In this document: positions 1 through 64,000 of the stretch, one piece after another | Layout: the number at the start of each line of letters is the position of its first letter | How positions within the stretch are numbered: position 1 is the first letter of the stretch | Assembly: GCF_041886205.1 (NCBI RefSeq) | Contig: NZ_CP169030.1 | Length of the DNA: 64,000 bases | Source: Escherichia coli | GTDB lineage: Bacteria > Pseudomonadota > Gammaproteobacteria > Enterobacterales > Enterobacteriaceae | Direction: 5' to 3' (one strand) | Made by a program: the position numbers and the translations under genes | Notes under the pieces: model-generated | Seen by the model: the letters and a program-made list of their open reading frames with translations, nothing else | The model's database searches: none | What the model was told of the DNA's origin: nothing

Positions 1-2
1 CA

Positions 3-1004
3 GACTGGATCCCAGGTATCAGTGGACATAATGATGAATATCTGAATCTTTTTGAGCCCGTCAGTGAGGATTTTCGTCATATCCAGACGACCGGTAAACG
101 ACTCAGCAGCCTGACGCACTGGCGATATTATTTTGCCTTCTCCTCACCACAGAATGTTCTGCCACCTGAATTCTTCAGACAGCTTTTTGAACAGGCTGGC
201 GTATCGGAAAAACAGCAGCAGCTTTCTGAATTGCTGCTCTCAAAAATCAACAGTGTGGGCAGTCTGTCCGGAACCTGGTTTGAACATATACTGAGCAGAC
301 TGACTCCAGGCCTGATAAGAGAACGTAATTTCGAAGAGTGCGCAGGACTGGTTCATTTTTTCTTCGATCACACCGATGAGGTGAGCACTCGCTTCAGTAT
401 CCGTAACCCATGGTTTTCCCTGCGTGAAATGGCCATTAATGAGGTTGTACGGCATCTGCTGAAGCATATGCAGGATATTGATGAGACCAGAACGATCACG
501 CTTATGGAAAAACTGATCGTTACGGGTGCTTCGCCGTTCTGGATAGCCGATTTTATGCGGGATCTTATCTGGGAACATGGACTTGCTCAGAATGCAGTAC
601 CTTCGCCTTCAGACGCTCTTTTCAGTCGCGATATTACGGAACGGTTGCGTGACAGGTTTGCGGAACGTATGAATCAACCAGAACTTCAGCAACAGCTTCT
701 CCTGCGCAAGTCTCTTCTCGGGTATCTCTACGCCTGGAGAGACATGAGTTCAGGTGAAACCGTGAAGCAATGGGTCAGAGAAGTTACTACCACTGATGAA
801 GGCCTTGTTAACCTGTTGATACGATTACAGACCAGTGTCTTCAGCTCCCACCGAGGGGCATATCGCCGGATTGCGCGTGACCAGGTCAGTCCGTTCTTTG
901 ATGACTGGCCAGCAGTCGAAGAGAAGTTGAAGGTTATGCTGTCCGGCAACGAGCTGACTCCGGAGCAGGAAGCGCTCAAAACAGCGCTGGAAAATGACGA
1001 CTGA
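3..1004 (+). CDS. Hypothetical protein, 5'-truncated by window start (reading frame open from position 3; ORF track start at 231 is only the first in-frame Met)
   Basis: Frame stays open without stops from nt 3 to stop at 1004; no recognisable catalytic motif; convergent with TIR-like gene and separated by a hairpin terminator. Confidence 0.4.
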   Translation, partial: DWIPGISGHNDEYLNLFEPVSEDFRHIQTTGKRLSSLTHWRYYFAFSSPQNVLPPEFFRQLFEQAGVSEKQQQLSELLLSKINSVGSLSGTWFEHILSRLTPGLIRERNFEECAGLVHFFFDHTDEVSTRFSIRNPWFSLREMAINEVVRHLLKHMQDIDETRTITLMEKLIVTGASPFWIADFMRDLIWEHGLAQNAVPSPSDALFSRDITERLRDRFAERMNQPELQQQLLLRKSLLGYLYAWRDMSSGETVKQWVREVTTTDEGLVNLLIRLQTSVFSSHRGAYRRIARDQVSPFFDDWPAVEEKLKVMLSGNELTPEQEALKTALENDD

Positions 1005-1015
1005 CCAAAAATTAA

Positions 1016-1036
1016 GGCCGCTTAGCGGCCTTTTTC
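1016..1036. terminator. Bidirectional rho-independent terminator hairpin (GGCCGC-TTA-GCGGCC followed by T-run)
   Basis: Perfect 6-bp stem palindrome ggccgcttagcggcc then ttttt, located between two convergent ORF ends. Confidence 0.5.
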
Positions 1037-1053
1037 TTACTAAATGAAGGAGA

Positions 1054-1953
1054 TCAGGCGCTTAATGCTTTATCCTTGTCAAAAGGAACACCGGCATACG
1101 CAAGCTCACTCAGCAGTTTGCGTTTCCATCCACCATGCTCATCAAGCTCGGTATAGAGAACCCCGGCAAGATCTGAAGGGATTTCGATATCTCCCTTCCT
1201 GAGTACAAGTACTTTCCCGCGTCCAAGCTTCCCGGCGAAATATCCGAGCTCATACAGGACATTCTGGCGTGCGCGGAGACGTGTGCTTTCAGATGCCAGA
1301 GCACTGCCGCTATCGTCGGGCGTCATCAGCACGATGGCAAAACTGACATCCCCTGACTCTGCTTCAAATTTCTCGATAATCGTCCTGGAGCCGTCAGGAC
1401 GTTCTGAAAGAATGATTTCCTCAAGACCTATCCGGGATATAAAACGGGCAACAGACTGAAGGGCATCATTATCATGGCCATGAACAATAAAAATTTTTCG
1501 GGAAACCGGCCGAAACACTGCAGGCTCAGGATCGTGTTGGTTTTCCACATACAACTGGTAATCGCGCACGAACGGGGCAACTAATGACGACGTGAATTTT
1601 CGAATGGATTCAATAATGTTTCGATCATAGAAAAATGTATGACAGAAATTAAAGGAAAAATTGTTATCGTCTGCCATTTTCTCGATCAGCAGCAACTTCA
1701 GGCCCAAAATATCAGCGGGCTCATCAGGCCACTGTAGAACAGCGGAACCAGCCATGCTGGATTCAGTATCTTCACTCCTGGCCAGAAAGGTATCAAGTTC
1801 AACATTGCGGGTCAGATGTGCATTAACTGACTGCAGATTCTCTGAGTTCAAGAGCCGGGCCAATTGCTTAAGAGGTTGCTGATAGTTCTGAACGTCAGCG
1901 CGCTGAAGGTCGAATACGCAATTTTTAAGTGACTGAAAGATATCAATTGCCAT
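1054..1953 (-). CDS. TIR-like domain protein (COG4271/PF10137-type C-terminal domain) with uncharacterised N-terminal domain; candidate anti-phage effector
   Basis: C-terminal half contains KIFIVHGHD ... AIVLMTPDD ... RARQNVLYELGYFAGKLGRGKVLVL, matching the hallmark motif pattern of bacterial TIR-like nucleotide-binding domains seen in CBASS/Pycsar/Thoeris-type effectors; ~45 percent GC. Confidence 0.5.
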   Translation of the reverse strand: MAIDIFQSLKNCVFDLQRADVQNYQQPLKQLARLLNSENLQSVNAHLTRNVELDTFLARSEDTESSMAGSAVLQWPDEPADILGLKLLLIEKMADDNNFSFNFCHTFFYDRNIIESIRKFTSSLVAPFVRDYQLYVENQHDPEPAVFRPVSRKIFIVHGHDNDALQSVARFISRIGLEEIILSERPDGSRTIIEKFEAESGDVSFAIVLMTPDDSGSALASESTRLRARQNVLYELGYFAGKLGRGKVLVLRKGDIEIPSDLAGVLYTELDEHGGWKRKLLSELAYAGVPFDKDKALSA

Positions 1954-2233
1954 CCTGCCCGCTCTCCTGTCTTTGTTGTTCTGCTCTGTCCAGAATCTGT
2001 TGGCGCAGATTTTCTTTCATGTGTTCGATTAATGGGCTGACCATCGGATTAGTGGCATAACCAGAAGCGCGTTCGTACACCATGGAATAGGCTTCCTGAA
2101 TCGCGTTCTCAATGCTGACAGGATCGTTAGCATCGAAGTGGACATCATAACTTCCGTTTAATGCCTCTGTTGCTCTCTCAACCTCTTTTAGCTGTTTCTG
2201 CATTTTGTCTAAACCTGTGATTTTGACGCTCAT
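1943..2233 (-). CDS. Small hypothetical protein (96 aa), upstream gene of the TIR-like operon, 11-nt overlap with downstream gene
   Basis: ORF immediately upstream and overlapping the TIR-like gene on the same strand, suggesting translational coupling; no recognisable motif. Confidence 0.4.
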   Translation of the reverse strand: MSVKITGLDKMQKQLKEVERATEALNGSYDVHFDANDPVSIENAIQEAYSMVYERASGYATNPMVSPLIEHMKENLRQQILDRAEQQRQESGQDGN

Positions 2234-2381
2234 AACAACCTCCGGACTAAGTGAGATGTATCAACCTTTATAGATAGCACGTTGGAGATGTGGGGTAAGG
2301 GATATCACTCAAATTCCATGTAATTTCATTAAGATCAGACTTAACCTTTTTTCGGATCTCAGATAAAAAAGAAAGAAATAG

Positions 2382-2512
2382 AGATATGCTAAACATATGC
2401 CTGGCATCTACATATGCTACCGCTATACATATGCCACACATCTGCCTATACTAAACATATGCACACACCCGGTGCTTTGAATATTCCGGATATGTTTCAC
2501 ATATCCATATGC
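2382..2512. promoter_or_regulatory. vapBC promoter/operator region with at least five ACATATGC repeats
   Basis: Motif (A)CATATGC occurs at about 2393, 2411, 2427, 2455 and 2505 directly upstream of the vapB start codon; CATATG is palindromic. Confidence 0.4.
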
Positions 2513-2528
2513 TCGGGAGAGAAAAAAC

Positions 2529-2759
2529 ATGAGAACCGTATCGATATTTAAAAATGGCAACAACCGCGCCATCCGTCTGCCTCGTGATCTGGATTTTGAG
2601 GGGGTGAGCGAGCTCGAGATCGTCCGGGAAGGGGACAGCATCATCCTGCGCCCCGTCCGGCCAACCTGGGGATCATTCCTAGAGTACGAAAAAGCCGATC
2701 CAGATTTTATGGCGGAGCGCGAGGATGTTGTCAGCGACGAAGGGCGATTTAACCTGTGA
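2529..2759 (+). CDS. vapB: VapB/VagC-type antitoxin (AbrB/SpoVT fold)
   Basis: 76 aa, N-terminal SpoVT/AbrB-like motif (RAIRLPRDL), stop overlaps start of PIN toxin gene. Confidence 0.8.
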   Translation: MRTVSIFKNGNNRAIRLPRDLDFEGVSELEIVREGDSIILRPVRPTWGSFLEYEKADPDFMAEREDVVSDEGRFNL

Positions 2760-3172
2760 ACAAGACTTATATGCTTGATACCTGTATCTGCTCGTTCATC
2801 ATGCGTGAACAGCCAGAAGCCGTCCTGAAGCGTCTGGAGCAGGCGGTGCTACGCGGCCACCGTATAGTGGTCTCGGCCATCACCTACTCTGAAATGCGCT
2901 TCGGGGCTACCGGCCCAAAGGCCTCACCACGTCACGTCCAACTGGTCGATGAATTCTGCGCCCGCCTCGATGCCATCCTGCCCTGGGATCGCGCCGCAGT
3001 AGACGCCACCACGAAGATTAAAGTGGCACTGCGGCTGGCCGGGACGCCGATCGGCCCGAACGACACGGCGATTGCCGGGCACGCCATCGCCGCCGGGGCG
3101 ATACTGGTAACGAATAATACAAGAGAATTTGAGCGAGTGCCTGACCTGGTGCTGGAAGACTGGGTGAAGTAA
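2756..3172 (+). CDS. vapC: VapC/VagD PIN-domain toxin
   Basis: 138 aa; MLDTCICSF N-terminus and C-terminal VTNNTREFERV motif typical of plasmid VapC/VagD PIN nucleases. Confidence 0.85.
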   Translation: MNKTYMLDTCICSFIMREQPEAVLKRLEQAVLRGHRIVVSAITYSEMRFGATGPKASPRHVQLVDEFCARLDAILPWDRAAVDATTKIKVALRLAGTPIGPNDTAIAGHAIAAGAILVTNNTREFERVPDLVLEDWVK

Positions 3173-3209
3173 GACACTCTTTTCAAAGTCAGGAGATAAG
3201 GGCACCAAG

Positions 3210-3235
3210 AAACAGCCCGTATACGGGCTGTTTTA
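3210..3235. terminator. Bidirectional terminator hairpin (AAACAGCCCG-TATA-CGGGCTGTTTT)
   Basis: Perfect inverted repeat flanked by A-run and T-run between convergent vapC and the RloC-like gene. Confidence 0.5.
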
Positions 3236-3333
3236 ACAGATATCTACAGTAAGCGGTCCTAAACTGTAGGGTATCTTCGAAGATCAGACTATCAGGGAGC
3301 TAAAGCCTATCTTCCGGCGGCAAAAACAGTGGC

Positions 3334-5472
3334 TCAAGCGATACGGGCAACCGAGCTCTGGTTTGCTGCCGGTGGCAGGGCGATGAGCTTGTCACATTCC
3401 ATAATCACGTACTCCGGGATGAGATCGAATCTGGACGGATCTAGTTGACAGATGAACTCATTTTCAATGTGGTACGTTTCGTTAACGAATTTTCGTATTA
3501 CCGGATGGTCCTGATCCAGTTCCAGTAAACGGAATACCTGCAGTTTTTCATAGCCGTTACGACAGCGACGGTACAGGTTTTTTATTTCATCTGGGCTGCT
3601 GACGAGAGCCTGAAGTCGCGGGTAATCAAAACTGTCCACATACTCCCGGATATCCCGCAAGGCCTGCTGAATTTTCTCAGGAGCCATTTTGGGATAGCCC
3701 GAGCCCGCAGCGGCAGGCTCGCGATAATCCAGCGGGACGACGCGTCGATGGAATAGATTGGATAGAAGCTGATAAGCATCACCACGTTCGTCAACGATTT
3801 CAAAGTAGCGACGAAGATAGATGAGCTTAATGATCTCCTCACAGTCTGCTGACGCGGTGATGGATTTGCAGATCTGCATGAATGTCATGATATCGCCGTC
3901 GTTAACAGGTAATTCTTCTATGACTCCAGCAGACAGGCGCAGGCAGGAGGCGGTCACCTGATTACTGAACAACCTTCTGACTGACTTCAGCGTGTCAATC
4001 ACAGGCTCCACGTCATGCGTCAGCATAAGTACAGTCCGGTTCTTCAGGCATTCACCACTTGCACGTCTGAACAGCATTTCAAGAATGGCAAACTTCTTGT
4101 TTTTATCAAAAGAAGATATGGGATCATCAAGGATAATCAGTCCCGGGTTTTTTGACAGGCATTCATACATGAATAACACAATCGCAAAGGCGTTCCGTTC
4201 TCCATAGCTGAGATGCTGGCTACCGCCGCTGACGTACCCGTCAAAATCTATGTGTCGTAGCCTGAGTTTTCTCTGCTCTCCCTCGCCGGCTATATCCACC
4301 CTGTATTTATAGCCTGCATAAGTGAGGAAATTATTGATGTTTGTTTTGTGCTGTGCGATCAGCCGGATCATGCTGTCCCGGTGCCGGTTAATTTTTCCCT
4401 GCAGCGGTCCGGCAAGGTTTATCAGGTCCATAAGGGCCGCGTTCAGTCTGTCGGTGATCCCCTGCATGAGTTCGGATTGCAGATCAGGGAAGAACTGCAG
4501 GTCAATCAACCTGGCAGTGAGCACCTCCCGAACGTTCTGCTGTTCCTGCAGGCTGAAAACATTCAGGCCTCTCAGCGCAGTGAGTTTCTCTGTCAGCGTA
4601 TCGGTCTGGCGTTTCAACGCCACTAGGTACTCGATATGTTCGGCTTCCGGACCGTTCTGAAGCATAGTAATGGCCAGAAGGCGTTCTCTGGCGCTCTCCG
4701 TCAGGTAATTACCGAGGTTTTCCACCAGTCTGATGATAGCGGTCAGGTTTTTAATGGTGGATTTATCGTATTCCTCTCTGACTTGGCGAATTTGTGCTTC
4801 CTTTCCCGTGATATCACCGGTACAGAACGGACAGCAGCCATCCGAAAGGGGCGAAAACTCGAGTCCCTTTGTCTGCCAGTCAATCCATTCCACGCGGCGT
4901 TCACTGCGGATGTAGGGTTGATAGTTCTCAAGACCAGCCGGAATGTGGTGTATTTTATTTCCGCCTGACAGACCTCTCATGCCGGTTGAAGAACGTGAAA
5001 TCCCGGAACTGGTTGATCTGAAAGCATTACTGAGTTCCTGTAGATGGTCTATCAGAGAGTTCAGCTCAGTGTGATCCGTGAAAACAGCCCGGATCTTTTG
5101 CGTCATTTCTTCTATTTCACGCTCTCTTTCCGCATGGGCTTGATTGCGGATAAGAATATTAAAGCTATCACTGATGAGCTCGTCCGGTTGGAACGTAAAC
5201 TGACTGACGTACTCCTCGTTGAAGCACATCACGTCCCCAATCCCGTCAGCACCGATGACAATGGGCCCGGTGCTATCGGGGTTTTCTCCGCGCAGCCGGA
5301 AGGGTATCAGTGCCTGTAGTCCCTGAATGTCGTCCCGCGCCGCACAGCTTATGGCCCGTGACAGCGTACTTTTTCCAGTACCATTTGGCGCAAACTTAAT
5401 GTTCAGTTTATCGGCAGTGAGGGTGATATGTGCTCGTACGATGTTATTGCAGTGGCGTATTTCAATGTCCAT
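3334..5472 (-). CDS. ABC-type ATPase with coiled-coil CxxC zinc hook and C-terminal domain; RloC/PrrC-like anticodon-nuclease candidate
   Basis: Walker A (FAPNGTGKST) at N-terminus, long predicted coiled-coil insert containing CPFC, Walker B/D-loop (LIILDDPISSFD) and H-loop (LMLTHD), then ~220-aa C-terminal domain with LRRYFE and H-containing motifs; architecture matches RloC. Confidence 0.5.
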   Translation of the reverse strand: MDIEIRHCNNIVRAHITLTADKLNIKFAPNGTGKSTLSRAISCAARDDIQGLQALIPFRLRGENPDSTGPIVIGADGIGDVMCFNEEYVSQFTFQPDELISDSFNILIRNQAHAEREREIEEMTQKIRAVFTDHTELNSLIDHLQELSNAFRSTSSGISRSSTGMRGLSGGNKIHHIPAGLENYQPYIRSERRVEWIDWQTKGLEFSPLSDGCCPFCTGDITGKEAQIRQVREEYDKSTIKNLTAIIRLVENLGNYLTESARERLLAITMLQNGPEAEHIEYLVALKRQTDTLTEKLTALRGLNVFSLQEQQNVREVLTARLIDLQFFPDLQSELMQGITDRLNAALMDLINLAGPLQGKINRHRDSMIRLIAQHKTNINNFLTYAGYKYRVDIAGEGEQRKLRLRHIDFDGYVSGGSQHLSYGERNAFAIVLFMYECLSKNPGLIILDDPISSFDKNKKFAILEMLFRRASGECLKNRTVLMLTHDVEPVIDTLKSVRRLFSNQVTASCLRLSAGVIEELPVNDGDIMTFMQICKSITASADCEEIIKLIYLRRYFEIVDERGDAYQLLSNLFHRRVVPLDYREPAAAGSGYPKMAPEKIQQALRDIREYVDSFDYPRLQALVSSPDEIKNLYRRCRNGYEKLQVFRLLELDQDHPVIRKFVNETYHIENEFICQLDPSRFDLIPEYVIMECDKLIALPPAANQSSVARIA

Positions 5473-5689
5473 TTATCTGTCCTTTGCCAGTTATTCCGGG
5501 GGGATTCATATCCTTCCGCAAAATGTGCCCGCATGCTGTGATGCAGATACATAATACATTTCGTTTATACCATTGCTTACACCTCTCCGAGGTGTTCATA
5601 TCAGAAACAAAGATTAGGTCGATCCGACTTAGCCGGAAACCGGATCTGCGCGGCAGAAAAGACGCAAATGATATGATAATTAAGAAATA

Positions 5690-5815
5690 TACATAAAATC
5701 ATATCAGATATGATTTTAATCATTAAAAATGAAACAATATCTGATATTATCAGAAATCAAAAGCACACAAATCATACATGATATGATTTTTACCTGTCAG
5801 AACATTATCAGATGG
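5690..5815. promoter_or_regulatory. AT-rich divergent promoter region with repeated inverted repeats (AAAATCATATC-a-GATATGATTTT and related)
   Basis: Perfect 11-bp arms at 5695-5717 and an imperfect copy at about 5769-5790, lying between the divergently oriented RloC-like gene and the 85-aa gene. Confidence 0.35.
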
Positions 5816-5825
5816 AGCGTGCAGG

Positions 5826-6083
5826 ATGGATCAGGAAATGACGTTTTCACTCAGCTATGAACAACTGACCCGGTTTGCGGAACGACGCATCCGGGAATGC
5901 AATCTGGACAGCCAGGGCGCGATTTATCTCTGCGAGTCAGCCAAAGCCGGAGCCGTGCTGATCTTCTGGCATGAACTGGCCATAAATGGCTATGCCTCAA
6001 TGAATGCCATAAAGAGACAGGAGCTCATTGACGCCGACTTTCAGCGCCTCAGAAAGCTCATCTGGCCGGAGGATGACAGGTAA
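5826..6083 (+). CDS. Hypothetical protein (85 aa), first gene of a translationally coupled pair
   Basis: ORF with stop overlapping the start of the next gene (TAATG); no recognisable motif. Confidence 0.4.
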   Translation: MDQEMTFSLSYEQLTRFAERRIRECNLDSQGAIYLCESAKAGAVLIFWHELAINGYASMNAIKRQELIDADFQRLRKLIWPEDDR

Positions 6084-6673
6084 TGACCCAGAGCCGCCGA
6101 CCGTCGCCACTGCAGCGGAGAGTGCTGATTGTGCTGGCTGCCCTTGATGAAAAACGGCCAGGACCCGTGCTGACGCGGGACATAGAACGGGTGCTGGAGC
6201 GAAGCGGGGAAGCCCCGGTCTACGGGCCAAACCTGCGCGCCTCCTGCCGTCGTCTGGAGGATGCCGGCTGGCTGCGTACCCTGCGCGCTCCGAACCTGCA
6301 GCTGGCAGTGGAGCTGACGGACGCCGGCCGGGCCGTGGCACAGCCTCTGCTGCTGGCAGAACAGGACCGCCTCCGGGCAGAACAGCGTGCGGCAGAAGTC
6401 GTCGTACTGCCGCTGGTCCCGGCAGCAGGTCTGCACGCAGACGGCACTTCTGCCACTGATCTGGCGGTGGAGCTGAACGGCATAACGTATCAGGCCTGCC
6501 GTGGGGATTTTGTGGTGCGTCTCGACGGCAGCACCTGTCTGCAGTTATGGAATAAAGAAGGCAGAGTGGTACGCCGGGAGGGCGATCCGCTGGAAGTGGC
6601 GCAGTGGCTGCAGGCCTGTCATGATGCCGGAATAGAAGTTCGTGTACAGGTTAATGAAAGCGTCACTCCGTAA
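6083..6673 (+). CDS. Putative winged-helix DNA-binding protein (196 aa), high GC
   Basis: N-terminal segment LQRRVLIVLAALDEKRPGPVLTRDIERVLERSG resembles a wHTH; about 65 percent GC, contrasting with the AT-rich upstream region. Confidence 0.4.
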   Translation: MTQSRRPSPLQRRVLIVLAALDEKRPGPVLTRDIERVLERSGEAPVYGPNLRASCRRLEDAGWLRTLRAPNLQLAVELTDAGRAVAQPLLLAEQDRLRAEQRAAEVVVLPLVPAAGLHADGTSATDLAVELNGITYQACRGDFVVRLDGSTCLQLWNKEGRVVRREGDPLEVAQWLQACHDAGIEVRVQVNESVTP

Positions 6674-6690
6674 AAACATGCCAGCACGGT

Positions 6691-7038
6691 TTACACGTCA
6701 TCCCATGATGGCAGCCGGTTAACTTTCCTGCGCCACCAGTGGAAAGAGGCCATGAGCAGTCCGAACAAAAAACCACCCGTGATACTTATAATAATGGCCT
6801 CACCTGCCACCATTCCTGACGGCCTCCAGTAGATAAACCACATTGCACATCCCCAGGAAATGCCCCATAAGCCCCCCGTCAGCACCGTGACCTGCCAGAA
6901 CGGCATAAAGGGTAATGGCGGAAGCCGGATACCCAGCCGCCAGAGAATACGCAGAAGAGGAGGGGCATAATTGCTCCGCCACATCTTTTTGCTGTCCATC
7001 AGGGCAATGGCCCGGGCTTTTTTCTGCTCAAAGGTCAC
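6691..7038 (-). CDS. Small hydrophobic membrane protein (115 aa), function unknown
   Basis: Two or three hydrophobic segments (LPPLPFMPFWQVTVLTGGLWGISWGCAMWFIYW; IIISITGGFLFGLLMASF); located next to the colicin immunity gene. Confidence 0.4.
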   Translation of the reverse strand: MTFEQKKARAIALMDSKKMWRSNYAPPLLRILWRLGIRLPPLPFMPFWQVTVLTGGLWGISWGCAMWFIYWRPSGMVAGEAIIISITGGFLFGLLMASFHWWRRKVNRLPSWDDV

Positions 7039-7166
7039 AGGAGCACCTCCGTTCCATGATGTAAACGTGACACAGCTTATTGTTATTGATTATTATTATC
7101 ATGCTGTGATTATGTTGTCATGCATCAGTACACTGACAAAAGTGCAAAAGAAAGGAAAACAGGCAG

Positions 7167-7502
7167 ATGAACAGAAAATATTATTTTAATAATATGTGGT
7201 GGGGATGGGTGACGGGGGGATATATGCTGTATATGTCATGGGATTATGATTTTAAATACAGATTACTGTTCTGGTGTATTTCTCTCTGCGGAATGGTTTT
7301 GTATCCGGTTGCAAAATGGTATATTGAAGATACAGCTCTGAAATTTACCCGGCCTGATTTCTGGAACAGCGGTTTTTTTGCTGATACACCTGGAAAAATG
7401 GGATTGCTTGCTGTTTATACGGGTACTGTTTTCATATTATCTCTTCCGTTAAGTATGATATATATTCTTTCTGTTATTATAAAAAGGCTGTCTGTAAGAT
7501 AG
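7167..7502 (+). CDS. Colicin Ia/Ib-type pore-forming colicin immunity protein
   Basis: 111-aa membrane protein MNRKYYFNNMWWGWVTGGYMLYMSW... recalled as the colicin Ia immunity protein; convergent with a colicin C-terminal remnant as in ColIa/ColIb loci. Confidence 0.6.
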   Translation: MNRKYYFNNMWWGWVTGGYMLYMSWDYDFKYRLLFWCISLCGMVLYPVAKWYIEDTALKFTRPDFWNSGFFADTPGKMGLLAVYTGTVFILSLPLSMIYILSVIIKRLSVR

Positions 7503-7523
7503 ACAGCCTGTCTTATATTTTAT

Positions 7524-7639
7524 TTAAATACCCCAGAACTTATTCGCTTTTTCCACAAGCGATTCATCAATCAGCGCACCGGTGACAGCCATCAGTAAAC
7601 CATACCCGATAATGCCTAAAGCGCTTCCGGTAAGAATAG
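7524..7639 (-). pseudogene. Colicin Ia-type gene remnant: only the last ~38 codons (C-terminal hydrophobic hairpin ... ESLVEKANKFWGI) remain, truncated by IS903-like element
   Basis: Minus-strand translation ILTGSALGIIGYGLLMAVTGALIDESLVEKANKFWGI-stop ends at 7524; frame is cut at the IS inverted repeat at 7640. Confidence 0.5.
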
Positions 7640-8698
7640 GCTTTGTTGAATAAATCAGATTTCGGGTAAGTCTCCCCCGTAGCGGGTTGTGTTTTCAGGC
7701 AATACGCACGCTTTCAGGCATACCTGCTTTCGTCATTTTGTTCAGCGCTCGTACCAGGGCCATAGCCTCTGCAACCTGACCATCGTAGTCACGCAGCGTC
7801 AGTGAACCCCCGAACAGCTGTTTTACCCGGTACATCGCCGTTTCCGCTATCGAGCGACGGTTGTAATCTGTTGTCCATTTCCACCGCGCATTACTCCCGG
7901 TCATTCGCTGATTAGCCACTGCACGGTTACGGTCTGCATATTCACCGGGCCAGTAACCCGCACCTTTTCGGGGAGGGATAAGCGCGCTGATTTTCTTACG
8001 CCGCAGTTCATCGTGACATAGCCGGGTATCGTAAGCGCCATCGGCGGCGGCTGACCTGATTTTCCGGTGGGTTTGCCGGATTAACCCGGGGAAGGCCTCT
8101 GAGTCCGTAACGTTGTTCAGCGACAGGTCAGCGCAGATGATTTCATGTGTTTTACTGTCAACGGCGAGATGCAGCTTACGCCAGATACGGCGGCGTTCCT
8201 GGCCATGCTTTTTGACTTTCCACTCGCCTTCACCGAAGACCTTCAGCCCGGTGGAATCAATTACCAGGTGTGCGATTTCACCCCGGGTGGGCGTTTTGAA
8301 ACTGACATTAACCGACTTTGCCCGCCTGCTGACACAGCTGTAATCCGGGCAGCGTAGCGGAACGTTCATCAGAGAAAAAATGGAATCAATAAAGCCCTGC
8401 GCAGCGCGCAGGGTCAGCCTGAATACGCGTTTAATGACCAGCACAGTCGTGATGGCAAGGTCAGAATAGCGCTGAGGTCTGCCTCGTGAAGAAGGTGTTG
8501 CTGACTCATACCAGGCCTGAATAGCTTCATCATCCAGCCAGAAAGTTATGGAGCCACGGTTGATGAGGGCTTTATTGTAGGTGGGCCAGTTGGTGATTTT
8601 GAACTTTTGCTTTGCCACGGAACGGTCTGCGTTGTCGGGAAGATACGTGATCTGATCCTTCAACTCAGCAAAAGTTCGATTTATTCAACAAAGCCCGT
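7640..8698. mobile_element. IS903-like insertion sequence (IS5 family, IS903 group), 1059 bp
   Basis: Terminal inverted repeats GGCTTTGTTGAATAAATC at both ends bracketing a 322-aa IS5-family transposase; no matching 9-bp target duplication. Confidence 0.8.
7695..8663 (-). CDS. tnp: IS5-family (IS903-group) transposase
   Basis: 322-aa DDE transposase ORF filling the IS between its inverted repeats. Confidence 0.85.
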   Translation of the reverse strand: MKDQITYLPDNADRSVAKQKFKITNWPTYNKALINRGSITFWLDDEAIQAWYESATPSSRGRPQRYSDLAITTVLVIKRVFRLTLRAAQGFIDSIFSLMNVPLRCPDYSCVSRRAKSVNVSFKTPTRGEIAHLVIDSTGLKVFGEGEWKVKKHGQERRRIWRKLHLAVDSKTHEIICADLSLNNVTDSEAFPGLIRQTHRKIRSAAADGAYDTRLCHDELRRKKISALIPPRKGAGYWPGEYADRNRAVANQRMTGSNARWKWTTDYNRRSIAETAMYRVKQLFGGSLTLRDYDGQVAEAMALVRALNKMTKAGMPESVRIA

Positions 8699-8810
8699 AA
8701 TTCATTTTATCTCCTACAAGATTATTTAATGGAATGAAAAATATCTGGCCTGATAATAATGTTCCAGAATTAATATCTGCAGGCTATGTTAAGTTGTCCC
8801 CACACACAAT

Positions 8811-9086
8811 CTACCTGTTTTCTCGTGTGTGCCACAGGCGCAATACATAAATAGTCTGGCCATTAAGTTCGTAACGGATTTCGTACTCGCCAGCAAAAAT
8901 CCGTCTGACCTCCCTGGGTTCAAACTGAAACAACTGTTCTCCCATACGTGGATGAGTTAACAGAATGACCGGTGCCTGTGTCAGGGATTGCACCGTTCTG
9001 GCGGCCGCAGGTTTACTGGCCAGCACCAGAAAATCATATAACCGCGCCAAATCAGAAAGCGCCTTACTGGTCCACTTCAGTTCCAT
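8811..9086 (-). CDS. RelE/ParE-family toxin
   Basis: 91 aa with typical RelE/ParE C-terminal signature; overlaps upstream antitoxin gene by 1 nt. Confidence 0.7.
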   Translation of the reverse strand: MELKWTSKALSDLARLYDFLVLASKPAAARTVQSLTQAPVILLTHPRMGEQLFQFEPREVRRIFAGEYEIRYELNGQTIYVLRLWHTRENR

Positions 9087-9370
9087 CAGCGTGGCACCGG
9101 TAACGGATTGTCAGTACTGAGGCTGTCCGCCCAGGCCTGTACAGCCTGATGGTCGATAACCTGTCCGGATGTCACATCGTCCAGGGCTTCCAGCGTCAGG
9201 CGATTACGCTCCTCCTCCTGGGCAAGCCATGCAGAAAGCGCCTGTTTGATAACCCAGCCCCGGGAGCGTTCCAGCCTGGCGGCCATCTGGTCGACTTTAT
9301 CAGCCATAGGTAATGGCACATGCGCGGTAATGACTTTTGTTGCTTGTGCACTATTGTTTTTCATTTGCAT
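9086..9370 (-). CDS. Antitoxin (RHH/ParD-like) of the RelE/ParE module
   Basis: 94-aa ORF immediately upstream of and overlapping the toxin gene. Confidence 0.6.
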   Translation of the reverse strand: MQMKNNSAQATKVITAHVPLPMADKVDQMAARLERSRGWVIKQALSAWLAQEEERNRLTLEALDDVTSGQVIDHQAVQAWADSLSTDNPLPVPR

Positions 9371-9465
9371 ATCCGATTAGTTGTTAATCATATTTAATCA
9401 TAGTGATTACATTCAGACCGAACAAGGCAAATAATGCGCATCTGCGCATGTAAGGCAGCATACGG

Positions 9466-9520
9466 AGGTTACATGTAACACAGGTGTAAAACCGCCAAAG
9501 CCCGGCGTAAGCCGGTACGG
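9466..9520. repeat. Copy 1 of ~55-bp imperfect direct repeat (GGTTACATGT ... GTAAAACCGCC-AAGCCCGGCGTAAGCCGGTACGG) with internal CCGGC-GTAA-GCCGG hairpin
   Basis: Near-identical sequence recurs at 31651-31707 in the same orientation. Confidence 0.5.
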
Positions 9521-9566
9521 TCGTCCGAATATCACCAGTCCCACTCCGGCCCTGCGAGGCCATGTG

Positions 9567-9604
9567 GGGGGAACCGCAGAATTCGGAAAAAATCGTACGC
9601 TAAG
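9567..9604. repeat. Left 38-bp terminal inverted repeat of the Tn1721-like transposon
   Basis: GGGGGAACCGCAGAATTCGGAAAAAATCGTACGCTAAG. Confidence 0.8.
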
Positions 9605-9755
9605 CTAACGGTGTTCTCGTGACAGCTCTTTGACTAGGCTTTCTAAGGCCATTCTGATAGCCCTGACTTCCTGAAAAGCCATGGCTAAAATTTGTGCGGC
9701 TAAAAGGGATAACCGATGGTAAAGTAAGTTATCCCTGTCGAGATACTGAAAAGCG

Positions 9756-11333
9756 TTATCCTCGTTTTTCCCAAAACTGTTTTGCCAGTTCGCTCAGAGC
9801 GCTAGTTAACTGAGCGACAGATTTCGCACTTTGCAAATTATTCTGCCCGGTCTGTACATTGGTATCAGCAGCATCGCGTATATTGATAATACTGCGGTTT
9901 ATGTCTTCACTTACTGCTCCCTGCTGCTCGACCGCAGTCGCTATTTGCGCGTTCATGTCGGTAATTTCGTTAACGCGTTGGCCAATTCCATCAAGAGCTG
10001 TAGCTGCTTCCTCTGCGTGAGCTACACTCGTGTGCGCTTGCCGACTACTTTGCTCCATGACTGTAACAGCGGATTGCGCTCGCTCTTGTAGAGCGCTGAT
10101 CATGCTTTGAATATCCGTTGTCGATTGCTGTGTGCGAGCAGCAAGACTGCGAACCTCATCGGCGACAACAGCAAAACCACGCCCCTGCTCACCAGCACGC
10201 GCGGCCTCAATTGCTGCGTTGAGTGCCAACAAATTCGTTTGCTCGGCGATCCCTCGTATAACGTCAAGAACTTTTGATATCTCGTTACTTTGACCTTCAA
10301 GCTCATGAATAACCTGAGTGGCTTGCCTAATTTCACCTTCAAGGGCAGTGATTGACTGGCTTGTGTGGGCTACCAGACGCTGGCCAGATGCCGTCTCAGT
10401 GTCTGCTCTTCCGGCCGCATCTGCAGCATGCTGTGCATTGCTCGCAACCTCTTGAATGCTTGCCACCATTTGGTTTACTGCCGTTGCTATTTGATCTGTC
10501 TCTGCCTGCTGCTCAACTGTAAGTACATTGCTTGACTCAATATCCTTTAGTAGGCCTCGGGTGTGTTCGCTAAGCCGATTTGATGCATCACCTATGCGAC
10601 CTACTATGGCGCCTGTTTCAGCTTGCATCATTCGTAAAGCAAACTCTATTTGGCCAAACTCATCGGTGCGCCCAGTGTAGAGGGATTGACTTAATGGGTT
10701 ATTGGAAATATTCTTGGCTCTTTCAACCAGTCTTCCAAGAGGAGAGAGAATAGCCAAAACACTAACAGAGCTTAAGCTTCCTGACATTAAAGTGGCTAAC
10801 AATAAGCTGCTTATTGATGTATCAGTAAGCATGCCGGCAGCCATTGCGCTTGATATAATACTACCCCATATGAGCAAGAGTATTTTCACGGAAAAGCTAG
10901 CAGCCAATTTCGGCCTCGCGGCCTTCCCGCTTCTCAATTGAGCATATAATTTTTCCGCAGCCAAAACCTGCTCAGGTTCAGGCTTGGTCCTTACAGACTG
11001 GTATTCAACAATCGAACCATTCTTAGCTATTGGCGTTACATAAGCACTTACCCAATAGTGGTCGCCATTTTTACAGCGATTTTTTACTAGCCCCATCCAT
11101 GAGCGGCCAGATTTTAATGTACTCCACATATGCTCAAATGCAGCAGGCGGCATATCTGGGTGTCTTACGATGTTGTGAGGCTGGCCTAATAGTTCTTCCT
11201 CAGTGAAACCACTGATTTTAATGAAGTCAGGATTAACGTACGTGATATGGCTTTGAGGGGAGGTAGTCGAAAGAATATTGGCATCTTTTGGGAGTTCTAA
11301 GTTTCGACCCGTCACTGGTAAATTCTGGCGCAT
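9756..11333 (-). CDS. Methyl-accepting chemotaxis protein-like protein with PAS domain (Tn1721 orfI-type cargo)
   Basis: 525 aa; N-terminal PAS-like region, central TM segments, C-terminal MCP signalling domain ([31 protein letters not shown]). Confidence 0.8.
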
Positions 11334-11620
11334 AAGAACCTCAAGGGTTGGCTGTTTTATTTTATTGTTTTCGGCATTAAGCCCAATTTCTTGAGCGTTA
11401 CGATAAAGCTAGCATGGAAACGATAGGTGCAAGCAAGTTAAGGGTTGCATCGCGCATGTCAATCTAGGCTATACCCTAACTTGATGTCAGGCAGGGCCGC
11501 GCCGCTTCGTCAGAATAGAGTCTGCTTTCCCATTTTTTGACACATGCCCGCGAAGGTTATAGATTTCAGCCTGACAGAAATGGGCTTTGAGGCACAACGG
11601 AACAGAAAGTGCACTTAAGC

Positions 11621-11625
11621 CGCCT
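11621..11625. repeat. 5-bp target-site duplication (CGCCT) flanking IRt of the integron
   Basis: CGCCT immediately outside IRt; the same pentamer lies immediately outside the second IRi at 22464-22468. Confidence 0.6.
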
Positions 11626-11650
11626 TGTCATTTTCAGAAGACGACTGCAC
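11626..11650. repeat. IRt (25-bp terminal inverted repeat at tni end of Tn402-like integron)
   Basis: TGTCATTTTCAGAAGACGACTGCAC. Confidence 0.8.
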
Positions 11651-11766
11651 CAGTTGATTGGGCGTAATGGCTGTTGTGCAGCCAGCTCCTGACAGTTCAA
11701 TATCAGAAGTGATCTGCACCAATCTCGACTATGCTCAATACTCGTGTGCACCAAAGCGAGGTGAGC

Positions 11767-13446
11767 ATGGCGACGGACACCCCACGGATTCCAGAACAAG
11801 GCGTGGCCACTCTGCCTGATGAGGCTTGGGAGCGTGCGCGCCGTCGTGCGGAGATCATCAGTCCGTTGGCGCAGTCGGAGACGGTCGGGCACGAAGCGGC
11901 CGATATGGCGGCTCAGGCGCTGGGCTTGTCTCGGCGCCAGGTATACGTTCTGATCCGGCGTGCCCGGCAAGGCAGCGGCCTCGTGACGGATCTGGTGCCC
12001 GGCCAGTCCGGTGGAGGTAAAGGTAAGGGGCGCTTGCCGGAACCGGTCGAGCGCGTCATCCACGAGCTACTGCAAAAGCGGTTCCTGACCAAGCAGAAGC
12101 GCAGCCTAGCGGCCTTTCACCGCGAAGTCACTCAGGTGTGCAAGGCTCAAAAACTGCGAGTGCCGGCGCGCAATACCGTGGCCTTACGGATCGCTAGCCT
12201 TGACCCGCGCAAGGTCATCCGCCGGCGGGAAGGCCAGGATGCCGCTCGTGACCTACAAGGTGTGGGCGGCGAGCCTCCTGCCGTGACCGCGCCGCTGGAG
12301 CAGGTGCAGATAGACCATACGGTCATCGACCTGATCGTGGTCGATGACCGCGACCGGCAACCTATTGGCCGCCCGTACCTGACCCTCGCCATCGACGTGT
12401 TCACCCGCTGCGTGCTCGGCATGGTCGTCACGCTGGAAGCGCCGTCTGCCGTTTCGGTTGGCCTGTGCCTCGTGCATGTCGCCTGCGACAAGCGCCCTTG
12501 GCTGGAAGGACTGAACGTGGAAATGGATTGGCAGATGAGCGGCAAGCCCTTGCTGCTCTACCTAGACAACGCGGCCGAGTTCAAGAGCGAGGCCCTGCGC
12601 CGGGGTTGCGAGCAGCATGGCATCCGGCTGGACTATCGCCCGCTGGGACAGCCGCACTATGGCGGCATCGTGGAACGGATCATCGGCACGGCGATGCAGA
12701 TGATTCACGACGAACTGCCGGGAACGACCTTCTCCAACCCTGACCAGCGCGGCGACTACGATTCCGAAAACAAGGCCGCCCTGACGCTGCGCGAGCTAGA
12801 GCGCTGGCTCACATTGGCGGTCGGCACCTACCACGGTTCGGTGCACAACGGCCTGCTCCAACCGCCGGCCGCGCGCTGGGCCGAGGCCGTGGCGCGTGTC
12901 GGCGTACCGGCCGTCGTCACACGCGCTACTTCGTTCCTGGTCGATTTTCTGCCGATCCTCCGGCGCACGCTGACCCGCACCGGCTTTGTCATCGACCACA
13001 TCCACTACTACGCCGATGCGCTCAAGCCGTGGATTGCGCGGCGTGAACGCTGGCCGTCCTTTCTGATCCGGCGCGATCCGCGCGACATCAGCCGTATCTG
13101 GGTCCTGGAACCGGAGGGACAGCATTACCTGGAAATTCCCTACCGTACCTTGTCGCATCCGGCTGTCACCCTCTGGGAACAACGGCAGGCGCTGGCGAAA
13201 CTGCGGCAGCAAGGGCGCGAACAGGTGGATGAGTCGGCGCTGTTCCGCATGATCGGCCAGATGCGTGAGATTGTGACCAGCGCGCAGAAGGCCACACGCA
13301 AGGCGCGGCGTGACGCGGATCGCCGCCAGCACCTCAAGACATCAGCTCGGCCGGACAAGCCCGTTCCGCCGGATACGGATATTGCCGACCCGCAGGCAGA
13401 CAACTTGCCACCCGCCAAACCGTTCGACCAGATTGAGGAGTGGTAG
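11767..13446 (+). CDS. tniA: TniA transposase (Tn402/Tn5053 family, DDE)
   Basis: 559 aa starting MATDTPRIPEQG; ORF-track start at 11731 is an upstream in-frame Met. Confidence 0.9.
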   Translation: MATDTPRIPEQGVATLPDEAWERARRRAEIISPLAQSETVGHEAADMAAQALGLSRRQVYVLIRRARQGSGLVTDLVPGQSGGGKGKGRLPEPVERVIHELLQKRFLTKQKRSLAAFHREVTQVCKAQKLRVPARNTVALRIASLDPRKVIRRREGQDAARDLQGVGGEPPAVTAPLEQVQIDHTVIDLIVVDDRDRQPIGRPYLTLAIDVFTRCVLGMVVTLEAPSAVSVGLCLVHVACDKRPWLEGLNVEMDWQMSGKPLLLYLDNAAEFKSEALRRGCEQHGIRLDYRPLGQPHYGGIVERIIGTAMQMIHDELPGTTFSNPDQRGDYDSENKAALTLRELERWLTLAVGTYHGSVHNGLLQPPAARWAEAVARVGVPAVVTRATSFLVDFLPILRRTLTRTGFVIDHIHYYADALKPWIARRERWPSFLIRRDPRDISRIWVLEPEGQHYLEIPYRTLSHPAVTLWEQRQALAKLRQQGREQVDESALFRMIGQMREIVTSAQKATRKARRDADRRQHLKTSARPDKPVPPDTDIADPQADNLPPAKPFDQIEEW

Positions 13447-13448
13447 CC

Positions 13449-14357
13449 GTGGACGAATATCCCATCATCGACCTGTCCCACCTGCTGCCGGCGGCCCAGG
13501 GCTTGGCCCGTCTTCCGGCGGACGAGCGCATCCAGCGCCTTCGCGCCGACCGCTGGATCGGCTATCCGCGCGCAGTCGAGGCGCTGAACCGGCTGGAAGC
13601 CCTTTATGCGTGGCCAAACAAGCAACGCATGCCCAACCTGCTGCTGGTTGGCCCGACCAACAATGGCAAGTCGATGATCGTCGAGAAGTTCCGCCGCACC
13701 CACCCGGCCAGCTCCGACGCCGACCAGGAGCACATCCCGGTGTTGGTCGTGCAGATGCCGTCCGAGCCGTCCGTGATCCGCTTCTACGTCGCGCTGCTCG
13801 CCGCGATGGGCGCGCCGCTGCGCCCACGCCCACGGTTGCCGGAAATGGAGCAACTGGCTCTGGCACTGCTGCGCAAGGTCGGCGTGCGCATGCTGGTGAT
13901 CGACGAGCTGCACAACGTGCTGGCCGGCAACAGCGTCAACCGCCGGGAATTCCTCAACCTGCTGCGCTTCCTCGGCAACGAACTGCGCATCCCGTTGGTT
14001 GGGGTAGGCACGCGCGACGCCTACCTAGCCATCCGCTCCGATGACCAGTTGGAAAATCGCTTCGAGCCGATGATGCTGCCGGTATGGGAGGCCAACGACG
14101 ATTGCTGCTCACTGCTGGCCAGCTTCGCCGCTTCGCTCCCGCTGCGCCGGCCTTCCCCAATTGCCACGCTGGACATGGCTCGCTACCTGCTCACACGCAG
14201 CGAGGGCACCATAGGGGAACTGGCGCACTTGCTGATGGCGGCGGCCATCGTCGCCGTGGAGAGCGGCGAGGAAGCGATCAACCATCGCACACTCAGCATG
14301 GCCGTTTACACCGGACCCAGCGAGCGGCGGCGGCAATTCGAGCGGGAACTGATGTGA
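13449..14357 (+). CDS. tniB: TniB NTP-binding transposition protein
   Basis: Walker A VGPTNNGKS, probable GTG start at 13449 giving MDEYPIIDL. Confidence 0.85.
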   Translation: MDEYPIIDLSHLLPAAQGLARLPADERIQRLRADRWIGYPRAVEALNRLEALYAWPNKQRMPNLLLVGPTNNGKSMIVEKFRRTHPASSDADQEHIPVLVVQMPSEPSVIRFYVALLAAMGAPLRPRPRLPEMEQLALALLRKVGVRMLVIDELHNVLAGNSVNRREFLNLLRFLGNELRIPLVGVGTRDAYLAIRSDDQLENRFEPMMLPVWEANDDCCSLLASFAASLPLRRPSPIATLDMARYLLTRSEGTIGELAHLLMAAAIVAVESGEEAINHRTLSMAVYTGPSERRRQFERELM

Positions 14358-15571
14358 AGCCTGCGCCGCGCTGGCCGCTGCATCCCGCCCCGAAAGAAGG
14401 CGAGGCGCTGTCCTCATGGCTCAACCGCGTGGCCCTTTGCTATCACATGGAGGAGCCCGACCTGCTGGAGCACGATCTTGGTCACGGCCAGGTCGATGAC
14501 CTGGACACCGCGCCACCACTCTCGCTGCTGGCGTTGCTTTCCCAGCGGAGCGGCATCGAGCTGGACCGGCTGCGCTGTATGAGTTTCGCCGGATGGGTGC
14601 CTTGGCTACTGGACAGCCTTGATGACCAGATTCCAGACGCCTTGGAAACCTATGCGTTTCAGCTCTCGGTGTTGCTGCCAAGACTCCGCCGTAAGACGCG
14701 ATCCATCACGAGCTGGCGTGCCTGGCTGCCCAGCCAGCCGATAAACCGCGCCTGTCCGCTCTGCCTGAGCGATCCGGAGAACCAAGCCGTACTGCTCGCG
14801 TGGAAGCTGCCCCTGATGCTGAGCTGCCCGCTGCATGGCTGCTGGCTGGAATCCTATTGGGGCGTGCCAGGGCGGTTTCTCGGCTGGGAGAACGCCGACG
14901 CCGAACCGCGCACCGCCAGCGACGCGATTGCGGCGATGGACCAGCGTACCTGGCAGGCACTGACAACCGGTCACGTGGAGCTGCCGCGCCGACGCATCCA
15001 CGCCGGATTGTGGTTTCGACTTCTTCGCACGCTGCTCGATGAGCTGAACACCCCGCTTTCCGCGTGCGGAACCTGCGCGGGGTATCCCCGCCAAGTCTGG
15101 GAAGGCTGCGGGCATCCGCTGCGTGCTGGGCAAAGTCTGTGGCGACCGTATGAAACCCTGAATCCGATAGTACGGTTACAGATGCTGGAGGCGGCGGCAA
15201 CGGCAATCAGCTTGATTGAGGTGAGGGACATCAGCCCGCCAGGCGAGCAGGCAAAGCTATTCTGGTCCGAGCCCCAAACCGGGTTCACCAGTGGCCTGCC
15301 GACGAAAGCGCCGAAGCCCGAGCCCATCAATCACTGGCAGCGTGCAGTCCAGGCCATCGACGAGGCCATCATTGAAGCGCGACACAACCCCGAGACGGCA
15401 CGCTCGCTGTTCGCGTTGGCTTCCTATGGTCGGCGCGATCCCGCTTCCTTGGAACGGTTGCGCGCCACCTTCGTGAAGGAAGGCATCCCGCCGGAATTTC
15501 TGTCACATTACCTGCCTGATGCACCCTTTGCATGTCTTAAACAAAATGACGGGTTAAGTGACAAATTTTGA
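14354..15571 (+). CDS. tniQ: TniQ transposition protein
   Basis: 405-aa frame starting at GTG overlapping tniB stop (VKPAPRWPLHPAPKEGEALSSWLNR); the ORF-track entry 14084-15571 is an upstream extension of this frame. Confidence 0.8.
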   Translation: MKPAPRWPLHPAPKEGEALSSWLNRVALCYHMEEPDLLEHDLGHGQVDDLDTAPPLSLLALLSQRSGIELDRLRCMSFAGWVPWLLDSLDDQIPDALETYAFQLSVLLPRLRRKTRSITSWRAWLPSQPINRACPLCLSDPENQAVLLAWKLPLMLSCPLHGCWLESYWGVPGRFLGWENADAEPRTASDAIAAMDQRTWQALTTGHVELPRRRIHAGLWFRLLRTLLDELNTPLSACGTCAGYPRQVWEGCGHPLRAGQSLWRPYETLNPIVRLQMLEAAATAISLIEVRDISPPGEQAKLFWSEPQTGFTSGLPTKAPKPEPINHWQRAVQAIDEAIIEARHNPETARSLFALASYGRRDPASLERLRATFVKEGIPPEFLSHYLPDAPFACLKQNDGLSDKF

Positions 15572-15617
15572 CGGATAGAGCTTTCCGGCTCACACTGTCA
15601 CATAATCGAACGTATAC

Positions 15618-16256
15618 GTGACGGGTGAAAAGGTGCTGATCGGCTACATGCGGGTATCGAAGGCGGACGGATCCCAGTCCACCAATTTGCAACGCGATGC
15701 GCTCATCGCCGCTGGTGTGAGCCTTGCGCACCTTTACGAGGATCTGGCCTCGGGCAGGCGCGATGATCGCCCAGGGTTGGCTGCTTGCCTGAAGGCGCTT
15801 CGTGAAGGGGACACGCTGATCGTGTGGAAGCTCGATCGGCTTGGCCGTGATCTGCGCCACCTGATCAACACCGTGCACGACCTAACTGCGCGTAGCGTGG
15901 GCCTGAAGGTCCTGACCGGTCACGGTGCGGCGGTCGACACGACGACTGCCGCCGGCAAGCTTGTGTTCGGTATTTTTGCCGCGCTGGCCGAGTTCGAGCG
16001 TGAGTTGATTTCCGAGCGAACAGTCGCTGGACTTATCTCGGCGCGCGCTCGCGGCAGGAAAGGGGGGCGCCCCTTCAAGATGACCGCCGCCAAGCTACGC
16101 CTGGCGATGGCCAGCATGGGGCAACCGGAAACCAAGGTGGGCGATCTCTGCGAAGAACTCGGGATTACCCGGCAGACGCTCTACCGGCACGTGTCGCCCA
16201 AGGGCGAACTGCGGCCAGACGGCGTAAAGCTGCTCTCCCTCGGTTCAGCCGCATAA
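15618..16256 (+). CDS. tniR: TniR/TniC serine resolvase of Tn402-like element
   Basis: Serine recombinase motifs (IGYMRVSKADGSQ; C-terminal HTH); exact start uncertain. Confidence 0.8.
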   Translation: MTGEKVLIGYMRVSKADGSQSTNLQRDALIAAGVSLAHLYEDLASGRRDDRPGLAACLKALREGDTLIVWKLDRLGRDLRHLINTVHDLTARSVGLKVLTGHGAAVDTTTAAGKLVFGIFAALAEFERELISERTVAGLISARARGRKGGRPFKMTAAKLRLAMASMGQPETKVGDLCEELGITRQTLYRHVSPKGELRPDGVKLLSLGSAA

Positions 16257-16353
16257 ATGGAGGCGACCTGGAACGGGGCGCTGTTCAGTGCGGCAACGAT
16301 CCGATTACCGGTGTCGACCCAGAGCAGCCGTAGAGCTTTTGGGAAAGCTGTCG

Positions 16354-16448
16354 TTCAACGTTTGACGTGAGGGGCCGCCGTAGCGGCGAAGCCGCGAAGG
16401 GAACCCGCAAGCGCAGCTTGTGGGCGGTCCCTCTCGACGGAATGGTTA
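16354..16448 (-). other. Probable attC recombination site of the qac gene cassette
   Basis: Minus-strand inverse core ATCTAAC (plus 16441-16448) and core GTTGAAC (plus 16354-16360) bracket ~95 bp downstream of the qac stop; boundaries approximate. Confidence 0.4.
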
Positions 16449-16460
16449 GATGCGACCGTT

Positions 16461-16793
16461 TTAGTGAACACTTGCCTTAGATAGCAAGTTGAGCACAGCA
16501 ACGCCGCTGATAATGAAGCCGACACCAACAAATCCCCACATATCTAGTTTTTGACCATGCAAAACCCATGCAATCGCAGTGACCAAGACGATCCCGAGGC
16601 CCGACCAAACTGCGTAGGCGATTCCAACAGGAATCGATTTGAGTGTCAGCGACAGGAAATAAAAAGCAGCAGCGTATCCCGCTACGACGATAAAAGACGG
16701 TACTAACCTAGTAAAGCCCTCACTAGACTTGAGCGCAGAGGTTGCAATGACCTCAAAAATAATGGCCGTAGCCAGAAATAACCAATTTTTCAA
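16461..16793 (-). CDS. Small multidrug resistance (SMR) quaternary ammonium compound efflux protein, qacH/qacL-type gene cassette
   Basis: 110-aa frame [27 protein letters not shown]... with probable TTG start; the ORF-track entry 16461-17102 is an artefactual upstream extension through attI1. Confidence 0.75.
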
Positions 16794-16888
16794 AATATTT
16801 CTCCATGGAGTTCCGCGAAGAAATTTTAGGTTCGATTTAAGAAAAAAAACAGTCTTGTTGCTGGCCGAAATTTGTGCGCACAGCAAAG

Positions 16889-16965
16889 CATCTAACTTTG
16901 TTTTAGGGCGACTGCCCTGCTGCGTAACATCGTTGCTGCTCCATAACATCAAACATCGACCCACG
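16889..16965. other. attI1 site (copy 1) with cassette junction GTTAGATGC on minus strand
   Basis: Sequence CCCTAAAACAAAGTTAGATGC (minus strand) directly upstream of intI1; boundaries approximate. Confidence 0.6.
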
Positions 16966-17031
16966 GCGTAACGCGCTTGCTGCTTGGATGCCCGAGGCAT
17001 AGACTGTACAAAAAAACAGTCATAACAAGCC

Positions 17032-18045
17032 ATGAAAACCGCCACTGCGCCGTTACCACCGCTGCGTTCGGTCAAGGTTCTGGACCAGTTGCGTGAGCGC
17101 ATACGCTACTTGCATTACAGTTTACGAACCGAACAGGCTTATGTCCACTGGGTTCGTGCCTTCATCCGTTTCCACGGTGTGCGTCACCCGGCAACCTTGG
17201 GCAGCAGCGAAGTCGAGGCATTTCTGTCCTGGCTGGCGAACGAGCGCAAGGTTTCGGTCTCCACGCATCGTCAGGCATTGGCGGCCTTGCTGTTCTTCTA
17301 CGGCAAGGTGCTGTGCACGGATCTGCCCTGGCTTCAGGAGATCGGAAGACCTCGGCCGTCGCGGCGCTTGCCGGTGGTGCTGACCCCGGATGAAGTGGTT
17401 CGCATCCTCGGTTTTCTGGAAGGCGAGCATCGTTTGTTCGCCCAGCTTCTGTATGGAACGGGCATGCGGATCAGTGAGGGTTTGCAACTGCGGGTCAAGG
17501 ATCTGGATTTCGATCACGGCACGATCATCGTGCGGGAGGGCAAGGGCTCCAAGGATCGGGCCTTGATGTTACCCGAGAGCTTGGCACCCAGCCTGCGCGA
17601 GCAGCTGTCGCGTGCACGGGCATGGTGGCTGAAGGACCAGGCCGAGGGCCGCAGCGGCGTTGCGCTTCCCGACGCCCTTGAGCGGAAGTATCCGCGCGCC
17701 GGGCATTCCTGGCCGTGGTTCTGGGTTTTTGCGCAGCACACGCATTCGACCGATCCACGGAGCGGTGTCGTGCGTCGCCATCACATGTATGACCAGACCT
17801 TTCAGCGCGCCTTCAAACGTGCCGTAGAACAAGCAGGCATCACGAAGCCCGCCACACCGCACACCCTCCGCCACTCGTTCGCGACGGCCTTGCTCCGCAG
17901 CGGTTACGACATTCGAACCGTGCAGGATCTGCTCGGCCATTCCGACGTCTCTACGACGATGATTTACACGCATGTGCTGAAAGTTGGCGGTGCCGGAGTG
18001 CGCTCACCGCTTGATGCGCTGCCGCCCCTCACTAGTGAGAGGTAG
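17032..18045 (+). CDS. intI1: Class 1 integron integrase IntI1 (copy 1)
   Basis: 337-aa tyrosine recombinase [49 protein letters not shown]... Confidence 0.95.
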
Positions 18046-18222
18046 GGCAGCGCAAGTCAATCCTGGCGGATTCACTACCCCTGCGCGAAGGCCATCGGTG
18101 CCGCATCGAACGGCCGGTTGCGGAAAGTCCTCCCTGCGTCCGCTGATGGCCGGCAGCAGCCCGTCGTTGCCTGATGGATCCAACCCCTCCGCTGCTATAG
18201 TGCAGTCGGCTTCTGACGTTCA

Positions 18223-18247
18223 GTGCAGCCGTCTTCTGAAAACGACA
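18223..18247. repeat. IRi (25-bp inverted repeat at intI1 end), copy 1, internal
   Basis: GTGCAGCCGTCTTCTGAAAACGACA; followed by TTTGA rather than the CGCCT seen outside IRt. Confidence 0.8.
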
Positions 18248-18329
18248 TTTGAACCGGGAACCTTCCCTTTTTGGCTAGGCGTGAAACAATGGTCATTTTC
18301 CCTATACCCAAAATGACCAGGAGGCCCGC

Positions 18330-18428
18330 ATGAAAGTCGCACGCATCTACCTGCGCGTGAGCACGGAGGAACAAGACCTAAGCCGGCAGGATGCCATCGT
18401 GGAGAGCTTAAATAAGACCGTCCCGTAA
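18330..18428 (+). pseudogene. Serine recombinase (resolvase) N-terminal fragment, truncated after ~27 codons by the 88-bp repeat
   Basis: MKVARIYLRVSTEEQDLSRQDAIVES matches the catalytic-serine N-terminus of resolvases; frame then runs into repeat sequence and stops. Confidence 0.5.
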
Positions 18429-18495
18429 ATTTCAGCCGAATCCGACAAAAAGGCGTGAAGATTTCCTTTAAATAGAGAGACCGAAGGTCATCCTT
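18408..18495. repeat. 88-bp direct repeat, copy A, flanking the tet(M) segment
   Basis: TTAAATAAGACCGTCCCGTAAATTTCAGCCGAATCCGACAAAAAGGCGTGAAGATTTCCTTTAAATAGAGAGACCGAAGGTCATCCTT, identical at 20999-21086. Confidence 0.85.
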
Positions 18496-18648
18496 TTCCT
18501 AAAAAAGGGGGGGGCCATGGTTCCAAGATGTAAAATCGAGGGCTAATTCAGGCTATACTTGAACTATCCTTAATGGAATCTTTAGCCAGCGGTATCAACG
18601 AAGCAAGAAACATCGAAGACTAATTAAAAGAATCCATACATAACGGAA

Positions 18649-18693
18649 AGAGCCGATAAAATGAGATTGTATTAATCTCATTTTATCGGCTCT
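18649..18693. terminator. Long perfect hairpin (19-bp stem) at the 3' end of the small ORF downstream of tet(M)
   Basis: AGAGCCGATAAAATGAGATT-gtat-TAATCTCATTTTATCGGCTCT. Confidence 0.45.
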
Positions 18694-18850
18694 GCGTCTT
18701 TGCGTCTGGCTCTGTAATCGCAGTTACTTTGAACTGCTTTATTTCAATTAAATTTTCTTGTCTGCATTTCGGACAATAGAGGGGGAATTTTTTTAATTCA
18801 GTATCTTCCCTTATCTTTAATCGTGTTTTATTTCCACATACAGGACACAA
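18683..18850 (-). CDS. Small Cys-rich zinc-ribbon-like protein (~55 aa), Tn916 orf6-like, downstream of tet(M)
   Basis: Minus-strand frame CPVCGNKTRLKIREDTELKKFPLYCPKCRQENLIEIKQFKVTAITEPDAKTQSR with TTG/GTG start; below ORF-track length cutoff. Confidence 0.4.
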   Translation of the reverse strand: MCPVCGNKTRLKIREDTELKKFPLYCPKCRQENLIEIKQFKVTAITEPDAKTQSR

Positions 18851-18968
18851 TATCCACTTGTAGTTTATAATAACTATCTCCTCCTTTACACTTTAATTCA
18901 AATCTTTATTAAAAAATATTTCATCTTATTTAACAAGAAACCATATTTATATAACAACATAAAATACA

Positions 18969-20888
18969 CTAAGTTATTTTATTGAACATATATCGTACTT
19001 TATCTATCCGACTATTTGGACGACGGGGCTGGCAAACAGGTTCACCGGTAGTAACATGGTACCCTTTTAACTCTGTTAAACAAACACTACGTCCATTTGT
19101 AAAGAAAGTTAAATCACTACGATATTCTTGAATACACCGAGCAGGGATTTCTCCACTAAGAATGACCTCATTATTTTTCAATTGAGTGTCTACGATGTTC
19201 GCACAATATTTAGGAGCATCGTTGTATGCTCGTGAAAGATATTCCTGTGGCGCATAAATTTTAAAACTAAGATATGGCTCTAACAATTCTGTTCCAGCTT
19301 TTTTTAAGACTTGTTCCAATACAATAGGAGCAAGCATCCGAAAATCTGCTGGGGTACTAACAGGGCTATAGTATAAGCCATACTTAAAACAGATTTTACA
19401 GTCCGTCACATTCCAACCATACAATCCTTGTTCACAGCCATAGCGTATCCCTTCCATAACTGCATTTTGAAATGATTGATTTAAGTATCCAAGAGAAACC
19501 GAGCTCTCATACTGCATTCCACTTCCCAACGGAAGCGGTGATACAGATAAACCAATGGAAGCCCAGAAAGGATTTGGCGGCACTTCGATGTGAATGGTAT
19601 ATTCTGCATTTTTTAACGGTCTCTCCATATAAATGACTGTAGGCTCTTTTAGTTCTATCTCCACATGATACTTTTCTTGCAACAGTGCACTAATCACTTC
19701 CATTTGTACTTTCCCTAAGAAAGAAAGTATAATTTCATGTGTCGTAGAATCCACGTAATATCGTAGAAGCGGATCACTATCTGAGATTTCCAAAAGGGCA
19801 TCAAGCAACATTTCTCTCTGTTCAGGTTTACTCGGTTCAACAGTTGTTTGTAGTAGAGGGTGCGGATTTTCAATCTTTTTTCTCTGTGGCAATAGTTTTG
19901 TATCTCCAAGAACACTATTTAACTTCAAAAACTCATTTTGCAAAATAACAATTTCCCCGGAATAAGCCTTATCGATTTTACATAATTCACCATTTATTGA
20001 AGTATACATTTCTGTAATTTTTATTTTTTCCTTTTCCGATATTCTAACCGAATCTCGCAAATGCAGTACGCCACTATAAAGACGTATATATGCAAGACGT
20101 TGTCTTTTTTTTGTATATTCAATTTTGAAAACATTTCCGCAAAGTTCAGACTGACCTCGATGTGTTGATGAATAAAATTTATTCGTAATCACTTCTATAA
20201 GGTTATCAATCCCTATATTGTTTTTTGCACTTCCATGATAAAGAGGGAACAGAGAACAATTCTGAAATCTTATGCTTTCCTCTTGTTCGAGTTCCAATGC
20301 TTCTAATGATTTACCGGACATATATTTCTCTAAAAGGTCATCGTTTCCCTCTATTACCGTATCCCATTGTTCAGATTCGGTAAAGTTCGTCACACACATA
20401 TTAGGATACAGTTCTACCTTCTGTTTGATTACAATTTCGGCAGAAAGTTTCTCTTTAATATCCTGATAAACCGTTGATAAATCAATTCCATTTTGGTCAA
20501 TCTTATTGATAAAAAAGATTGTGGGAATCCCCATTTTCCTAAGTGCATGAAATAATATACGAGTTTGTGCTTGTACGCCATCTTTTGCAGAAATCAGTAG
20601 AATTGCCCCATCTAAAACTGATAATGAACGATATACTTCTGCTAAGAAATCCATATGTCCTGGCGTGTCTATGATGTTCACCTTCGTATTTTCCCACTGA
20701 AAAGAGGTTATTCCTGTCTGAATTGTAATTCCTCTCTGACGTTCTAAAAGCGTATTATCCGTCCTCGTTGTACCTTTGTCCACGCTTCCTAATTCTGTAA
20801 TCGCTCCACTGTTATATAATAAGCTTTCTGTTAAGGTAGTTTTTCCCGCATCAACATGAGCTAAAACTCCAATATTAATAATTTTCAT
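18969..20888 (-). CDS. tet(M): Tetracycline resistance ribosomal protection protein Tet(M)
   Basis: 639 aa starting [30 protein letters not shown] (translational GTPase motifs); the ORF-track frame begins 5 codons upstream. Confidence 0.95.
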
Positions 20889-20903
20889 GTGATTTTCCTC
20901 CAT

Positions 20904-20990
20904 TCAAAAGCCCAAAAGGGCATAAAAATCCCAGTGATAAATACTCTTATCACTGGGATTTTTATGCATAACCATAGGCATACAAAGCAT
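20904..20990 (-). CDS. tet(M) leader peptide (28 aa) of the transcriptional attenuator
   Basis: MLCMPMVMHKNPSDKSIYHWDFYALLGF immediately upstream of tet(M), as in Tn916. Confidence 0.7.
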   Translation of the reverse strand: MLCMPMVMHKNPSDKSIYHWDFYALLGF

Positions 20991-20998
20991 ACAGATAT

Positions 20999-21086
20999 TT
21001 AAATAAGACCGTCCCGTAAATTTCAGCCGAATCCGACAAAAAGGCGTGAAGATTTCCTTTAAATAGAGAGACCGAAGGTCATCCTT
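20999..21086. repeat. 88-bp direct repeat, copy B, flanking the tet(M) segment
   Basis: Identical to 18408-18495, same orientation. Confidence 0.85.
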
Positions 21087-21134
21087 GAAGAAGGAGTCCT
21101 CGGTGAGATTCAGAATGCCGAACACCGTCACCCT
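21087..21134 (-). pseudogene. sul1: sul1 5' fragment (codons ~2-17 only), joined on one side to the 88-bp repeat and on the other to truncated attI1
   Basis: Minus strand reads (V)TVFGILNLTEDSFF, the N-terminus of Sul1 dihydropteroate synthase, lacking its ATG and everything after codon ~17. Confidence 0.7.
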
Positions 21135-21200
21135 GCTGCGTAACATCGTTGCTGCTCCATAACATCAAACATCGACCCACGGCGTAACGCGCTTGCTGCT
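21133..21200. other. attI1 (copy 2), truncated: lacks the GTTAGATGC crossover end
   Basis: Sequence identical to copy 1 from CCCTGCTGCGTAACATCG onward, but the cassette-proximal ~25 bp are replaced by the sul1 fragment. Confidence 0.6.
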
Positions 21201-21247
21201 TGGATGCCCGAGGCATAGACTGTACAAAAAAACAGTCATAACAAGCC

Positions 21248-22261
21248 ATGAAAACCGCCACTGCGCCGTTACCACCGCTGCGTTCGGTCAAGGTTCTGGA
21301 CCAGTTGCGTGAGCGCATACGCTACTTGCATTACAGCTTACGAACCGAACAGGCTTATGTCCACTGGGTTCGTGCCTTCATCCGTTTCCACGGTGTGCGT
21401 CACCCGGCAACCTTGGGCAGCAGCGAAGTCGAGGCATTTCTGTCCTGGCTGGCGAACGAGCGCAAGGTTTCGGTCTCCACGCATCGTCAGGCATTGGCGG
21501 CCTTGCTGTTCTTCTACGGCAAGGTGCTGTGCACGGATCTGCCCTGGCTTCAGGAGATCGGAAGACCTCGGCCGTCGCGGCGCTTGCCGGTGGTGCTGAC
21601 CCCGGATGAAGTGGTTCGCATCCTCGGTTTTCTGGAAGGCGAGCATCGTTTGTTCGCCCAGCTTCTGTATGGAACGGGCATGCGGATCAGTGAGGGTTTG
21701 CAACTGCGGGTCAAGGATCTGGATTTCGATCACGGCACGATCATCGTGCGGGAGGGCAAGGGCTCCAAGGATCGGGCCTTGATGTTACCCGAGAGCTTGG
21801 CACCCAGCCTGCGCGAGCAGCTGTCGCGTGCACGGGCATGGTGGCTGAAGGACCAGGCCGAGGGCCGCAGCGGCGTTGCGCTTCCCGACGCCCTTGAGCG
21901 GAAGTATCCGCGCGCCGGGCATTCCTGGCCGTGGTTCTGGGTTTTTGCGCAGCACACGCATTCGACCGATCCACGGAGCGGTGTCGTGCGTCGCCATCAC
22001 ATGTATGACCAGACCTTTCAGCGCGCCTTCAAACGTGCCGTAGAACAAGCAGGCATCACGAAGCCCGCCACACCGCACACCCTCCGCCACTCGTTCGCGA
22101 CGGCCTTGCTCCGCAGCGGTTACGACATTCGAACCGTGCAGGATCTGCTCGGCCATTCCGACGTCTCTACGACGATGATTTACACGCATGTGCTGAAAGT
22201 TGGCGGTGCCGGAGTGCGCTCACCGCTTGATGCGCTGCCGCCCCTCACTAGTGAGAGGTAG
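21248..22261 (+). CDS. intI1: Class 1 integron integrase IntI1 (copy 2, identical protein)
   Basis: Identical 337-aa translation to copy 1; one silent nucleotide difference noted. Confidence 0.95.
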
Positions 22262-22438
22262 GGCAGCGCAAGTCAATCCTGGCGGATTCACTACCCCTGC
22301 GCGAAGGCCATCGGTGCCGCATCGAACGGCCGGTTGCGGAAAGTCCTCCCTGCGTCCGCTGATGGCCGGCAGCAGCCCGTCGTTGCCTGATGGATCCAAC
22401 CCCTCCGCTGCTATAGTGCAGTCGGCTTCTGACGTTCA

Positions 22439-22463
22439 GTGCAGCCGTCTTCTGAAAACGACA
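22439..22463. repeat. IRi, copy 2 (outer end of integron), followed by CGCCT target duplication
   Basis: GTGCAGCCGTCTTCTGAAAACGACA then CGCCT at 22464-22468. Confidence 0.8.
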
Positions 22464-22485
22464 CGCCTTCAACCAAGGAGACATC

Positions 22486-23046
22486 GTGCAGGGGCACCGC
22501 ATCGGCTACGTCCGGGTCAGCAGCTTTGACCAGAACCCGGAACGCCAGCTGGAACAAACCCAGGTGAGCAAGGTGTTCACCGACAAGGCATCGGGCAAGG
22601 ACACCCAGCGCCCCCAGCTCGAAGCGCTGCTGAGCTTCGTCCGCGAAGGCGATACAGTGGTGGTGCACAGCATGGATCGGCTGGCCCGCAACCTCGATGA
22701 CCTGCGTCGCTTGGTACAGAAGCTGACTCAGCGCGGCGTGCGCATCGAGTTCCTGAAGGAGGGCCTGGTGTTCACTGGCGAGGACTCGCCGATGGCCAAC
22801 CTGATGCTGTCGGTGATGGGGGCCTTCGCTGAGTTCGAGCGCGCCCTGATCCGCGAGCGGCAGCGTGAGGGCATCGCCTTGGCCAAGCAGCGTGGCGCGT
22901 ACCGGGGCCGCAAGAAAGCCCTGTCCGATGAGCAGGCTGCTACCCTGCGGCAGCGAGCGACGGCCGGCGAGCCCAAGGCGCAGCTTGCCCGCGAGTTCAA
23001 CATCAGCCGGGAAACCCTCTACCAGTACCTCCGCACGGACGACTGA
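22486..23046 (+). CDS. tnpR: TnpR resolvase (Tn21/Tn1721 subfamily)
   Basis: 186-aa serine recombinase MQGHRIGYVRVSSFDQNPERQ... Confidence 0.9.
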   Translation: MQGHRIGYVRVSSFDQNPERQLEQTQVSKVFTDKASGKDTQRPQLEALLSFVREGDTVVVHSMDRLARNLDDLRRLVQKLTQRGVRIEFLKEGLVFTGEDSPMANLMLSVMGAFAEFERALIRERQREGIALAKQRGAYRGRKKALSDEQAATLRQRATAGEPKAQLAREFNISRETLYQYLRTDD

Positions 23047-23049
23047 CAC

Positions 23050-26016
23050 ATGCCGCGTCGCTTGATCCTCTCGGCCACGGAGCGGGACACCCTGCTTGCG
23101 CTGCCGGAAAGCCAGGATGACCTGATCCGCTACTACACCTTCAACGACTCCGACCTGTCGCTGATCCGCCAGCGACGCGGCGACGCCAACCGCCTCGGCT
23201 TCGCCGTGCAGCTCTGCCTGCTGCGCTACCCCGGTTACGCGCTGGGAACCGACAGCGAGCTGCCCGAGCCGGTCATCCTGTGGGTGGCGAAGCAAGTCCA
23301 GGCCGAGCCGGCGAGCTGGGCAAAGTACGGCGAGCGCGACGTGACCCGTCGCGAGCATGCCCAGGAACTGCGCACCTACCTGCAACTGGCCCCGTTCGGC
23401 CTGTCCGACTTCCGCGCCCTGGTGCGCGAGCTAACCGAGCTGGCCCAGCAGACCGACAAAGGCTTGCTGCTGGCCGGTCAGGCCCTGGAGAGCCTACGGC
23501 AGAAACGACGCATCCTGCCGGCGCTGAGCGTGATTGACCGGGCCTGCTCGGAAGCCATTGCGCGAGCCAATCGGCGGGTCTACCGCGCCCTGGTCGAACC
23601 ACTCACGGACTCGCATCGGGCCAAGCTGGACGAGCTGTTGAAGCTCAAGGCCGGCAGCAGCATCACCTGGTTGACCTGGCTGCGCCAGGCACCGCTGAAA
23701 CCCAACTCTCGGCACATGCTGGAACACATCGAGCGGCTGAAGACATTTCAGTTGGTGGACTTGCCCGAAGGCCTGGGCCGGCACATCCACCAGAACCGCC
23801 TGCTCAAGCTGGCCCGCGAGGGTGGGCAGATGACGCCCAAAGACCTCGGTAAGTTCGAGCCGCAGCGCCGCTACGCGACCCTGGCCGCCGTGGTGCTGGA
23901 GAGCACCGCGACCGTGATCGATGAGCTGGTCGATCTGCATGACCGCATCCTGGTCAAGCTGTTCAGCGGCGCGAAGCACAAGCATCAGCAGCAGTTCCAG
24001 AAGCAGGGCAAGGCGATCAACGACAAGGTGCGCCTGTACTCCAGGATCGGCCAGGCGCTGCTGGAAGCGAAGGAAAGCGGCAGCGACCCCTATGCCGCCA
24101 TCGAGGCGGTGATTCCCTGGGACGAGTTCACCGAGAGCGTCAGCGAGGCCGAGCTGCTGGCCCGGCCGGAAGGCTTCGACCACCTGCACCTGGTCGGCGA
24201 GAACTTCGCCACCCTGCGCCGTTACACGCCGGCCTTGCTGGAGGTGCTGGAACTGCGCGCCGCGCCGGCCGCGCAAGGCGTGCTGGCAGCCGTGCAGACC
24301 CTGCGTGAGATGAACGCCGACAACCTGCGCAAGGTGCCGGCCGATGCACCCACGGCCTTCATCAAGCCGCGCTGGAAGCCGCTGGTGATCACCCCGGAAG
24401 GCCTCGACCGGAAATTCTACGAAATCTGCGCCCTGTCCGAGCTGAAGAACGCCCTGCGCTCCGGCGACATCTGGGTCAAGGGCTCGCGGCAGTTCCGCGA
24501 CTTCGACGACTACCTGCTGCCGGCCGAGAAGTTCGCCGCACTCAAGCGCGAGCAGGCCCTGCCCCTGGCGATCAACCCGAACAGCGACCAGTACCTGGAA
24601 GAGCGTTTGCAGCTGCTGGACGAGCAGTTGGCCACCGTCACCCGCCTGGCCAAGGACAACGAGCTGCCCGATGCCATCCTCACCGAGTCAGGGCTGAAAA
24701 TCACCCCGCTGGATGCGGCGGTGCCGGATCGGGCGCAGGCGCTGATCGACCAAACCAGCCAGTTACTGCCGCGCATCAAGATCACCGAACTGCTGATGGA
24801 CGTGGACGACTGGACGGGCTTCAGCCGCCACTTCACCCACTTGAAGGACGGGGCCGAGGCCAAAGACAGGACGTTGCTGCTGTCCGCAATCCTCGGTGAT
24901 GCGATCAACCTCGGGCTGACCAAGATGGCCGAGTCGAGCCCCGGCCTGACCTACGCCAAGCTGTCCTGGCTGCAAGCCTGGCACATCCGCGACGAAACCT
25001 ATTCGGCGGCCTTGGCCGAGCTGGTCAACCACCAGTATCGCCACGCCTTTGCCGCCCACTGGGGCGACGGCACGACCTCATCCTCCGATGGCCAGCGCTT
25101 CCGCGCGGGTGGCCGGGGCGAGAGCACCGGGCACGTCAACCCGAAGTACGGTAGCGAGCCGGGACGGCTGTTCTATACCCATATCTCCGACCAGTACGCG
25201 CCGTTCAGCACCCGCGTGGTGAATGTCGGCGTCCGCGATTCCACCTATGTGCTCGACGGCCTGCTGTACCACGAGTCCGACCTGCGGATCGAGGAGCACT
25301 ACACCGACACGGCCGGCTTCACCGATCACGTCTTTGCCCTGATGCACCTGCTAGGCTTCCGCTTCGCGCCGCGCATCCGCGACCTCGGCGAAACCAAGCT
25401 GTACGTGCCGCAGGGCGTGCAAGCCTACCCGACGTTGCGCCCGCTGATCGGCGGCACCCTGAACATCAAGCACGTGCGTGCCCACTGGGACGACATCCTG
25501 CGCCTGGCCAGCTCGATCAAGCAGGGCACCGTCACCGCCTCGCTGATGCTGCGCAAGCTCGGCAGCTACCCGCGCCAGAACGGACTGGCCGTGGCCCTGC
25601 GCGAGCTGGGCCGGATCGAGCGCACGCTGTTCATCCTGGACTGGCTGCAAAGTGTTGAACTGCGCCGCCGCGTGCATGCCGGCCTGAACAAAGGTGAGGC
25701 GCGCAACTCGCTGGCCAGGGCGGTGTTCTTCAACCGCCTTGGGGAAATCAGGGATCGGAGCTTCGAGCAGCAGCGCTACCGGGCCAGCGGCCTCAACCTG
25801 GTGACGGCGGCTATCGTGCTGTGGAACACGGTGTACCTGGAACGCGCCACCCAGGGGTTGGTCGAGGCCGGCAAGCCGGTGGACGGCGAGCTGCTGCAAT
25901 TCCTGTCGCCGCTGGGCTGGGAGCACATCAACCTAACCGGCGATTACGTCTGGCGGCAGAGCCGCAGACTGGAAGACGGGAAGTTTCGGCCCTTACGGAT
26001 GCCCGGAAAACCTTAG
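23050..26016 (+). CDS. tnpA: TnpA transposase (Tn3 family, Tn21/Tn1721 subfamily)
   Basis: 988-aa ORF ending inside the terminal inverted repeat. Confidence 0.9.
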
Positions 26017-26049
26017 CGTACGATTTTTTCCGAATTCTGCGGGCTCCCC
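26012..26049. repeat. Right 38-bp terminal inverted repeat of the Tn1721-like transposon
   Basis: Reverse complement reads GGGGAGCCCGCAGAATTCGGAAAAAATCGTACGCTAAG. Confidence 0.8.
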
Positions 26050-26190
26050 TTGTTTGTACGATTCGATATCGATACTGCGTAATGGCCGGTACTTCCCTGT
26101 ACCCAGCTTAAGATTATTACGCCAGACATCATCCCCATTAAGATTGATATGCTCCCAGCCCAACGGCGAAAGGTGAGTGCAGTTGGTCAT
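26050..26190 (-). pseudogene. 3' remnant of a second Tn3-family tnpA, inverted and abutting the outer end of the transposon IR
   Basis: Minus-strand translation [31 protein letters not shown] parallels the TnpA C-terminus [31 protein letters not shown]. Confidence 0.5.
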
Positions 26191-26319
26191 TAATCGGGAG
26201 CTTTTTTCGTTTCAGGGACTCAATGGCTCTTTCTATGTATACCGTGTTCCATAATTTTTCACTCCGTTGAAAACGGAGTACGTGGCAATCGTATCAGTGA
26301 TACAGTTGAGGCAATTGAC

Positions 26320-26520
26320 ACGAATACCCTTTCCGGTATTGATGGCATCAGTTGAAGAGCATGTTATTCTCTTGAGCTATTTGTGCCACACAGGCGCGGG
26401 GGGCGTTTTTTACCACGGGGACTTCGGGCATAAAAACAAGGGGCCGCAAACACGGCCCTTAATTCAGATCTAACCGGGTACGCTATCTGTTGCCCTGGAA
26501 AATTGATCTGACAACTCAGT
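26320..26520. mobile_element. Rearranged IS66-family remnant
   Basis: 26330-26430 resembles the region around 34460-34640 of the intact IS66-family copy; 26466-26513 resembles, in opposite orientation, 32307-32350. Confidence 0.45.
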
Positions 26521-26567
26521 AAAGATCAATACGGTTCTGACGAGCAGCTTACCTGCCTGTTTGCGTT

Positions 26568-27863
26568 TCAGAGCTTATTCTCTGCTGTCTGATAGCCACG
26601 GCTGAGACGAACAAACAGCATTGCCGTTGCGGCGAGTCCGCATAGCGCCGCGCACATGAGCCACCACCCCGGAGAACTCTTATCGCCGGTCAACTGGACC
26701 AATGCGGTGGAGATAGCAGGCGTCAGGCCGCCGAAAATCGCAGTCGCAAGACTAAAGGCCAGCGAAAAACCCACGGTTCGGACATAAACCGGCATCACTT
26801 CGGTCAGGGCCGCCACCATCGCACCGTTATACATGCCAAAAAAGAACGAGAACCAGAGCAGCACCAACGTCATGCGGGTGAAGTCAGGGGCAGCGGTAAG
26901 CCAGTTCATCACCGGCCAGGTGGTGACGAGGGCGAGCAAGGTGATGCCCATCAGCACCGGGCGTCGCCCGATCCGATCAGAGATAGCGCCGCCAATCGGC
27001 AGCCAGATGAAGTTAGAAATCCCTACCAGCATGGTGACAACCAGGCTGTCACGTGCGCTCAGGTTCAACACCGTTCTCCCGTAAGTGGGGGTATAGACAG
27101 TAATAAAATAAAAGGTCGTGGTCGTCATCGCTACCAGCAGGGTACCCGCGGTGATGATGCGCCAGTTTTTAGCAATGGTGGTAAAAATTTCCCGGGTGTC
27201 CGGACGGTGTTTACGTTGTAAAAAGGCTTCAGTTTCCTGTAGCGAACGTCGAAGAACAAAAATCAGCGGAATAATCATGCAGCCAATGAAGAACGGGATT
27301 CGCCAACCCCATTCGGAGATTTCATCGTGTCCCAGCGTGACATTCAGACCGTAGCCGATCAGCGCGGCGACGACAATCGCCACCTGCTGGCTGGCCGATT
27401 GCCAACTGGTGTAAAAGCCTTTATTGCCTGGTGTAGCGATCTCAGAAAGATAAACAGAGACGCCGCCCAGTTCGACGCCAGCAGAAAATCCCTGTAGCAG
27501 ACGCCCCACCAGGACCAGCACGGGAGCCAGCAGGCCGATAGTCTGATAACCCGGCACGAGGGCGATGAGCAGCGTGCCGCAGCCCATAATCGCCAGGGTG
27601 ACCATCAGCCCTTTCCGTCGGCCGATTCTGTCGATATATGCGCCCAACACCACGGCCCCGATAGGGCGCATTAAAAATCCGGAGCCAAAAACGGCAAAAG
27701 TAAGCATTAATGCGGCAAACTCACTTTCGGCAGGAAAAAACGTCTTTGCGATATAAGTGGCGTAAAAACCAAACAGGAAAAAATCGAACTGTTCGAGAAA
27801 ATTACCGCTGGTCACACGCAGTATTGCGCCGAACGTGCCAGCGCGCGATGGTTGTTGAGTCAT
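26568..27863 (-). CDS. tcuC: TcuC-like MFS transporter (tricarballylate/citrate uptake)
   Basis: 431-aa 12-TM MFS protein immediately downstream of tcuB. Confidence 0.7.
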
Positions 27864-27917
27864 TGAAGTTGCTCCACTGTCTTATCAGAATTATGTATAG
27901 AGGTAAGAGTTTGCGGG

Positions 27918-29057
27918 TTAGTCGCCTGAGACCCCCGCCTGTTTTCCACGTCGCTTCTCAATCGCCCATTTGAGTAAAGACGCGCAGCGGTAAAATCCGT
28001 GGGCAAATTTTCCGTATGGAATGGTCAAAAAAAGCGCCATGACCACGCCAAGATGGATGGCAAGCAGGATCCCCATCCATGAGGTGTCTCTTCCCGCCAG
28101 CAAACCTATACCGGTCAGGCTGGTCAGGAGCAGCAGTAAAATAAAACCGCGATCCATCGGTTTCTGTCGCGCGTCGCCATGCAGTGGCGAGCGCTTAAGG
28201 TTTAACCACAGCAGGCCTGCCGGGCCGACAATTAAACCGATTCCTCCGAGCGTGCCAAGCATGACCGGCACGCTGAAGAACGGGTAGGGGGCTTCCCAAC
28301 CGGCGAAGTAGTGGTAACCCGTCGCCACCACGGTCGCGGCGAAACAGAGCATAAAGCCGTAGAAGGTGAAATGGTGGAAACGACGACGCATCAATGTGAA
28401 AGCATCGTCCGCCTCGTTGCAGCCTTTGCCATGACCGCCGTCGAGGTATTTCAGCGTCAGCGCGTTGTGCGACGCTTCGGCAATTTCCGCCGGACGCGGC
28501 CCGACGTGAGAGATCTCGCGCCAGAAGCGGATCACCCCTGCCATTAGTAAACCGATCGCCAGCATGAAAACCGATCCAAACATCCATGCCAGCAGGTTGT
28601 GCGGGAAGATTTGGTAGAAATCACCGGCCAGCGGCGGATGGAGTAGCGATCCCTTCATCCCCATCGCGAGGAGTAAAAAGAGGATCAGACTAAAGACCAG
28701 TGCCAGCGTCACGGTGACGCCAGCCTGGCGATACAGCGCCCCGAAGGCCGCCGGTTGCGCGTAGTGTTGATACGTTTCCAGACGCACTTCCGCCATTGCT
28801 TTCGGCACGTTAATCGCAAACTCATGGGGTGGAGCATACTGGCAGGCGTGCAGGCAGGCGCCGCAGTTATGGCACAGGTTTGCCAGATAGTTAATGTCGG
28901 CTTTGCCAAATTCCAGTCGCTGAGTCATCGCCGGGAACACGGCGCAAAACCCTTCGCAATAGCGACAGGCATTACACACCTGCATCACCCGCTCGACTTC
29001 AGCTTCTGGCTCGGTGAGAATTTTGGCCTCGATGATCAGTTTTTCAAGCTGCTTCAT
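27918..29057 (-). CDS. tcuB: TcuB membrane iron-sulfur protein
   Basis: N-terminal [11 protein letters not shown] and [11 protein letters not shown] cysteine clusters followed by TM segments; probable start MKQLEKL, ORF-track frame extends 27 codons upstream. Confidence 0.75.
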
Positions 29058-30447
29058 GATGCGCCTCCTTACGTGCTGCCTGCGCGGCTTCTTTACCTGC
29101 GATGCGACCAAACGTGGTGCCGATGGACATGCCGACACCGGCGGTATAGCCCTTGCCCAGTACGTTGCCAGCCATCATCTCACCGGCAACGAACAGGTTA
29201 CGGCTGGGGGTGCCTGCGAAGTGAACCGCAGCGTGTTCATTCACTTTCAGTCCCAGGTAGGTAAAGGTGATCCCCGGTCGCAGGGCATAACCGTAGTAAG
29301 GGGGCGTATTAATAGGCCGCGCCCAGTGCGTTTTCGGTGGCGTCAGGCCCTGAGTCGCGCAGTTATCCAGCTTCGTGTGATCAAACTGACCCGGCTGACA
29401 GGCCTGATTGTAGTGCTCCACGGTATGGGTAAAGCGTTCGGGATCCAGCCCCAACTGGCGGGCCAGTTCACTCAGCGTATTGGCCTGTGCGCCGGGGAAA
29501 ACCGGCGGCATAAAGTGACCGATCGCTTTGCTGTCGATAATGGAGTAGCCAATCTGCCCCGGCTGTTGGGCAACCAGACGCCCCCAGATGGCATAGCGTT
29601 TCGGCCAGAAATCTTCGCCTTCATCGTAAAAGCGCTCCGCGTCCCGGTTGACTACCACACCCAGTGAGACGCAATCCACGCGGGTACAAATGCCGCCGTC
29701 GTACAACGGAGCCCGGGCATCAATCGCCACACAGTGGGACTGAGACGGATCGCCGATAATGTCAGCACCGGCATCGATCATAAACTTGAGCAAGACGCCC
29801 TGATTAAAGCGGGTGCCGCGAATGAGGAAGTTATCGGCTGGCCATTCGCCACGAGCGTTCTCTCCCCAGGCGTCGCGCAGCCATTCGCGGTTGGATTCAA
29901 ATCCACCGGCGGCGAGTACGCAGGCTTTCGCCTCAATGCGCTCGTGGCCTGCCAGGGCTGCGATGAATTCGCCGTTGTGCAATTCAAGTGCCTGTACCGG
30001 CGTGTTGTAGCGAATCTGTACCCCCAGCTTTTCTGCGCTGCGGTAATAGGCGTTCACGAGGGCTTTACCGCCGCCCATGAAGAAGGCATTGGTACGCGCC
30101 ACGTGCAGCGCGCCAGAGAGCGGAGGCTGAAAATTAACGCCGTGATGACGCATCCAGTCGCGACACTGGGAAGAGGTCCGGATCACCAGTCGCGCCAACG
30201 CTTCATTGGTATTGCCTTCGGTGACACGCCAGAGATCCTGCCAGAACTCCTCTTCGGGATAACTCTCGACCAGCACATCCTGTGGCGCATCGTGCATACA
30301 GCGTAAATTGCGCGTGTGTTGGGAATTCCCGCCGCGCCATTCCCGGGGCGCAGCCTCTAACAGCAGCACGGAAGCTCCTGCCTCACGGGCGGTTAAGGCG
30401 GCACATAACGCGGCATTACCACCGCCAATCACCAGTACATCAACCAT
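29044..30447 (-). CDS. tcuA: TcuA FAD-dependent tricarballylate dehydrogenase
   Basis: 467 aa, N-terminal dinucleotide-binding motif [17 protein letters not shown]. Confidence 0.8.
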
Positions 30448-30543
30448 CGTCTACTCCATTACCATTTAACTATTTGTTAAATTTGTAATTGAAATGTATA
30501 CGTATGATTGTATGGGCGCTATAACGAATAGCTAAAGATGGGT

Positions 30544-31470
30544 TTAGGGAGCGTAAAGGGTTGCGCCCGGCCAATGACCGGTTTCAACGAGTTCACGCAT
30601 GACTTTTGTGAGTATTACGCGGACTGCAAGACCGGCAGGGGTGAGTTCATCGTCCGACAGACTGACCAGAAAATTGGGGCGGCTGAGGACAGGATTATGG
30701 ACGCCGATCACTCTTAGCGCTTCCCTCTCAAGATGCGAAATGGCTGCACCGGGTTGCAGCGTGGCGCCGAGTCCGCTGCTAACGGCGCGCATCAGTAACG
30801 TCAGGCCGTCAATTTCCGTGGCAATATCGACCTTCAGTCCGTGTTCCTGACAGATGGCTTCCAGTCTGCCACGCAGGCCGTGTCCCTGGCTTGGCATGAT
30901 CAGGGGAATATTCGCCAGTTGAGCAGGCGTTATGGTGTCATCCGGAATATCCGCCAGCAGCTCGTGTGTGCCAATCAGAAACAGGCGCTCCTCAAGAACC
31001 GGTCTGGCGTTCCAGCGCAGGATTTTCTCTTTTTGAAACACGACCGCCAGATCAATCTGGCGCGTGTTGATCATCCGTTCCAGATTACCCGACAGGCTTT
31101 CCACCACATGCAGGCGAACGTCGGCGTAATGTTCCCGCATGGCATGAATAAACGGTATTCCCAGGATGGAGGCGGTGCTGGGGGCCATGCCGACGCTGAC
31201 GTGTCCAGAGAGACGCGCCTCGCGAGAGGCCAAGATCGCATCATCGGCGTGGCGTAGCGCCAATTGTGCCTGCGAGTAAAAAGCCAGACCGGCGTTAGTG
31301 GGCGTGACGCCGCGCGAGGTTCGTTGCAACAGACGAATGGAGAGTTCATTCTCCAGCCTCGTCATCTGTTGACTAAGTGCTGAGACACCGATACCGAGAT
31401 CAAGCGCCGCAATGCCCATACTACCGGTTTCCACAATACGAACAAAATAACGTAGCTGGCGAAGTTCCAT
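30544..31470 (-). CDS. tcuR: LysR-family transcriptional regulator (TcuR-like)
   Basis: 308 aa, N-terminal LysR HTH MELRQLRYFVRIVETGSMGIAALDLGIGVSALSQQMTRLE. Confidence 0.7.
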   Translation of the reverse strand: MELRQLRYFVRIVETGSMGIAALDLGIGVSALSQQMTRLENELSIRLLQRTSRGVTPTNAGLAFYSQAQLALRHADDAILASREARLSGHVSVGMAPSTASILGIPFIHAMREHYADVRLHVVESLSGNLERMINTRQIDLAVVFQKEKILRWNARPVLEERLFLIGTHELLADIPDDTITPAQLANIPLIMPSQGHGLRGRLEAICQEHGLKVDIATEIDGLTLLMRAVSSGLGATLQPGAAISHLEREALRVIGVHNPVLSRPNFLVSLSDDELTPAGLAVRVILTKVMRELVETGHWPGATLYAP

Positions 31471-31650
31471 TGCGATTCTCCGGAGAAGGCTGGGATATTT
31501 ACATTAAATCAACATGCTGTCAGAAGAAAGCACTAAGTAGAGAATGGCGCGCATAACAAAACAACCGACAGGTTGACTTTTCAGAATAGGGGCAGTTTGG
31601 TGATCGTCACCAGTATATGCAGCGTCAGCTGCATGGAAGGCGGCACGCTG

Positions 31651-31707
31651 TGGTTACATGTGATACCGGAGTAAAACCGCCGAAGCCCGGCGTAAGCCGG
31701 TACGGAT
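31651..31707. repeat. Copy 2 of the ~55-bp imperfect direct repeat
   Basis: GGTTACATGTGATACCGGAGTAAAACCGCCGAAGCCCGGCGTAAGCCGGTACGG, compare 9466-9520. Confidence 0.5.
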
Positions 31708-32254
31708 TGACAGATTTCACCTTACCCATCCCTTGCCCTGCCAGACCATACCTGCTTTCAGCCATGACAGAGCTTTTGTGCGCGGTCGGAGTGGTCCCGA
31801 CGAGGGTTTACCCGAAGTCGGGGCGTATCTCCGCGTTAGCGGGCCATCAGGGCCGCTTACGAGCGTGTACTCAATACTTCCAGCGAGAAGACTGACAGCG
31901 ATGAAGATGTAGTTACAACATTCATAATTAAAAGCGACTCTGTTCCGGCCCTTTGGGCCGGGGCGGGGCCGCTTTTCAGTTATGAGGGTGGGGCTTTGTG
32001 GTTTCGGTTCTGCGCTGGACCGGGGTTTTTCTTGGTGGTTCTGTTTGTGTGTTGTAACTAAAGTGGCTCCGGTCGGGGCCCGCCGCTTGCGGTGGGAGGT
32101 GCATATCTGTCTGTCCACAGGACAGGCAGTGAATAGGTTTTCTTTTTAAATGAATGTAATTAAGTAGTTTAAAGGAGATATAAACAGGTGTTTAAAAGAT
32201 ACATTGCACCCTGTAAGGCTGGCGGCTGGCGCTTTATGACATGAACGGTTGTAA

Positions 32255-32262
32255 CCTTATGA
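32255..32262. repeat. 8-bp target-site duplication (CCTTATGA), left copy, of the IS66-family insertion
   Basis: Same octamer at 34963-34970. Confidence 0.6.
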
Positions 32263-32293
32263 AGTAAGCGACTCGTCAGAACCGTATTGATAT

Positions 32294-33865
32294 TTACTGA
32301 GAGCTCAGATCAACTTTCCAGGGCAACAGATCGCGTACCCGGTTTGCCGGCCAGTCCTGGATATGTTCAATGACGTAACGCAGCCACTTTTCTGGCTCCA
32401 CATTGTTCAGACGGCATGTGCCGATCAGCGAGTACAACACCGCCGCATGTTCACCACCGCTGTCGGAACCCGCGAACATCCAGTTTTTCCGGCCTACGGC
32501 CACTCCCCGTAAGGCGTTCTCTGCGATGTTGTTGTCGATTTCCACCCAGCCATTACTGCAGTACACGTTCAGTGCATCCCACTGTTTCAGCAGGTATGCG
32601 AACGCTTTTGCCGTATCTGAGTGACGCGACAGTGTTTTCATCTGTTGCTGTATCCAGTCATACAGTGACTGCATCAGTGGCGCGGCTCTGGCTTTTCTTG
32701 CCGCCAGACGCTGTTCTGCTGAACAGCCCCGGACCTCTGCCTCGATGGCATACAGTTCACCGATACGCTGCAGGGCTTCCGTGGTGATGTAGGTGGACGC
32801 TCTTGCATGCACATCGTGGATTTTTCTCCGGGCATGAGCCATACACGCGGCTTCCGTTATTCTGCCGGATTCGTATAACGCCCGGTAACCACCGTAAGCA
32901 TCGGCCTGAAGCACACCGCTGTAACCGGCCAGGTGATTTTGTGGATGGATACCTTTCCGGTCCGGACTGTACGCGAACCAGACCGCCGGGGGCATCTGTG
33001 AACCGGCGTTACGGTCATCACGGACGTAGACCCACAGCCGGGCTGTCCGGGTTTTACCGCTGCCCGGCTCCTGGACCGGGACGGGGATATCATCAGCATG
33101 GACTTTACCGGGCATCAGCACATACTGGCGCAGGACGTCATACAGCGGCTCCAGCAGTTCAGCAACAGCACCTGTCCAGCGCCCCAGTGTGGCACGGCTC
33201 AGCTCCACTCCCTGACGACGGTATATTTCTGACTGGCGGTATAACGGCAGATGGTCTGCATATTTCCCGGTGACAACATGGGCCAGAAGCCCCGCTCCGG
33301 CATAACTGCGTGCAATGGGTTTTGAAGGTACTGGTGCCTGCACGATATGGTCGCACCGGCAACAGGCCTGTTTCGGACGTTGTGTTTCGATAACCTTAAA
33401 GGCGCTGCTGATAAGCTCCAGTTGCTCTGACACATCACATCCCAGAGAACTGAGTTCACCACCACAGGCAGGACAGCATTCCTCTTCCGGCCGGATAACC
33501 CGGGTTTCACGGGGAAGTGAGGCCGGTAACGGTTTACGGGCTGAAGACTGGCGCAGGGCGGATGGCAGTACCGGGTCATATTGCTCACCCAGCGTTTCCG
33601 CCATTTCTTCCTGAAGTGCGCTGATTCGCTCCTGTGCTTCCTGTATCTGCCGTTCGGTTTTTGCACGAAGTTTTTCTGAGCTTTTACCGAACTGCATACG
33701 TTGCAGTTTCGCAACCAGCGCCTTCAGCCGGTTGATTTCGGAAGCATAAGCCGCCACCCGCTGTGAGAGCAGGCGGTTGTATTCAGCCATCTGGCGGATG
33801 GTGTCCTGTTGCGTCTGCAACAGTGCCCGCAGGCGGGCGTTCTCATGAGCAAGTGAGGTGTCCAT
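32294..33865 (-). CDS. tnpC: IS66-family transposase TnpC
   Basis: 523 aa with N-terminal leucine zipper, CxxC zinc-finger (CPACGGEL ... CRCDH) and DDE region. Confidence 0.85.
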
Positions 33866-33884
33866 ATCCTCACTTTACAACGGG

Positions 33885-34232
33885 TTATATGCGGATTCCA
33901 GCGCGTTCCGTTCGTTTCGGGTGCTTCCAGTTGATACCTTCAAGAAGCATGGATAACTGAGCCGGAGTAAGGTGCACCTTGCCGTCACGGGTGACTGGCC
34001 AGACGAAGCGGCCCCGCTCCAGGCGTTTGGTGAAGAGGCACAGTCCGTCACTGTCAGCCCACAACACTTTTATCTGGTCACCCCGGCGTCCGCGGAAGAT
34101 GAACAGGTGTCCGGAGAACGGGTCATCCTTCAGGACGTTCTGAACTTTTGATGCCAGGCCGTTAAAGCCATTTCGCATATCGGTGATACCTGCAACCAGC
34201 CAGATACGCGAACCTGCAGGGAGAGATATCAT
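33885..34232 (-). CDS. tnpB: IS66-family accessory protein TnpB (Orf2)
   Basis: 115 aa typical IS66 Orf2. Confidence 0.8.
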   Translation of the reverse strand: MISLPAGSRIWLVAGITDMRNGFNGLASKVQNVLKDDPFSGHLFIFRGRRGDQIKVLWADSDGLCLFTKRLERGRFVWPVTRDGKVHLTPAQLSMLLEGINWKHPKRTERAGIRI

Positions 34233-34879
34233 CAGTGGCTGCTCCCTTTTATTTCGCGGATAAGTGTCTGTAATAACGCCGGCGTCAGTTTACCTTTAAG
34301 CCTGAGAGTTCCGGCCGGCAGAACCAGCTCACAACACAGACTGTCGGACGGTGTATTTATCTGCTCTGGTTCCTGTGCGGGGGCCGGGATTTTATTATCC
34401 GGCTCCGGCGTTAACGTCACGGGAAGCAGTGCCGGCATATTTTTTCCGGAAGGCAGCAGGCCACCTTTCCGGTATTGATGGCGCCAGTTGAAGAGCAGGT
34501 TATCGTTGATTCCGTTTTCCCGGGCGATCTGCGCCACACAGGCTCCGGGCTGCAGTGACTGCTCCACTAAGGCGATTTTAAACTCATAAGGGAAGTTGGG
34601 CCGCCGGGGACGTTTTTTTACCACGGGGGCTTCGGATATAACGGTGCTTTCAGGACGTACGACTGGTACCGTGGAAAATTGTCCGTAAAGGCAGGCATCA
34701 AGTTCCTGCTCCGACATGCCTGCGGGCAAAGGCCACGAAAGGCCAGCTCTCCGAAAGCGCACGAACATACTACAAACTGTTGATTTTGGTACACCCAGGC
34801 GACGCCCGGCCACAACCCGGGGTAAATGTTCTTCAAAGTGAAGACGTAAAGCTTCAGTGATCCAGGTCCGGTGTTTCAT
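34232..34879 (-). CDS. tnpA: IS66-family accessory protein TnpA (Orf1, HTH)
   Basis: Frame 34232-34909; probable start at MKHRTWITEALRLHFE. Confidence 0.7.
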   Translation of the reverse strand: MKHRTWITEALRLHFEEHLPRVVAGRRLGVPKSTVCSMFVRFRRAGLSWPLPAGMSEQELDACLYGQFSTVPVVRPESTVISEAPVVKKRPRRPNFPYEFKIALVEQSLQPGACVAQIARENGINDNLLFNWRHQYRKGGLLPSGKNMPALLPVTLTPEPDNKIPAPAQEPEQINTPSDSLCCELVLPAGTLRLKGKLTPALLQTLIREIKGSSH

Positions 34880-34962
34880 ACGATAGTGTCCATTAAAAAT
34901 GATGGACATTATTTTTGTAGAGCCGGAGGAAACAGACCAGACGGTTTAAATGAGCCGGTTAC

Positions 34963-34970
34963 CCTTATGA
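34963..34970. repeat. 8-bp target-site duplication (CCTTATGA), right copy
   Basis: Matches 32255-32262. Confidence 0.6.
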
Positions 34971-34990
34971 GGAAGTCCCTTGCAGTTAAA

Positions 34991-34999
34991 TGTGGATAA
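34991..34999. promoter_or_regulatory. DnaA box (TTATCCACA on minus strand) of the IncFII-type origin region downstream of repA1
   Basis: Consensus 9-mer about 175 bp downstream of the repA1 stop. Confidence 0.5.
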
Positions 35000-35174
35000 G
35001 CAAAATTCCTCGTCTGTGAGGCGTGTTTTGTATCAAAAACAGGAGGGACCGGATGCACCTGAAGGTGGATGATGAGGTTGTTTTTTGTATGCGGTGCTGT
35101 TTTTTTGTTCGCCGACAGGCTTCAGGCGTGCAGATGCCTCCGGTGCGGGCCGGATTATTCAGAGGAGGTCACTT

Positions 35175-36032
35175 TCAGGGGGAATCTGTGGCCAGCCGGC
35201 TGTAATTACGGTTACGTGACAGAATCATGCGCTCTTTCACACGACGCTCCACTTCGCGTTTTACCGCCTCACGATTGGCAGTGAAGCGCCCTTCCGAGAT
35301 TTCACGCGTCAGCTGCCGTTTCACCAGGGTGACGATATCCTGACGTTCCCTGTTCGCATCACGACGCGCACGGGCACGTTTTATTCCACGGGACTTAAGC
35401 TCTGTCTGGTAACTGCGGAAACGCTCACGCACAAAACGCCAGGCTTTCGCTATCAGTTCATCCATACCCAGGGTATCCAGTCCCTGCTTTTTGCGCTGTC
35501 TGTTTTCCCATTCAACACGACTGCGGCGCGCAGCAACCACTGCATCCTCAGACACATCAAGGGCGGCAAATAGCGCCGGTGTGAACGTGATATCGGTCGG
35601 AATGTAGCACCCGATAAGCGGATCATATTCCGTCTGGTAGGTAATCAGTCCCAGCTCTGCAAGGAACGTCAAGGCTCGGGTGGCCCGGGTGATGGAGAGT
35701 TTTCCGGCAGCAGACTCCGTCGCCAGTCCGCACTCAATGGCCAGCGTAGTGATGGAGCACTGGACGCGGTTGGCCAGCGGGTCATAGTGAAAACACAGCC
35801 CCTGCAGCAGCGCATCAATAGCCCGGCGACGCAGTACCGGTGGCATGCGCCGACGCAGTCCCTTCGAACGAGCATGTGCCACATGAATGGCGAAATCAAA
35901 ACGGGAGGTGAAGCCCACCGCCTTTTCCATCAGTTTTTCGCAGAACTTCAGCGTTCCGGCACCTTCACGGGGTGTGAACACCGGATTCGGGTTTTTAACC
36001 TGTGAATAGTATTTTTGAAGGAGATCAGCCAT
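35175..36032 (-). CDS. repA1: IncFII replication initiator RepA1
   Basis: 285-aa protein [41 protein letters not shown]...; ORF-track frame extends 13 codons upstream. Confidence 0.9.
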
Positions 36033-36108
36033 GTCCCCCTCCAACACTATTCCCCCTCCTACGGGCGGCAACTAGCTCGTCTGGGCCGACACGTAAAGTT
36101 TCGAACAT
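36025..36108 (-). CDS. Probable tap/repA6 leader peptide translationally coupled to repA1
   Basis: Short frame [27 protein letters not shown] terminating just inside the repA1 start, as for IncFII leader peptides. Confidence 0.35.
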
Positions 36109-36807
36109 ATCTGGTCTGAACCAGATGGTTCCTCCATCAAAAGCGATGAGATGAAGATCATTATCAAGAGTTTTGAGGGCTCTCCAAACACGAGTGTATG
36201 AACCTCCACTACAAACTGAAAGCTCTTTAACAGATAAGTTAACTTTGTTCGTATCAGGGATGTAGTGTGCGCACATTACTTGTACGAGGGAAACATAAAA
36301 ACTAACCATCGACGCGCTGATTTTATTTTTACGTTTGCCATGCGCTATTACAAGCAAACCTCTGATGAAGATCAGATGCTTGAAGGAGTCAAAATGAGCC
36401 CTTTTCTGGAGAAGGCTGCAAAACAGGTGAGGATACTTGCTGGAATCAATGTGAAGATCTGATTCAATCCCACCCGCTATTACTGAATGTGTTTCATGAT
36501 TAGCCACACCATCCTGCACTTACAATGCACAGAAGGAGTGAGCACAGAAAGAAGTCTTGAACTTTTCCGGGCATATAACTATACTCCCCGCATAGCTGAA
36601 TTGTTGGCTATACGGTTTAAGTGGATCCCGGTAATCTTCTCCTCGTCGCCAAACTAGATGAAGATTATCGGGGTTTTTGCTTTTCTGGCTCCTGTAAATC
36701 CACATCAGAACCAGTTCCCTGCCACCTTATGGCGTGGCCAGCCACAAAATTCCTTAAACGATCAGCAATCTATCACTCACGCCTGAGATAAGCAAGAATG
36801 TGAATAT

Positions 36808-37065
36808 TTACAAAGTCGCTCTGCGTTTCAGCTCTGATTCAATCAGTTTTTCAAGCATCTGCGCCTGGGTAATACCTTCCTCATCTGCCAGTTCACTCAG
36901 CCTGTCTTTTAACCGGGCCTGGATAACCGCATGAAAAGCCTTATGAGTGTTGCTTCTGCGAGCTAGAGAAGCCCTTTGCCTCTCTCTGGCCGGAACAGGG
37001 TTACCTTTCCGGTATGCACGCTTGTTACCTGATGAGGAAGTCACTGCATTTTCTGTCTGCGACAT
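36808..37065 (-). CDS. repA2: CopB/RepA2 transcriptional repressor of repA1
   Basis: 85 aa starting [11 protein letters not shown] with EGITQAQ motif, typical CopB. Confidence 0.75.
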
Positions 37066-37348
37066 CTCGCCCCCTCAATATTTAAACAGGGATCGTTTCG
37101 CAGAGGATACTACAGTTTTTTGAAATCAGCGACTTGAGAATTGTGACAATGATCTGTGTTGGCGCACAAATCATGTCTGATTACGACCGTTTAATGTGAT
37201 TTTGATAATGAAATGACTGAAAAGCAGGATATGCCTGAACCTGGGTGCCGGCCCCGGGCGGGACCGGCTGTTTCTGGCATGTCGGGTGTCTGCCCCTGAA
37301 ATACCTCACACTTCCGGAAAGCGGGGACTTCCGTCCCCGCCCGGCAGC

Positions 37349-37555
37349 TTACTTCCGTGCTTCGTAGGCCAGAGTTACCTGCACCACTGTATTTCCCCTG
37401 TGAATATTCAGCTCACATAACCGTTCCCTGAATATCAGTGAAAAACACAACACCGTAGCGCACACGGCGAGCAACCCGATAAGGGCATATTTCGTCATAA
37501 ACTTTGACCTCTCTGCAAGGAAGAGGCTACAATCAGTAGTGTTAAGGTACTTCAT
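37349..37555 (-). CDS. srnB: SrnB (Hok-family) post-segregational killing toxin
   Basis: MKYLNTTDCSLFLAERSKFMTKYALIGLLAVCATVLCFSLIFRERLCELNIHRGNTVVQVTLAYEARK. Confidence 0.8.
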   Translation of the reverse strand: MKYLNTTDCSLFLAERSKFMTKYALIGLLAVCATVLCFSLIFRERLCELNIHRGNTVVQVTLAYEARK

Positions 37556-37892
37556 GCAGACCTCACGAGTTAATGGATTAACAAGTGGGGTCTTCGCATT
37601 TCTGGTACCTGCGTCTTGCCTGAACCAGAAAGGCTCAGACACCCGCCGCGATAATACCACATTCCCTGTTGCTTAATAACTGCCACCACTGGCGCGATCA
37701 GATATTGGTTGTCTGGAGATTCAGGGTCCAACCTAACTTGAGCCAGCTATAGCGCGAAACCGTAAATTATTGTTCGTATGCTCCCGCTGGTCCAGAATGG
37801 GAATTCCCTCTGTCTGATGTTGAGCAGTCATGGAGAATTGAAACTTGTTTAAGACTTTGGCAGCCTACTGTTTTTAATACACCCAATAAGGT

Positions 37893-38210
37893 ATGAAGAT
37901 GAAACCAGGTAAGTTGTTAGCCGCCGCTACCGTTTTAACGATAACTGCATGTGCTGGAAAGGTTGAAAAAGACCCGCAATATGTAGCCGCAGAGAAATGT
38001 GCAGATTTAGTTATCATAAAATCAAGAGCTCTGGCAGAGAAAGGCATAAGTGGTAAATACGTACTAACATCAAAACTCCGTACAACTTCGACGTCTGATG
38101 GCCCATTCACATCAACAAAAATCAGAGGCATTCCATATGCAACCTCTACGTTCCTCGACAATGGTAATGAGGGGAGTGCCTGGAGAAAATGTATGGGGCA
38201 GAAATTGTAA
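37893..38210 (+). CDS. Putative lipoprotein (105 aa)
   Basis: Signal peptide with lipobox LTITAC; overlapping minus-strand ORF lacks features. Confidence 0.35.
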   Translation: MKMKPGKLLAAATVLTITACAGKVEKDPQYVAAEKCADLVIIKSRALAEKGISGKYVLTSKLRTTSTSDGPFTSTKIRGIPYATSTFLDNGNEGSAWRKCMGQKL

Positions 38211-38996
38211 GCATGAGTTGTTCCCCAAAAGGATTTTGGGGGTGTTAAAAATAGTTTACATTTCCAGTTAAGATTCAGTGCGAAACACTTTTCCCGCAAG
38301 TATCTGTGTGCCACAAATTATATTAATCAGAGTCTTATGGGGTTCAACTTATTCAAACCGTAAGTTTCTGCACAGACTTTCCTGCTGGCCCAGTACACGA
38401 ACAACCTGCCCATAAATATCTGCAGACAATACCGGCTATGAAAAGATAAATAATACCAGTGGAATATATTCCCTCATGTTATTCTCCATATCAAATAAAT
38501 GGCACCTGTATTTCAGGCATCCTGAATATTGCAGCACACATTGAATAACACCTTATTTTGTGAAATAAATCACAAAATATAAAATCACGACTTAATACGA
38601 AAAAAAACTCTGTGCTACTCAGAATTGTCCGGTCATACTACCCGACCGGAGATTAAAAAAGTAAATCTCATGCATTATTCAGCCTTCTGACTCCTGGAGT
38701 AATGAAGGCTGCTTTTTTCGTTACACCTTTCCCCGGCAGCCCGTCGCCATGCTTCTGCCGCTTCCATCCAGCGTCCACTGATCTCCAGAATAACGGCCCG
38801 GCTTCCGGCACGCTGCCAGCGCCAGACCTGACCGTTCCGTGAACTGTTTCTGAATCCATTCATTTTTCTGCCCCTCCCTTTTAGTCGTCAGTATTATTGT
38901 GGTAAATAATTCAGTGGACTGGCTTCCTTTCGGGTACGGAAGTTATTTCCTTTTAAGCCTTATTTCCCTGCCTCCTCTCTCTGATGGAGGCTTTTT

Positions 38997-39557
38997 TTAT
39001 TTCTCATCAAGCACGGCCTGAAGTTCTGCCTTTATCCGGTTCTGGCGGCGGATTTTATCCAGACGCTCTGCCGCATACGCTTCCTCCTCCTGAGAAATAT
39101 GCTCCGTCACATACCCTTCCGTGTCATACCGGCAGGCACCGGCTTTCATGGCACACAGATAGCTTTCTGAACGGGTGATGGCCTTCAGCGCCCTGCGCAG
39201 TTTTTTATGCGAGAGCGGGATATTCCGCTGCGCCACGTCTTCCAGTAACACGTCCCGGATACCGCAGGCCAGAAGCCGGGGCGTGTCACCGTCAAATAAT
39301 CCCGGCCACCAGGGCTTCAGGGTGTTCACGGCATCATCCAGCGTGGGCAGATTCAGATAAATGGACAGCGCCTGTCTGGCCTGCGCTTTTTTTGCCGCCA
39401 GCTCTGCTTCCCGGGCGGCTTTCTCGGCCAGCTTCTGCTTTTTCACCTTCCACTTTGGTGGCGTGGTGACATTGATGATGGTTTTCCGGCTGCGGACAAG
39501 CGTCTCCCCTTCTGTCTTCCGCTTCAGTGTCAGTACCGGTCGCTTCTGCTCTGTCAT
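38997..39557 (-). CDS. finO: FinO fertility inhibition RNA chaperone
   Basis: 186 aa starting [18 protein letters not shown]. Confidence 0.9.
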
Positions 39558-39611
39558 GCTGTGTTCTGCCTCTGACGAATCATCCTCTTGCGGCCAAAGA
39601 TACCACACCCG

Positions 39612-40358
39612 TCACAGCGCCAGAACGCCCAGCACAGCCAGATGACAGGCATAGAACGTCGGGAAAAAGTCTCCGGGCCAGAAACGGGATAATAATTTCC
39701 CTGCACACGACACCAGACCAACGGTCAGCACCGTCATCACAAGGCCGGCTACAGCCGCCGCATCACTGGTGGCAAGGTTAAGCGCCGGAATCACGGCCAG
39801 CAGGCAAGCGACAAGCACCAGACGTTCCATTCTGTCTTCCGCCCGGTACAGCCGGTGGCTGACAGCCAGCATCAGCAGCCCGGCAATGCCGTAACTGGTG
39901 CCGGACAAAGGCCCCCACAGTGCCATCATGAGAATGGCCGCTGCAGTACGCCACCCACTGCGCGTTTCACACCATGTCAGCACCTGTGCCGCCACTGCAA
40001 AGGCAAACAGGATATTCCCCTCATACCAGGGAAAGCCGGCAAAGTAATACCAGAACTGGGAAAAAACTGCCCATCCCCACAGCCGGTTAATGGCCAGTTG
40101 CCGGATATGCGCATGACGGGACAGATTCAGCCCCCACACCAGGGCAAACAGCGGAAAGGCCCCGCGCCCGGCCAGAAACATCCACGACTGGTCCAGATGC
40201 AGAATACGGTTTGCATGGTCCAGAACCATCAGCACCAGTGCCACCGTTTTGATGATATCCCGCTGTCCGGGTGACCAGACCAGCAACGACTGCAACCAGG
40301 TATCGGTCCGGGCAACCAGTGAATCGTTACGTGTCGTGTTCGTGTTATCCGTTGTCAT
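39612..40358 (-). CDS. traX: TraX F-pilin N-acetylase
   Basis: 248-aa polytopic membrane protein starting MTTDNTNTTRNDSLVARTDTW. Confidence 0.85.
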   Translation of the reverse strand: MTTDNTNTTRNDSLVARTDTWLQSLLVWSPGQRDIIKTVALVLMVLDHANRILHLDQSWMFLAGRGAFPLFALVWGLNLSRHAHIRQLAINRLWGWAVFSQFWYYFAGFPWYEGNILFAFAVAAQVLTWCETRSGWRTAAAILMMALWGPLSGTSYGIAGLLMLAVSHRLYRAEDRMERLVLVACLLAVIPALNLATSDAAAVAGLVMTVLTVGLVSCAGKLLSRFWPGDFFPTFYACHLAVLGVLAL

Positions 40359-40377
40359 CAGCGTTTGTCTTCCTGTA

Positions 40378-43300
40378 TCAGTCTCCACCCAGGGTTTTCT
40401 CTTTCTGCAGGTCGCGGACCATATCCCGCTCCATCTGCTGAAGTCGCTCCTGCAGCAGATTTTCCCGGGCAATTTCCCTGACAGCTTCCCGCACCCGTTG
40501 AGGTTCACGCAGTACACCCTCCGGCAGCGCGGCTTCCCGTTCAGTTATGGCAGCCCGGTCACGCTCCTGCCCGGCAATCTCCCTGACAGCCTGCTCTGTT
40601 TTGCCATCCGGCAGGTCAGGTTTGTTCTCTGCCATTTTACGGACAATTTCATCTGCGCGGCGTTCCGTTTCACGACGGATGGCCTCTTCAGCCTGCCGCT
40701 GTGCCAGCACCTCTGCCGTGACCGGTTCGCCATTTCCGGCTCCCGGCCGGACACTGTTGTCCGGGATATCCCCCCACACGCGACCACCGGTGATGGCACC
40801 GGGATTCCACGGACGACCTTCACCGGCGATTCTCACCACCACACCGCTGTCAGGATTATCACGGGCAATCCGGACACCATCCTGCATATTATCAGCCAGC
40901 AGGCTCTCTCCGTTACGGCTGCCCTGCAGGGCCACGAACTGCGCATCCCCGCTGCCTTTCACCCGTCCTTCACCACTGAATCCCCGAAGTCCGTTTCCGT
41001 CATCCGTGGTCAGTGGGTTCAGCCAGATACCGGCGGACTTGCCGTTACGGTCAAAGGCCGGCAGGGCTACATACGGCTGCGGATATTTGCGCCCCGGTGC
41101 AATAAACCGTGCAGGACTGTCTCCCCCGGCCAGCCCTGCCTGACGGAGAACGGCACGACCAGCTGCCACGTCCCGCAGCTCCCGCGCCGTACTGAACAGC
41201 CGCTGCGCATTCATGACCTCCCGGTCAGCCCCCGGCTCCAGCACATCGTGAGCCGTTCCTTTCTGTACGGCTTTGCTGATGGCATCCGTCCAGCCCTGAC
41301 GGTTATCGGTGTACACCTGCACATGCTGCTTCATACGCGACAGGGCCACGTAGGCTGACTCAAAGCCGGCCATCAGTTTCCGGCTGCCTTCCGTACCTTC
41401 AAGCGCGATGGCAAAGGTTTCACTTGCCCCCTGCGCACCGTGAGCGGTGATGGCATAGGCCAGGTCAATATGTTGCTCTGCCCGCTCCTTGGCGGGGCGA
41501 ATCACCCGGGTCTGCTGTCCGCCCGACAGCGTGACACTGTCACCGGAAACCGCTGTCACCGTCCAGACGCTGTTGGCCACATAACCACGCTCCCGGTCAC
41601 TCTTCGTGAAGCGCATCCGGTCACCGGTTCCCACCCTGATGGTGTCCGGGGTGTACAGTGTGACACCTTCAGCCACCGCCTCCCGGGGAGAAATCAGCCG
41701 CGTGTTACCTTCCGCATCCTGCAGGGTTATCAGCCCGTCATCCTTACTGATACCGGCAATCCGGTGATACACATTATCCACCAGGACAAGTGCGTCCCGA
41801 TGTGTCTCCCAGGTGGAGAGACGACGCAGCTCCCCGTCACGTATATTCGCTGTGTTCAGGACAGACACCATGACCTGCTCTTTCCCCAGCTCACCGGCCT
41901 TTTCCCGTACATCATGAATCATGCTGTTCAGTACGCGCCGGTCCTCATTCAGGTGCGTGACAATCAGCGTCTGCTCCCGTGCTTCCGGTGTTCTGCCGGT
42001 ATAGTCGCGGACAATGGCTTCATACAGTGTCATGGGGACATCCGGAAAAGCCTCGCCTTTCAGCATCGCCTTCTGCTGCGCTTCTGCCAGTTTCGCTTCC
42101 TGGCTGTGACTGAACTCCGTCACGGAGTGCTCCGGTGCCCATGCGCCCTCCTGACGTGGCACCTGAGACGGTTTCACACTCTCAAGCCCGGACAGTGCCC
42201 TTTCCACATCCCGGTTAATCAGGCTGTATACCGCCTCCCGCAGTTCCGGCGTCTGACGCACAATCTCCTTCATGATGGCCACATCGGCAGCACTGCGCGT
42301 CTGCTGGAGACGGAAAGGCTGACCGGGCGCGATGGCCTGCAGCTGGTCCGTGTCACCACTGGCCACCGCCCTACCGCCACCGGCCGCAATCAGGGCGTAT
42401 GCCCGTGCCATGTCGGTATTGCCCACCATTGAGCTCTCATCGAGCAGGAACAGCGTGTTGCTGAAATCCGGCGTTTCTCCGCTGCGCTGCTGCAGCTGCG
42501 TGTCATGCAGAAAGGACGCCAGTGTCTGCGCATCCACGCCGGCGCTGCGCATCTCCCCGACCGCACGGTGTGTGGGACCCAGCCCCACGACTCGGGGACG
42601 CTCACTCTCCGGCAGCATGTTCACGGCTGACATCACCGCCCGGAACTGTGTGGTCTTACCCACACCGGCATAGCCCTGTACCACCGTGAAACGGTCGGAC
42701 GTTTCCAGTATCATGCGGGTGGCGGCACGCTGTCCTGATGTCAGTTTCTCCATGAGTTCGCCAGGTACTCTCTCCATCAGCGGCATGACCGCCTCCTTAC
42801 CTTCGAGAATATGGCGAAGAATGCTCTTTTCTGCCTCATACGACGCACGGGAAACCAGCAGACCTGTGCCATAGCCTTTTGCCACATCCACATACAGTAA
42901 ATCACCCCGTTTTATCTGCGCATTGATTTCCCCTCCCAGTTCAGTAAAACCGGTTCCTTCTGCAGCAAACGACTTTGCCTCTGTCAGCAGGTCCACCATG
43001 CTGAAGGCCAGTTTTTTACTTTCCACCACCGGAAGGGCAAGATGAATGGCCTGCTGTGCCGGCGTGTGAAGTGCGGACTTCTGATGACTGATAGCCGTTT
43101 CCAGCGATGTCTCACCGGCCCGCGTCTTTATCTGCTCAGAAACCACCGTAAAGGACGGATGGCGGGCAAGTTTTTCCGCAGTACGGGTTTCATCCAGTGA
43201 GGAATACAGCCGGACATCACGACCACTGCGGGCCAGACCGTTCAGGGTGGCATTGTCCATTGCCATCTGTGTGACGGAGGCAAAAACCGTCGCACTGTCG

Positions 43301-45648
43301 CTGACGGAATGCCCGGGCGTTTCCACCCAGCCGTTCTCCAGCTTCAGTGCCGTGAACGGTGAATCGCTCACAGGCAGGGTGGCCGGTTCAGCCCGTCCCG
43401 GCACAACAACCGTCATCGTGTCCTCACTGACGGACGACACCTGCAGGCGGTCACCGCCGGAGACGCGGAGTCCGGGAATTTTCCCTGTCACCCTCAGACG
43501 CTCGCCGTCTGCCACCGGCATTTTTTCCGGCCGGAACAGCGACCAGCTGCTGTCCAGAGAAGAAATACGCACCACCTGCGTTTCGCCCTGCGCATCCCGC
43601 AGGGTCAGGCTGTGACTCTGCGCCGTCACCCGGTCTATCACATAGCGGTCATGACTGCGTGTCTCCGGGTTCCACTGCTCCATCACCATCCCCGGGCGGT
43701 ACATATCCCGCAGATAACGACTCCGGCTGTCCAGCCAGACCGGTGACAGCGCGGTCATGGTCACCTCCGGATGTCCGAGTACGCCCTGTGTTTTCAGCTC
43801 ACTGCGAATGGTCTGAGTCAGCATGGCCTGTTCCCGTACTCCACTGACCTGCGCCACGCTCTCTTCTCCGGCTTTCACGCTGACCGCAAAATCTCCGGCC
43901 AGCCGGGCATAGCGGACATTACGGTCCGGTTCACTGATGATGGTTGCCGGTCGCTGTTCTCCCCCCTGCCAGCGATATGTGTTCACTCCGGCATCCTTCA
44001 TGGCCATCAGCGCACTGCCGGTACCGGTCCGCTGCCCGCTGTCGATTATCAGGACCTGTACGTTATGCCGTGCGGCACCGTCCAGCAGAGTTAACGTCTC
44101 TTTCAGGGAGAGTTTTTCGCCCTGGTCGACGATAACGGTACTGCCCGGCGTGAAGGTCATGCCCTCCAGCAGCTGACGCCGCCCGGTTATCAGCTCACCG
44201 GACAGACGCTCATCCTGCTTCATGTTCATCTGCGAGCGACGGTCAGCAGCGATAATCTGCACCTCCCGCCCCTGCTCCCGGGCCATCATGACCAGTTCAG
44301 CCACCCGCTCACGCTGCCCGGCTGCACCGCCCTGCCCGGACACAATGGCCAGCGACGGGCGATCCTGTGCCAGCACGCTGACGGCATCGCTGTAACCGGC
44401 CGTCCGGGGAACACTTTTCTCCGGATGTACGGTCACCCGGTTCTGTTTCATGATGTCACGACTGAGTGCCCGGACTGACAGCTCATCGAGCACATGAATC
44501 CCGGACGTGAACAGCCCCTTCTCACGGTCGAGGGGGATAAGCTGCTCACGGCTGATGGCCTCATCGATACCGGCGCGTGCCCGTTCAATCACACCATTTT
44601 CCGGCGGCAGTATGCCGACCGTTCTGGCCAGTACGTCCGTGTACGTGAACTGCACTTTTCGTTCACTTAATCCGGCAATCGCCTGTGTCACCGCCTGCTG
44701 CACATCCGGCCCGTCCTGTGAAGCAGGCCCGGGCGTCAGCGTGCGGAGATCCGCACGCTGATCCGCCGCGTCACGATATGCCCGGATGTCGAACCCGGTT
44801 TCCTTCAGCGTCTGCATCCACTCGGCCATTTTGATCTCCGGATCGACATGCTGTTTGGATTTACGCGTATCCAGCGCCGCCACATCCCGGGATTTCAGCG
44901 AGGCGTCTTCCCCGACGGCCTCCCGGATAGTCTGTGAGCGTCCGGAAAAGGCCTCCACCGGTACACCCGGCATTTCCCACATACCGTGCTTACCAACCAC
45001 TTCAGTTTCATAGCCCAGCGCCTCAACCTGCTCTTTCAGTTTTTCCCGGTAGAGCCTGCCAAAGGCAATCTGATTAGCGTACACATTCTCAATGAACCCC
45101 GTTTTCCCCACTTTGTCACTGCTCAGTGTCTTCCATTCGCCATTATGCTGCGTGACATTAGCCACCACCGCATGCGTGTGTAACTGTGGTTCCTGATCGC
45201 GACTGGTGTCGTGGTTAAACAGTGCCATCACCAGATTACCGGTCAGCACCGTTTCTGACTGTCCGTCCGTCATCACCCGTGTGGAGGCCAGCGCCTCCAC
45301 CTGACGGACAGCAAAATCCACGGCCTGATTATGTGCATCAATCAGGCGCTTATCGCCACCTAACATGGCCATCATGGAGACACTTTTGGGGGCGGAGAAG
45401 GTCAGATCGTAGCCGGGACGATGCCTGTTACTGCCATCCTGCATGCGGCTTAGATCCGCTCCGTCCGGCAGCCTGCCCTCCAGAAGACGGGTAAAAACAT
45501 CCTTATCGACACTGCCCTGCAGCCCCAGCTGTTCAGCCCCCCTGCCGGCCCAGCGTTCTCCCATGCTGCCCAGCACATAGTAATTATCCTTGTCGGTATA
45601 ATAGTTCCCGGCACTTCCGGCCGATCTGACCTGCGCAATACTCATCAT
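40378..45648 (-). CDS. traI: TraI relaxase/helicase (1756 aa)
   Basis: N-terminal relaxase domain, two helicase Walker A motifs (GYAGVGKT), starts MMSIAQVRSAGSAGNYY. Confidence 0.95.
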   Translation of the reverse strand: MMSIAQVRSAGSAGNYYTDKDNYYVLGSMGERWAGRGAEQLGLQGSVDKDVFTRLLEGRLPDGADLSRMQDGSNRHRPGYDLTFSAPKSVSMMAMLGGDKRLIDAHNQAVDFAVRQVEALASTRVMTDGQSETVLTGNLVMALFNHDTSRDQEPQLHTHAVVANVTQHNGEWKTLSSDKVGKTGFIENVYANQIAFGRLYREKLKEQVEALGYETEVVGKHGMWEMPGVPVEAFSGRSQTIREAVGEDASLKSRDVAALDTRKSKQHVDPEIKMAEWMQTLKETGFDIRAYRDAADQRADLRTLTPGPASQDGPDVQQAVTQAIAGLSERKVQFTYTDVLARTVGILPPENGVIERARAGIDEAISREQLIPLDREKGLFTSGIHVLDELSVRALSRDIMKQNRVTVHPEKSVPRTAGYSDAVSVLAQDRPSLAIVSGQGGAAGQRERVAELVMMAREQGREVQIIAADRRSQMNMKQDERLSGELITGRRQLLEGMTFTPGSTVIVDQGEKLSLKETLTLLDGAARHNVQVLIIDSGQRTGTGSALMAMKDAGVNTYRWQGGEQRPATIISEPDRNVRYARLAGDFAVSVKAGEESVAQVSGVREQAMLTQTIRSELKTQGVLGHPEVTMTALSPVWLDSRSRYLRDMYRPGMVMEQWNPETRSHDRYVIDRVTAQSHSLTLRDAQGETQVVRISSLDSSWSLFRPEKMPVADGERLRVTGKIPGLRVSGGDRLQVSSVSEDTMTVVVPGRAEPATLPVSDSPFTALKLENGWVETPGHSVSDSATVFASVTQMAMDNATLNGLARSGRDVRLYSSLDETRTAEKLARHPSFTVVSEQIKTRAGETSLETAISHQKSALHTPAQQAIHLALPVVESKKLAFSMVDLLTEAKSFAAEGTGFTELGGEINAQIKRGDLLYVDVAKGYGTGLLVSRASYEAEKSILRHILEGKEAVMPLMERVPGELMEKLTSGQRAATRMILETSDRFTVVQGYAGVGKTTQFRAVMSAVNMLPESERPRVVGLGPTHRAVGEMRSAGVDAQTLASFLHDTQLQQRSGETPDFSNTLFLLDESSMVGNTDMARAYALIAAGGGRAVASGDTDQLQAIAPGQPFRLQQTRSAADVAIMKEIVRQTPELREAVYSLINRDVERALSGLESVKPSQVPRQEGAWAPEHSVTEFSHSQEAKLAEAQQKAMLKGEAFPDVPMTLYEAIVRDYTGRTPEAREQTLIVTHLNEDRRVLNSMIHDVREKAGELGKEQVMVSVLNTANIRDGELRRLSTWETHRDALVLVDNVYHRIAGISKDDGLITLQDAEGNTRLISPREAVAEGVTLYTPDTIRVGTGDRMRFTKSDRERGYVANSVWTVTAVSGDSVTLSGGQQTRVIRPAKERAEQHIDLAYAITAHGAQGASETFAIALEGTEGSRKLMAGFESAYVALSRMKQHVQVYTDNRQGWTDAISKAVQKGTAHDVLEPGADREVMNAQRLFSTARELRDVAAGRAVLRQAGLAGGDSPARFIAPGRKYPQPYVALPAFDRNGKSAGIWLNPLTTDDGNGLRGFSGEGRVKGSGDAQFVALQGSRNGESLLADNMQDGVRIARDNPDSGVVVRIAGEGRPWNPGAITGGRVWGDIPDNSVRPGAGNGEPVTAEVLAQRQAEEAIRRETERRADEIVRKMAENKPDLPDGKTEQAVREIAGQERDRAAITEREAALPEGVLREPQRVREAVREIARENLLQERLQQMERDMVRDLQKEKTLGGD

Positions 45649-45729
45649 AAACGTATATCCCTTTGACATATCCCGGCATCAATCCCACAATGGATATACA
45701 CAAGACATATCCACATAAGGAGGCAAATA

Positions 45730-45957
45730 ATGGAAACCACCGTATTTCTCAGCAACCGCAGCCAGGCGGTCAGACTGCCAAAAGCGGTTGCATTGCCGGA
45801 AAACGTAAAACGCGTTGAAGTGATTGCTGTCGGACGAACCCGAATCATTACGCCTGCCGGAGAGACATGGGACGAATGGTTCGACGGAAACAGTGTCAGC
45901 GCTGATTTTATGGATAACAGGGAACAGCCTGGTATGCAGGAAAGGGAGTCATTCTGA
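45730..45957 (+). CDS. vapB: VapB-type antitoxin (second vapBC module)
   Basis: 75 aa SpoVT/AbrB-like (VFLSNRSQAVRLPKAV), stop overlaps vapC start. Confidence 0.75.
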   Translation: METTVFLSNRSQAVRLPKAVALPENVKRVEVIAVGRTRIITPAGETWDEWFDGNSVSADFMDNREQPGMQERESF

Positions 45958-46355
45958 TGCTGAAGTTTATGCTCGATACCAACATCTGCATTTTTACGAT
46001 AAAGAACAAACCCGCCAGTGTCAGGGAACGTTTTAACCTGAACCAGGGGAGAATGTGCATCAGTTCGGTCACTCTGATGGAGGTGATATATGGTGCAGAA
46101 AAAAGCCAGATGCCTGAACGTAATCTCGCTGTGATCGAGGGATTTGTTTCCCGCATTGACGTTCTGGATTACGACGCTGCTGCTGCCACACACACCGGCC
46201 AGATAAGAGCAGAACTTGCCCTTCAGGGACGCCCTGTCGGGCCATTTGATCAAATGATCGCAGGTCATGCCCGCAGTCGGGGACTGATTATTGTGACTAA
46301 TAACACCCGGGAATTTGAACGTGTGGGCGGCCTGAGAATTGAAGACTGGAGTTGA
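45957..46355 (+). CDS. vapC: VapC PIN-domain toxin (second vapBC module)
   Basis: 132 aa MLKFMLDTNICIF ... VTNNTREFERV. Confidence 0.8.
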   Translation: MLKFMLDTNICIFTIKNKPASVRERFNLNQGRMCISSVTLMEVIYGAEKSQMPERNLAVIEGFVSRIDVLDYDAAAATHTGQIRAELALQGRPVGPFDQMIAGHARSRGLIIVTNNTREFERVGGLRIEDWS

Positions 46356-46363
46356 CCTGTTCA

Positions 46364-48517
46364 TCAGAAATCATCTCCCGGCTCAACATCCTCCCCGCGC
46401 TCCCGGTGCACATTAATGTTCACCTCTTCACGACGCTGCATCTGCTGCTGGATGTCCGGATGATTTTCCTGTTGCCATGCCTCATAAGCGGCCATATCCA
46501 CCACTTCACCGGATTCACTGATCCCGGGTGGCAGTTGCTGTTCCATCTCTTCTTCCGGTTTCATTTTCAGCTCCTGCTCGATCCCCCCTGCCGGAACATT
46601 CACACCTGAATCTGACTTCTTATCGTTGATGGCAGGAGACACCGGCTGTTGCGGCTGTTCAGCCTGAGTCACGTCTTCTCCGGAAACAACCTCCGGGACA
46701 TCCGGTTCGAAGAGGCTGGCCATCTGACGACCTTCTGCTTCCCTTGCGGCAAGTACGGCACTCAGACGGTTCTCCATTTCCGGGTTGATGTCACGCGGAA
46801 TAAACTCCGGAGCGACCTTCGGTCGTGTCTGATATTTCAGAGAGAGTTTTACTGCCGGATACGGTCCGGGCAGGGTGACATAACAGGTCAGATCCGGCAG
46901 AGACTGAATGTCGGAATAACTGACCAGCGTCTGGCGCTCCATATCCTTACCGGTCGATACCCCGTCACGTACCGGATCAGCACCGTAGGAATACTGCTCG
47001 CTGGCTTTCAGGTGCTCTTTCTCACCAATTTCACCGGCAGCGAACTCTGCAATCTTATGGCTGGGAGAACGGAAAAAGGCACGGGTGTTCATGACGTCAA
47101 ACAGCGAGGCAGCCGCTTTCTCACCGTAGATATCTTCCAGCTGGGCATAGGACTGGATACCAAACACATAACAGCCACCGAACTTACGGGCTTCCGGCAG
47201 GATCTCCACCAGGTCCGGCAGTTTGTGTAACGTGGGTAACTCATCACAGAAAAACCACACACGACGGTTACGGTTTTCTCCCATTGCCAGCAGACCACGA
47301 ATGGCAATGGACAGCCACATGGAGATCACCGGCTTCAGGGAGGCATGGGTGTCGGCATTCGACGAAATAAACAGCCAGCCGTTTTTCTGATCTTCCCGGA
47401 CACCACGCATCCAGTCACGGATGGTAAAAGGCTCACCGTTATGCTCAATCCCCTGCAGGTAACGGATGGCTTTCACGTAGTTGGTCAGCACAGCACGGAT
47501 GGAAATCGCCGTTTTCTCAATTTTCTCTTCCACCAGGTTGGCCGCCGGTGAATTACGCAGGTAGGTACGCAGTTTTTCAATTTTGATGGAAAGCAGTGTG
47601 TCCACCAGTTTGCTGTAGCTGCGGTTGGGGTCATTACGCATCAGATACGCCGCTTCCGCAAAAATGGTACGTCCTGAACCCTGCCAGAACGGGTCCTCTT
47701 TTGTACCCATCGGGATCAGAGTATTTGCGGTATTATCAAAATCCGGCTGTGTCAGGCACTCCTTCCACAAATCCCAGGCGGCACAGCGGGCATCCAGCGG
47801 ATTCAGGATTTTATCGATGGAGGGATCATAGTAACTTTTAACAAATTCCCCCGAACGGTCATAAATCACCACCATATCACCGCGCTGACGGGCGTAGTTG
47901 GCCAGACGACGGATAACTTCCGACTTACCGGCCCCGACCGTGCCGTGCAGACAGAAGTTCTGGATTTCGGAATCCCGGATAATCGGCAGGTCTCCAATCC
48001 GGATATCGGAGTCCTTGCCGTCTTTTTTCAGCATCCGGGCAACGTCTTTCGGATTGTCTGTCAGCTGACGACCACCTGTGACTTCATTTTCGCTCTGTTG
48101 TTTACCCTGACGCCCCAGAATCCAGGAGACAACAAAGAAGGTAATCAGGCAAATAACCAGTGCCACAACAGCAGCCAGCACGAAGGCGGACCATAACTGC
48201 TCACTGCACCAGATCATATATTTGTCATGCAGTACCTGAGCAGCGTTCATGCGGAAGGTTTTACCGTAATACTGGATCTCATAGACCGGCTGGGATTTGA
48301 TTAAATCCCGCATGCCTTCCAGCGTGGTACACCACCAGTAAATACAGCCGTTCACAAACGTCTGCCAGCTTATTTTTATCCATAAAACCAGACCAACGAG
48401 TATCCAGAAAAAAATAAACAGGCAGTAAAGCATGATATTGGCGATCTGGCTGAACATGCGGATACGCATGGACGCAATCTGACCGCCCTGGGTCATATCC
48501 TTTGCGTTAAAACTCAT
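46364..48517 (-). CDS. traD: TraD type IV coupling protein
   Basis: 717 aa with Walker A GTVGAGKS and Gln/Pro-rich C-terminal tail. Confidence 0.95.
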
Positions 48518-48769
48518 GATGATATTCCGAAGAAAAAAAGTCAGTCGGACTGATTATTAATGATGAAAAGATTAATAACCGTTAAATTCCGGCTTCGCCG
48601 GCAACACTTCACGGTCGCACAAAGAATTTGCACAACCGCTCAGTGTTTTCATATTTATTTCGGAAACGCCGGGGAGAAATAAAATTTATTTTATTTCTTT
48701 CCGGGGTTGGACAACGAGCAAAGCGAGGCGTCAGTCAGGAGGCCGGTCAGACCAGCCTCCGGAAGATAA

Positions 48770-49501
48770 TCAGAGAATATTTGCGATTGATTTGGCCAGC
48801 TGGTCTTCGAGAACAGGCTTCGCCTCTTCAAATTTCAGGTTAACCTTGTTCGCATTTGAGACCACACGGGTCTGGTATTTATGCTGGTTACCTGTTTCTG
48901 TACTGGTCTGAATTTTCGCACCTGATGTGCCCTGACGCAGGGCGGCAACATTATCCGTTGTCACCGTTGCCTTAGTACGCTCTGCAATCTGCACATCCGT
49001 GATCATGGTATAGTTCACATCTTCCACCATCGCATCTGCAGCCATACCCACCAGACCGGCAGCAAGGCCCACACCGAGTGTGGCACCGGCAGAATTGGAA
49101 TTATATCCGGTGATACCGGCACCTAACGCTGCACCAACTGCTGCGCCTTCATAACCACGGTTCAGCCATCCCTGAGACTCCCGCAGATCCATCTTATCGG
49201 CCTTCAGCACATTCGCCTGAATCCAGTAGTAGGCTTTATCCGGAGAAGTCACCACCTGATACCCTTTTGCTTTCACAGCATCAGCAATTTTGCCCTGCAG
49301 CCCACTCATGTCTTTATCAGACGTGTTTTTGATCTGCAGAAATACCGTGCGTTCGCTGGCGGGTTCAAGCCAGATGGTCTCACTCATCTGAGTCTTCACC
49401 TCAAGGTTACGCTTCTTGATTGCTGTGCTCATCGCACCACACCCTGAAAGGGCCAGAGTGGAACTGACCAGTGCAACCATCATTAGTTTTTTTGTTTTCA
49501 T
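48770..49501 (-). CDS. traT: TraT surface exclusion lipoprotein
   Basis: Signal peptide with lipobox LALSGC. Confidence 0.9.
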
Positions 49502-49525
49502 CATATATTTACTCTCTAATATCTT

Positions 49526-50047
49526 TTATTTTACTCTTGATAACTTCTTGTTTTTGACGTAACTATTGATTGCATCAATAACACCAACAAATTGATATCT
49601 ACCGATATCTAATTGAATCAAGAACGCCATAATAACCGTCACTAAAATTGCGCCAAAACCGTATATAATCCCTCCACCTAAAAAAGACCATAAAAATATA
49701 ACTCCCATATACACAATGAAATACACTTTAAGTTTTGATGATATAACCCTCATTACGGATGATGTCTTTAGGAATTCTTCCGGCAGAGAGAAATATAACA
49801 TCCTAATCCTTGCCACAATAAACAGAATAATAAGTCCAAGCCATCCTCCGGCTAACACAGCAGTGAGTGTTTCACTTGTCTTTTGTGTTATTAGAAATGA
49901 CATTAGCAAGGGACAAAAAATCATCCACCCCATGATGATAAGCCCGGGTTTTAATCCCTGCCATAGTGACGGAATTCTAATATCTCCTGAGTCAATATGT
50001 TTCTTTAAAACTTCCAACTCACTACTGATAATTTGTTGTGTAATCAT
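49526..50047 (-). CDS. traS: TraS entry exclusion protein
   Basis: 173-aa hydrophobic protein between traG and traT. Confidence 0.75.
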   Translation of the reverse strand: MITQQIISSELEVLKKHIDSGDIRIPSLWQGLKPGLIIMGWMIFCPLLMSFLITQKTSETLTAVLAGGWLGLIILFIVARIRMLYFSLPEEFLKTSSVMRVISSKLKVYFIVYMGVIFLWSFLGGGIIYGFGAILVTVIMAFLIQLDIGRYQFVGVIDAINSYVKNKKLSRVK

Positions 50048-50079
50048 GGTCTCTCCATACCCTACCCAACATGTTATGA

Positions 50080-52896
50080 TTATTCTTTATGCTGGTAACT
50101 CTTTGCTTTCTCTAAAAGCTCTTTCGGACTATCAGCACCAGGTATTCTTTCCTGAGCCAGCTTTTCTTCATTATATTTATTATTCTGAGTTAATGCTTCT
50201 GTTTTATGATGATTTTGTAGTTCAGAATACTGCCCTTTTACAATATTTTCCTCGCCTCGGATGCTGTTCTGAGTATCTCCGATATTACCTCGATATTCTG
50301 TGACCATATTATCAACCTGATGTTTTACATCATTACGGATATTACTGTCCTGCGTTCTTTGCTCAATAATGGCCTGATGTCCCTGATGATCAGCAATAAT
50401 ATCCTGGCTGCCACCACCCGAAGGTACGCTCTCCATTCCTTTACCTATATCTCTACGGGATTCACGCCAGGTGTTATCAACACCAGGCTGTACCTGTTCC
50501 TGCACAAAAGACCACGCCATAGCCCGACGGCGTTCTGCAATCTCCGGCGAACTGGTATTTGTCAGAATAGCTTCAACATCCTGCGGTGCGTTTTTCATCA
50601 CATACTGTGCAAACTGTTGCGACAGATCTTCACTCATCTGCCCACTCATACTCTCAGTACGGGATGCCATTTCAGCATATTCATGGCTGCGGGTCATATT
50701 CGTCGTGTACTGGTCGTAACTCTGTTTCGCTGAATTCAGGGCTGCAGACAACTGATCCACACGGGAATCAGCATTATTGTCAGTATGGCTGCCGGATTCA
50801 CTGACTTTGCGGCTGGTAAAGTAATCGCTGGCTTCTTTAAAGTCTTGTGTAGCTCTGGCATCGATATCATGACGAGCATCATGGCTGGCCCGTGAACCAC
50901 TACTGGCTTCATGTGAGTCAAGATCACTGCCATCAATGCTTGCCTTAGCTCCGGCCTGGAGACCAACCCCTCCACCGTTACCCAATACACTTATGCCTAA
51001 ATGCCCTTTAGCATAAGCATCACCGTAAAGGCCAAGCGACGCATTTGTACTTCTCGAGGCCAGTTCTCTCGTCGCCTGCTCATTACTGATATTATGCGCC
51101 TTCGCATAGCTTTCCACTGCACTGCGCATACGGCTGGCCATCATGGAGTCCTGAGCACTCATCGTGCTGTCAGCACCACCAGTGACAGAGTCACTGCTCC
51201 CCCGGTTAGAGCCAAACTGACTGAGTGTGTTCCAGGCACTGGCAATACTGCTGCTGAAACCATGCAGGGCACTTTCGGCTCTGTTCGACGCCTCCCGGGC
51301 CATTTCCTGTTGTGCCGCTGCAATCTGACGCGTTGCATTGATACCGACCGGTAACCGGGACATCGCTCCGCTTGCATCCATCACCATATTACCGTCACGG
51401 GTCTGTGTGGCGGTTGCGCCACTGCCGGTCTGGTACATCATCTGACCAAACGACGTGGTGCTGTTGGTGCTCCAGCTGAAGCCGTTCACGTTTTCCGTCT
51501 GCATGTTGCCGTAGGAGTAATTACCGTCAACCACACTGCCTGCTGCACTGGCCGTTGGACTGATAGATGAAGAGGCGAAGTGGCTGTACACGCTGGAAAA
51601 ACCTGCGCCAAGGCCTTTTACCATCATCCATGACAACGGGGGGATCATGGCTGAAAGATACCCGGCAGTGGAGGCCAGGTTAGAGTATTTCAGCTGTATC
51701 TGAGAGAGTTCAGACAACACGACCGGCGCACCATTCTGTTTCGCATAGAATGTCATGGCACTGTTCAGAATGGCATACAACAACGGCCAGGTCTGCAGCC
51801 ACATCAGGGCAAACACATACCCCTTTAATACAGACAATGTCAGCTTGTTAAAGACAGCCGCCAGTATCAGGAGCGGGAATATACCAATGGCAATCCCCGT
51901 CAGGATAGTCTGGACCATCGGCAGGTTTCGCATAGTTACATGACCAATGGAGACATGTGCCAGACGTTGTTTCTCCATCGATGACGTGGTGGCCAGACTT
52001 ACCAGGCTGGCGGTGTCACCGTTACGGGCTGCATTACTGGTGATACCCTCTTTCAGGGCATTCATGGTGACGTTCTGGCGCATAATCTGGCTGGCAGACT
52101 GACTGGAGCCGTAGAAATAACTGTAACTGTCACTGACCAGTTGTCTGAATAACAGGTCCGGGTCCGGTCTGCCGCCAAATATCTGCTGCACATAATAATG
52201 CCAGGTCTTGCCTCCCGTCTTTGTATCGAGATTCAGCCTGTCTTTCAGCGTGACCGACGCATCCTTACAAGTTATGAAATTATTATTGTTGTCATAAACG
52301 CCCCGTAGCGGGCTGGGGCGGGAAAAAATCAGCGTGTAGGGGTCAGCGGAGGCCATCAGGTCTTCCAGCGTGTATTTATGATTCAGGTAAATATCACCCA
52401 GCACGCAGTTCTGGACGTAGTCCTGGAACAGATTGATGATTTCCGGATTCCGGGACAGGAAATCGGTGCTTTTCACAATCAGATTCGCCCCGAACAGCAT
52501 CCCCGTTTTGCTGTAGGTGACGCTGTCCGGTTGCGTGAAGATCATCTCGTAACTGGCCACCATTGCATGCCCGATACGGGTCGTCAGTGAAAGTGGCATC
52601 GCCAGACCGACCGGCACATTATCCACCCGGTGAACTTTGACCAGGTCACTGTTATCAATAATCTGCACCGATGTGCGGACATTAACCAGCAGGCTGATAA
52701 GCACAAACACGGCCACCCAGCCCAGCAAATCCATCACGTTGTGCCGCTGTACCCACATTACGGCCACCGCGAGAACAGACAATGTGAGCGCAATTTTTTC
52801 AATGGAATCCCACGTCCAGGTTCCCATAAAGGCGGCAATGGCGTTCAGGTTATTCCGCAACCACTCACCACCGGCAATCACATAAACTTCATTCAC
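50080..52896 (-). CDS. traG: TraG mating-pair stabilisation protein
   Basis: 938 aa, N-terminal membrane domain and large periplasmic C-terminal domain. Confidence 0.9.
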   Translation of the reverse strand: MNEVYVIAGGEWLRNNLNAIAAFMGTWTWDSIEKIALTLSVLAVAVMWVQRHNVMDLLGWVAVFVLISLLVNVRTSVQIIDNSDLVKVHRVDNVPVGLAMPLSLTTRIGHAMVASYEMIFTQPDSVTYSKTGMLFGANLIVKSTDFLSRNPEIINLFQDYVQNCVLGDIYLNHKYTLEDLMASADPYTLIFSRPSPLRGVYDNNNNFITCKDASVTLKDRLNLDTKTGGKTWHYYVQQIFGGRPDPDLLFRQLVSDSYSYFYGSSQSASQIMRQNVTMNALKEGITSNAARNGDTASLVSLATTSSMEKQRLAHVSIGHVTMRNLPMVQTILTGIAIGIFPLLILAAVFNKLTLSVLKGYVFALMWLQTWPLLYAILNSAMTFYAKQNGAPVVLSELSQIQLKYSNLASTAGYLSAMIPPLSWMMVKGLGAGFSSVYSHFASSSISPTASAAGSVVDGNYSYGNMQTENVNGFSWSTNSTTSFGQMMYQTGSGATATQTRDGNMVMDASGAMSRLPVGINATRQIAAAQQEMAREASNRAESALHGFSSSIASAWNTLSQFGSNRGSSDSVTGGADSTMSAQDSMMASRMRSAVESYAKAHNISNEQATRELASRSTNASLGLYGDAYAKGHLGISVLGNGGGVGLQAGAKASIDGSDLDSHEASSGSRASHDARHDIDARATQDFKEASDYFTSRKVSESGSHTDNNADSRVDQLSAALNSAKQSYDQYTTNMTRSHEYAEMASRTESMSGQMSEDLSQQFAQYVMKNAPQDVEAILTNTSSPEIAERRRAMAWSFVQEQVQPGVDNTWRESRRDIGKGMESVPSGGGSQDIIADHQGHQAIIEQRTQDSNIRNDVKHQVDNMVTEYRGNIGDTQNSIRGEENIVKGQYSELQNHHKTEALTQNNKYNEEKLAQERIPGADSPKELLEKAKSYQHKE

Positions 52897-54269
52897 AGCG
52901 TGCTCCCTCCGAAGTGATAGTTGTTCTGGTAACGACTGAGCATGCGGGCGGAAAGCTGCTGACGCATGTAGCTCATCTGACGATCGACAACCAGCAGCGC
53001 ATCCTGCTGTACCTGCACCTGTGACTGAAACGCCGCAATCTGCCGGGTGGCATCATTCATGTTGTCGTTAATATGCCCGATAACCGCTTCGTCATAATTT
53101 CCCGTGGCCACCATCGCCCGTGCCTGCTGTATCAGCTCCTGAATGTACTGCAGCAGGATGTCGTAACCGATATAGTCCGTCAGCTGGTAAATCATACTGT
53201 TGGAAACACCGAGCATCTGCGGGTCAACCAGGTATTTGAAGACGGGGATGGTGGTACTGGAAATAAAGCCTTTTTCCTTGTCATCCAGAGGCGTGTCACT
53301 GACAGCCTTGTTCTGAATGCTGGCCAGAAGTTTAGTAATCTGAGACTTCAGTGCATTATCCCGGCTGATGGTCACCGGTGTGTCTGCCACCACTTTCAGG
53401 CATTTATCAGAATCGTTGCAGTGAGAAATTTTTGCTGTGCCGCCTTCCATCATGGCCCGGATAATTGAACGGTCAGTGGTTCTGGCTGACAGCGGTGTGA
53501 TTTCGCCGTTGGGACCAAACACCAGTGAGCCGGTCAGCGTCATCACAAACTCTTTCAGCTCTTTGTTGCCGTCAAACATTCTGTTTTTGGAAAGCGCATT
53601 CCACATGATGTTGATGTTTTTGGTCACCCGCTCCTTATCCTTGTCGCTGGCTTTATCCCTGACGCTGTCAGATTTCCCGCCAACGGTACATCCCTGCCGG
53701 GAAGCCGCCCAGTCAGCAAAAATATTGCTCTCACCGGCAATGTCCTGACAGACTTTTTGCTGGGACACCTGCGTCCGGGGGAACAGCCCGCCGATAATCC
53801 CCTGTGCAGCCTGGCAGGAACTGAGGTTCATACTGTTAATGTCGCTTGCCATTTTCTGCAGGAAGTCTTTTGCGGTTTTTATTTCCGGCACCGTTGTCTG
53901 CAGGGCAAGGTCAAAAAAGTAACCGGCAGCATTGCTCATAATCTGCTTAACAAAACGCTGCAACTGCTCACCATTAATAAAACTGAACGAGCCGAGATAG
54001 GCGTCGATGCCGCCACATCCAGCATTGATATCCGGCAGCGTCATGGAAATTAGCTGAACATTTTTGACCTGAGTACGGGCATACAGGGAGCCACCGTAAG
54101 CATAGCCGGCGGCCTGCCCCTGCCAGACGCCCGGCTGTGTGGTATTGGAAGCAAATCCCAGCTTATTAAAGAACTGATTCATGTCGCTGTTCACATCCGC
54201 TGACGCTGCAGGCGTCACCGTCAGTAAGGCGGCACAAAGAACCAGAAGAGGTTTAATGCGTGGCATCAT
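52893..54269 (-). CDS. traH: TraH pilus assembly protein
   Basis: 458 aa with signal peptide. Confidence 0.9.
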   Translation of the reverse strand: MMPRIKPLLVLCAALLTVTPAASADVNSDMNQFFNKLGFASNTTQPGVWQGQAAGYAYGGSLYARTQVKNVQLISMTLPDINAGCGGIDAYLGSFSFINGEQLQRFVKQIMSNAAGYFFDLALQTTVPEIKTAKDFLQKMASDINSMNLSSCQAAQGIIGGLFPRTQVSQQKVCQDIAGESNIFADWAASRQGCTVGGKSDSVRDKASDKDKERVTKNINIMWNALSKNRMFDGNKELKEFVMTLTGSLVFGPNGEITPLSARTTDRSIIRAMMEGGTAKISHCNDSDKCLKVVADTPVTISRDNALKSQITKLLASIQNKAVSDTPLDDKEKGFISSTTIPVFKYLVDPQMLGVSNSMIYQLTDYIGYDILLQYIQELIQQARAMVATGNYDEAVIGHINDNMNDATRQIAAFQSQVQVQQDALLVVDRQMSYMRQQLSARMLSRYQNNYHFGGSTL

Positions 54270-54679
54270 TCTTGCCCTCCCTTAATGTGTTCTCCCGGTG
54301 CATACGACATTTCAGCAGGAATATCTCGATATTTCCGTATATTAATTCGTACATTGGGGACAGAAAAAAATGTAACAAGAAACCCGGCTGCAAGCGCATA
54401 TAACGTATACGGAATGGCATATATCAGGATATTCCACATATAACTCGAATTATTTAATTCCGGGTCCGCTTTCCACGAATCAATACAGGCATCAAAAATA
54501 ATATCCATAACTGTCCATAAAACAATTCCGGCAGTCAGGAATACCAGAGACAATCCAGCATACCTGCCAGTAATTCTGGAAATGTATTTATAATCTCGTT
54601 CTGTACTTCTGATTTTGAGTTCAGGATTACTTTTATTTTCTCTCATTATAAGTTCCCTCTGATATTTCCGATGATTCAT
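54266..54679 (-). CDS. trbF: TrbF-like small membrane protein (start uncertain)
   Basis: Position between traH and trbJ as in F. Confidence 0.6.
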   Translation of the reverse strand: MNHRKYQRELIMRENKSNPELKIRSTERDYKYISRITGRYAGLSLVFLTAGIVLWTVMDIIFDACIDSWKADPELNNSSYMWNILIYAIPYTLYALAAGFLVTFFSVPNVRINIRKYRDIPAEMSYAPGEHIKGGQE

Positions 54680-54916
54680 TCAGACCGGTCATGCGGCTGT
54701 AATATATTTCAGACACCGAAATCCATCCCACAATTGCCCCCACAAAAAACACAACAGAAACAGAAAAGGTAAGACTCAGCGAAACGACAATTTCTACAGG
54801 GCTGGCGGGATAAAAAAGCCCCTGACGGATAAAGGGGATATTCAGGCTGACGATTATTCCCGTCACGATGCCGGATATTCCGGCAATGAGTAACACCACC
54901 TGCTTATTTCGCACCT
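54633..54916 (-). CDS. trbJ: TrbJ-like small membrane protein (start uncertain, probably internal GTG)
   Basis: Hydrophobic core VVLLIAGISGIVTGIIVSLNIPF; position as in F. Confidence 0.5.
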
Positions 54917-55449
54917 TTTTTTCCTCCGTACATCTGCAAAACGGTATCCACCCGCGCCATAAAACCGGCGGCATCCGTTGCCCCCTGTAAAAGCGGTAAT
55001 GCCTCAAGCGTGTTGACGTTGACCAGGAAGGTGGTCGGTGTGGCCACCGGGATATTCGGGAAGAAGGTCTGCATCACGTCCGGTGGCACCGGTAATGCTT
55101 CAGGAAAGGCCGTATCCCCCTGACCATCCAGGGTGTAGGAAAAAACGGAAAAGCCGTACTGCTGTGCCAGCTGTTTCAGTACCGGGTCAAACTGGTGACA
55201 GTAAGGACAATGCCCCTGCATAAACAGCACCACCTTCCAGTCGGCCAAGTTAACCTGCCTGCCATTACTGAGACGGAACCAGCGGGGAGCCGGCTTTGCT
55301 GTCCTGGCTGACGTGCCTGCTGCCGGTTGTGCAGGCTGCGTAGCCATACCCTGCGGATTCCAGAGTCGCTCTATTTCATCCCGGGTGGAGGCCTGCACAG
55401 CAGCGGCGCTCAGCAACAGGGTGAACAGCAGTGATTTAGTGAGAGACAT
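54904..55449 (-). CDS. trbB: TrbB thioredoxin-like disulfide isomerase
   Basis: Signal peptide and CPYC active site. Confidence 0.85.
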   Translation of the reverse strand: MSLTKSLLFTLLLSAAAVQASTRDEIERLWNPQGMATQPAQPAAGTSARTAKPAPRWFRLSNGRQVNLADWKVVLFMQGHCPYCHQFDPVLKQLAQQYGFSVFSYTLDGQGDTAFPEALPVPPDVMQTFFPNIPVATPTTFLVNVNTLEALPLLQGATDAAGFMARVDTVLQMYGGKKGAK

Positions 55450-55720
55450 GTCCGCCCTCCTGCTGCCCTTCCATCATGGCCTGTTGCCTGGCTTCCAGTG
55501 CCTCACGCTCTTCCCGGCTGACACGGGCAATCCATGCATCCAGCACCTGGTATGCGCCGAACAGTACGAGAATGGCCGCAATCAGCTCCGCCAGAAAAAA
55601 AGCCATCCAGGGTTTGCTGTAAACAAGACGGGCGACGATATGAAACCAGACACCCAGGGAAAATACCCACATTCCCGTAATATCAAGCCGGGGTAAAGAG
55701 AATCTGCGTTTACTTATCAT
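55436..55720 (-). CDS. traQ: TraQ pilin chaperone
   Basis: 94-aa membrane protein in F gene order. Confidence 0.8.
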   Translation of the reverse strand: MISKRRFSLPRLDITGMWVFSLGVWFHIVARLVYSKPWMAFFLAELIAAILVLFGAYQVLDAWIARVSREEREALEARQQAMMEGQQEGGHVSH

Positions 55721-55800
55721 GTTAAACTCCGGTTATTATTTACATGAGAGTATTCATGTCTGTAATATTCGCGTTTGTGTGATATTAATCAGAGGTACAA

Positions 55801-56115
55801 ATGGAAAAGCGATCTTTTAAAGAAAAACTGGAAATAATCAGAAACATAATAAGAGAGTCGTTACTGGGAAATACGGCAATTATTGCGCTGATATATGCAG
55901 CATCACATTCATTACCGGTCAATGCTTTCCCTGACTATCTTGTAATAAGTTTATTAAGTGTCGCAGCAGGCATCGTTGTATTATGGTTATTTTCAATTAT
56001 CTATATTTATTTTTGTGAGCTATTCAGAAGCCACTGGATTGCGGTATGGTTTATCATATGGTCTTCAGTAATCAACCTCATTATTTTGTATGGTTTTTAT
56101 GACCGTTTTATATGA
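55801..56115 (+). CDS. artA: ArtA (anti-tra strand ORF)
   Basis: 104-aa hydrophobic ORF on the opposite strand between traQ and trbA, as in F. Confidence 0.55.
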   Translation: MEKRSFKEKLEIIRNIIRESLLGNTAIIALIYAASHSLPVNAFPDYLVISLLSVAAGIVVLWLFSIIYIYFCELFRSHWIAVWFIIWSSVINLIILYGFYDRFI

Positions 56116-56116
56116 C

Positions 56117-56464
56117 TTAGCCTGTCATAAGCCCCCTTATAAAAAACCACATCACTCCGGACCATACCGATGACAACATAATACAGATAAATATTCTTCT
56201 GAACCTGTCGAAGCTCGTAACGTCCGGTAATGCGGCCGCAACTATTGAAACAACCAGTGCTGCGCCCTGACTCATAATTGCACCACACAGAAACCAGAGA
56301 CTGGCGGTAAGCACATATAAACACGCGATATTAACAACAAGGAAAACCAGTGAGCTCAGGAGAAACATTTTCCTGTCATTACGCTCAGAAAAGAAATAAC
56401 CGGCAATAATGACAAATATTAACAGAACAACACCTGTAAACATTTTCAAATAATCTTCACTCAT
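56117..56464 (-). CDS. trbA: TrbA membrane protein
   Basis: 115 aa, position as in F. Confidence 0.7.
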   Translation of the reverse strand: MSEDYLKMFTGVVLLIFVIIAGYFFSERNDRKMFLLSSLVFLVVNIACLYVLTASLWFLCGAIMSQGAALVVSIVAAALPDVTSFDRFRRIFICIMLSSVWSGVMWFFIRGLMTG

Positions 56465-56479
56465 AAATCAAATCCGCGA

Positions 56480-57223
56480 TTAAAAATTGGGTTTAAAATC
56501 TTCAGAAACGTTCAGGAACTGTTTTGCCAGGTCGTCCTGCGAAATAAAGCCGTATGATAACGGGCGAACACTGCCCTGTTTCGGGTCAACCAGCATCATG
56601 GCCGGGAAATATTTCACGCCGAGGCGCTGCGCCTGCCCCTGGTCAGTCCGGGAATCCGGCAACAGCGGATTAATCACGCCATCCACGGAAACGGGAATAA
56701 CACTCAGACCATACGTATCCCGGAAGCCATTAATGACCTGCGCCAGTTGCCCGTCGATGGGGTCCTGCCCCCGGTAAAAAAACATGATGCCGTAGTGTTC
56801 AGCCAGTTTCGCAATGGCCTGTCGCTGCTGCGCCTGGTCTGCTGCCAGCTGGTTCCGTACCGTGCCGTTGTAATGACTGTACTGCAGGTTATAGTCCAGT
56901 TCAGGATGTGCCAGCATGGCCTTTCTGGCGCTCATGGTGAAAAGCCCGGCCTGCTGAGCCCAGTAATTTTGCAGCCGGAAATATTTCACAAAATTATCCA
57001 CGCCGGGATACAGAATGGCTTCGTACAGCGCCCGCTTTGTTGCCGTCTGCAGTGCGGCCAGTTTCTGCATAATATCCGGTTCCTGACGGGGGGCTGCAGG
57101 TACAGGTTTATTTTCTTTTTCCTTCGGATTTATTTTCTCGTTATACCACTGCCAGCCTGCATCTTTTCCTGACGCCGGAAAAATAAAGCAGCAGAGTAAC
57201 AGTGGCAGTAATGCTTTATTCAT
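56480..57223 (-). CDS. traF: TraF thioredoxin-fold pilus assembly protein
   Basis: 247 aa starting MNKALLPLLLCCFIFPASG. Confidence 0.9.
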   Translation of the reverse strand: MNKALLPLLLCCFIFPASGKDAGWQWYNEKINPKEKENKPVPAAPRQEPDIMQKLAALQTATKRALYEAILYPGVDNFVKYFRLQNYWAQQAGLFTMSARKAMLAHPELDYNLQYSHYNGTVRNQLAADQAQQRQAIAKLAEHYGIMFFYRGQDPIDGQLAQVINGFRDTYGLSVIPVSVDGVINPLLPDSRTDQGQAQRLGVKYFPAMMLVDPKQGSVRPLSYGFISQDDLAKQFLNVSEDFKPNF

Positions 57224-57476
57224 CTTCATTCCTTTCATCACTTTTTCTTTCATCAGGTTTCTGCAGGTCAGTCAGGGCAGAAAAACAAAAATACAGAATA
57301 AACAGGAGCACACCGGAGTAAAGGATAACGAAAGCAGCGGCAAGCATCCCGTCTGCCGTGGTTTCTTTTACCGTATCCCACGACCAGATAATTACCGGAG
57401 AAATGACAATCGCTGTAATCAAAAGCCGGATAAGAAAATCAATAAAACGGTTCGACGTGAATATGACTTTCATCAT
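57216..57476 (-). CDS. trbE: TrbE small membrane protein
   Basis: 86 aa, position as in F. Confidence 0.7.
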   Translation of the reverse strand: MMKVIFTSNRFIDFLIRLLITAIVISPVIIWSWDTVKETTADGMLAAAFVILYSGVLLFILYFCFSALTDLQKPDERKSDERNEDE

Positions 57477-57499
57477 TTCCCCCGGTTATTTCCCATACC

Positions 57500-59308
57500 T
57501 TACTGTCCTGCCTGTTTCAGCTGGTCAGCAATCTGCTCTTTCACTTTCTGCGTCAGAACGCCACTGTCCGGGATTTTCTGGTTATTCATCAGGTCTTCGT
57601 AGAAGTTAGTGAAATCCAGTCTGTTGAACTGAATTTTCTGCAGCTCATCAACCGTAATCCCCCGACAGTCAGGATGCTTCGCACTACCAAAACTGATACG
57701 CAACTGACCGTTGCGCCCCTGCTGCTGGACTATCTGCGCCAGCTTCGAATCAAACTGACAGTAGCTGCGTTTTTTCTCCAGACAGACACCCAGCACTTTC
57801 TTCGAACAGAACTCCCCGACGCTGACGGTCAGTTTGTTTGATTTTGCTTTAGCCAGGGCCTTTTCATCACTGCTGCATTTGGCCAGCCCGATATCCTGTC
57901 CCCAGCCGCTGTCCTTACAGCAGTTGCTGTATCCGGCTGCAGCCTTCTTACAAAATTTCGCCTGACCGGTGAAAGCACGGACATCCACCCCGTTCAGCGC
58001 CGCAACATCCTTACCTGCTGCGGCCAGTGCCGCCAGCTGAGAAACGGCTTCGGCAAAATCATTACTCTGCCCGCTCTGAGCCTTATCGCATTCGCCATCG
58101 AGACAGAAGACGTCTCCCCCACAGACCATCACTTTCCCGGATGTTTTTGACTCACAGGAGTACGTGGCATATTCATGCAGACAGGCACCTTCTTCGGAGT
58201 AAAAGGCACACTGGTGTGACACCAGGGTACAGGCAGGATTGTCGGTGTAGGTCTGACAGGTTCCCTTGTCTGCTGACTGCGTGACATACGTGTCCCGGTA
58301 TGCCCAGCAGCTCTGGTACATGCTGTATGACTGACCGTCTTTCACCAGCGTCCTATTCCCGCCAGCCTCCGTACATTCTGTTTTTGTCAGTTTCCCCAGC
58401 TCCTTGCTGAACGGGCAGCTTTCAGACCAGACAACATACGGGGTGTACGAGGCTTTTTTTACCCTGACAACCAGACGCAGCTTCATTGCCGTATGACGTT
58501 TGAATTTTGTATTCCCGACCCGGACGGGGTGAGATGACGTAAAAGCCACACCGGCAGTCAGTGTTTTCTGTACTGGTGTAAATGAGGCATCTGCTGAGTA
58601 TTTGGCATTCCAGCTCAGTGGGGTTCCCAGTACTGTAATTGTCATAGGTACACTCTTCTGCAAGTAAGTACGACTCCAGCTGTAATGCGCATCGACAATT
58701 TCACCGGTAACGGGAGAGGTCATGGAGACAACATACTGACCATTCACTTCACGTGCAGGTAGCTGACTCATTTCATACTCCAGCGTCCGGGTTTCCCATG
58801 TGGTACTCCCCTGCAGCTCCATACGGGCAGTTCGTGTGCAGTACTGCTCCACCTGTAAATCCCGCTCACAGGTGTAATTCGTGTATTCACTCCTGCTAAT
58901 CTCCTGCGCACTGCACTGCTGCCCGGTGTTTCCCACAATGCTGTCAGCCCGGTTCACCACATCCCTGCCGGTCTGGATAAACGGTGCATCCGGTGAAAGA
59001 ATGTCTTTCGGCTTGTTCATGAATGACTCTGTAATGGTTTTTCCGGTTTCACCGGTCGCCCATTCCGTGGTGCCGTCATTTTTCAGGCCGCCATCCCCGC
59101 CGGCAGTCACGCCACCGTAATATTTTGTCTCGTCCGGATTCGCGTTATAGCCGGGGATACTCTCCTGTGGCTTAAAGCCTTGAATACTGCTGCTTCCCTG
59201 CCCTTTGATCTGGTGAGCAAAATCAGAACCGGCCCGGTAATCACTGTTGCTGTCAGCCTGTGCCATGCCGGCAACCAGAGCCAGTATCAGAGGTAAAATA
59301 CGTTTCAT
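57500..59308 (-). CDS. traN: TraN mating-pair stabilisation outer membrane protein
   Basis: 602 aa, signal peptide, Cys-rich C-terminal half. Confidence 0.9.
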   Translation of the reverse strand: MKRILPLILALVAGMAQADSNSDYRAGSDFAHQIKGQGSSSIQGFKPQESIPGYNANPDETKYYGGVTAGGDGGLKNDGTTEWATGETGKTITESFMNKPKDILSPDAPFIQTGRDVVNRADSIVGNTGQQCSAQEISRSEYTNYTCERDLQVEQYCTRTARMELQGSTTWETRTLEYEMSQLPAREVNGQYVVSMTSPVTGEIVDAHYSWSRTYLQKSVPMTITVLGTPLSWNAKYSADASFTPVQKTLTAGVAFTSSHPVRVGNTKFKRHTAMKLRLVVRVKKASYTPYVVWSESCPFSKELGKLTKTECTEAGGNRTLVKDGQSYSMYQSCWAYRDTYVTQSADKGTCQTYTDNPACTLVSHQCAFYSEEGACLHEYATYSCESKTSGKVMVCGGDVFCLDGECDKAQSGQSNDFAEAVSQLAALAAAGKDVAALNGVDVRAFTGQAKFCKKAAAGYSNCCKDSGWGQDIGLAKCSSDEKALAKAKSNKLTVSVGEFCSKKVLGVCLEKKRSYCQFDSKLAQIVQQQGRNGQLRISFGSAKHPDCRGITVDELQKIQFNRLDFTNFYEDLMNNQKIPDSGVLTQKVKEQIADQLKQAGQ

Positions 59309-59946
59309 TTCCCGGAATCTCCTTTCCCTGCCAGTAAATCATGAGCCACCTGCCGGCAGTCACCCGTGGCGGCCACTTTCTCCAGCGCCTGGCCGACCCG
59401 CAGGTTTCCCCGGATGATGTCGTATCCCTGACTGCAGAACACCACCAGTGCCGGTACAGTGCGAATGCCGTACTGTGAAAACAGCGTCGGGTCGATCTGA
59501 ACACCATCAGTCGCGCCGTCTTTCACCAGGGACAACACAGCTTCAGCGGTGGTCTTCAGGTCATTGTTCACCATGCCCCGCAGTGTGGCCGGAATACCGA
59601 AGTGCCGGGTTTCGCCCAGCATTCGTTTCAGCCCCTCTTCGGGAATGGAAAACGACACAAAATACAGAGCACCCTGCCGGGGTTTCCCGTCCTGCGAAGC
59701 CTGCTGTTTACGAACCAGCTCATCCAGGAAATGGTTATCTGAACGCTGAAGGGGGTTTTCCAGCACCTGTTTCTCCGCCCAGGCTTTCAGCTGATGGTCA
59801 GGTTTTTCACGCAGTTGTCTGCTTAAATTTTCCTGCTGCTTCAGGAACTGGCGGTTTTCAGGAGTGTTCACGTTTTCTGACGCCATAACCGCCCCGTTCA
59901 GCATCATCAGCAGTGCTGCCAGAGATTTCATACTCAGCTTCATCAT
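59305..59946 (-). CDS. trbC: TrbC pilus assembly protein
   Basis: 213 aa with signal peptide. Confidence 0.85.
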   Translation of the reverse strand: MMKLSMKSLAALLMMLNGAVMASENVNTPENRQFLKQQENLSRQLREKPDHQLKAWAEKQVLENPLQRSDNHFLDELVRKQQASQDGKPRQGALYFVSFSIPEEGLKRMLGETRHFGIPATLRGMVNNDLKTTAEAVLSLVKDGATDGVQIDPTLFSQYGIRTVPALVVFCSQGYDIIRGNLRVGQALEKVAATGDCRQVAHDLLAGKGDSGK

Positions 59947-59951
59947 TCACC

Positions 59952-60944
59952 TCACAGGAAGACACAGTTACGTTTACGCCACATCAGGTAGCCGAAGTTT
60001 TTCTTTGTGTTGGGCGGATTTTTCCCGTTTTCCCAGCGGGTCACGCTGCGCCCGAACGGGTGGCACTGCCCGCTGTCCGGATACATATTCACCATCTGGT
60101 AACGCCAGCGTTCTTTGGGCAGGATTGGGGACGGATATTCATTACAGACGGCGTTATTTTTCCCGATGGTTTCCATAATCATGCCCTGACGGTGCAGCTT
60201 GAACGCCATGCGTTCACTGACCAGCAGGGAGGACTGCAACGGACTGGACTCATTACTCACCCAGCCATTGAACGGGTACATACTTCCCTGCGAACCGGCA
60301 CACCAGAACAGAACATCGAGAGGCATATTAAAGGCGCTGGCAATCGCATCTGCTGCGCAGGCTCCCTGTGCTATCGGATTGGCAAAGATGACAGCTTCCG
60401 GATTGAGAATGGTGGTCAGGCTGCTGTCCGTCCAGGTGGGGTCGATTTCAGAAAGATAAGCGATATCCATGTCACCACCTTCCAGACAGCCCAGCGATGT
60501 GATGATGTTCAGCCAGTACGTCAGCGGGTATTTGTACCAGTGAACGTGATAGAACGCCCCATTTACCTGCTTCTCATCCTTTTTCGCCGTTCCCTGTGCC
60601 GTTTTACCAAAAGCCGGCAGGCTGAAGCCCAGGTTCACCATGCATCCCGGTGACCGGGTGACGTCCGTCAACGCCATCGGCTCCCAGTAACCAATGGCCA
60701 GCCCGATACGCCTGAACAGCGGCGGCGGTGCCGGACAAATCTGAATGGGCATCGACGGGTTCGCCGTGTCGGGGACCTTACCCTGACTGACTTTGATACT
60801 GCCCAGCGAGAGCGGGAAAATACAGCTCCAGCAGATATCTGTGATCGGGTTTACAAAACGCCCCTCACAGGCAGAATCCGCAGACGCCGCAGGGACATGA
60901 CCGGCGAAAAGGAATAACATCAGCAGCCACAGCCTTCGCTTCAT
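59952..60944 (-). CDS. traU: TraU pilus assembly/DNA transfer protein
   Basis: 330 aa with signal peptide MKRRLWLLMLFLFAGHVPAASA. Confidence 0.9.
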   Translation of the reverse strand: MKRRLWLLMLFLFAGHVPAASADSACEGRFVNPITDICWSCIFPLSLGSIKVSQGKVPDTANPSMPIQICPAPPPLFRRIGLAIGYWEPMALTDVTRSPGCMVNLGFSLPAFGKTAQGTAKKDEKQVNGAFYHVHWYKYPLTYWLNIITSLGCLEGGDMDIAYLSEIDPTWTDSSLTTILNPEAVIFANPIAQGACAADAIASAFNMPLDVLFWCAGSQGSMYPFNGWVSNESSPLQSSLLVSERMAFKLHRQGMIMETIGKNNAVCNEYPSPILPKERWRYQMVNMYPDSGQCHPFGRSVTRWENGKNPPNTKKNFGYLMWRKRNCVFL

Positions 60945-61573
60945 TTTCTGCCCTCCTCTGCCGGAATAAATTCCACCTTCAGGAAGCGATCGCCGGGAAC
61001 GGCGCTCACCCGTGCCGGGACCTGATCAATGCCGAGGCGCTGGCAGAGCACACCGTTCTGGTCAAAGTAAACACGGCTGTCCAGAGACTTCTGCATCTCC
61101 GGGATACTGCCCTGCACGAGGATAATTTTGCTCTCCAGTGTGGGCGGCGTCTGGCGTTTCATCCAGGCCACCTGCGCCGGATCATCGCCATTGATGAAAT
61201 ACAGCGTCTGGTTAAAAGGAACATACTGCAGCGGATTCATCACTTCACCCTGACGGGCAAACACCCGCCCTTCGTTATCCCGGATATCCGCAGCCAGTCT
61301 GACGGACGGGTCAAACAACCGGCTGCCGTATTTCTCCGTGCGTCCGATACCGGGCACGGCAGGGGGCCGCAGACTGTTGCGGATCACCCGCTCCTTAAAG
61401 GCATCCATTTTCCGGCCCATCTCACCGGACTGCTCCAGTGCCGTCAGGCGCTGCATGATCACCGTCAGCATGTCCGGCTCCTTTACCGGCCACAGATCGC
61501 CCCAGGTACCAAGATCGGCGGCGGCCACACTCTGCCCCCATATCAGCAGGGCAATCAGCCCCCGGCATCTCAT
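60941..61573 (-). CDS. traW: TraW pilus assembly protein
   Basis: 210 aa starting MRCRGLIALLIWGQSVAA; ORF-track frame extends upstream. Confidence 0.85.
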   Translation of the reverse strand: MRCRGLIALLIWGQSVAAADLGTWGDLWPVKEPDMLTVIMQRLTALEQSGEMGRKMDAFKERVIRNSLRPPAVPGIGRTEKYGSRLFDPSVRLAADIRDNEGRVFARQGEVMNPLQYVPFNQTLYFINGDDPAQVAWMKRQTPPTLESKIILVQGSIPEMQKSLDSRVYFDQNGVLCQRLGIDQVPARVSAVPGDRFLKVEFIPAEEGRK

Positions 61574-61956
61574 GGTTCCGCCCTCATTCGCCGGGCAATA
61601 TCCTGCTGGATTTCCCGGGTGATATCCGGTGCCCCCTGTACCACAGCAGGCGACACCAGAATGACCGCGTGGTGTTTCTGCTGCCACGCCTGCAGGCTGG
61701 CTTCCAGTGCCGTGTTAAAACGCGCTGAAAGGGCTTTTGACTGCGCTTCTGACAGTTGTTTCTGACTGGCGCTGTCAAAAAACGCATCCACGGTCTGTTT
61801 CATGTTGAAGGCGACAGTCACCGGTGCGTTCAGTCTGACAATGCCGTAACTGACGGCTGCGTTCAGTAACACCATTGCCAGGCATCCCGGCACCGTCCAC
61901 CACCAGTGGCTGCGTCGTTCTGCCGTGACGTCGGCGGGTTTCTGCATTGAACTCAT
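61570..61956 (-). CDS. trbI: TrbI
   Basis: 128 aa with one TM segment, position as in F. Confidence 0.8.
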   Translation of the reverse strand: MSSMQKPADVTAERRSHWWWTVPGCLAMVLLNAAVSYGIVRLNAPVTVAFNMKQTVDAFFDSASQKQLSEAQSKALSARFNTALEASLQAWQQKHHAVILVSPAVVQGAPDITREIQQDIARRMRAEP

Positions 61957-64000
61957 GCCACACTCCTGTATTTCTCATGTTCTTCCAGCCAGGCTTCCAG
62001 CGAAGCCATTTCCGGCCCTGACTTCTTCCACGCCAGCTGCCACACTGCCTCATGAATACTCAGCCCCTCTTTACGCTTCTGCTGCACAAACTCAAAATCC
62101 GGGCCGTCAGAGCTGTACATGGCGCGGCTTAACGGGTCCACAAACAGACGGTGCCAGGAGGAATGGTTTTCCACCTGCAGCAGGAAGGAACTGAACCACT
62201 GGTCTTTGGCCGCACCAAACTTACCAATCATGTCGCGCTGCAGTGGCAGGAACTGGTCCGGATACAGTTGGTTGTATTTCGCGAACTCCTTCGCACTCTG
62301 TTTGAGGATAATTTTGTAGGAGGAGTTACCCCATGCCGCGCGGGCAGCACTGGAGGCCTTATCAGAGTCAAAGTCGACGATGTTCTGTGTGATGGTGATA
62401 TAGGCACCGGTATGACGGCGGGCCGTACGGTAGCCTTTCTCAATAAATTCACCGACCTTGTGATTTTTGAAGTCCAGCAGACGCCAGCCTTCATCAATAA
62501 CGTTCAGTTTCTTGAGGTTACGCGGCGTGCGGTACATCCTGTTCTCGATGTAGATAATCAGGGAGAACATCACCGCAACCAGCAGTGACGGACGGTCTTC
62601 CAGTCCGCCCAGCTCCAGCACCACCATTTTTGCGTCATCCCGCAGGGACGGCTCATCAGAGTTAAAATACTGGCCGTAAGTGCCGTTGGCAGTGTACTGG
62701 TCAAGCAGCACAATCATTTCGTCCAGACGGCTGCGGATAGTCGGTGACTCGGCATACTGCTCGCTGTCACTGGCGTTTTTCAGGAAATCCACCACGTCAT
62801 CAATACGTGCTCTGTTCTCTTTGGCCAGCCAGGAGGCTCTGACCGCCTGCAACAGCAGACCTTCATGCACTTCATCCAGGTTACCGTTGGGGCTGGCCAT
62901 CACTGACAACTGGTCACGGACACGCTCCGCTGACTGGTCAATATCGGTGATGTTCGCAAACGGGTTAAAACGCAGGGTTTCACCGTCCAGATACACCCCG
63001 CCCATGTTCTCACACAGGGACTTGTATCCATCCCCCATGTCGAACACCACGGCAAAGCCTCCGGAGTCCAGCACGCTGCGGATAAGTGGCTGTATCAGCC
63101 CGGTTTTACCGGCCCCGGAGGTGCCACAGACCGCCATGTTGTAGTTGGTGTTATTCATCCCCCGGAAGAAAATATCGATAAACGCCAGCTGGTTACGGTA
63201 GGTGGGTGCCAGCAGACCTGCCGGTGTCAGGGGGTTATCCGCCACTAACGGCATCAGGTTGGCAACATTAAAGCTCTCTGCGCGCTGAACCACTCCGGCC
63301 TCTTTCAGCTGTTTAAACAGCCCTTTCCCGGCCATAAAGGGCAGGCAGGTCAGGAAATTGCGCATGTGGTTAAAGCGCGGTGAAATCAGCTCAAAACCGT
63401 TTTTACGAAAGCTGTTCAGGATGTCCTGCTCCACTTCCAGCGCCGTTTCATTATTGTCCTTGCAGAATGCTGTGATGTTGAGGAAGTAGGACACCACGGA
63501 GGACTGACCGGAGCCCAGCCGCTGACGCAATTCCCCCCACTCCTTCGCCTCTTTCTCCACGGACGGAAACCATTTGGCATAGGAGGTCTTCGACTTTTTC
63601 TCCAGGTCCATGTACTTCAGGTTGGCTTCGCTGTGGGTTTTCACCTGGTCTTCCACCACCAGAGTCAGCGTCAGGATGAACGGACAGGAGATGGACAGTT
63701 CCGGGTTCAGCAGGTTGCTGTAGTTGTCGGCCACGTTCCACAGGAAGGCGATTTCCGGGTTACGGGCCAGATGGAAATTCAGGATGCGGGCCGTGCTGTT
63801 CCTGCCGTTCTCACGCAGGCCCAGCGTCAGGTAATCAGCCCGGACTTTCAGATCAAAACTGTCCTCCACACACTGATAATTCAGATCAGAATACGGGTCC
63901 AGCTGACGTCTTTTCGGGTACAGGGAGTCCGGGTTATGGTTAATCATCTCCCCGACAATATCGATAAAGGCCTGTGCATCCACCGTCTGTGTGGTGATAC
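61953..64000 (-). CDS. traC: TraC type IV secretion ATPase (VirB4-like), N-terminus beyond window end
   Basis: Walker A GTSGAGKT, matches C-terminal ~680 aa of F TraC; frame open to window edge. Confidence 0.9.
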   Translation of the reverse strand, partial: ITTQTVDAQAFIDIVGEMINHNPDSLYPKRRQLDPYSDLNYQCVEDSFDLKVRADYLTLGLRENGRNSTARILNFHLARNPEIAFLWNVADNYSNLLNPELSISCPFILTLTLVVEDQVKTHSEANLKYMDLEKKSKTSYAKWFPSVEKEAKEWGELRQRLGSGQSSVVSYFLNITAFCKDNNETALEVEQDILNSFRKNGFELISPRFNHMRNFLTCLPFMAGKGLFKQLKEAGVVQRAESFNVANLMPLVADNPLTPAGLLAPTYRNQLAFIDIFFRGMNNTNYNMAVCGTSGAGKTGLIQPLIRSVLDSGGFAVVFDMGDGYKSLCENMGGVYLDGETLRFNPFANITDIDQSAERVRDQLSVMASPNGNLDEVHEGLLLQAVRASWLAKENRARIDDVVDFLKNASDSEQYAESPTIRSRLDEMIVLLDQYTANGTYGQYFNSDEPSLRDDAKMVVLELGGLEDRPSLLVAVMFSLIIYIENRMYRTPRNLKKLNVIDEGWRLLDFKNHKVGEFIEKGYRTARRHTGAYITITQNIVDFDSDKASSAARAAWGNSSYKIILKQSAKEFAKYNQLYPDQFLPLQRDMIGKFGAAKDQWFSSFLLQVENHSSWHRLFVDPLSRAMYSSDGPDFEFVQQKRKEGLSIHEAVWQLAWKKSGPEMASLEAWLEEHEKYRSVA

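Follow-up and report, generated by a model that had tools for sequence, protein, structure and literature searches.

A tet(M) unit between two copies of the intI1-IRi end in a Tn402-like class 1 integron of Escherichia coli

The window, which is the whole 64,000-nucleotide stretch of E. coli DNA that was analysed (contig NZ_CP169030.1), holds a Tn402-like class 1 integron (IRo, tniABQR, qacG2, attI1, intI1 and IRi) inside the res region of a Tn1722/Tn1721-type transposon. The characteristic parts of this class were all found, namely intI1, an attI1 core (in the inner copy), Pc, IRo and IRi, tni and a 5-bp duplication, and elements of the Tn402 family are known to target res regions. The methyl-accepting chemotaxis gene (orfI) annotated in AP024116 adjoins the left 38-bp repeat of the host transposon. 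Its tnpA scored 1289 bits with the NCBIfam Tn3-family transposase model and is annotated as TnAs1, and its right inverted repeat is an exact match. TniR matches serine-recombinase models, and qacG2 is the sole true cassette of this integron. The features are given below in window coordinates, with the strand in brackets.

9567-9604 (+): left 38-bp terminal inverted repeat of the Tn1722/Tn1721-type transposon, presumably, as its pattern departs from the consensus at 3 positions
11621-11625 (no strand): CGCCT, left copy of the 5-bp target-site duplication, read directly
11626-11650 (+): IRo, 25-bp outer inverted repeat of the Tn402-like class 1 integron, an exact TGTCATTTTCAGAAGACGACTGCAC match
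11767-16256 (+): complete tni module (tniA, tniB, tniQ, tniR), from open reading frames and the RefSeq annotation of the identical AP024116 stretch
16461-16793 (-): qacG2 gene cassette, NCBIfam QacG2 234 bits (cut-off 220)
16894-16958, approximate (-): complete attI1 of the inner integron copy, recognised by inspection of the sequence
16915-18247 (+): repeat copy 1, with partial attI1, Pc, intI1 (17032-18045) and inner IRi (18223-18247)
17119-17147 (-): Pc of copy 1, TGGACA-17-TAAACT (PcH1), facing qacG2, exact hexamers
18248-18407 (+): relic B, a res/parA-type region with codons 1-26 of a serine recombinase gene
18408-18560 (+): X, terminal 153 bp (putative oriIS end) of an ISCR/IS91-like element
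18561-20998 (-): E, Tn916-type fragment with a KTR open reading frame (18683-18850), tet(M) (18972-20888) and leader peptide (20904-20990)
20999-21086 (+): X', which repeats the initial 88 bp of X (18408-18495) in direct orientation at 100% identity
21087-21130 (-): F, sul1 relic, nucleotides ~4-47, an exact match to the annotated sul1 5' end
21131-22463 (+): repeat copy 2, with a truncated attI1 (no crossover site), Pc, intI1 (21248-22261) and outer IRi (22439-22463)
21335-21363 (-): Pc of copy 2, TGGACA-17-TAAGCT (PcW), directed at tet(M), exact hexamers
22464-22468 (no strand): CGCCT, right copy of the target-site duplication, read directly
22486-26049 (+): tnpR, tnpA and right 38-bp inverted repeat (26012-26049) of the Tn1722-type transposon

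The direct repeats that the first-pass annotation had placed around tet(M) are real. They measure 1333 bp each (16915-18247 and 21131-22463), are offset by 4216 bp and differ at a single position, 17121 T against 21337 C; the coordinates first proposed (16914-18247 and 21128-22463) hold overall, with left ends that were off by 1-3 bases. The one difference is silent, as had been read, being AGT versus AGC in codon 30 of intI1, and it is at the same time the fourth base of the Pc -10 box, where it separates PcH1 from PcW. IntI1 (337 aa) is identical from both copies and scores 799 bits with the NCBIfam integron integrase equivalog (cut-off 435). A 1.3-kb repeat at 99.9% identity cannot have arisen by chance. 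Each copy is closed by a perfect 25-bp IRi, and the CGCCT duplication was confirmed only beyond the outer one (its partner adjoins IRo), while the inner one is directly followed by the expected resolvase-gene fragment, 160 bp with a serine-recombinase start MKVARIYLRVSTEEQ... and a start codon at 18330. The repeat had been said to begin from attI1, which is right for part of attI1 and not for the whole site, of which the last 23 bp, the recombination crossover point included, are missing from the outer copy. The crossover core thus lies beside a first cassette in the inner copy, adjoined by qacG2, and not in the outer one. The 5'-conserved segment (5'-CS) common to integrons with other cassettes begins at window position 16893, and it is identical to that of thousands of plasmids.

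The 4216-bp unit is made up of the intI1-IRi block, the 160-bp resolvase relic, the 153-bp X, the 2438-bp Tn916-type fragment, the 88-bp X' and the 44-bp sul1 relic. Relic B marks an earlier site of integron insertion: IRi with about 115 bp of B is present in 213 plasmids, so the IRi-B junction pre-exists the unit, and the full 160 bp is restricted to plasmids with the tet(M) unit. Segment E encodes a Tet(M) of 1515 bits in NCBIfam (cut-off 1420) and is a fragment, lacking the int/xis and conjugation genes and the transposon ends of the Tn916 family; homology with other tet(M) contexts ends at 18561 and at 20998/20999. The sul1 relic is fused inside attI1 and is the sole trace of a 3'-CS between 11.6 and 22.5 kb, where no ISCR1 was found either, and hence neither the ISCR1 orf513 with 3'-CS nor the second partial 3'-CS of ISCR1 complex class 1 integrons. 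There is no IS26 in or beside the unit in the window, which places it outside the IS26 pseudo-compound transposons and translocatable units.

Since 1.3-kb repeats are longer than short reads, the doubt raised in the first-pass annotation, that one intI1 was expanded into two by repeat mis-assembly, is a legitimate general concern. As an explanation of this locus, however, it is practically negligible: many closed assemblies, obtained independently, and the allelic differences between the copies rule it out. The arrangement (>=80% of the query) was found in at least 17 complete, independently assembled PLSDB plasmids and in 8 complete RefSeq E. coli genomes, one carrier plasmid was closed by PacBio, the Pc SNP or the P2 GGG insertion distinguishes the two copies of one and the same plasmid, and either copy has a unique flank on one side. 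Among the carriers are many plasmids of E. coli and Salmonella from livestock and humans. One RefSeq record with two KTR open reading frames was considered as a further duplication and turned out to be an IS1B insertion.

All six internal junctions were base-identical in the double-copy records checked (11 of 11), and among such records the unit was found with 7 cassette arrays and at 3 outer-IRi flanks, which, judging by adjacent annotation, are probably the res regions of Tn1721, Tn21 and Tn1696. Each of these three sites is common to at least 3 plasmids with different arrays, which points to import into resident integrons and not to transposition. MW390542 provides an empty form: its Tn1721::Tn402-like qacG2 integron and CGCCT/tnpR junction are those of the window, but it has a single intI1. 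CP026936 has the same CGCCT insertion site with a different integron body (dfrA1-aadA1-3'-CS). The empty form, the identical junctions in varied contexts and the allele mosaicism described below support incorporation by homologous recombination within intI1, as had been suggested at the outset. The 4216-bp unit was most probably added to a resident integron via RecA-type homologous recombination in the 5'-CS (attI1-intI1-IRi), and the comparisons support a single origin of the unit, with probable later spread by homologous recombination in the same segment.

The unit would have been assembled once, elsewhere, before reaching the window's integron, from an integron that landed beside a plasmid resolvase gene, an X-flanked Tn916 tet(M) fragment and a sul1 relic fused into attI1. 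As a circle with its own intI1-IRi, it would need one crossover to duplicate the 1333-bp block and leave tet(M) between the copies; alternatively, unequal exchange with a plasmid already holding the duplication would have the same outcome. At least 7 different integrons have probably been entered by the identical unit in this manner. We infer the circle, the RecA dependence and the order of the assembly steps from sequence comparison. In the window the inner copy is PcH1 and the outer PcW, and the empty form MW390542 is PcW, which requires that a single crossover fell in the first 206 of the 1333 bp, unless a second exchange or a gene conversion took place. Among the plasmids the inner/outer combinations were PcH1/PcW, PcW/PcH1, PcH1/PcH1, PcW+P2/PcH1, PcW/PcW+P2 and PcW/PcW, a mosaic that is expected if crossovers fell at different points.

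The whole composite, from IRo to the outer IRi with tet(M), might instead have entered Tn1722 as one Tn402-like transposon, in which case the duplication would be older. Such entry fits with the CGCCT that brackets IRo and the outer IRi and with the complete tni module, but it is unlikely, given that the same CGCCT site occurs without the unit (MW390542) and with another integron body (CP026936), so that recombination after insertion is the simpler account, and that no carrier was found in which the insertion site and its duplication were new. The duplication could also have formed in situ, if a second Tn402-type integron transposed beside the first and deletions left its intI1-IRi end, with tet(M) between. 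The res-targeting habit of the family and the resolvase relic at the inner IRi indicate that such an insertion happened once in the ancestry of the unit. Nevertheless, formation in situ is very unlikely: the resolvase of relic B differs from the Tn1721 tnpR/res that adjoins the outer IRi, a second IRo and a second target duplication are absent, and independent formation of an identical unit with identical junctions at three outer sites, in the presence of an empty site, is not credible.

Under homologous recombination in the 5'-CS, the direct repeats would also permit precise loss or re-excision of the unit, and with the intact tni module IRo and either IRi could delimit a transposable segment. 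Deletion between direct repeats is established RecA biology. The region had been described as prone to deletion and amplification, of which deletion fits the empty form, whereas amplified arrays were absent from PLSDB, where no plasmid has more than 2 copies of the 88-bp X' marker. In the variant MT499884 the sul1 relic is joined not to attI1 but to a 19-bp IS26 relic and a whole sul3-type integron; this variant is not a product of simple circle integration. Interconversion of the F-attI1 and F-IS26-relic junctions via a common 9-bp CAAAGTTAG was considered and set aside, as it offers no one-step path. No progenitor was found in which the unit's junctions occur in single copy, and the single-intI1 matches H19, H21 and H22 were rejected as ancestors, being other tet(M) lineages merely near integrons.

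The position of tet(M) downstream of Pc, on the cassette strand, raises the question of whether IntI1 inserted it as an irregular cassette by site-specific recombination between attI1 and a secondary site, and IntI1 is capable of using secondary sites at low frequency. However, neither end of the insert lies at the attI1 G|TT crossover: the left edge of the repeat falls inside attI1, 23 bp from a crossover site that has been removed, and is therefore not an integrase product. There is no attC-like site around tet(M), which is bounded by X, the sul1 relic and the break within attI1, and the insertion carries a whole second intI1-IRi, which integrase recombination does not duplicate. Integrase-mediated entry is thus extremely unlikely, and tet(M) is cassette-like solely in position and strand. 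The promoter scan gave no Pc call because neither PcW nor PcH1 reaches its consensus threshold, and Pc was assigned through exact hexamers, with the variants defined as in PMC2791841 (Table 1). Only 110 bp of upstream sequence is left to tet(M). With its own upstream region lost, and lying downstream of the outer copy's Pc on the cassette strand, the gene would behave as a pseudo-cassette, probably transcribed from the outer Pc.

Several known systems resemble this structure. As in ISCR1-type complex class 1 integrons, a non-cassette resistance gene lies by an oriIS end of the ISCR family, between copies of a conserved segment; Toleman and colleagues are said to have given the accepted ISCR1 model, a circular intermediate rescued via homologous recombination with a resident integron. 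Unlike in those integrons, it is the 5'-CS (attI1-intI1-IRi) and not the 3'-CS that is duplicated, ISCR1 is absent, and the remnant consists of 153 + 88 bp of a different element without a transposase gene. In104 of Salmonella genomic island 1 likewise has duplicated integron segments around non-cassette genes (floR and tet(G)), and homologous recombination between its duplicates reportedly yields variants. There, however, the second attI1 has a working cassette and the second intI1 is truncated and fused, whereas here intI1 is complete and attI1 is truncated and unusable. The IRo/IRi ends, tniABQR, the 5-bp duplication and the insertion by resolvase genes are shared with the Tn402/Tn5053 res-hunters; such insertion is seen twice, with the outer IRi by Tn1721 tnpR and the inner IRi by a parA-type relic, and it accounts for the positions of the integron ends and not for the duplication. 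Tn916-derived tet(M) fragments are also present on E. coli and Salmonella plasmids in Tn6539, Tn6709, Tn6942 and Tn7124, which are IS26-bounded structures of Enterobacteriaceae; their Tn916 segment is longer, roughly 96-99% identical, and includes relics of ctp and int. The window unit has no IS26 and is bounded by 5'-CS repeats and X. Like the unit, the IS26-bounded structures are thought to spread by recombination and not by transposition (PMC11539080).

We rate the tet(M) unit as a new version of complex class 1 integrons, of moderate interest. No description of it was found in the literature, where the gene name tet(M) is not usable as a query term. The papers on carrier plasmids mention tet(M) just in passing, and those tet(M) transposons that have been described from E. 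coli and Salmonella are bounded by IS26 and distinct from this unit. A large share of resistance plasmids carry class 1 integrons, and a unit that requires only homology to the integrase end could bring a Gram-positive ribosomal-protection gene into any of them, spreading without a transposase or cassette status and probably borrowing the integron promoter. This would account for one tet(M) allele in IncF, IncC, IncHI2, IncY and other plasmids of E. coli and Salmonella isolates whose sources are people, cattle, pigs, food and water. In practical terms, strains carrying the unit count twice when intI1 is used as a pollution marker, short-read assemblies will collapse the duplicated region, and cassette-array PCR mapping from the 5'-CS can mislead.

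As judged from sequence, X is the predicted oriIS end of a previously undescribed ISCR/IS91-like element from Bacteriovorax/Oligoflexia-type assemblies. The parent element (L024, 1723-3111) encodes an HUH Y2 transposase (Pfam Y2_Tnp 3.5e-30, Zn_Tnp_IS91 5.8e-18) that is 38% identical to that of ISCR2 and reaches 116 bits with the NCBIfam IS91 model (cut-off 125) and 302 bits with ISCR clade Ia (cut-off 925), both below the cut-offs, which puts it outside the curated clades. The element is 1790 bp long, has the same two ends at three loci with different flanks, and its right end is TAATTCAGGCTATAC vs TTATTCTTCCTATAC in ISCR2; the tail is kept in a homologue with an 87% identical transposase. 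The parent thus combines a Y2 transposase with a zinc-binding domain, an oriIS terminus, no inverted repeats and a variable flank, as is typical of ISCR/IS91. Its transposase gene is absent from the window, which has just the 153-bp end. Other identities for X were discarded: as a structured RNA, it folded no better than shuffled sequence (z = +0.8 and +2.4 for the two strands) and had no Rfam match at gathering score, and as an inverted-repeat MITE, attC-like site or IS200/IS605-type element it lacks terminal inverted repeats, a conserved target and core sites. It was not found in viral contigs.

It is conceivable, if doubtful, that tet(M) was captured and packaged by an undescribed ISCR-like rolling-circle element of predatory Bacteriovoracaceae/Oligoflexia, with X as a mobile or recombinogenic module and the unit as a transposase-free, homology-guided cassette. 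The unit would then use any class 1 integron 5'-CS as a landing pad and Pc as a promoter. The X relic is a concrete lead to an environmental route of the tet(M) fragment into Enterobacteriaceae. In ISCR2-tet(X) units, too, direct copies or relics of an ISCR-family element flank the resistance gene, although X derives from another, ISCR-like element (Bacteriovorax/Oligoflexia) and is an oriIS-end piece only. The inner boundary of X is constant in at least 10 unrelated contexts, some beside tet(X), mph-like and cpt-like genes. A Flavobacterium assembly and an Acinetobacter plasmid rich in ISCR2 both have X beside a tet(X)-estT-rteC-delta segment.

The duplicated integron feature is real. A repeat finder placed a direct-repeat seed at 16915/21131 of the window, and base-by-base extension gave two copies of 1333 bp at an offset of 4216 bp, with a sole mismatch between them (17121 T, 21337 C). 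Each copy holds one 337-aa ORF and the two protein products are identical, the mismatch falling in codon 30 of intI1 (AGT versus AGC) and being silent. Both IntI1 proteins scored 799 bits against a cut-off of 435 for the NCBIfam integron-integrase equivalog. The first-pass annotation had described a duplicated intI1-IRi block with one silent difference, which is borne out by the extension and the identical proteins; its repeat coordinates hold overall, with left ends out by 1-3 bp. The parts of the structure are listed below.

Features of the duplicated integron block and of the tet(M) unit (window coordinates)
11621-11625: CGCCT, before IRo
11626-11650: IRo
16915-18247: inner repeat copy (copy 1, R1)
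17119-17124, minus strand: Pc -10 box of copy 1
18223-18247: inner IRi, perfect match, end of copy 1
18248-18407: B, resolvase relic; codons 1-26 of a serine-recombinase gene plus the DNA upstream of it; includes the catalytic motif YLRVSTEEQ
18408-18560: X, 153-bp element
18561-20998: E, fragment of Tn916 type; contains tet(M), the leader peptide and a small KTR ORF
18972-20888, minus strand: tet(M)
20904-20990: leader peptide, 28 codons
20999-21086: X', first 88 bp of X, 100% identical, direct orientation
21087-21130: F, sul1 relic, sul1 nt ~4-47; exact match to annotated sul1
21131-22463: outer repeat copy (copy 2)
21335-21340, minus strand: Pc -10 box of copy 2
22439-22463: outer IRi, perfect match, end of copy 2
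22464-22468: CGCCT, after the outer IRi only

The earlier statement that the duplication runs from attI1 through IRi stands for intI1, IRi and distal attI1, and fails for the end of attI1 that holds the crossover site. The repeat takes in distal attI1 only, with the outer copy beginning 23 bp short of the cassette boundary; the crossover site falls within these 23 bp, so the outer attI1 lacks it. Two other details of that reading were confirmed, namely CGCCT beyond the outer IRi only, matching the copy before IRo, and a resolvase-gene fragment directly after the inner IRi, here B with its 26 serine-recombinase codons. The IRi|B junction, with IRi and ~115 bp of B, was found in 213 plasmids, including pRSB105; it thus marks an old insertion of an integron next to the resolvase gene of a plasmid. 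The full B|X junction was seen exclusively with the tet(M) unit. Similarity to other enterobacterial tet(M) regions is confined to the stretch between 18561 and 20998/20999. Since tet(M) has neither attC nor core-site boundaries, it is not a gene cassette.

The stretch concerned is 100% identical to the IncFIA/FIC plasmids AP024116 (human, Japan) and CP063715 (veal, USA), whose annotation gives the order Tn1721 orfI (methyl-accepting chemotaxis gene), IRo, tniA, tniB, tniQ, tniR and the qacG2 cassette, followed by intI1 with the inner IRi, tet(M), intI1 with the outer IRi, and Tn1721 tnpR and tnpA. QacG2, Tet(M) and the Tn3-family transposase all scored above their NCBIfam cut-offs. From this gene order and these scores, the structure is a complete Tn402-like integron lodged in res of a Tn1721-type transposon. 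This host has the Tn1722 form (26012-26049, compared with 29652-33349 of comparison sequence L001), without the tetR-tet(A)-pecM segment found in AP024116 and CP063715, as expected from recombination between the Tn1721 tnpA-end repeats; tet(M) is therefore the sole tetracycline-resistance gene within the host transposon. The F-type transfer region (38700-61200) has just 86-95% identity to AP024116, against at least 99.8% for 5.6-32 kb, and the window derives from a related but mosaic IncF plasmid.

The arrangement is not confined to this sequence. Seventeen PLSDB plasmids match at least 80% of window positions 16400-23100, and the inner part is present in 8 complete RefSeq E. coli genomes; an assembly artefact is ruled out by the recurrence of the same arrangement in these records. 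The 88-bp marker (the X' sequence) was found in 19 plasmids, in two copies in 18 of them. All 11 double-copy records compared were identical at every one of the unit's six inner joins (R1|B, B|X, X|E, E|X', X'|F and F|attI1), from which a single origin of the unit follows. The same qacG2-tet(M) arrangement occurs in a river-water E. coli plasmid (NZ_CP195947.1, L032 5584-6528); there, IS1B interrupts the small KTR ORF that lies downstream of tet(M), and the reading frame of the inner intI1 contains a stop. In pDAM_4 (NZ_JBQXPD010000005.1, L019 3700-6010), a widespread proteobacterial ABC-ATPase gene abuts X at nt 3, replacing the inner intI1-IRi-B, and the outer intI1 is interrupted by IS26; this variant shows further decay of the structure.

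Entry by homologous recombination within intI1, as first proposed, is supported by an empty site, by seven cassette arrays, by three outer flanks and by allele mosaics. The IncX1 plasmid MW390542 has the same Tn1721::Tn402-qacG2 and the same IRi|CGCCT|tnpR junction with a single intI1 and without tet(M), and so represents an unoccupied site. The seven different arrays ahead of the unit are qacG2; dfrA1-aadA1-3'-CS; aadB-aadA2-cmlA6-aadA15; dfrA17-aadA5; aadA12-lnu(F); dfrA16-blaCARB-2-aadA2-cmlA1; and dfrA1-aadA1-qacL-sul3. Past the outer IRi the sequences are of three kinds: CGCCT with Tn1721 tnpR; ATGGAGGTGG..., which, from adjacent annotation, we take to be the In2 site of Tn21; and CCATGTGCAAACG..., presumably, on the same grounds, a Tn1696-type site. 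Each outer site is common to at least 3 carrier plasmids with differing arrays, and no novel insertion site with a new duplication was found among the carriers examined. The shared sites and the lack of new duplications argue against transposition of the composite and for its import into resident integrons.

The Pc/P2 marker combinations of the two copies also differ between plasmids. The inner/outer pair is PcH1/PcW in the window, AP024116 and CP063715, PcW/PcH1 in three plasmids and PcH1/PcH1 in four, with PcW+P2/PcH1, PcW/PcW+P2 and PcW/PcW as other combinations observed. Crossovers at varied points between homologous blocks of 1.3 kb, or gene conversion between them, yield just such mosaics. 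With all four lines of evidence, the homologous-recombination mechanism is well supported and, in our judgement, probably correct. A mild tension with the model arises in the window itself: with PcW taken as the resident allele, as in the empty form, a single crossover must fall in the first 206 bp of the repeat, or else a second exchange followed. Entry as a free circle of 4216 bp and unequal exchange with a plasmid donor in which the duplication was already present would give an identical product, inseparable by sequence.

The sole difference between the repeats is a Pc polymorphism. Read along the cassette strand, the promoter is TGGACA-17 nt-TAAACT in copy 1 and TGGACA-17 nt-TAAGCT in copy 2; these are PcH1 and PcW, respectively, by the definitions of Jové et al. 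(PMC2791841, Table 1). Each of the two variants encodes IntI1 R32_H39, and PcH1 is ~5-6 times stronger by the ratios in that work. PcH1 thus faces qacG2 and PcW faces tet(M), and P2 is in its inactive form, with a 14-bp spacer, in both copies. The outer promoter is PcH1 in most carriers and the weaker PcW in the window. Only 110 bp of upstream DNA are kept before the tet(M) start codon, and the leader-peptide gene starts 8 bp from the E|X' break. The Tn916 promoter lies more than 200 bp upstream and, on this placement, should be missing from the unit because so little upstream DNA was retained. The tet(M) strand is the cassette strand. Some 345 bp separate the outer Pc -10 box from the start of the leader peptide downstream, and a transcript begun at Pc would cross the truncated attI1, F and X' to reach the leader and then tet(M). 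It is probable that tet(M) depends on the Pc of the outer copy (region considered, 20889-21363), and the outer intI1 block would then have served both as homology arm and, probably, as promoter source.

As for the origin of the unit, a circle of exactly 4216 bp would result from one illegitimate join between X nt 88 and sul1 nt 47. The proposed starting molecule would be an integron that had previously lost the stretch from sul1 nt ~4 into attI1 and was followed by IRi|B|X-E-X; no progenitor of the reconstructed unit was found. In MT499884 (L003 13195-13262), R1-B-X-E-X'-F is joined to 19 bp of an IS26 terminal repeat and not to attI1. Beyond this relic come mef(B)-delta and then a complete sul3-type integron, from sul3 through the remainder of its array to attI1 and intI1. 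The end nucleotide of F matches within 2 nt in the attI1-type and IS26-type junctions.

The closest analogues are In104 of SGI1 and complex class 1 integrons of the ISCR1 type. These, too, have non-cassette genes bracketed by duplicated integron segments, and homologous recombination is accepted as their route of formation. The present structure differs in that its duplicated segment is the 5'-CS and not the 3'-CS, that its second copy combines an intact intI1 with an incomplete attI1, and that its ISCR-type relic belongs to a different element. Those tet(M) structures that have been described from E. coli and Salmonella (Tn6539, Tn6709, Tn6942 and Tn7124) are IS26-bounded and form a separate lineage. 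A description of the tet(M) unit was not found in the searchable literature, subscription literature being outside the search; sequences with the unit were released to the public years ago. What is newest here is that X derives from an ISCR-like element, rather than the duplication itself.

Scanning for exact 22-mers located X in assemblies that carry the labels Bacteriovorax, Oligoflexia, Flavobacterium and Saprospiraceae, and also at metagenome contig ends. Its copies have both termini conserved and varied flanks, often with several direct copies per contig, and in the Acinetobacter plasmid pABF9692 X lies beside tet(X)-estT and a truncated rteC. At four loci X lies 44 bp after a gene for a 462-aa protein with Pfam Y2_Tnp and Zn_Tnp_IS91 domains, which has 38% identity to the ISCR2 (ISVsa3) transposase and scores under curated ISCR/IS91 cut-offs. 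A 1790-bp element (L024 1519-3308), intact in Oligoflexia/Bacteriovorax-labelled assemblies, has the same two ends with different flanks in three of those four loci. Because X is the last 153 bp of this element, whose terminus TAATTCAGGCTATAC resembles the ISCR2 oriIS end TTATTCTTCCTATAC, and because in a homologue with an 87% identical transposase the matching diverged tail runs on across the inner boundary of X, X is an oriIS-end remnant of a previously undescribed ISCR-like element. Transposase relatives are named from Bacteriovorax, Halobacteriovorax and Oligoflexia records, in which MAG binning may be unreliable. The position of tet(M) between two X relics parallels that of resistance genes beside ISCR1 and ISCR2.

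Solo copies of X have at least 10 different left flanks and one constant starting base. The sequence just inside this inner boundary, CCTAATTTCGGTC, loosely resembles the true end (12/20 positions by eye), and one idea is that an internal stop or start for a rolling-circle transposase could explain the constant boundary. In environmental contigs (L025 224-2175 and L027-L031), the neighbours of X include Mph(E)/(G)-like macrolide phosphotransferase, CPT-like chloramphenicol phosphotransferase and nucleotidyltransferase-like ORFs, all of them under curated cut-offs and thus distant relatives rather than known resistance alleles.

Follow-up and report, generated by a model that had tools for sequence, protein, structure and literature searches.

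Organization of the integron region

The window analyzed here is a stretch of 64,000 nucleotides from Escherichia coli (contig NZ_CP169030.1 of assembly GCF_041886205.1), in which three terminal repeats of the Tn402 type, one of the IRt type and two of the IRi type, where chance would yield none, delimit a composite of tni genes, class 1 integron segments and a tet(M) gene (Table 1). The segment that reaches from part of attI1 through intI1 to IRi, hereafter the 5'-conserved segment or 5'-CS, is present as two direct copies that lie 4,216 bp apart and differ at a single synonymous position (T at 17121, C at 21337). Between the two copies lie, in order, a 160-bp stretch ending in a truncated parA gene (ΔparA), a 153-bp sequence designated X, a tet(M) gene of the Tn916 type, the second copy of an 88-bp repeat and an inverted Δsul1. 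The fusion of Δsul1 (about 45 bp) to attI1 corresponds, by comparison with plasmid pHH3408, to a deletion of 470 bp comprising qacEΔ1 and most of attI1, with a 2-bp overlap (21087-21132). Because this deletion has removed qacEΔ1 and most of attI1, the second integron copy is probably unable to capture cassettes.

Table 1. Features of the composite integron region and their positions in the window
Feature	Position	Strand	Remarks
IRt-type 25-bp repeat, outer Tn402-like transposon	11626-11650	+	CGCCT before it, 11621-11625
tniA-tniB-tniQ-tniR	11731-16256	+	ORFs and annotation of the 99.99%-identical stretch of JML285_P2
qacG2 cassette	about 16461-16790	-	After the tni module
5'-CS, copy 1	16915-18247	+	Part of attI1, intI1 (17032-18045), IRi
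Inner IRi	18223-18247	-	Exact canonical match
TTTGA, relic of target-site duplication	18248-18252	+	Both integron ends in pHH3408; contig L010
IncP-1ε traC-parA intergenic DNA, 82 bp	18248-18329	+	With inverted repeat and AGGAGG
ΔparA, codons 1-26 of IncP-1ε ParA	18330-18407	+	With YLRVSTEEQ catalytic-serine motif
88-bp direct repeat, copy 1	18408-18495	+	Cuts parA
Tn916-type cysteine-rich KTR ORF	18683-18850		Downstream of tet(M)
tet(M)	18969-20903	-	Leader region upstream
88-bp direct repeat, copy 2	20999-21086	+	
Δsul1, roughly first 15 codons	21087-21130	-	Fused to truncated attI1
5'-CS, copy 2	21131-22463	+	intI1 (21248-22261); ends in outer IRi (22439-22463, exact)
CGCCT, target-site duplication of outer transposon	22464-22468	+	Empty site in pFBAOT6
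Tn1721-type tnpR	22486-23046		GTG start at 22486, 22 bp after CGCCT

From its IRt to the outer IRi, the composite is flanked on both sides by CGCCT and lies in the res/tnpR region of Tn1721, and the uninterrupted Tn1721 target is present as an empty site in pFBAOT6. The only IRt in the window carries CGCCT and pairs with the outer IRi, and no IRt with a TTTGA duplication occurs within the window. The joint between the outer IRi and tnpR was established with a 2.2-kb query and direct reading, as short megablast queries merge separate IRi and tnpR pieces. Reading this junction as a 504-bp deletion of Tn21 tnpM-res conflicts with the duplicated CGCCT and with the empty site known from Tn1721, and was rejected. 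The outer element is thus a res-region insertion in its own right, independent of the relic at the inner IRi described below; its Tn1721-type tnpR is unrelated to the parA stub of that relic at the DNA level. Counted from one CGCCT to the other (11621-22468), the composite amounts to a 10.8-kb Tn402-like transposon in which tniA, tniB, tniQ and tniR are apparently intact, with tnpR beyond one end and mcp/orfI on the other side. The tni module could in principle use either IRi, which would yield nested transposons with or without tet(M).

The E. coli plasmid JML285_P2 is 99.994% identical to the window over positions 8900-26050, and the window lacks its tetR(A)–tet(A)–EamA segment (24261-26050 in the window, against 15362-22639). 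The pattern of the alignment suggests that this segment was lost when tnpA recombined with a second, partial tnpA copy in Tn1721, in which case this stretch would have no tetracycline determinant other than tet(M).

A truncated resolvase gene beside the inner IRi

The 25-bp inner IRi is an exact match to the canonical TGTCGTTTTCAGAAGACGGCTGCAC, for which 0 chance matches are expected, and the first base outside it is 18248. The 160 bp that follow (18248-18407) consist of 82 bp of upstream DNA and codons 1-26 of a gene for a serine recombinase, with an AGGAGG (18319-18324) located 5 nt 5' of the ATG at 18330. The corresponding ORF (18330-18428) encodes 32 amino acids, MKVARIYLRVSTEEQDLSRQDAIVES followed by LNKTVP and a stop. 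It is chimeric, since codons 1-26 derive from the resolvase and the last six codons and the stop are supplied by the 88-bp repeat, which cuts parA at 18407/18408, exactly after codon 26. A preliminary description of this DNA had placed the start of a resolvase gene directly against the IRi and had the gene cut by the 88-bp repeat after some 27 codons; the stub, its ribosome-binding site and the cut by the repeat are borne out, with the corrections that the gene starts 82 bp away from the IRi and that 26 codons are kept.

Against the Pfam Resolvase profile (PF00239), the 32-residue product aligns at positions 3-25 with E=0.0025 and 18.4 bits, a score below the cut-off of 23.3 for what is a very short fragment, and the stub is assigned to the resolvases because it shows 100% DNA identity to a full-length gene. 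Its YLRVSTEEQ conforms to the catalytic-serine motif Y-x-R-V-S-T-x-x-Q. The stub spans about 23 of the 145 positions of the catalytic-domain profile, 26 of the 210 ParA codons are left in the window and the HTH_7 domain is absent from it, all of which indicates a gene fragment that encodes no functional recombinase. Upstream of the stub lies a 10-bp perfect inverted repeat (18290-18299 and 18310-18319), which is poorly conserved in pAKD16 and in IncP-1β plasmids; its candidacy as a ParA operator or res subsite was dropped for this reason.

Origin of the fragment in IncP-1ε parA

Over all its 160 bp, the fragment matches the DNA between traC and parA, and parA itself, of pHH3408 at 100% identity; this plasmid was sequenced as a member of IncP-1ε by Heuer et al. 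(2012; PMC3260659). The identity extends to both sides of an ISPa17-like insertion in that plasmid, with matching segments at window positions 18248-18360 and 18356-18407. A metagenome contig (L010) is 100% identical over the whole fragment. Identity falls to about 90% in pAKD16 (95.5% over a 66-bp coding stretch) and to about 82% in the parA of IncP-1β plasmids such as pBP136 and pJP4. In a nucleotide search with the coding part, several "uncultured bacterium" and Thauera/E. coli plasmids also showed 100% identity from 18356 onward; the matches are genes annotated as parA, resolvase or "recombinase family protein," and the plasmids are IncP where their typing was read. The full-length ParA homologue of the metagenome contig (L010:184-816) is a protein of 210 amino acids in which Pfam detects both Resolvase (70.2 bits) and HTH_7, and in this contig, as in pHH3408, parA is followed by the IncP-1ε backbone (upf30.5, trbP onward). 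No IncP-1 backbone adjoining the fragment (traC, upf30.5/trb) was found within the window. The fragment is hence derived from the IncP-1ε parA locus and is no resident copy of it, and the donor backbone that the preliminary description expected plasmid databases to reveal is identified by the full match to pHH3408.

The Tn402-like integron of pHH3408 is bounded by TTTGA at both ends (...gccaaTTTGA/IRt at one, IRi/TTTGAaccggg at the other), and the same 5 bp open the flank in the window, which therefore preserves the original transposition junction. Beyond its ISPa17-like element, the parA of pHH3408 matches window positions 18356-18407 and then continues as ...ACGAAGGCGG where the window enters the 88-bp repeat. 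Comparison with IncP-1β indicates that the ε parA has the same ribosome-binding site and ATG without the N-terminal extension of about 80 codons. As the ε gene does not have this extension, the integron sits upstream of the parA start, whereas Heuer et al. (2012; PMC3260659) placed both insertions in the 5' part of the IncP-1ε parA.

Elements with Tn402-type ends have inserted independently several times within about 180 bp around the start of parA. The integron at the TTTGA site lies 82 bp upstream of it; in pAKD16 (2880-2910), an IRt is located 1 bp from the TTTGA site; in a further metagenome contig (L009, JACDJC010000598.1, 9430-9520), the backbone of which is IncP-1ε at 99.5% identity, an IRi lies 61 bp further upstream, among three GAGATCCAC repeats; and the ISPa17-like element has inserted in parA codons 9-11. 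The reconstructed empty site reads ...gagatccac repeats...gccaaTTTGAaccggg.... Insertions grouped in this way are a known hallmark of the Tn5053/Tn402 res-site hunters. The parA-resIncP region of RP1-type plasmids has been described as a target of Tn5053/Tn402 elements (PMC7765201). From the clustering of the insertions and the published behavior of the family, we infer that res was targeted here as well, and that the inner relic is the footprint of a res-site hunter, where "in res" stands for the intergenic DNA immediately upstream of the resolvase gene.

Distribution of the flank and the ISPa17-like insertion

The IRi with its flank occurs in 213 PLSDB plasmids. In about 195 of these the match stops after 112–114 bp, and only 18 continue past 114 bp, all of them tet(M) plasmids with the junction to the 88-bp repeat; their hosts are E. 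coli or Salmonella, in most cases isolated from livestock or food. Of the complete genomes of E. coli, 5,426 in number, 32 contain the flank, always plasmid-borne, with the short form in 26 plasmids and the tet(M) junction in six. The continuation of the short form was read base by base in two plasmids, pFBAOT6 (IncU) and pHH3408, and in both it is the IRt-like repeat of an ISPa17-like element; another variant has IS26 after 113 bp of flank. In pHH3408, the ISPa17-like element has Tn402-like 25-bp repeats at its ends and a CGTGA duplication. Its distance to the IRi is 114 bp in pFBAOT6 (4108-4140) and 112 bp in pHH3408 (6846-6880), and the junctions read ...gcgtgagc/tgtca... and ...gcgtga/tgtca..., respectively, which suggests either that parA codons 9-11 were hit by two independent insertions at sites differing by 2 bp or that an end has been rearranged.

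The window crosses the ISPa17 site (18360-18362) unbroken as ...gcgcgtgagcacggaggaac..., where pHH3408 and pFBAOT6 switch to tgtcattttcagaagacgactgcac, and its parA runs on for 45–47 bp beyond the insertion point. Because parA is unbroken through this site, the relic does not come from the common ISPa17-bearing lineage. A metagenome scan for the flank joined to an uninterrupted parA past codon 26 retrieved the contig L010, in which the IRi is located at the identical base, parA is intact and the backbone matches pHH3408 at 100% over 2 kb; this donor-type configuration is absent from PLSDB. The relic can hence be placed, on sequence grounds, in an ISPa17-free branch of IncP-1ε plasmids such as the one represented by this contig. 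The contig leaves the pHH3408 backbone after 2,071 bp, in the trbP region, and its divergent part (2888-4623) has a minus-strand ORF of 529 amino acids, possibly another insertion.

The tet(M) block in different plasmids

The 88-bp repeat is the start of sequence X (18408-18560). Apart from the 18 tet(M) plasmids, the one plasmid in PLSDB with this repeat, in a single copy, is pABF9692, a tet(X) plasmid of Acinetobacter baumannii in which the homology covers window positions 18408 to 18560 (pABF9692 6001-6152). In that plasmid, from a duck isolate, the X copy follows, at a distance of about 350 bp, a tet(X)–estT unit next to ISVsa3. The possibility that the 88-bp repeat forms part of a common insertion sequence was rejected on the basis of this restricted occurrence. 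Microhomology at the joints between ΔparA and X and between the second copy of the repeat (X') and Δsul1 does not exceed 1 bp, and no insertion sequence is present at either.

The 2,883-bp block spanning ΔparA, tet(M) and Δsul1 (18248-21130) is 100% identical, with 0 mismatches, in the four of the 18 tet(M) plasmids that were compared base by base. These are JML285_P2 (IncF), with the same context as the window and a Tn1721 flank opening with CGCCT; p15-0756.1 (IncHI2), with an aadA12–lnu(F) array and its outer IRi in a Tn21-type tnpM (ATGGAGG...); pJMA2 (IncHI2), with a dfrA1–aadA1–qacL array and the same tnpM flank; and pF18S022 (IncC), with an aadB–aadA2–cmlA6 array and its IRi beside a different Tn3-family tnpR (CCATGTG...). 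An identical block is thus combined with three kinds of outer flank and four kinds of cassette array, which is consistent with its having spread through homologous recombination in the 5'-CS. The nucleotide that distinguishes the two 5'-CS copies is T/C (copy 1/copy 2) in one of the four plasmids, C/T in two and T/T in one, and pHH3408 has C. Such a mosaic would be expected if a unit with the C allele had recombined with integrons carrying the T allele at differing crossover points, but gene conversion could yield the patterns as well, following one acquisition and a later exchange of flanks. No recombinase or insertion sequence is associated with the block. A literature search, including accession numbers, found no dissection of this tet(M)–integron module, "tet(M)" being unsearchable with its parentheses.

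Discussion

The evidence presented here is best accommodated by a history that we regard as very probable as a whole, in which a fossil of an IncP-1ε parA locus has been carried along by the recombination of a tet(M) unit. In this history, a Tn402-like class 1 integron transposed just upstream of parA on an IncP-1ε plasmid, the usual target of a res-site hunter, and positions 18248-18407 are a non-functional fossil of its IRi-side junction. Illegitimate recombination would then have linked a piece of this plasmid, which started at about codon 16 of sul1, included the deleted attI1, intI1 and IRi and stopped at codon 26 of parA, to a tet(M) segment derived from Tn916 and enclosed by the 88-bp repeats. 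The foreign block ends in sul1 on one side and in the IRi–parA junction on the other, so that one kind of IncP-1ε integron region accounts for both of its ends. The resulting unit of 4,216 bp would comprise one 1,333-bp copy of the 5'-CS and the 2,883-bp ΔparA–X–tet(M)–X'–Δsul1 block, and would enter other class 1 integrons through homologous recombination in the 5'-CS, possibly as a circle, after which the IRi–ΔparA relic lies enclosed by 5'-CS copies in direct orientation. The recipient in this case would have been a complete Tn402-like transposon, with tniABQR and qacG2, in the res/tnpR region of Tn1721.

The sequences themselves show what the fragment is, that the targets were duplicated, that a donor-type configuration exists and that the block stays constant in different contexts, and from this we infer the recombination route and any circular intermediate, integration of the 4.2-kb unit through the 5'-CS, possibly in circular form, presenting itself as the simplest route. 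The immediate donor may have been other than an IncP-1ε plasmid, given that IncU, IncF and other replicons have acquired pieces comprising IRi and a portion of parA. The preliminary description had proposed that the donor integron once occupied the res site of a different plasmid or transposon resolvase, and that the composite has two sources. The former proposal can be narrowed to an IncP-1ε plasmid, not a transposon, and, as to the site, to the intergenic DNA immediately upstream of the gene; the latter is supported by an outer IRi that has its own CGCCT in Tn1721 and an inner block that is identical despite differing outer flanks.

Other origins of the flank can be envisaged. The lineage in which an IRi is followed by some 113 bp of ΔparA and then ISPa17, as in pFBAOT6 and pKJK5, is by far the commonest form (about 195 PLSDB plasmids, and 26 plasmids in the E. 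coli genome set) and is already present in many clinical plasmids, and a derivation from it would dispense with any ISPa17-free ancestor. Such a derivation is nevertheless very improbable: the 45–47 bp of parA beyond the insertion point are 100% identical to the far side in pHH3408, the window bears no trace of the terminal repeat or of a duplicated CGTGA, precise excision is not expected for an element of this kind, and the ISPa17-free configuration does exist in the metagenome contig. Even less credence can be given to the stub being the tnpR of a Tn3-family transposon, as for In4 in Tn1696, and not a plasmid multimer-resolution gene. Res sites of transposons often harbor class 1 integrons, as the outer IRi of the window exemplifies, and the 26-residue peptide is 60–76% identical to many "recombinase family" genes, but the 100% nucleotide matches are to parA or "recombinase family protein" genes on plasmids typed as IncP where this was read, IncP-1ε backbone follows the gene in both the metagenome contig and pHH3408, and the Tn1721-type tnpR of the window shares no DNA relationship with it.

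It is likewise conceivable, if only at a slim chance, that the two 5'-CS copies arose in place, by duplication or by transposition into a resident resolvase gene, with no second source. The complete tniABQR of the window could move DNA bounded by IRt and IRi, and a single nucleotide separates the two copies; the remainder of parA is, however, absent downstream, the sole IRt belongs with the outer IRi through its CGCCT and none has TTTGA, and what separates the copies is foreign DNA (from IncP-1ε, with a tet(M) of the Tn916 type and sul1) that is identical in plasmids with other flanks. A role for the relic itself, either as a functional small gene of 32 codons or through co-option of the parA promoter/operator, for instance for transcription into the tet(M) module, would be in keeping with the good ribosome-binding site, the ATG, the perfect 10-bp palindrome and the 100% conservation of the stub in 18 plasmids. 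We deem such a role extremely unlikely, as the stub retains some 23 of 145 catalytic-profile positions and no HTH, tet(M) is on the opposite strand, so that read-through would be antisense, pAKD16 and IncP-1β have not conserved the palindrome, and the conservation of the stub is explained by a recent common ancestor of the entire 2.9-kb block, in which 0 mismatches are seen.

The IncP-1ε fossil within a recombining tet(M) unit, as favored here, leaves the current understanding of these elements unchanged, and the relic is an ordinary scar of a known kind of mobile element: res-site hunting by the Tn402 family and the parA hot spot of IncP-1ε plasmids have already been published, and the IRi–parA junction is in the literature. 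What the present analysis adds is the ISPa17-free branch, the presence of the relic inside a conserved tet(M) block in several integrons, and the outer Tn402-like transposon in Tn1721. The relic points to a tet(M) module built on, or from, an IncP-1ε plasmid of a branch that never received ISPa17, and provides a lineage marker for this module, which is now present in E. coli and Salmonella from livestock and humans on plasmids of the IncF, IncHI2 and IncC groups. The relic is also an illustration of the way in which tet(M) of Gram-positive type came to class 1 integrons and can move between them without a dedicated recombinase. IncP-1ε is a plasmid group typical of manure and soil. On a bolder reading, to which we assign somewhat less than an even chance, the 4.2-kb unit would be an undescribed hitch-hiking module, built on an ISPa17-free IncP-1ε plasmid from such environments and moving tet(M) among class 1 integrons of Enterobacteriaceae that are otherwise unrelated, with homologous recombination, perhaps of a circle, as its sole means and with the 5'-CS of the integron serving as homology that the unit carries along.

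Several known systems invite comparison. The integrons In4 in Tn1696 and In2 in Tn21, together with those in Tn1721, are established cases of res-site hunters. The targeting logic of such Tn5053/Tn402 insertions in transposon res regions would apply to both insertions discussed here, and the outer IRi is one more case of them; the inner relic differs in that its target was a plasmid multimer-resolution locus, parA, rather than a transposon tnpR/res, and in that it has since been detached from that target. The IncP-1ε plasmids pKJK5, pHH3408, pHH3414, pHH128 and pKS77 (PMC3260659) have the same IRi, insertion base, TTTGA, 112-bp flank and further parA sequence as the window. They carry the ISPa17-like element in parA codons 9-11 and have kept the rest of parA and the backbone, whereas in the window there is no ISPa17, parA ends at codon 26 against the repeat of the tet(M) module and the backbone is absent. 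The IRi–ΔparA–ISPa17 signature seen in IncU pFBAOT6 and other non-IncP-1 plasmids is likewise a hitch-hiking IncP-1ε relic with the same IRi junction and first 112–114 bp, but it ends at ISPa17, or at IS26 in the 113-bp variant, whereas the relic in the window is longer and unbroken.

Lastly, translocatable units and "unconventional circularizable structures" are resistance segments bounded by direct repeats that form circles and integrate by homology. The tet(M) block resembles them in that its resistance gene lies between direct repeats, of 88 bp and, in the 5'-CS, of 1,333 bp, and in that it is identical across recipients. It departs from them in that its circle is postulated and in that, with no IS26 or other recombinase involved, the homology is provided by the integron 5'-CS itself.

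Follow-up and report, generated by a model that had tools for sequence, protein, structure and literature searches.

In the 64,000-nucleotide stretch of Escherichia coli DNA analysed here (the window), a tet(M) gene derived from Tn916 is enclosed by two short direct repeats, which sequence comparison traces to the oriIS-side terminus of an ISCR/IS91-family element that is so far unnamed. The history that probably accounts for this arrangement is that the repeats are remnants of ISCR ends, that the Tn916 tet(M) was captured as a cargo module, that entry took place by recombination in the 5′ conserved segment (5′-CS) of a class 1 integron, and that the module is now inert. A literature search found neither this tet(M) context nor this ISCR described, and the repeat, which is unannotated in every public plasmid with this context, can now be named.

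Structure of the repeats and their flanks

A preliminary description of the window had reported identical 88-bp direct repeats around a low-GC, Tn916-derived tet(M) segment, and both the coordinates and the GC contrast were reproduced. The exact copies lie at 18408–18495 and 20999–21086, 2591 bp apart from start to start, and GC is 0.31–0.41 from about 18500 to 21000 against 0.60–0.66 on either side. Exact recurrence of an 88-mer by chance is impossible in 64 kb, so the pair is not a chance event. The same description placed tet(M), its leader peptide and a small ORF between the repeats, as the annotations of identical public records also do, and it correctly gave the repeats different outer flanks, a resolvase gene fragment on the left (18330–18407) and a 5′ fragment of sul1 on the right (21087–21131). 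Its account of the repeats was nevertheless incomplete. The left copy extends beyond 88 bp, to 18560, forming a discrete 153-bp unit (18408–18560) directly after which, and only there (18561), homology to Tn916 begins. In addition, a longer direct repeat of 1,333 bp with one mismatch (16915–18247 and 21131–22463), consisting of the integron 5′-CS with intI1 and IRi, encloses the whole segment. The features are as follows.

16915–18247, + strand: class 1 integron 5′-CS copy 1 (1,333-bp repeat), with attI1 and intI1 (17032–18045, +; intI1 annotated in identical records)
17119–17147, − strand: Pc promoter of 5′-CS copy 1, TGGACA-N17-TAAACT (PcH1 variant), from the sequence
18223–18247: 25 bp at the end of 5′-CS copy 1, read from the sequence, which we take to be the class 1 IRi
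18248–18407, + strand: IRi-adjacent sequence, then the first 26 codons of a parA-type resolvase gene (18330–18407), cut after ...GAGAGC
18408–18560, + strand: complete 153-bp oriIS-side terminal unit, TTAAATAAGACC...GGGCTAATTCAGGCTATACTT; its first 88 bp are direct-repeat copy 1
18561–20998, − strand: Tn916-derived fragment, 98–99% identical to Tn916-type sequences over exactly that span
18561–18623, + strand: last 63 bp of orf9
18683–18850, − strand: KTR ORF, 55 aa
18969–20903, − strand: tet(M)
20904–20990, − strand: tet(M) leader peptide, 28 aa
20920–20967: attenuator hairpin, from inverted-repeat detection
20904–21146, − strand: chimeric 80-codon ORF, from the ORF list and translation; function predicted
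20999–21086, + strand: direct-repeat copy 2, the first 88 bp of the 153-bp unit, cut after ...GGTCATCCTT and joined to sul1 codon 16
21087–21131, − strand: sul1 codons 2–16, fused in frame to the start of the short attI1 ORF; junction ambiguous by 1–3 nt
21131–22463, + strand: class 1 integron 5′-CS copy 2 (1,333-bp repeat), with truncated attI1, intI1 (21248–22261, +) and IRi ending at 22463
21335–21363, − strand: Pc of 5′-CS copy 2, TGGACA-N17-TAAGCT (PcW), directed towards tet(M), from the sequence
22486–26016, + strand: tnpR (22486–23046) and tnpA (23050–26016) of the TnAs1/Tn21-family transposon carrying the resident integron, from NCBIfam and annotation

The full 5,549-bp arrangement was found at 99.9–100% identity in 17 PLSDB plasmids, the structure as such in 17–18 PLSDB plasmids of E. 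coli and Salmonella, and both repeat copies were present in eight complete RefSeq genomes of E. coli. Across all 26 records (18 PLSDB, 8 RefSeq E. coli), the tet(M) unit sits in an identical parA′/sul1′ context with exactly two repeat copies. The duplication is thus not an assembly artefact, since the same structure recurs in independently sequenced complete plasmids and in complete genomes; the two copies, moreover, have different neighbours on each side. Only the general risk that repeats pose to assemblers speaks for a single 88-bp sequence having been duplicated by mis-assembly, and this explanation is refuted and virtually inconceivable. The preliminary description had named as a refutation that the 88 bp are part of a longer element duplicated by assembly error: the longer element exists, and the duplication is genuine.

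Both repeats (88 and 153 bp) are non-coding, with three stop codons in frame 1 of the + strand, the single frame translated. As the flanking repeats contain no transposase-encoding IS, the segment is neither an IS26-type unit nor a composite transposon. The suggestion that the repeat is the end of a mobile element holds in that it is an oriIS-side ISCR/IS91-family terminus, but not in the sense of an insertion sequence. Direct repeats of the kind that flank circularizable structures are present twice over, as the exact 88-bp pair and as the 1,333-bp 5′-CS pair.

The outer junctions have relatives elsewhere. Native IncP-type parA reads on from ...GAGAGC into ACGAAG, and the window gene is cut between the two; positions 18248–18362 adjoin IRi in about 200 other plasmids. 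On the right, the same attI1-delta::sul1 junction occurs with intact sul1 in >100 other plasmids, and 5′-CS copy 2 matches the PcW sul1-fusion integron of pPNP1 at 100% identity across 1,377 bp. The two 5′-CS copies of the window differ solely in the −10 hexamer of Pc (PcH1 on the left, PcW on the right). The join to the 5′-CS lies within sul1 and not at an attC or attI crossover. Beyond the integron, tnpA matches the NCBIfam Tn3-family transposase at 1289 bits, and tnpR and tnpA are annotated in records L002 and L023.

The source element

The 153-bp unit closes a 1,790-bp element in records L006, L007, L010 and L025–L033, starting 45 bp past the transposase stop codon. The full element (L007, 1519–3308) recurs at 100% identity in L010, where its flanks are different, and the window unit is 100% identical to the element-ending segment in L007, L010 and L025–L032. 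The left end of the element reads CCATTCG... and the right end ...GGCTATACTT. These are not inverted repeats of each other, and the oriIS lies downstream of the transposase gene, as is typical of IS91-type ends. The transposase ORF (462 aa; L007, 1723–3111) encodes an HUH Y2 enzyme with an IS91-type zinc-binding domain (Pfam Y2_Tnp, 3.5e-30; Zn_Tnp_IS91, 5.8e-18). It matches NCBIfam ISCR_clade_Ia at 8.5e-90 with 302 bits, below the curated cut-off of 925 bits, and transpos_IS91 at 1.7e-33, also below the curated cut-off, and it is 38% identical to the transposase of ISCR2. The unit ends with the terminal CTATAC motif found in the oriIS ends of ISCR1 and ISCR2. Since alignment of the 3′ non-coding region with that of ISCR2 was not significant (score 20 against a shuffle mean of 19.5), the unit is judged homologous from its location behind the transposase gene together with this short terminal motif. 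Folding of the 3′ region was no more stable than that of shuffled sequences on either strand (z −0.46 and −0.69), and only local hairpins were prominent. An Rfam scan of 18200–21300 returned no family for the 153-bp unit; its matches, below the gathering score, were an Enterococcus sRNA, in the tet(M) leader region, and the attI site, in the truncated attI1 region.

The exact transposase occurs in 350 blocks of public assemblies. The hosts of the element, in which it is unnamed, are Oligoflexia, Bacteriovoracaceae and Bacteroidota assemblies, an assignment that is firm for long contigs only, short MAG contigs being unreliable. Close relatives of the transposase are likewise all unnamed and come from Bacteriovoracaceae or Oligoflexia. 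A tblastn search of the 64-kb window with the new transposase and that of ISCR2 found no IS91-like transposase, and PLSDB contained nothing above 39% identity to the cognate enzyme. Because the cognate transposase is absent, the repeats in enterobacterial plasmids are most likely inert footprints.

Two other identities were considered for the unit and abandoned. Its start, TTAAAT, fits the TTRRRY of an integron attC, but the base before it is not G, an inverse core is lacking, the RYYYAAC/GTTRRRY pair is absent as judged by eye, and a Y2 transposase is the constant neighbour. A link to IS110 elements and bridge RNA, suggested by the CT before the unit, was dropped once the IS91-type gene had been found.

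Solo units and cargo arrays

The 153-bp unit is contiguous and 99–100% identical in Acinetobacter baumannii pABF9692 and in many environmental contigs, and solo units are bounded identically wherever they occur, in a wide range of flanks. All copies finish with ...CTATA-CTT-N, where N is not fixed, and none showed a flanking duplication. The CTT at the Tn916 junction is not native to Tn916. The left boundary of solo units is constant and lies inside the hairpin CGGTCTT-AAAT-AAGACCG. This is at odds with the published rules for terIS and the target tetranucleotide, and no single cleavage rule fits all junctions. A general junction rule of (G/C)TTC on the displaced strand was rejected, as the motif, present at both window junctions, was not seen as a general feature of environmental copies. 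Within the window, the 10-mer preceding the cut point of copy 2 agrees with the true end of the unit in 7 of 10 bases, the closing CTT among them; this ‘pseudo-ori’ at position 88 and the (G/C)TTC at both junctions amount to a weak hint only.

In the natural hosts the units build arrays in which the element stands at the head, followed by cargo, unit, cargo and unit, all in direct orientation. The same cargo is found at different array positions. Resistance genes are carried by many of the modules, and among the encoded proteins are Tet(X), Tet(Y), CmlA/FloR-family and Mph(E/G) proteins, all above curated cut-offs. L006 and L005 combined, for example, give the ISCR with its unit, then fabF, a hypothetical gene, tet(X) and rteC′, and then another unit. 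RecA-dependent exchange among the identical 153-bp units could by itself account for all of this array variation, with no transposase involved.

Proposed origin of the segment

The junctions of the Tn916 fragment were set against native Tn916 in pCTN1046. Homology covers the orf9 tail, the KTR ORF, tet(M) and the leader peptide; the modules of the conjugative transposon (integrase/excisionase, conjugation) are absent. In the order of events that we infer, this fragment, reaching from the 3′ end of orf9 through tet(M) to a point 8 bp ahead of the leader peptide, would have become one cargo-plus-unit module, captured by one-ended rolling-circle transposition and/or by recombination between units to yield tet(M) cargo between two units. 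For IS91, one-ended transposition and circular intermediates are established (PMC13181058), whereas no ISCR element has been experimentally shown to transpose (PMC6218425). One unit together with the Tn916 fragment would make a circle of 2,591 bp, which may plausibly have served as an intermediate in the past. The module would then have been linked to part of a sul1-fusion class 1 integron that had a parA gene as its neighbour, giving a 4,216-bp segment with the order IRi, parA′, unit, tet(M), unit′, sul1′ and attI1′. Homologous recombination may finally have brought this segment into the 5′-CS of a resident Tn402-like integron, carried by a TnAs1-family transposon, and thereby duplicated the 5′-CS. 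Plasmid pSH111_166 has the same transposon with a single 5′-CS, with PcH1, and without the 4,216-bp segment; it could alternatively be a deletion derivative and not the progenitor. Genome and metagenome scans contained no parA::module intermediate and no 2,591-bp or 4,216-bp circle, nor did they contain a tet(M)–unit junction outside the known plasmids.

Alternative explanations

The preliminary description had proposed a translocatable unit. As an account of origin this agrees with the repeat-flanked cargo modules of the natural hosts; current mobility is unsupported, because no single-copy, amplified or relocated form occurs among the 26 public records. An active unit, in which the 88-bp repeats currently excise a reinserting 2,591-bp tet(M) circle in an IS26-like manner in E. 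coli and Salmonella, would explain exact direct repeats around a resistance gene and would agree with the shifting positions of cargo-plus-unit modules in natural hosts. The repeats are, however, non-coding, an IS91-like transposase is lacking in the window and, above 39% identity, in PLSDB, and the uniformity of the 18 PLSDB and 8 RefSeq records, with neither single-copy remnants nor tandem amplification nor new locations, makes such activity highly improbable. Of the two repeat pairs, the 5′-CS copies are the likelier substrate for movement by homologous recombination. The tet(M) segment is in any case liable to RecA-dependent loss, transfer or amplification because of its 88-bp and 1.33-kb direct repeats.

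A route independent of transposase has also to be weighed, in which a Tn916-derived circle with one unit was integrated by RecA into a resident 88-bp remnant between parA′ and sul1′. It is the route proposed for unconventional circularizable structures, a single crossover explains the duplication, and the source communities offer plenty of identical 153-bp units as substrates for recombination. Against it, the predicted target (parA′, 88 bp, sul1′) appears in none of the 18 PLSDB and 8 RefSeq E. coli records, and an ISCR-type event is still required for the abutment of unit and Tn916 at both natural unit boundaries; we consider it unlikely. The constant ends of solo units in many flanks might instead suggest a MITE-like behaviour, with two independent 153-bp insertions, one in Tn916 orf9 and one upstream of the leader peptide, followed by deletions that took away the remaining Tn916 sequence and truncated the right copy. 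Under this model Tn916 is expected on both sides of each unit. The observed outer neighbours are parA on the left and sul1 on the right, so that two further deletions with endpoints exactly at or inside the units are needed, and no Tn916 bearing a simple unit insertion was found in the genome and metagenome scans, which leaves the model rather improbable. Capture as a cargo module with subsequent recombination in the 5′-CS is the reading preferred here.

A broader interpretation is possible, though doubtful: the 153-bp unit might be the minimal non-autonomous working end of an undescribed ISCR lineage that reshuffles cassette-like cargo-plus-unit modules across phyla. The transposase would cut at the element terminus (...CTATACTT) and at the internal hairpin 150 bp away, and tet(M) from Bacillota and tet(X) from Bacteroidota would have travelled via predatory Bacteriovoracaceae/Oligoflexia to enterobacterial and Acinetobacter plasmids. 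If this were true, the enterobacterial tet(M) module could be re-mobilised by transposase supplied in trans.

Expression of tet(M)

Only 8 bp of native Tn916 sequence remain upstream of the ATG of the leader peptide. The repeat was considered as a source of a promoter for tet(M) and discarded, as a promoter scan of the 88-bp copy found no sigma-70-like promoter on the tet(M) strand. To judge from the sequence, tet(M) probably lacks a promoter of its own and would be transcribed from the integron Pc of the second 5′-CS copy. The chimeric ORF consists, in order, of MLRSR (the start of the attI1 short ORF), Sul1 residues 2–16, a read-through of the 88-bp copy and the 28-aa leader peptide. The leader peptide may thus be translated within this 80-codon ORF, whose start lies at the translation signal of attI1. 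Expression of tet(M) in this setting probably depends on the integron Pc and not on the native attenuated promoter.

Comparison with known systems

The source element resembles ISCR1 and ISCR2 in its Y2 HUH transposase with an N-terminal zinc-binding domain, in the absence of terminal inverted repeats and in an oriIS end that lies downstream of the gene, finishes with CTATAC and has variable resistance genes directly beyond it (PMC6218425). It differs in that its transposase is only 38% identical and falls below the NCBIfam ISCR cut-off, and in that its 153-bp end is found many times as a solo copy whose inner boundary is fixed and lies in a hairpin. To our knowledge, such solo end-copies have not been described for ISCR1 or ISCR2. 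Another parallel is ISCR28-armA, where, to judge from the account of Yuan et al. (2024, Int J Antimicrob Agents 64:107250) given in PMC12772301, the resistance gene is sandwiched between two sequential direct oriIS-bearing ISCR remnants, an arrangement proposed to be the structure of capture. In the window tet(M) likewise lies between two direct ISCR-end remnants; the ISCR is a different one, and the flanks of tet(M) are a bare 153-bp unit and an 88-bp stump from which transposase sequence is absent.

Complex class 1 integrons with ISCR1 also hold an ISCR-associated resistance gene inside a class 1 integron with a duplicated conserved segment. Here, by contrast, the 5′-CS (intI1–IRi, 1,333 bp) is duplicated and not the 3′-CS, and the ISCR is not ISCR1 and survives by its end alone. 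In the model of Toleman et al. from 2006, complex class 1 integrons reportedly arise when a circular intermediate is rescued by homologous recombination. By analogy, the 5′-CS duplication would be consistent with such a rescue.

Units of the type of Tn6539 in E. coli, in which IS26 flanks delta-orf13-lp-tet(M), are Tn916-derived and known from enterobacterial plasmids of livestock (PMC6340991). The tet(M) fragment described here likewise derives from Tn916 and is carried by enterobacterial plasmids. Tn6539-type units, however, retain a portion of orf13 together with the native promoter region and have IS26 at their borders, whereas the Tn916 sequence in the window stops 8 bp upstream of the leader peptide and has ISCR-end remnants at its borders. 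The arrays of the natural hosts recall integron cassette arrays, as modules of cargo and a short repeat lie in one orientation beside a recombinase or transposase gene and vary in number and order between genomes. They differ in having an HUH Y2 transposase in place of a tyrosine integrase, a unit without attC-like paired core sites (by eye) and cargo that often comprises several genes or gene fragments.

These results outline in concrete terms how a tet(M) fragment of Tn916, Gram-positive in origin, may have reached class 1 integron/Tn21-family platforms in E. coli and Salmonella of food animals. They also indicate a new ISCR lineage beside the clinically relevant genes tet(X), tet(Y), floR/cmlA-like and mph(E/G). 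The 153-bp footprint is searchable and can be used to trace transfers from the environmental reservoir; it lies, for example, beside tet(X) in an A. baumannii plasmid. Among the clinically relevant genes around the element, sul1 was also seen nearby.

Structure of the tet(M) segment

The preliminary description placed low-GC tet(M) DNA between two identical 88-bp direct repeats with resolvase and sul1 fragments outside them, and this proved correct. The two repeats are exact, with a GC content of 0.31-0.41 between them versus 0.60-0.66 outside. The segment contains the following features.

18330-18407: start of a parA-type resolvase gene, 26 codons (left outer flank)
18408-18495: left 88-bp direct repeat
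18683-18850: KTR ORF of 55 aa, between the repeats, annotated in identical public records
18969-20903, minus strand: tet(M), annotated thus in identical public records
20904-20990, minus strand: tet(M) leader peptide of 28 aa, annotated in identical public records
20904-21146, minus strand: chimeric ORF of 80 codons (ORF translation)
20999-21086: right 88-bp direct repeat
Right outer flank of the right repeat, reverse orientation: sul1 codons 2-16

Database comparison limited the Tn916-type homology to 18561-20998. The 65 bp located 3′ of the left repeat are non-Tn916 and form with it one contiguous unit of 153 bp (18408-18560), so that the right repeat corresponds to the first 88 bp of this unit, cut and joined to sul1. 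Duplication by assembly error was contradicted by the presence of the same structure in independent public plasmids and genomes: since 18 PLSDB plasmids, from E. coli and Salmonella, contain both copies, as do 8 complete E. coli genomes of RefSeq, the arrangement is not an artefact. Across 17 PLSDB plasmids the full 5,549 bp are matched at 99.9-100% identity, and the plasmid of E. coli JML285 (NZ_AP024116.1) matches the window at 100% over 22 kb. Public copies of the tet(M) structure share one and the same context, with exactly two repeat copies each. Left of the structure the cassette arrays vary (aadA12-lnu(F) in p15-0756.1, dfrA17-aadA5 in CP051332), which indicates later exchange. The E. 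coli plasmid NZ_MT499884.1 (hit H128) follows the 5,549-bp structure only to 21131; the match ends exactly at the junction between sul1′ and the integron 5′ conserved segment (5′-CS), and the second 5′-CS copy is thus missing or replaced there.

The repeat as the end of an ISCR-like element

The proposal that the repeat was the end of a mobile element was borne out by environmental contigs (loci L007, L010 and L006), in which the unit begins 45 bp past the stop codon of a 462-aa ORF and forms the right terminus of an element of 1,790 bp, whose copies share 100% identity between differing flanks. The ORF matched the Pfam families Y2_Tnp (3.5e-30) and Zn_Tnp_IS91 (5.8e-18); its best NCBIfam match was ISCR clade Ia (8.5e-90; 302 bits, under the 925-bit cut-off), and its identity to the ISCR2 transposase is 38%. 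The unit ends in GGGCTAATTCAGGCTATACTT, ISCR2 in GGGCGTTTATTCTTCCTATACG and ISCR1 in GGTGGTTTATACTTCCTATACCC. Because of its place after the transposase ORF, the domains of this ORF and the shared terminal motif, the 153-bp unit is the oriIS-side terminal segment of an ISCR/IS91-family element. The terminal motif aside, the 3′ non-coding region of the element gave no significant alignment to that of ISCR2.

The element belongs to a known class and is not a new type of system, and it appears to be without a name so far. Relatives at 45-95% identity, from Bacteriovorax, Halobacteriovorax and Oligoflexia, are labelled only 'transposase' or 'hypothetical protein', and no protein in PLSDB was more than 39% identical to the transposase. 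The exact 462-aa protein was found in 350 blocks of public assemblies, some of them large (contigs of 0.8 and 1.3 Mb, a chromosome of 3.77 Mb). Searching with a 22-mer of the unit gave matches in MAG contigs placed in Bacteriovorax, Bacteriovoracaceae, Oligoflexia, Flavobacterium and Saprospiraceae, which often hold several unit copies each; metagenome contigs frequently end within the unit, as expected of a repeat.

In the MAG contigs the unit boundaries are constant, (T)TAAATAAGACC...GGCTATACTT, and the flanks vary. The inner (left) boundary in the full element lies within the hairpin CGGTCTT-AAAT-AAGACCG. Solo units begin (T)TAAAT, preceded by C in 13 of 15 distinct flanks among the first loci, and the outer end is constant, ...CTATACTT, followed by one variable base. 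Diverged unit subfamilies with 85-92% identity occur in L009 (376-479, 2262-2361) and L003 (1284-1395, 2628-2715); in these the 3′ half is either different or internally deleted, and the ends are related (...GGGTTAATTCGGCTTATCCT, ...GGTTAATTCGGGCCAGTCTT), a pattern suggestive of several related ISCR lineages with ends of their own.

Cargo arrays in environmental hosts

On the 3′ side of the full element, solo units alternate with cargo (ISCR-unit, cargo, unit, cargo, unit); orientation is direct throughout, and the units are 100% identical. Cargo starting GGCTGCTATA follows a solo unit in L028 and directly follows the full element in L029; that starting TCGGTAAGTT is preceded by the full element in L025 and L010 and by solo units in L026 and L028; and for that starting CTACGTCGCC the preceding sequence is a solo unit in L031 and the full element in L032. 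Among the cargo proteins, scores above the NCBIfam curated cut-offs were obtained for Tet(X), Tet(Y), a CmlA/FloR-family pump and an Mph(E)/Mph(G)-family phosphotransferase, and scores below them for AadA-, Lnu(H)-, Dfr-, CPT- and Sat-like proteins. Variable resistance genes on the oriIS side of ISCRs are a general finding, and the arrays downstream of the unit fit this pattern (PMC6218425). The same architecture has been reported for ISCR28, where armA lies between two oriIS copies, as relayed in PMC12772301. Less conventionally, the 153-bp unit may itself work as a non-autonomous module, within a cassette-like ISCR array system that would carry resistance genes across phyla. The module arrays (L025-L034, L003, L008) change in number and order in the fashion of integron cassettes.

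Joining L006 and L005 gave the order ISCR-unit, fabF, hypothetical gene, tet(X), rteC′, unit. Acinetobacter baumannii plasmid pABF9692 has an intact 153-bp unit between truncated rteC-like and truncated nitroreductase genes, close to tet(X)-estT; this copy represents the right-hand remnant of the fabF-tet(X)-rteC′ module. In the environmental contigs (L005 1-3593, L006; bins Flavobacterium and Saprospiraceae), two units enclose tet(X), directly 3′ of the full element. The same segment in pABF9692 (L001 2898-6152; 96.6% identity) begins 2-3 bp past the ISCR2 oriIS end and retains the right-hand unit, which suggests sequential capture by two different ISCRs. Locus L031 also carries, at 10853-12900, a sul1 99.8% identical to the standard sul1-orf5 region but preceded by neither qacEdelta1 nor attI1 sequence. 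Its called ORF has a 24-aa N-terminal extension; it adjoins a tniQ-like gene, and the ISCR-like element is some 4 kb away.

Proposed capture of tet(M) and its probable expression

Transposases of the IS91 family start at oriIS and stop at terIS, use CTTG/GTTC-type tetranucleotides and form circular intermediates, and in 1-14% of events termination fails, resulting in one-ended transposition (PMC13181058). In the window, the left unit adjoins parA after ...GAGAGC; native IncP-type parA reads ...GAGAGC/ACGAAG and the window ...GAGAGC/TTAAAT at the same point. The outer end of the left unit meets Tn916 at CAAA/GAACTATCC, within the 3′ end of orf9, and the other end of the fragment, in native Tn916 GATATT/CTCTGG, meets the second unit at its start. 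That unit breaks off after GGTCATCCTT, a 10-mer sharing 7 of 10 positions with the true end GGCTATACTT, among them the final CTT. The ISCR end remnant probably marks a rolling-circle-type capture of tet(M), and the junctions are compatible with such IS91-type events, initiation at a pseudo-origin at unit position 88 among them. (G/C)TTC is seen at the two window junctions and is not general among the copies; no single cleavage rule fitted all unit copies across the junctions. Because the 64-kb window contains no IS91-like gene and the context is constant with exactly two copies, the 88-bp repeats are most likely footprints.

Only 8 bp of Tn916 sequence are kept 5′ of the leader-peptide ATG. 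In Tn916, transcription of tet(M) begins at a promoter upstream of the leader peptide and is under attenuation control, as reported by Su, He and Clewell (1992), and it follows that the native promoter is lost here. A promoter scan found no sigma-70-like site in the 88-bp copy, and PcW of the second 5′-CS copy lies upstream of tet(M). The chimeric ORF joins, in frame throughout, the start of the short attI1 ORF (MLRSR), which we take to be ORF-11 of Hanau-Bercot et al. 2002, Sul1 residues 2-16, the 88-bp copy and the tet(M) leader peptide. We infer that tet(M) is expressed from Pc and that leader translation is driven by the attI1 signal.

Duplication of the 5′-CS and proposed entry into the transposon

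The whole segment is flanked by a 1,333-bp direct repeat of the 5′-CS (intI1, IRi) at 16915-18247 and 21131-22463. Its single mismatch (17121 versus 21337) falls within the Pc -10 hexamer, which on the cassette side (left copy) reads TAAACT (PcH1), as in Salmonella plasmid pSH111_166, and on the sul1′ side (right copy) TAAGCT (PcW). These different Pc variants show that the two copies differ in origin. The right 5′-CS and the attI1-delta::sul1 junction are 100% identical over 1,377 bp to the sul1-fusion integron of pPNP1, and the junction with intact sul1 is found in more than 100 other PLSDB plasmids; the fusion appears to be a widespread integron variant. This in-frame fusion (21087-21260; also in L021 pHH2-227 and L022 pPNP1) has no cassettes and no qacEdelta1, and its carriers belong to many genera with either Pc variant.

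Plasmid pSH111_166 (NC_019121.1, L023) shares with the window the order MCP-tniABQR-qacG2 cassette-attI1-intI1-IRi-tnpR-tnpA, but with one 5′-CS and without the 4,216 bp. The 4,216-bp segment IRi-parA′-unit-tet(M) cargo-unit′-sul1′-attI1′ would have derived from a sul1-fusion integron beside a parA gene and recombined with the 5′-CS of the resident integron, duplicating it. Alternatively, pSH111_166 may have lost the 4,216-bp segment rather than predating its entry; recombination between the 5′-CS copies would release a 4,216-bp circle with tet(M). Entry through 5′-CS recombination is the simplest reading and the preferred account, with the ISCR end remnant lying in a complex-integron-like structure made by homologous recombination. 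In the classical model of ISCR1 complex integrons, a circle recombines homologously and the 3′-CS is duplicated; the same logic applies here, but it is the 5′-CS that is duplicated.

The platform (9567-18247, 21131-26050) is a Tn402-like integron with intact tniA, tniB, tniQ and tniR and a qacG2-type cassette (16461-17102, minus strand, as extended ORF), and it sits in a TnAs1/Tn21-family transposon beside a PAS-domain chemotaxis gene; pSH111_166, an IncC plasmid, matches this platform but has no tet(M) segment. The full 160 bp of the parA fragment region (18248-18407) are absent from PLSDB outside the tet(M) plasmids. This region looks mosaic: 18248-18362 lies beside IRi in about 200 plasmids, which then diverge, and 18356-18407 matches the IncP-type parA of pYKBO007.

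What the first reader, a model, noticed from the sequence alone, without database searches (positions are those of the whole stretch)
21087..21200. sul1 start fused directly to a truncated attI1
The first ~16 codons of sul1 (minus its ATG) abut attI1 sequence that lacks the GTTAGATGC crossover end. All cassettes and qacEdelta1 that normally separate attI1 from sul1 are absent, and sul1 is cut after codon ~17 by the 88-bp repeat. This junction implies a precise deletion between attI1 and the sul1 start followed by a second insertion. intI1 copy 2 has therefore lost its primary recombination site.
Basis: partly seen in the sequence, partly recalled or inferred. Interest (0 to 1): 0.5.

Follow-up and report, generated by a model that had tools for sequence, protein, structure and literature searches.

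The report
Known orf11–sul1 remnant beside tet(M)
The sul1 start joined to a cut-down attI1 is real, but it is a leftover of a long-known integron variant (the Tn610 type) that entered this plasmid as one edge of a 4.2-kb tet(M) module, so it is an ordinary piece of resistance-plasmid mosaic.

Summary
Window 21087-21132 is sul1 nt 3-48 (codons 2-16), reverse strand, 100% identical. It abuts an attI1 that keeps DR1, DR2 and the ORF-11 start but lacks the L and R boxes.

The deletion did not happen in this plasmid. The same junction, with full-length sul1, is in about 100 PLSDB plasmids of many genera. It is the published in-frame orf11::sul1 fusion of Tn610 and P. aeruginosa PA7.

Here the fusion is cut after codon 16 by the first 88 bp of a 153-bp end piece of a 1.79-kb ISCR/IS91-like insertion sequence. 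Direct copies of that piece bracket a promoterless Tn916-type tet(M).

The whole 4216-bp unit (5'-CS, resolvase-gene fragment, 153 bp, tet(M), 88 bp, sul1 remnant) lies between two 5'-CS copies. Removing it recreates a known qacG2 integron in TnAs1 with one mismatch in 8785 bp. The unit occurs between six different cassette arrays, with recombinant Pc alleles, so it most likely spreads by homologous recombination.

An intact attI1 lies 4.2 kb upstream, so "lost its recombination site" holds only in cis. One untested possibility remains: Pc and the ORF-11 start may now drive tet(M).

The parts
16871..16960 (-). Intact attI1 of integron copy 1: R box 16890-16896, L box 16902-16908, DR1 16922-16928, DR2 16941-16947. 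The qacG2 cassette lies to its left (16464-16793).
   Evidence: Motif positions. Rfam RF02912 (attI) hit at 16871-16942, 72 bits. Annotation of the identical record NZ_AP024116.
16915..18247 (+). 5'-CS copy 1, 1333 bp. Contains intI1 (17032-18045), a Pc -10 box TAAACT (T at 17121) and IRi (18223-18247).
   Evidence: Identical to 21131-22463 except at one base. Pc alleles.
18248..18407 (+). Flank of IRi plus the first 26 codons of a parA/resolvase-type gene (ATG at 18330), cut exactly at the left end of the 153-bp element.
   Evidence: Translation read. Positions 18248-18361 are the IRi flank of many integrons, including two Tn610-type ones with full sul1, LC746227 and LC746226. 87.8% identity to an IncP-type parA.
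18408..18560 (+). Full 153-bp ori-end piece of a 1790-bp ISCR/IS91-like insertion sequence (a solo copy without the transposase gene).
   Evidence: Identical 153-bp copies with different flanks in MAGs, metagenome contigs and pABF9692. In full elements it lies 45 bp after a 462-aa ISCR/IS91-family transposase gene. Its terminal ...GGGC...CTATAC resembles the ISCR2 end.
18561..20998 (-). tet(M) segment: KTR orf 18683-18850, tet(M) 18972-20888, leader peptide 20904-20990. The native Tn916 promoter is absent.
   Evidence: Annotation. Homology to Tn916-type regions stops at about 20998, 8-10 bp upstream of the leader ATG, so the promoter region seen in E. faecalis pQZ076-2 is missing.
20999..21086 (+). 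First 88 bp of a second copy of the 153-bp element, truncated by the sul1 junction.
21087..21132 (-). sul1 nt 3-48 (codons 2-16). Positions 21131-21132 are ambiguous with attI1.
   Evidence: Exact match to canonical sul1. 100% identical to 119 plasmids across the junction.
21133..21190 (-). attI1 remnant: DR1 21138-21144, DR2 21157-21163, ORF-11 ATG 21144-21146, SD GGAG 21155-21158. The L and R boxes are deleted.
   Evidence: No Rfam attI hit at this position. attI1 architecture from PMC12901181. ORF-11 translation start region from PMC8876359.
20904..21146 (-). 80-codon hybrid ORF: ORF-11 codons 1-5, sul1 codons 2-16, read-through of the 88-bp piece, then the Tn916 tet(M) leader peptide in frame. 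Its TGA stop abuts the tet(M) SD.
   Evidence: Translation. No stops in this frame, against 5 and 1 in the other two frames. The exact 80-aa product was called on 79 public contigs.
21131..22463 (+). 5'-CS copy 2. Contains intI1 (21248-22261, intact, 337 aa), Pc on the minus strand (-35 TGGACA at 21358-21363, -10 TAAGCT at 21335-21340, i.e. PcW), an inactive P2 and IRi (22439-22463).
22486..26016 (+). tnpR and tnpA of a TnAs1-type Tn3-family transposon, the resident site of the qacG2 Tn402-like integron.
   Evidence: Annotation. The same arrangement without the 4216-bp unit is in pESBL3301-IncX1.

Best explanation
The 21087-21200 stretch is the right-hand edge of a 4216-bp tet(M) module that sits between two copies of the class 1 integron 5'-CS.

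The edge is a truncated copy of the Tn610-type integron. In that variant, an old illegitimate deletion removed the last ~20 bp of attI1 (L and R boxes), any cassettes, qacEdelta1 and the sul1 ATG. It fused ORF-11 codons 1-5 in frame to sul1 codon 2, so sul1 is transcribed from Pc and translated from the ORF-11 start.

In an ancestor of the module, a Tn916-derived, promoterless tet(M) segment was bracketed by direct copies of the 153-bp ori-end of an ISCR/IS91-like element. That segment became joined on one side to a resolvase gene next to IRi, exactly at the element's natural end. On the other side it was joined to sul1 codon 16, from inside the second copy at position 88. The two joints close a unit made of 5'-CS, resolvase fragment, 153 bp, tet(M), 88 bp and the sul1 remnant.

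That unit then entered other class 1 integrons by homologous recombination within the 5'-CS. Here the target was a qacG2 Tn402-like integron in TnAs1, and the crossover fell in the first 206 bp of homology.

What is shown: the identity of every segment, the pre-existence of the fusion, the exact 4216-bp difference from an 'empty' relative, and the varied contexts. What is inferred: the order of the two tet(M) joints, a circular intermediate, and involvement of the ISCR-like transposase.
For: Sequence identity of the junction:
- sul1 nt 3-48 match exactly.
- attI1 lacks the L and R boxes but keeps DR1, DR2 and ORF-11. The Rfam attI model hits only copy 1.

The fusion pre-exists this plasmid:
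- A junction-spanning 53-nt probe finds 119 PLSDB plasmids in Klebsiella, Pseudomonas, Comamonas, Paenarthrobacter and others, most with full-length sul1.
- The fusion is in frame: MLRSR followed by Sul1 from V2, 283 aa.
- That exact protein carries the UniRef name DHP1_MYCFO and is seen on at least 1000 contigs.

The module is one recently spread unit:
- The 88|sul1|attI1 double junction is in 17 plasmids and in 8 of 5426 complete E. coli genomes.
- The 2885-bp core is 100% identical in six carriers. These have cassette arrays qacG2, dfrA16-blaCARB-2-aadA2, dfrA17-aadA5, aadA12-lnu(F) and aadB-aadA2-cmlA6, on IncF, IncC, IncY and IncHI2 plasmids, with four different flanks beyond IRi. A seventh carrier, pEGYMCR_IncHI2 (dfrA1-aadA1), holds the same module with a different right-hand junction.
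- Pc alleles at (copy 1, copy 2) are (T,C), (C,T) or (T,T), as expected from crossovers at different points.
- Deleting 4216 bp from the window reproduces pESBL3301-IncX1 over 8785 bp with one mismatch, when the crossover is placed left of the Pc SNP.
- Tn610-type integrons with full sul1 share the same IRi flank, 18248-18361 (LC746227 and LC746226).

The repeat is an ISCR-like end:
- 153-bp copies occur with varied flanks.
- A 462-aa ISCR/IS91-family transposase gene lies 45 bp upstream in a 1790-bp element that is identical in two MAGs.
- The terminal CTATAC motif resembles the ISCR2 end.
Against: - No intermediate was found, that is a Tn610-type integron with intact sul1 plus a complete 153-tet(M)-153 insertion. 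The metagenome scan for the tet(M)|element junction gave nothing.
- The circular form is inferred, not observed.
- pESBL3301-IncX1 could equally be a deletion derivative of the window structure rather than its ancestor.
- One record, pEGYMCR_IncHI2, joins the same sul1 remnant, within 1-2 nt of the same breakpoint, to an 18-bp IS26 end instead of attI1. The model does not explain this. It could be a real second event or an assembly error.
- The resolvase fragment 18362-18407 has no exact match outside the module.
Confidence: 0.8

Rival explanations
1. Local history. This plasmid's own second integron lost the end of attI1, its cassettes and qacEdelta1 by a deletion in situ. A later insertion then cut sul1.
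For: The structure read alone is compatible with this: two junctions and two events.
Against: The identical junction with full-length sul1 exists in about 100 unrelated plasmids and was published for Tn610 and PA7. The same truncated double junction is in at least 17 plasmids with different backbones. Removing 4216 bp restores a known single-integron structure almost perfectly. The resident integron's attI1 and cassette therefore survive as copy 1.
Confidence: 0.04
2. The attI1::sul1 junction was made by IntI1 itself, through site-specific recombination between attI1 and a secondary site at the start of sul1.
For: IntI1 is known to use secondary sites (own knowledge). DR1 and DR2 binding sites flank the junction.
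Against: IntI1 crossovers occur between the G and the TT of a GTT in the R box (PMC12901181). The breakpoint on the attI1 side lies about 20 bp upstream of the R box, inside CAGCAGG|G. The sul1 side has no GTT at the breakpoint. Only a 2-nt GG microhomology is present.
Confidence: 0.05
3. The two 5'-CS copies arose by a tandem duplication or replication error in one ancestral replicon with tet(M) DNA captured at the novel joint. The structure then moved only as part of larger segments, through transposons or plasmid recombination, and not as a 4.2-kb unit recombining into integrons.
For: A duplication with filler DNA would give the same linear order. No circle has been observed.
Against: There are six different cassette arrays on the left and four different sequences beyond IRi on the right. 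The core is 100% identical, and Pc alleles are shuffled between the two copies. This needs repeated exchange within the 5'-CS, which is the homologous-recombination model in practice.
Confidence: 0.1
4. Assembly artefact: a chimeric join of repeats in this record.
For: The region is repeat-rich, with two 1333-bp copies. One related record (pEGYMCR_IncHI2) has a suspicious singleton junction.
Against: The same 7-kb sequence is 100% identical in four independent complete plasmids. The double junction is in 8 complete E. coli genomes from different laboratories and countries.
Confidence: 0.01

Closest known systems
Tn610 (Mycobacterium fortuitum) and the P. aeruginosa PA7 RGP42 truncated integron with the orf11::sul1 fusion
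   Same: The attI1-delta::sul1 junction is identical. The fusion is in frame, ORF-11 MLRSR followed by Sul1 from V2. There are no cassettes, no qacEdelta1 and no L/R boxes, and intI1 is intact.
   Different: Here sul1 stops after codon 16 and runs into an ISCR-like remnant and tet(M). There is no sulfonamide-resistance function and no IS6100 flanks.
Complex class 1 integrons with ISCR1 (In6/In7 type)
   Same: An ISCR-family element is joined to the sul1 region. A foreign resistance gene is flanked by duplicated integron conserved segments. Spread through circular forms plus homologous recombination has been proposed for them (own knowledge of Toleman et al. 2006).
   Different: In those integrons ISCR1 is joined downstream of sul1/orf5 and the 3'-CS is duplicated. 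Here the joint is at sul1 codon 16 and the 5'-CS is duplicated. Only 153-bp and 88-bp pieces of a different ISCR-like element remain; its transposase scores 302 bits against a 925-bit cut-off for ISCR clade Ia.
IS26-bounded tet(M) units of E. coli and Salmonella (Tn6539, Tn6942, Tn7124)
   Same: They carry Tn916-derived tet(M) with its leader peptide on Enterobacterales plasmids, often next to class 1 integrons (PMC6340991, PMC11539080).
   Different: Those units are bounded by IS26 and keep upstream Tn916 DNA ('ctp'). They are only about 96-98% identical to this tet(M) region. None has the 88/153-bp repeats.
ORF-11 translational coupling in attI1 (Hanau-Bercot et al. 2002)
   Same: The same SD (GGAG, 8 nt upstream) and ATG are used to start translation on Pc transcripts (PMC8876359).
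   Different: The canonical ORF-11 ends at the cassette core-site TAG and acts by coupling. Here it is a true in-frame fusion, first to sul1 and now to an 80-codon ORF that ends at the tet(M) SD.

Membership tests
Class 1 integron platform (copy 2) | Intact intI1 with the Pc promoter inside it | tested here: met
   The ORF at 21248-22261 is 337 aa and is annotated WP_000845048.1 in the identical record. Pc has -35 TGGACA and -10 TAAGCT.
Class 1 integron platform (copy 2) | Functional attI1 with L and R boxes and the G|TT crossover point | tested here: not met
   The L box and R box are absent and only DR1 and DR2 remain. There is no Rfam RF02912 hit at copy 2.
Class 1 integron platform (copy 2) | 3'-CS (qacEdelta1-sul1-orf5) or a tni module | tested here: not met
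   Only 46 nt of sul1 remain. The tni module belongs to copy 1.
Tn610-type orf11::sul1 integron | Exact attI1-delta::sul1 joint, in frame with ORF-11 | tested here: met
   The 53-nt junction probe is 100% identical to 119 plasmids. The frame was checked. The published description is in PMC2809737.
Tn610-type orf11::sul1 integron | Complete sul1 conferring sulfonamide resistance | tested here: not met
   sul1 ends after codon 16 at 21087.
Tn610-type orf11::sul1 integron | IS6100 copies flanking the unit (Tn610 proper) | not tested
   No IS6100 was seen next to the remnant in the annotated relative. The window was not searched specifically for IS6100.
ISCR/IS91-family element (source of the 88/153-bp repeat) | HUH-type IS91/ISCR transposase adjacent to the end sequence | tested here: met
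   In L010 and L012 a 462-aa ORF hits NCBIfam ISCR clade Ia (302 bits, below the 925 cut-off) and transpos_IS91 (116 bits, just below its 125-bit cut-off). It ends 45 bp before the 153-bp piece. No transposase gene is present in the window.
ISCR/IS91-family element (source of the 88/153-bp repeat) | Conserved ori-end terminus | tested here: inconclusive
   The terminus GGGCTAATTCAGGCTATAC resembles the ISCR2 terminus GGGCGTTTATTCTTCCTATAC, compared by eye. No family-wide model was available.
ISCR/IS91-family element (source of the 88/153-bp repeat) | Rolling-circle transposition | not testable with these tools
   This needs a transposition assay.
Tn916-family tet(M) determinant | tet(M) with its leader peptide and attenuator | tested here: met
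   tet(M) is 99.5% identical to the reference, and the 28-aa leader and hairpin are present.
Tn916-family tet(M) determinant | Native upstream promoter region and conjugation/integration genes | tested here: not met
   Homology to Tn916-type DNA stops 8-10 bp upstream of the leader ATG and about 320 bp downstream of tet(M).

The most novel reading that the evidence does not exclude
The remnant may not be inert debris. It may be the expression signal of tet(M) in this module.

The Tn916 promoter and the leader's own ribosome-binding region were lost. Pc of intI1 copy 2 points into tet(M). The ORF-11 start opens an 80-codon frame that runs through the sul1 remnant and the 88-bp piece, in frame into the tet(M) leader peptide, and stops at the tet(M) SD. 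Ribosomes loaded at ORF-11 would cross the attenuator hairpin and could raise tet(M) expression in Enterobacterales.

Linked to this, tet(M) was delivered by an apparently undescribed 1.79-kb ISCR-like element. Its 153-bp end pieces bracket resistance-type cargo in environmental Bacteroidota-type and other MAGs. The cargo includes Tet(X), Mph-like, OXA-like, AadA-like, ABC-F and Sat-like genes. If real, this is a rolling-circle gene-collecting system that links those bacteria to clinical integrons.
Probability: 0.25. Interest if true: 0.5.

Novelty: already known. Interest (0 to 1): 0.22.

Why it matters
As posed, the finding matters little. The sul1-attI1 joint is a published, common integron variant, and its truncated copy here no longer gives sulfonamide resistance.

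It is useful as a marker. The 88|sul1|attI1 double joint identifies one specific tet(M) module that has spread among IncF, IncC, IncY and IncHI2 plasmids of E. coli and Salmonella from livestock, food, water and people. It appears to spread by recombining into any class 1 integron. That is a route for a Gram-positive ribosome-protection gene into integron-bearing Enterobacterales that needs no IS26.

Two points go beyond book-keeping, and both are unproven. The Pc/ORF-11 remnant may drive tet(M), and an ISCR-like element may be collecting resistance genes in environmental bacteria.

Tried and rejected
1. The 88-bp repeat as native Tn916 DNA: rejected. Tn916-type homology in Enterococcus and other E. 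coli plasmids stops exactly where the repeat starts. The repeat is in only 19 PLSDB records.
2. An IntI1 secondary-site origin for the junction: rejected. There is no GTT at the breakpoint.
3. A scan for a sigma-70 promoter or terminator between Pc and tet(M): nothing found. The scan is too strict even to flag PcW, so this is weak evidence.
4. A metagenome scan for the tet(M)|element junction, to find an ancestor with a complete second 153-bp copy: no match.
5. Literature searches for a description of this tet(M) module, and for 'truncated/partial attI1' next to sul1: no paper on the module was found. The orf11::sul1 fusion itself was found only through the protein look-up followed by a Tn610 search.
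6. The pEGYMCR_IncHI2 alternative junction (sul1 remnant joined to an 18-bp IS26 end): a singleton in PLSDB. I could not decide between a real event and a misassembly.
7. pHH2-227 as the source location of the Tn610-type integron: rejected. Its IRi flank differs. LC746227 and LC746226 share the flank.
8. The left end of the full ISCR-like element does not resemble the internal site where the 153-bp solos begin. The constant left boundary of the solos is therefore unexplained.

Full report
**What is in the sequence.** On the minus strand, 21087-21132 is an exact copy of sul1 nt 3-48, that is the last G of the ATG plus codons 2-16. It runs straight into 5'-CS sequence. The join is ...GTTACGCAGCAGG|GTGACGGTG..., with two G's that could belong to either parent.

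Compared with the complete attI1 of the first integron copy, the second copy keeps DR1 (21138-21144) and DR2 (21157-21163). It also keeps the ORF-11 ribosome-binding site and ATG. It lacks the L box (CCCTAAA) and the R box (GTTAGAT), which holds the crossover point. The attI1 architecture is taken from PMC12901181.

The Rfam model for the attI region (RF02912) hits copy 1 at 16871-16942 and nothing at copy 2.

**The attI1-sul1 joint is old, common and published.** A 53-nt probe was designed so that only DNA spanning the joint could seed a match. It finds 119 PLSDB plasmids at 100% identity. They come from Klebsiella, Pseudomonas, Escherichia, Enterobacter, Comamonas, Aeromonas and even Paenarthrobacter. 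Most carry a full-length sul1 under the match.

In those records the joint is an in-frame fusion. The ORF-11 start (MLRSR) replaces the sul1 initiator methionine, giving a 283-aa Sul1. That exact protein is in the public collection under the UniRef name DHP1_MYCFO and was seen on at least 1000 contigs. DHP1_MYCFO is the Mycobacterium fortuitum Tn610 protein.

It happened long ago and elsewhere, and was presumably kept because sul1 is then transcribed from Pc and translated from the ORF-11 start. The ORF-11 signals are described in PMC8876359.

The breakpoint has no GTT and lies about 20 bp from the R box. Ordinary illegitimate recombination fits better than an integrase reaction.

**What cut sul1.** The '88-bp repeat' is the first 88 bp of a discrete 153-bp sequence (TTAAATAAGACCG...GGCTATACTT). 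The complete copy is at 18408-18560. In PLSDB it occurs only in the tet(M) module and once in Acinetobacter pABF9692, next to tet(X)/estT.

Scans of GTDB genomes and JGI metagenomes found identical copies in MAGs labelled Flavobacterium, Saprospiraceae and Oligoflexia, and in metagenome contigs. Their flanks differ on both sides. In three contigs the 153 bp follows, after 45 bp, a 462-aa ORF. That ORF matches the NCBIfam ISCR clade Ia and IS91 transposase models. ORF and 153 bp form the right-hand part of a 1790-bp block that is 100% identical in two unrelated contigs. Its outer terminus (GGGC...CTATAC) resembles the ISCR2 end seen in pABF9692.

I therefore read the repeat as the ori-end piece of an ISCR/IS91-like insertion sequence.

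**The tet(M) segment and its two joints.** The tet(M) segment (18561-20998) is Tn916-derived. However, homology to Tn916-type DNA stops 8-10 bp upstream of the leader-peptide ATG, so the native promoter region is gone. The segment is bracketed by direct copies of the 153-bp piece, as are other 2-4-kb cargo segments in the environmental contigs.

The left joint (resolvase codon 26 | 153-bp) coincides with the natural boundary of the solo copies. The right joint (88 | sul1 codon 16) lies inside the element and shows no microhomology.

**How the region is built.** The order in the window is as follows:
- tniABQR
- qacG2 cassette
- intact attI1
- intI1 and IRi (copy 1)
- 160 bp of IRi flank with the first 26 codons of a parA-type resolvase gene
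- 153-bp piece
- tet(M) segment
- 88-bp piece
- sul1 remnant and attI1 remnant
- intI1 and IRi (copy 2)
- tnpR and tnpA of TnAs1

The two 5'-CS copies (16915-18247 and 21131-22463) differ at one base, in the Pc -10 box. Copy 1 has TAAACT and copy 2 has TAAGCT.

**Evidence for spread by homologous recombination.** Plasmid pESBL3301-IncX1 carries the same qacG2 integron in the same TnAs1 site with a single intI1. Deleting 4216 bp from the window reproduces 8785 bp of that plasmid with one mismatch, provided the crossover is placed in the 206 bp left of the Pc SNP.

The 2885-bp core from the resolvase fragment to the sul1 remnant is 100% identical in six sampled carriers. In those the module sits next to qacG2, dfrA16-blaCARB-2-aadA2, dfrA17-aadA5, aadA12-lnu(F) or aadB-aadA2-cmlA6 arrays. 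The plasmids are IncF, IncC, IncY and IncHI2, from Japan, the USA, Canada and Cuba, and there are four different sequences beyond the right-hand IRi. A seventh carrier, pEGYMCR_IncHI2 (dfrA1-aadA1), has the same module but a different right-hand junction.

The Pc alleles at (copy 1, copy 2) are (T,C), (C,T) or (T,T). This is what is expected if a unit carrying T, as Tn610-type pHH2-227 does, recombined at different points with target integrons carrying C or T.

Two Tn610-type integrons with full-length sul1 (LC746227, LC746226) share the IRi flank 18248-18361. This fits a Tn610-type integron next to a resolvase gene as the birthplace of the module. The circular intermediate and the order of the two tet(M) joints remain inferences.

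'intI1 copy 2 has lost its primary recombination site' is true in cis, but it matters little. Both intI1 genes are intact and encode the same protein. IntI1 acts in trans, and a complete attI1 with a cassette lies 4.2 kb upstream. Under the recombination model, the copy-2 intI1 from the SNP onward is the resident integron's own gene, and the incoming copy now sits next to the resident attI1.

The structure is not an artefact. Four independent complete plasmids are 100% identical over 7 kb, and 8 of 5426 complete E. coli genomes carry the double joint.

**A possible function, untested.** tet(M) lies in the cassette orientation downstream of Pc (PcW; P2 is inactive) of copy 2. From the ORF-11 ATG at 21146 an 80-codon frame is open through the sul1 remnant and the 88-bp piece. 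It is in frame with the 28-aa Tn916 leader peptide and ends at a TGA (20904-20906) directly before the tet(M) SD.

That frame has no stops over 52 codons. The other two frames have 5 and 1. NCBI annotates the 80-aa product as a 'tetracycline resistance determinant leader peptide', and it was called on 79 contigs.

The native promoter and the sequence just upstream of the leader ATG were lost. Pc and the ORF-11 start could therefore be what expresses tet(M) here. All carriers descend from one event, so there is no independent evidence of selection. The pEGYMCR variant lacks Pc at this position. I give this reading about one chance in four.

**Verdict.** The feature is a truncated copy of a known, published integron variant. 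It marks the edge of a recombination-borne tet(M) module already present in public records. As posed it is ordinary. The more interesting leads are side issues: the ISCR-like element and the possible Pc/ORF-11 drive of tet(M).

Noticed in passing
window 18408-18560 and 20999-21086; L010 1519-3308; L012 979-2768; L011 814-966 and 3924-4076; L008; L019-L023: A 1790-bp ISCR/IS91-like insertion sequence (462-aa transposase) is 100% identical in two MAG contigs. Solo copies of its 153-bp ori-end piece always start at the same nucleotide. These solos bracket 2-4-kb cargo segments that encode resistance-type proteins: Tet(X), Mph(E/G)-like, class D beta-lactamase, AadA-like, ABC-F, Sat-like and CPT-like. 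The contigs are Flavobacterium, Saprospiraceae and Oligoflexia MAGs, metagenome contigs and Acinetobacter pABF9692. This looks like a gene-collecting system, and I found no name for it.
   Followed up: partly
L005 (NZ_MT499884.1, pEGYMCR_IncHI2) 9195-9262: The same tet(M) module is present, but the sul1 remnant ends at ...CCGTCAC. It is joined to an 18-bp IS26 IRL end plus mef(B)-delta of a sul3-type integron instead of attI1. The breakpoint is within 1-2 nt of the attI1::sul1 joint. It is a singleton in PLSDB. It is either a second illegitimate event at the same spot or an assembly error at a repeat boundary.
   Followed up: partly
L008 (JAHRWO010000186.1, 3593 bp): The contig starts with the last 78 bp and ends with the first 141 bp of the 153-bp element, around a tet(X)-bearing cargo. 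L022 and L023 are similar. These are either circular molecules or cargo flanked by direct copies.
   Followed up: no
L010 3138-3168 (CGGTCTTAAATAAGACCG): In the full ISCR-like element, the point where the solo 153-bp copies begin lies inside an 8-bp-stem palindrome just after the transposase gene. This may be a second cleavage site for the HUH transposase.
   Followed up: no
window 9446-9543 and 31631-31728; 26472-26552 / 32264-32344: There is a 98-nt direct repeat (78% identity). Each copy lies just downstream of a ~525-aa minus-strand ORF (9756-11333 and 32294-33865). There is also an 81-nt inverted repeat (90% complementary) 5.7 kb apart. No Rfam family hit either at gathering threshold. 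They were not identified.
   Followed up: no
window 17121 vs 21337: The only difference between the two 1333-bp 5'-CS copies is the Pc -10 box. Copy 1, in front of qacG2, has TAAACT (PcH1). Copy 2, in front of tet(M), has TAAGCT (PcW). The two arrays therefore have promoters of different strength.
   Followed up: yes
window 36592-36682, 37488-37644, 38642-38754, 42723-42799, 52092-52177: Rfam hits typical of an IncF backbone: CopA, sok, AS-pc02, AS-traI and AS-traG. They are consistent with the IncFIA/FIC typing of the identical record.
   Followed up: no
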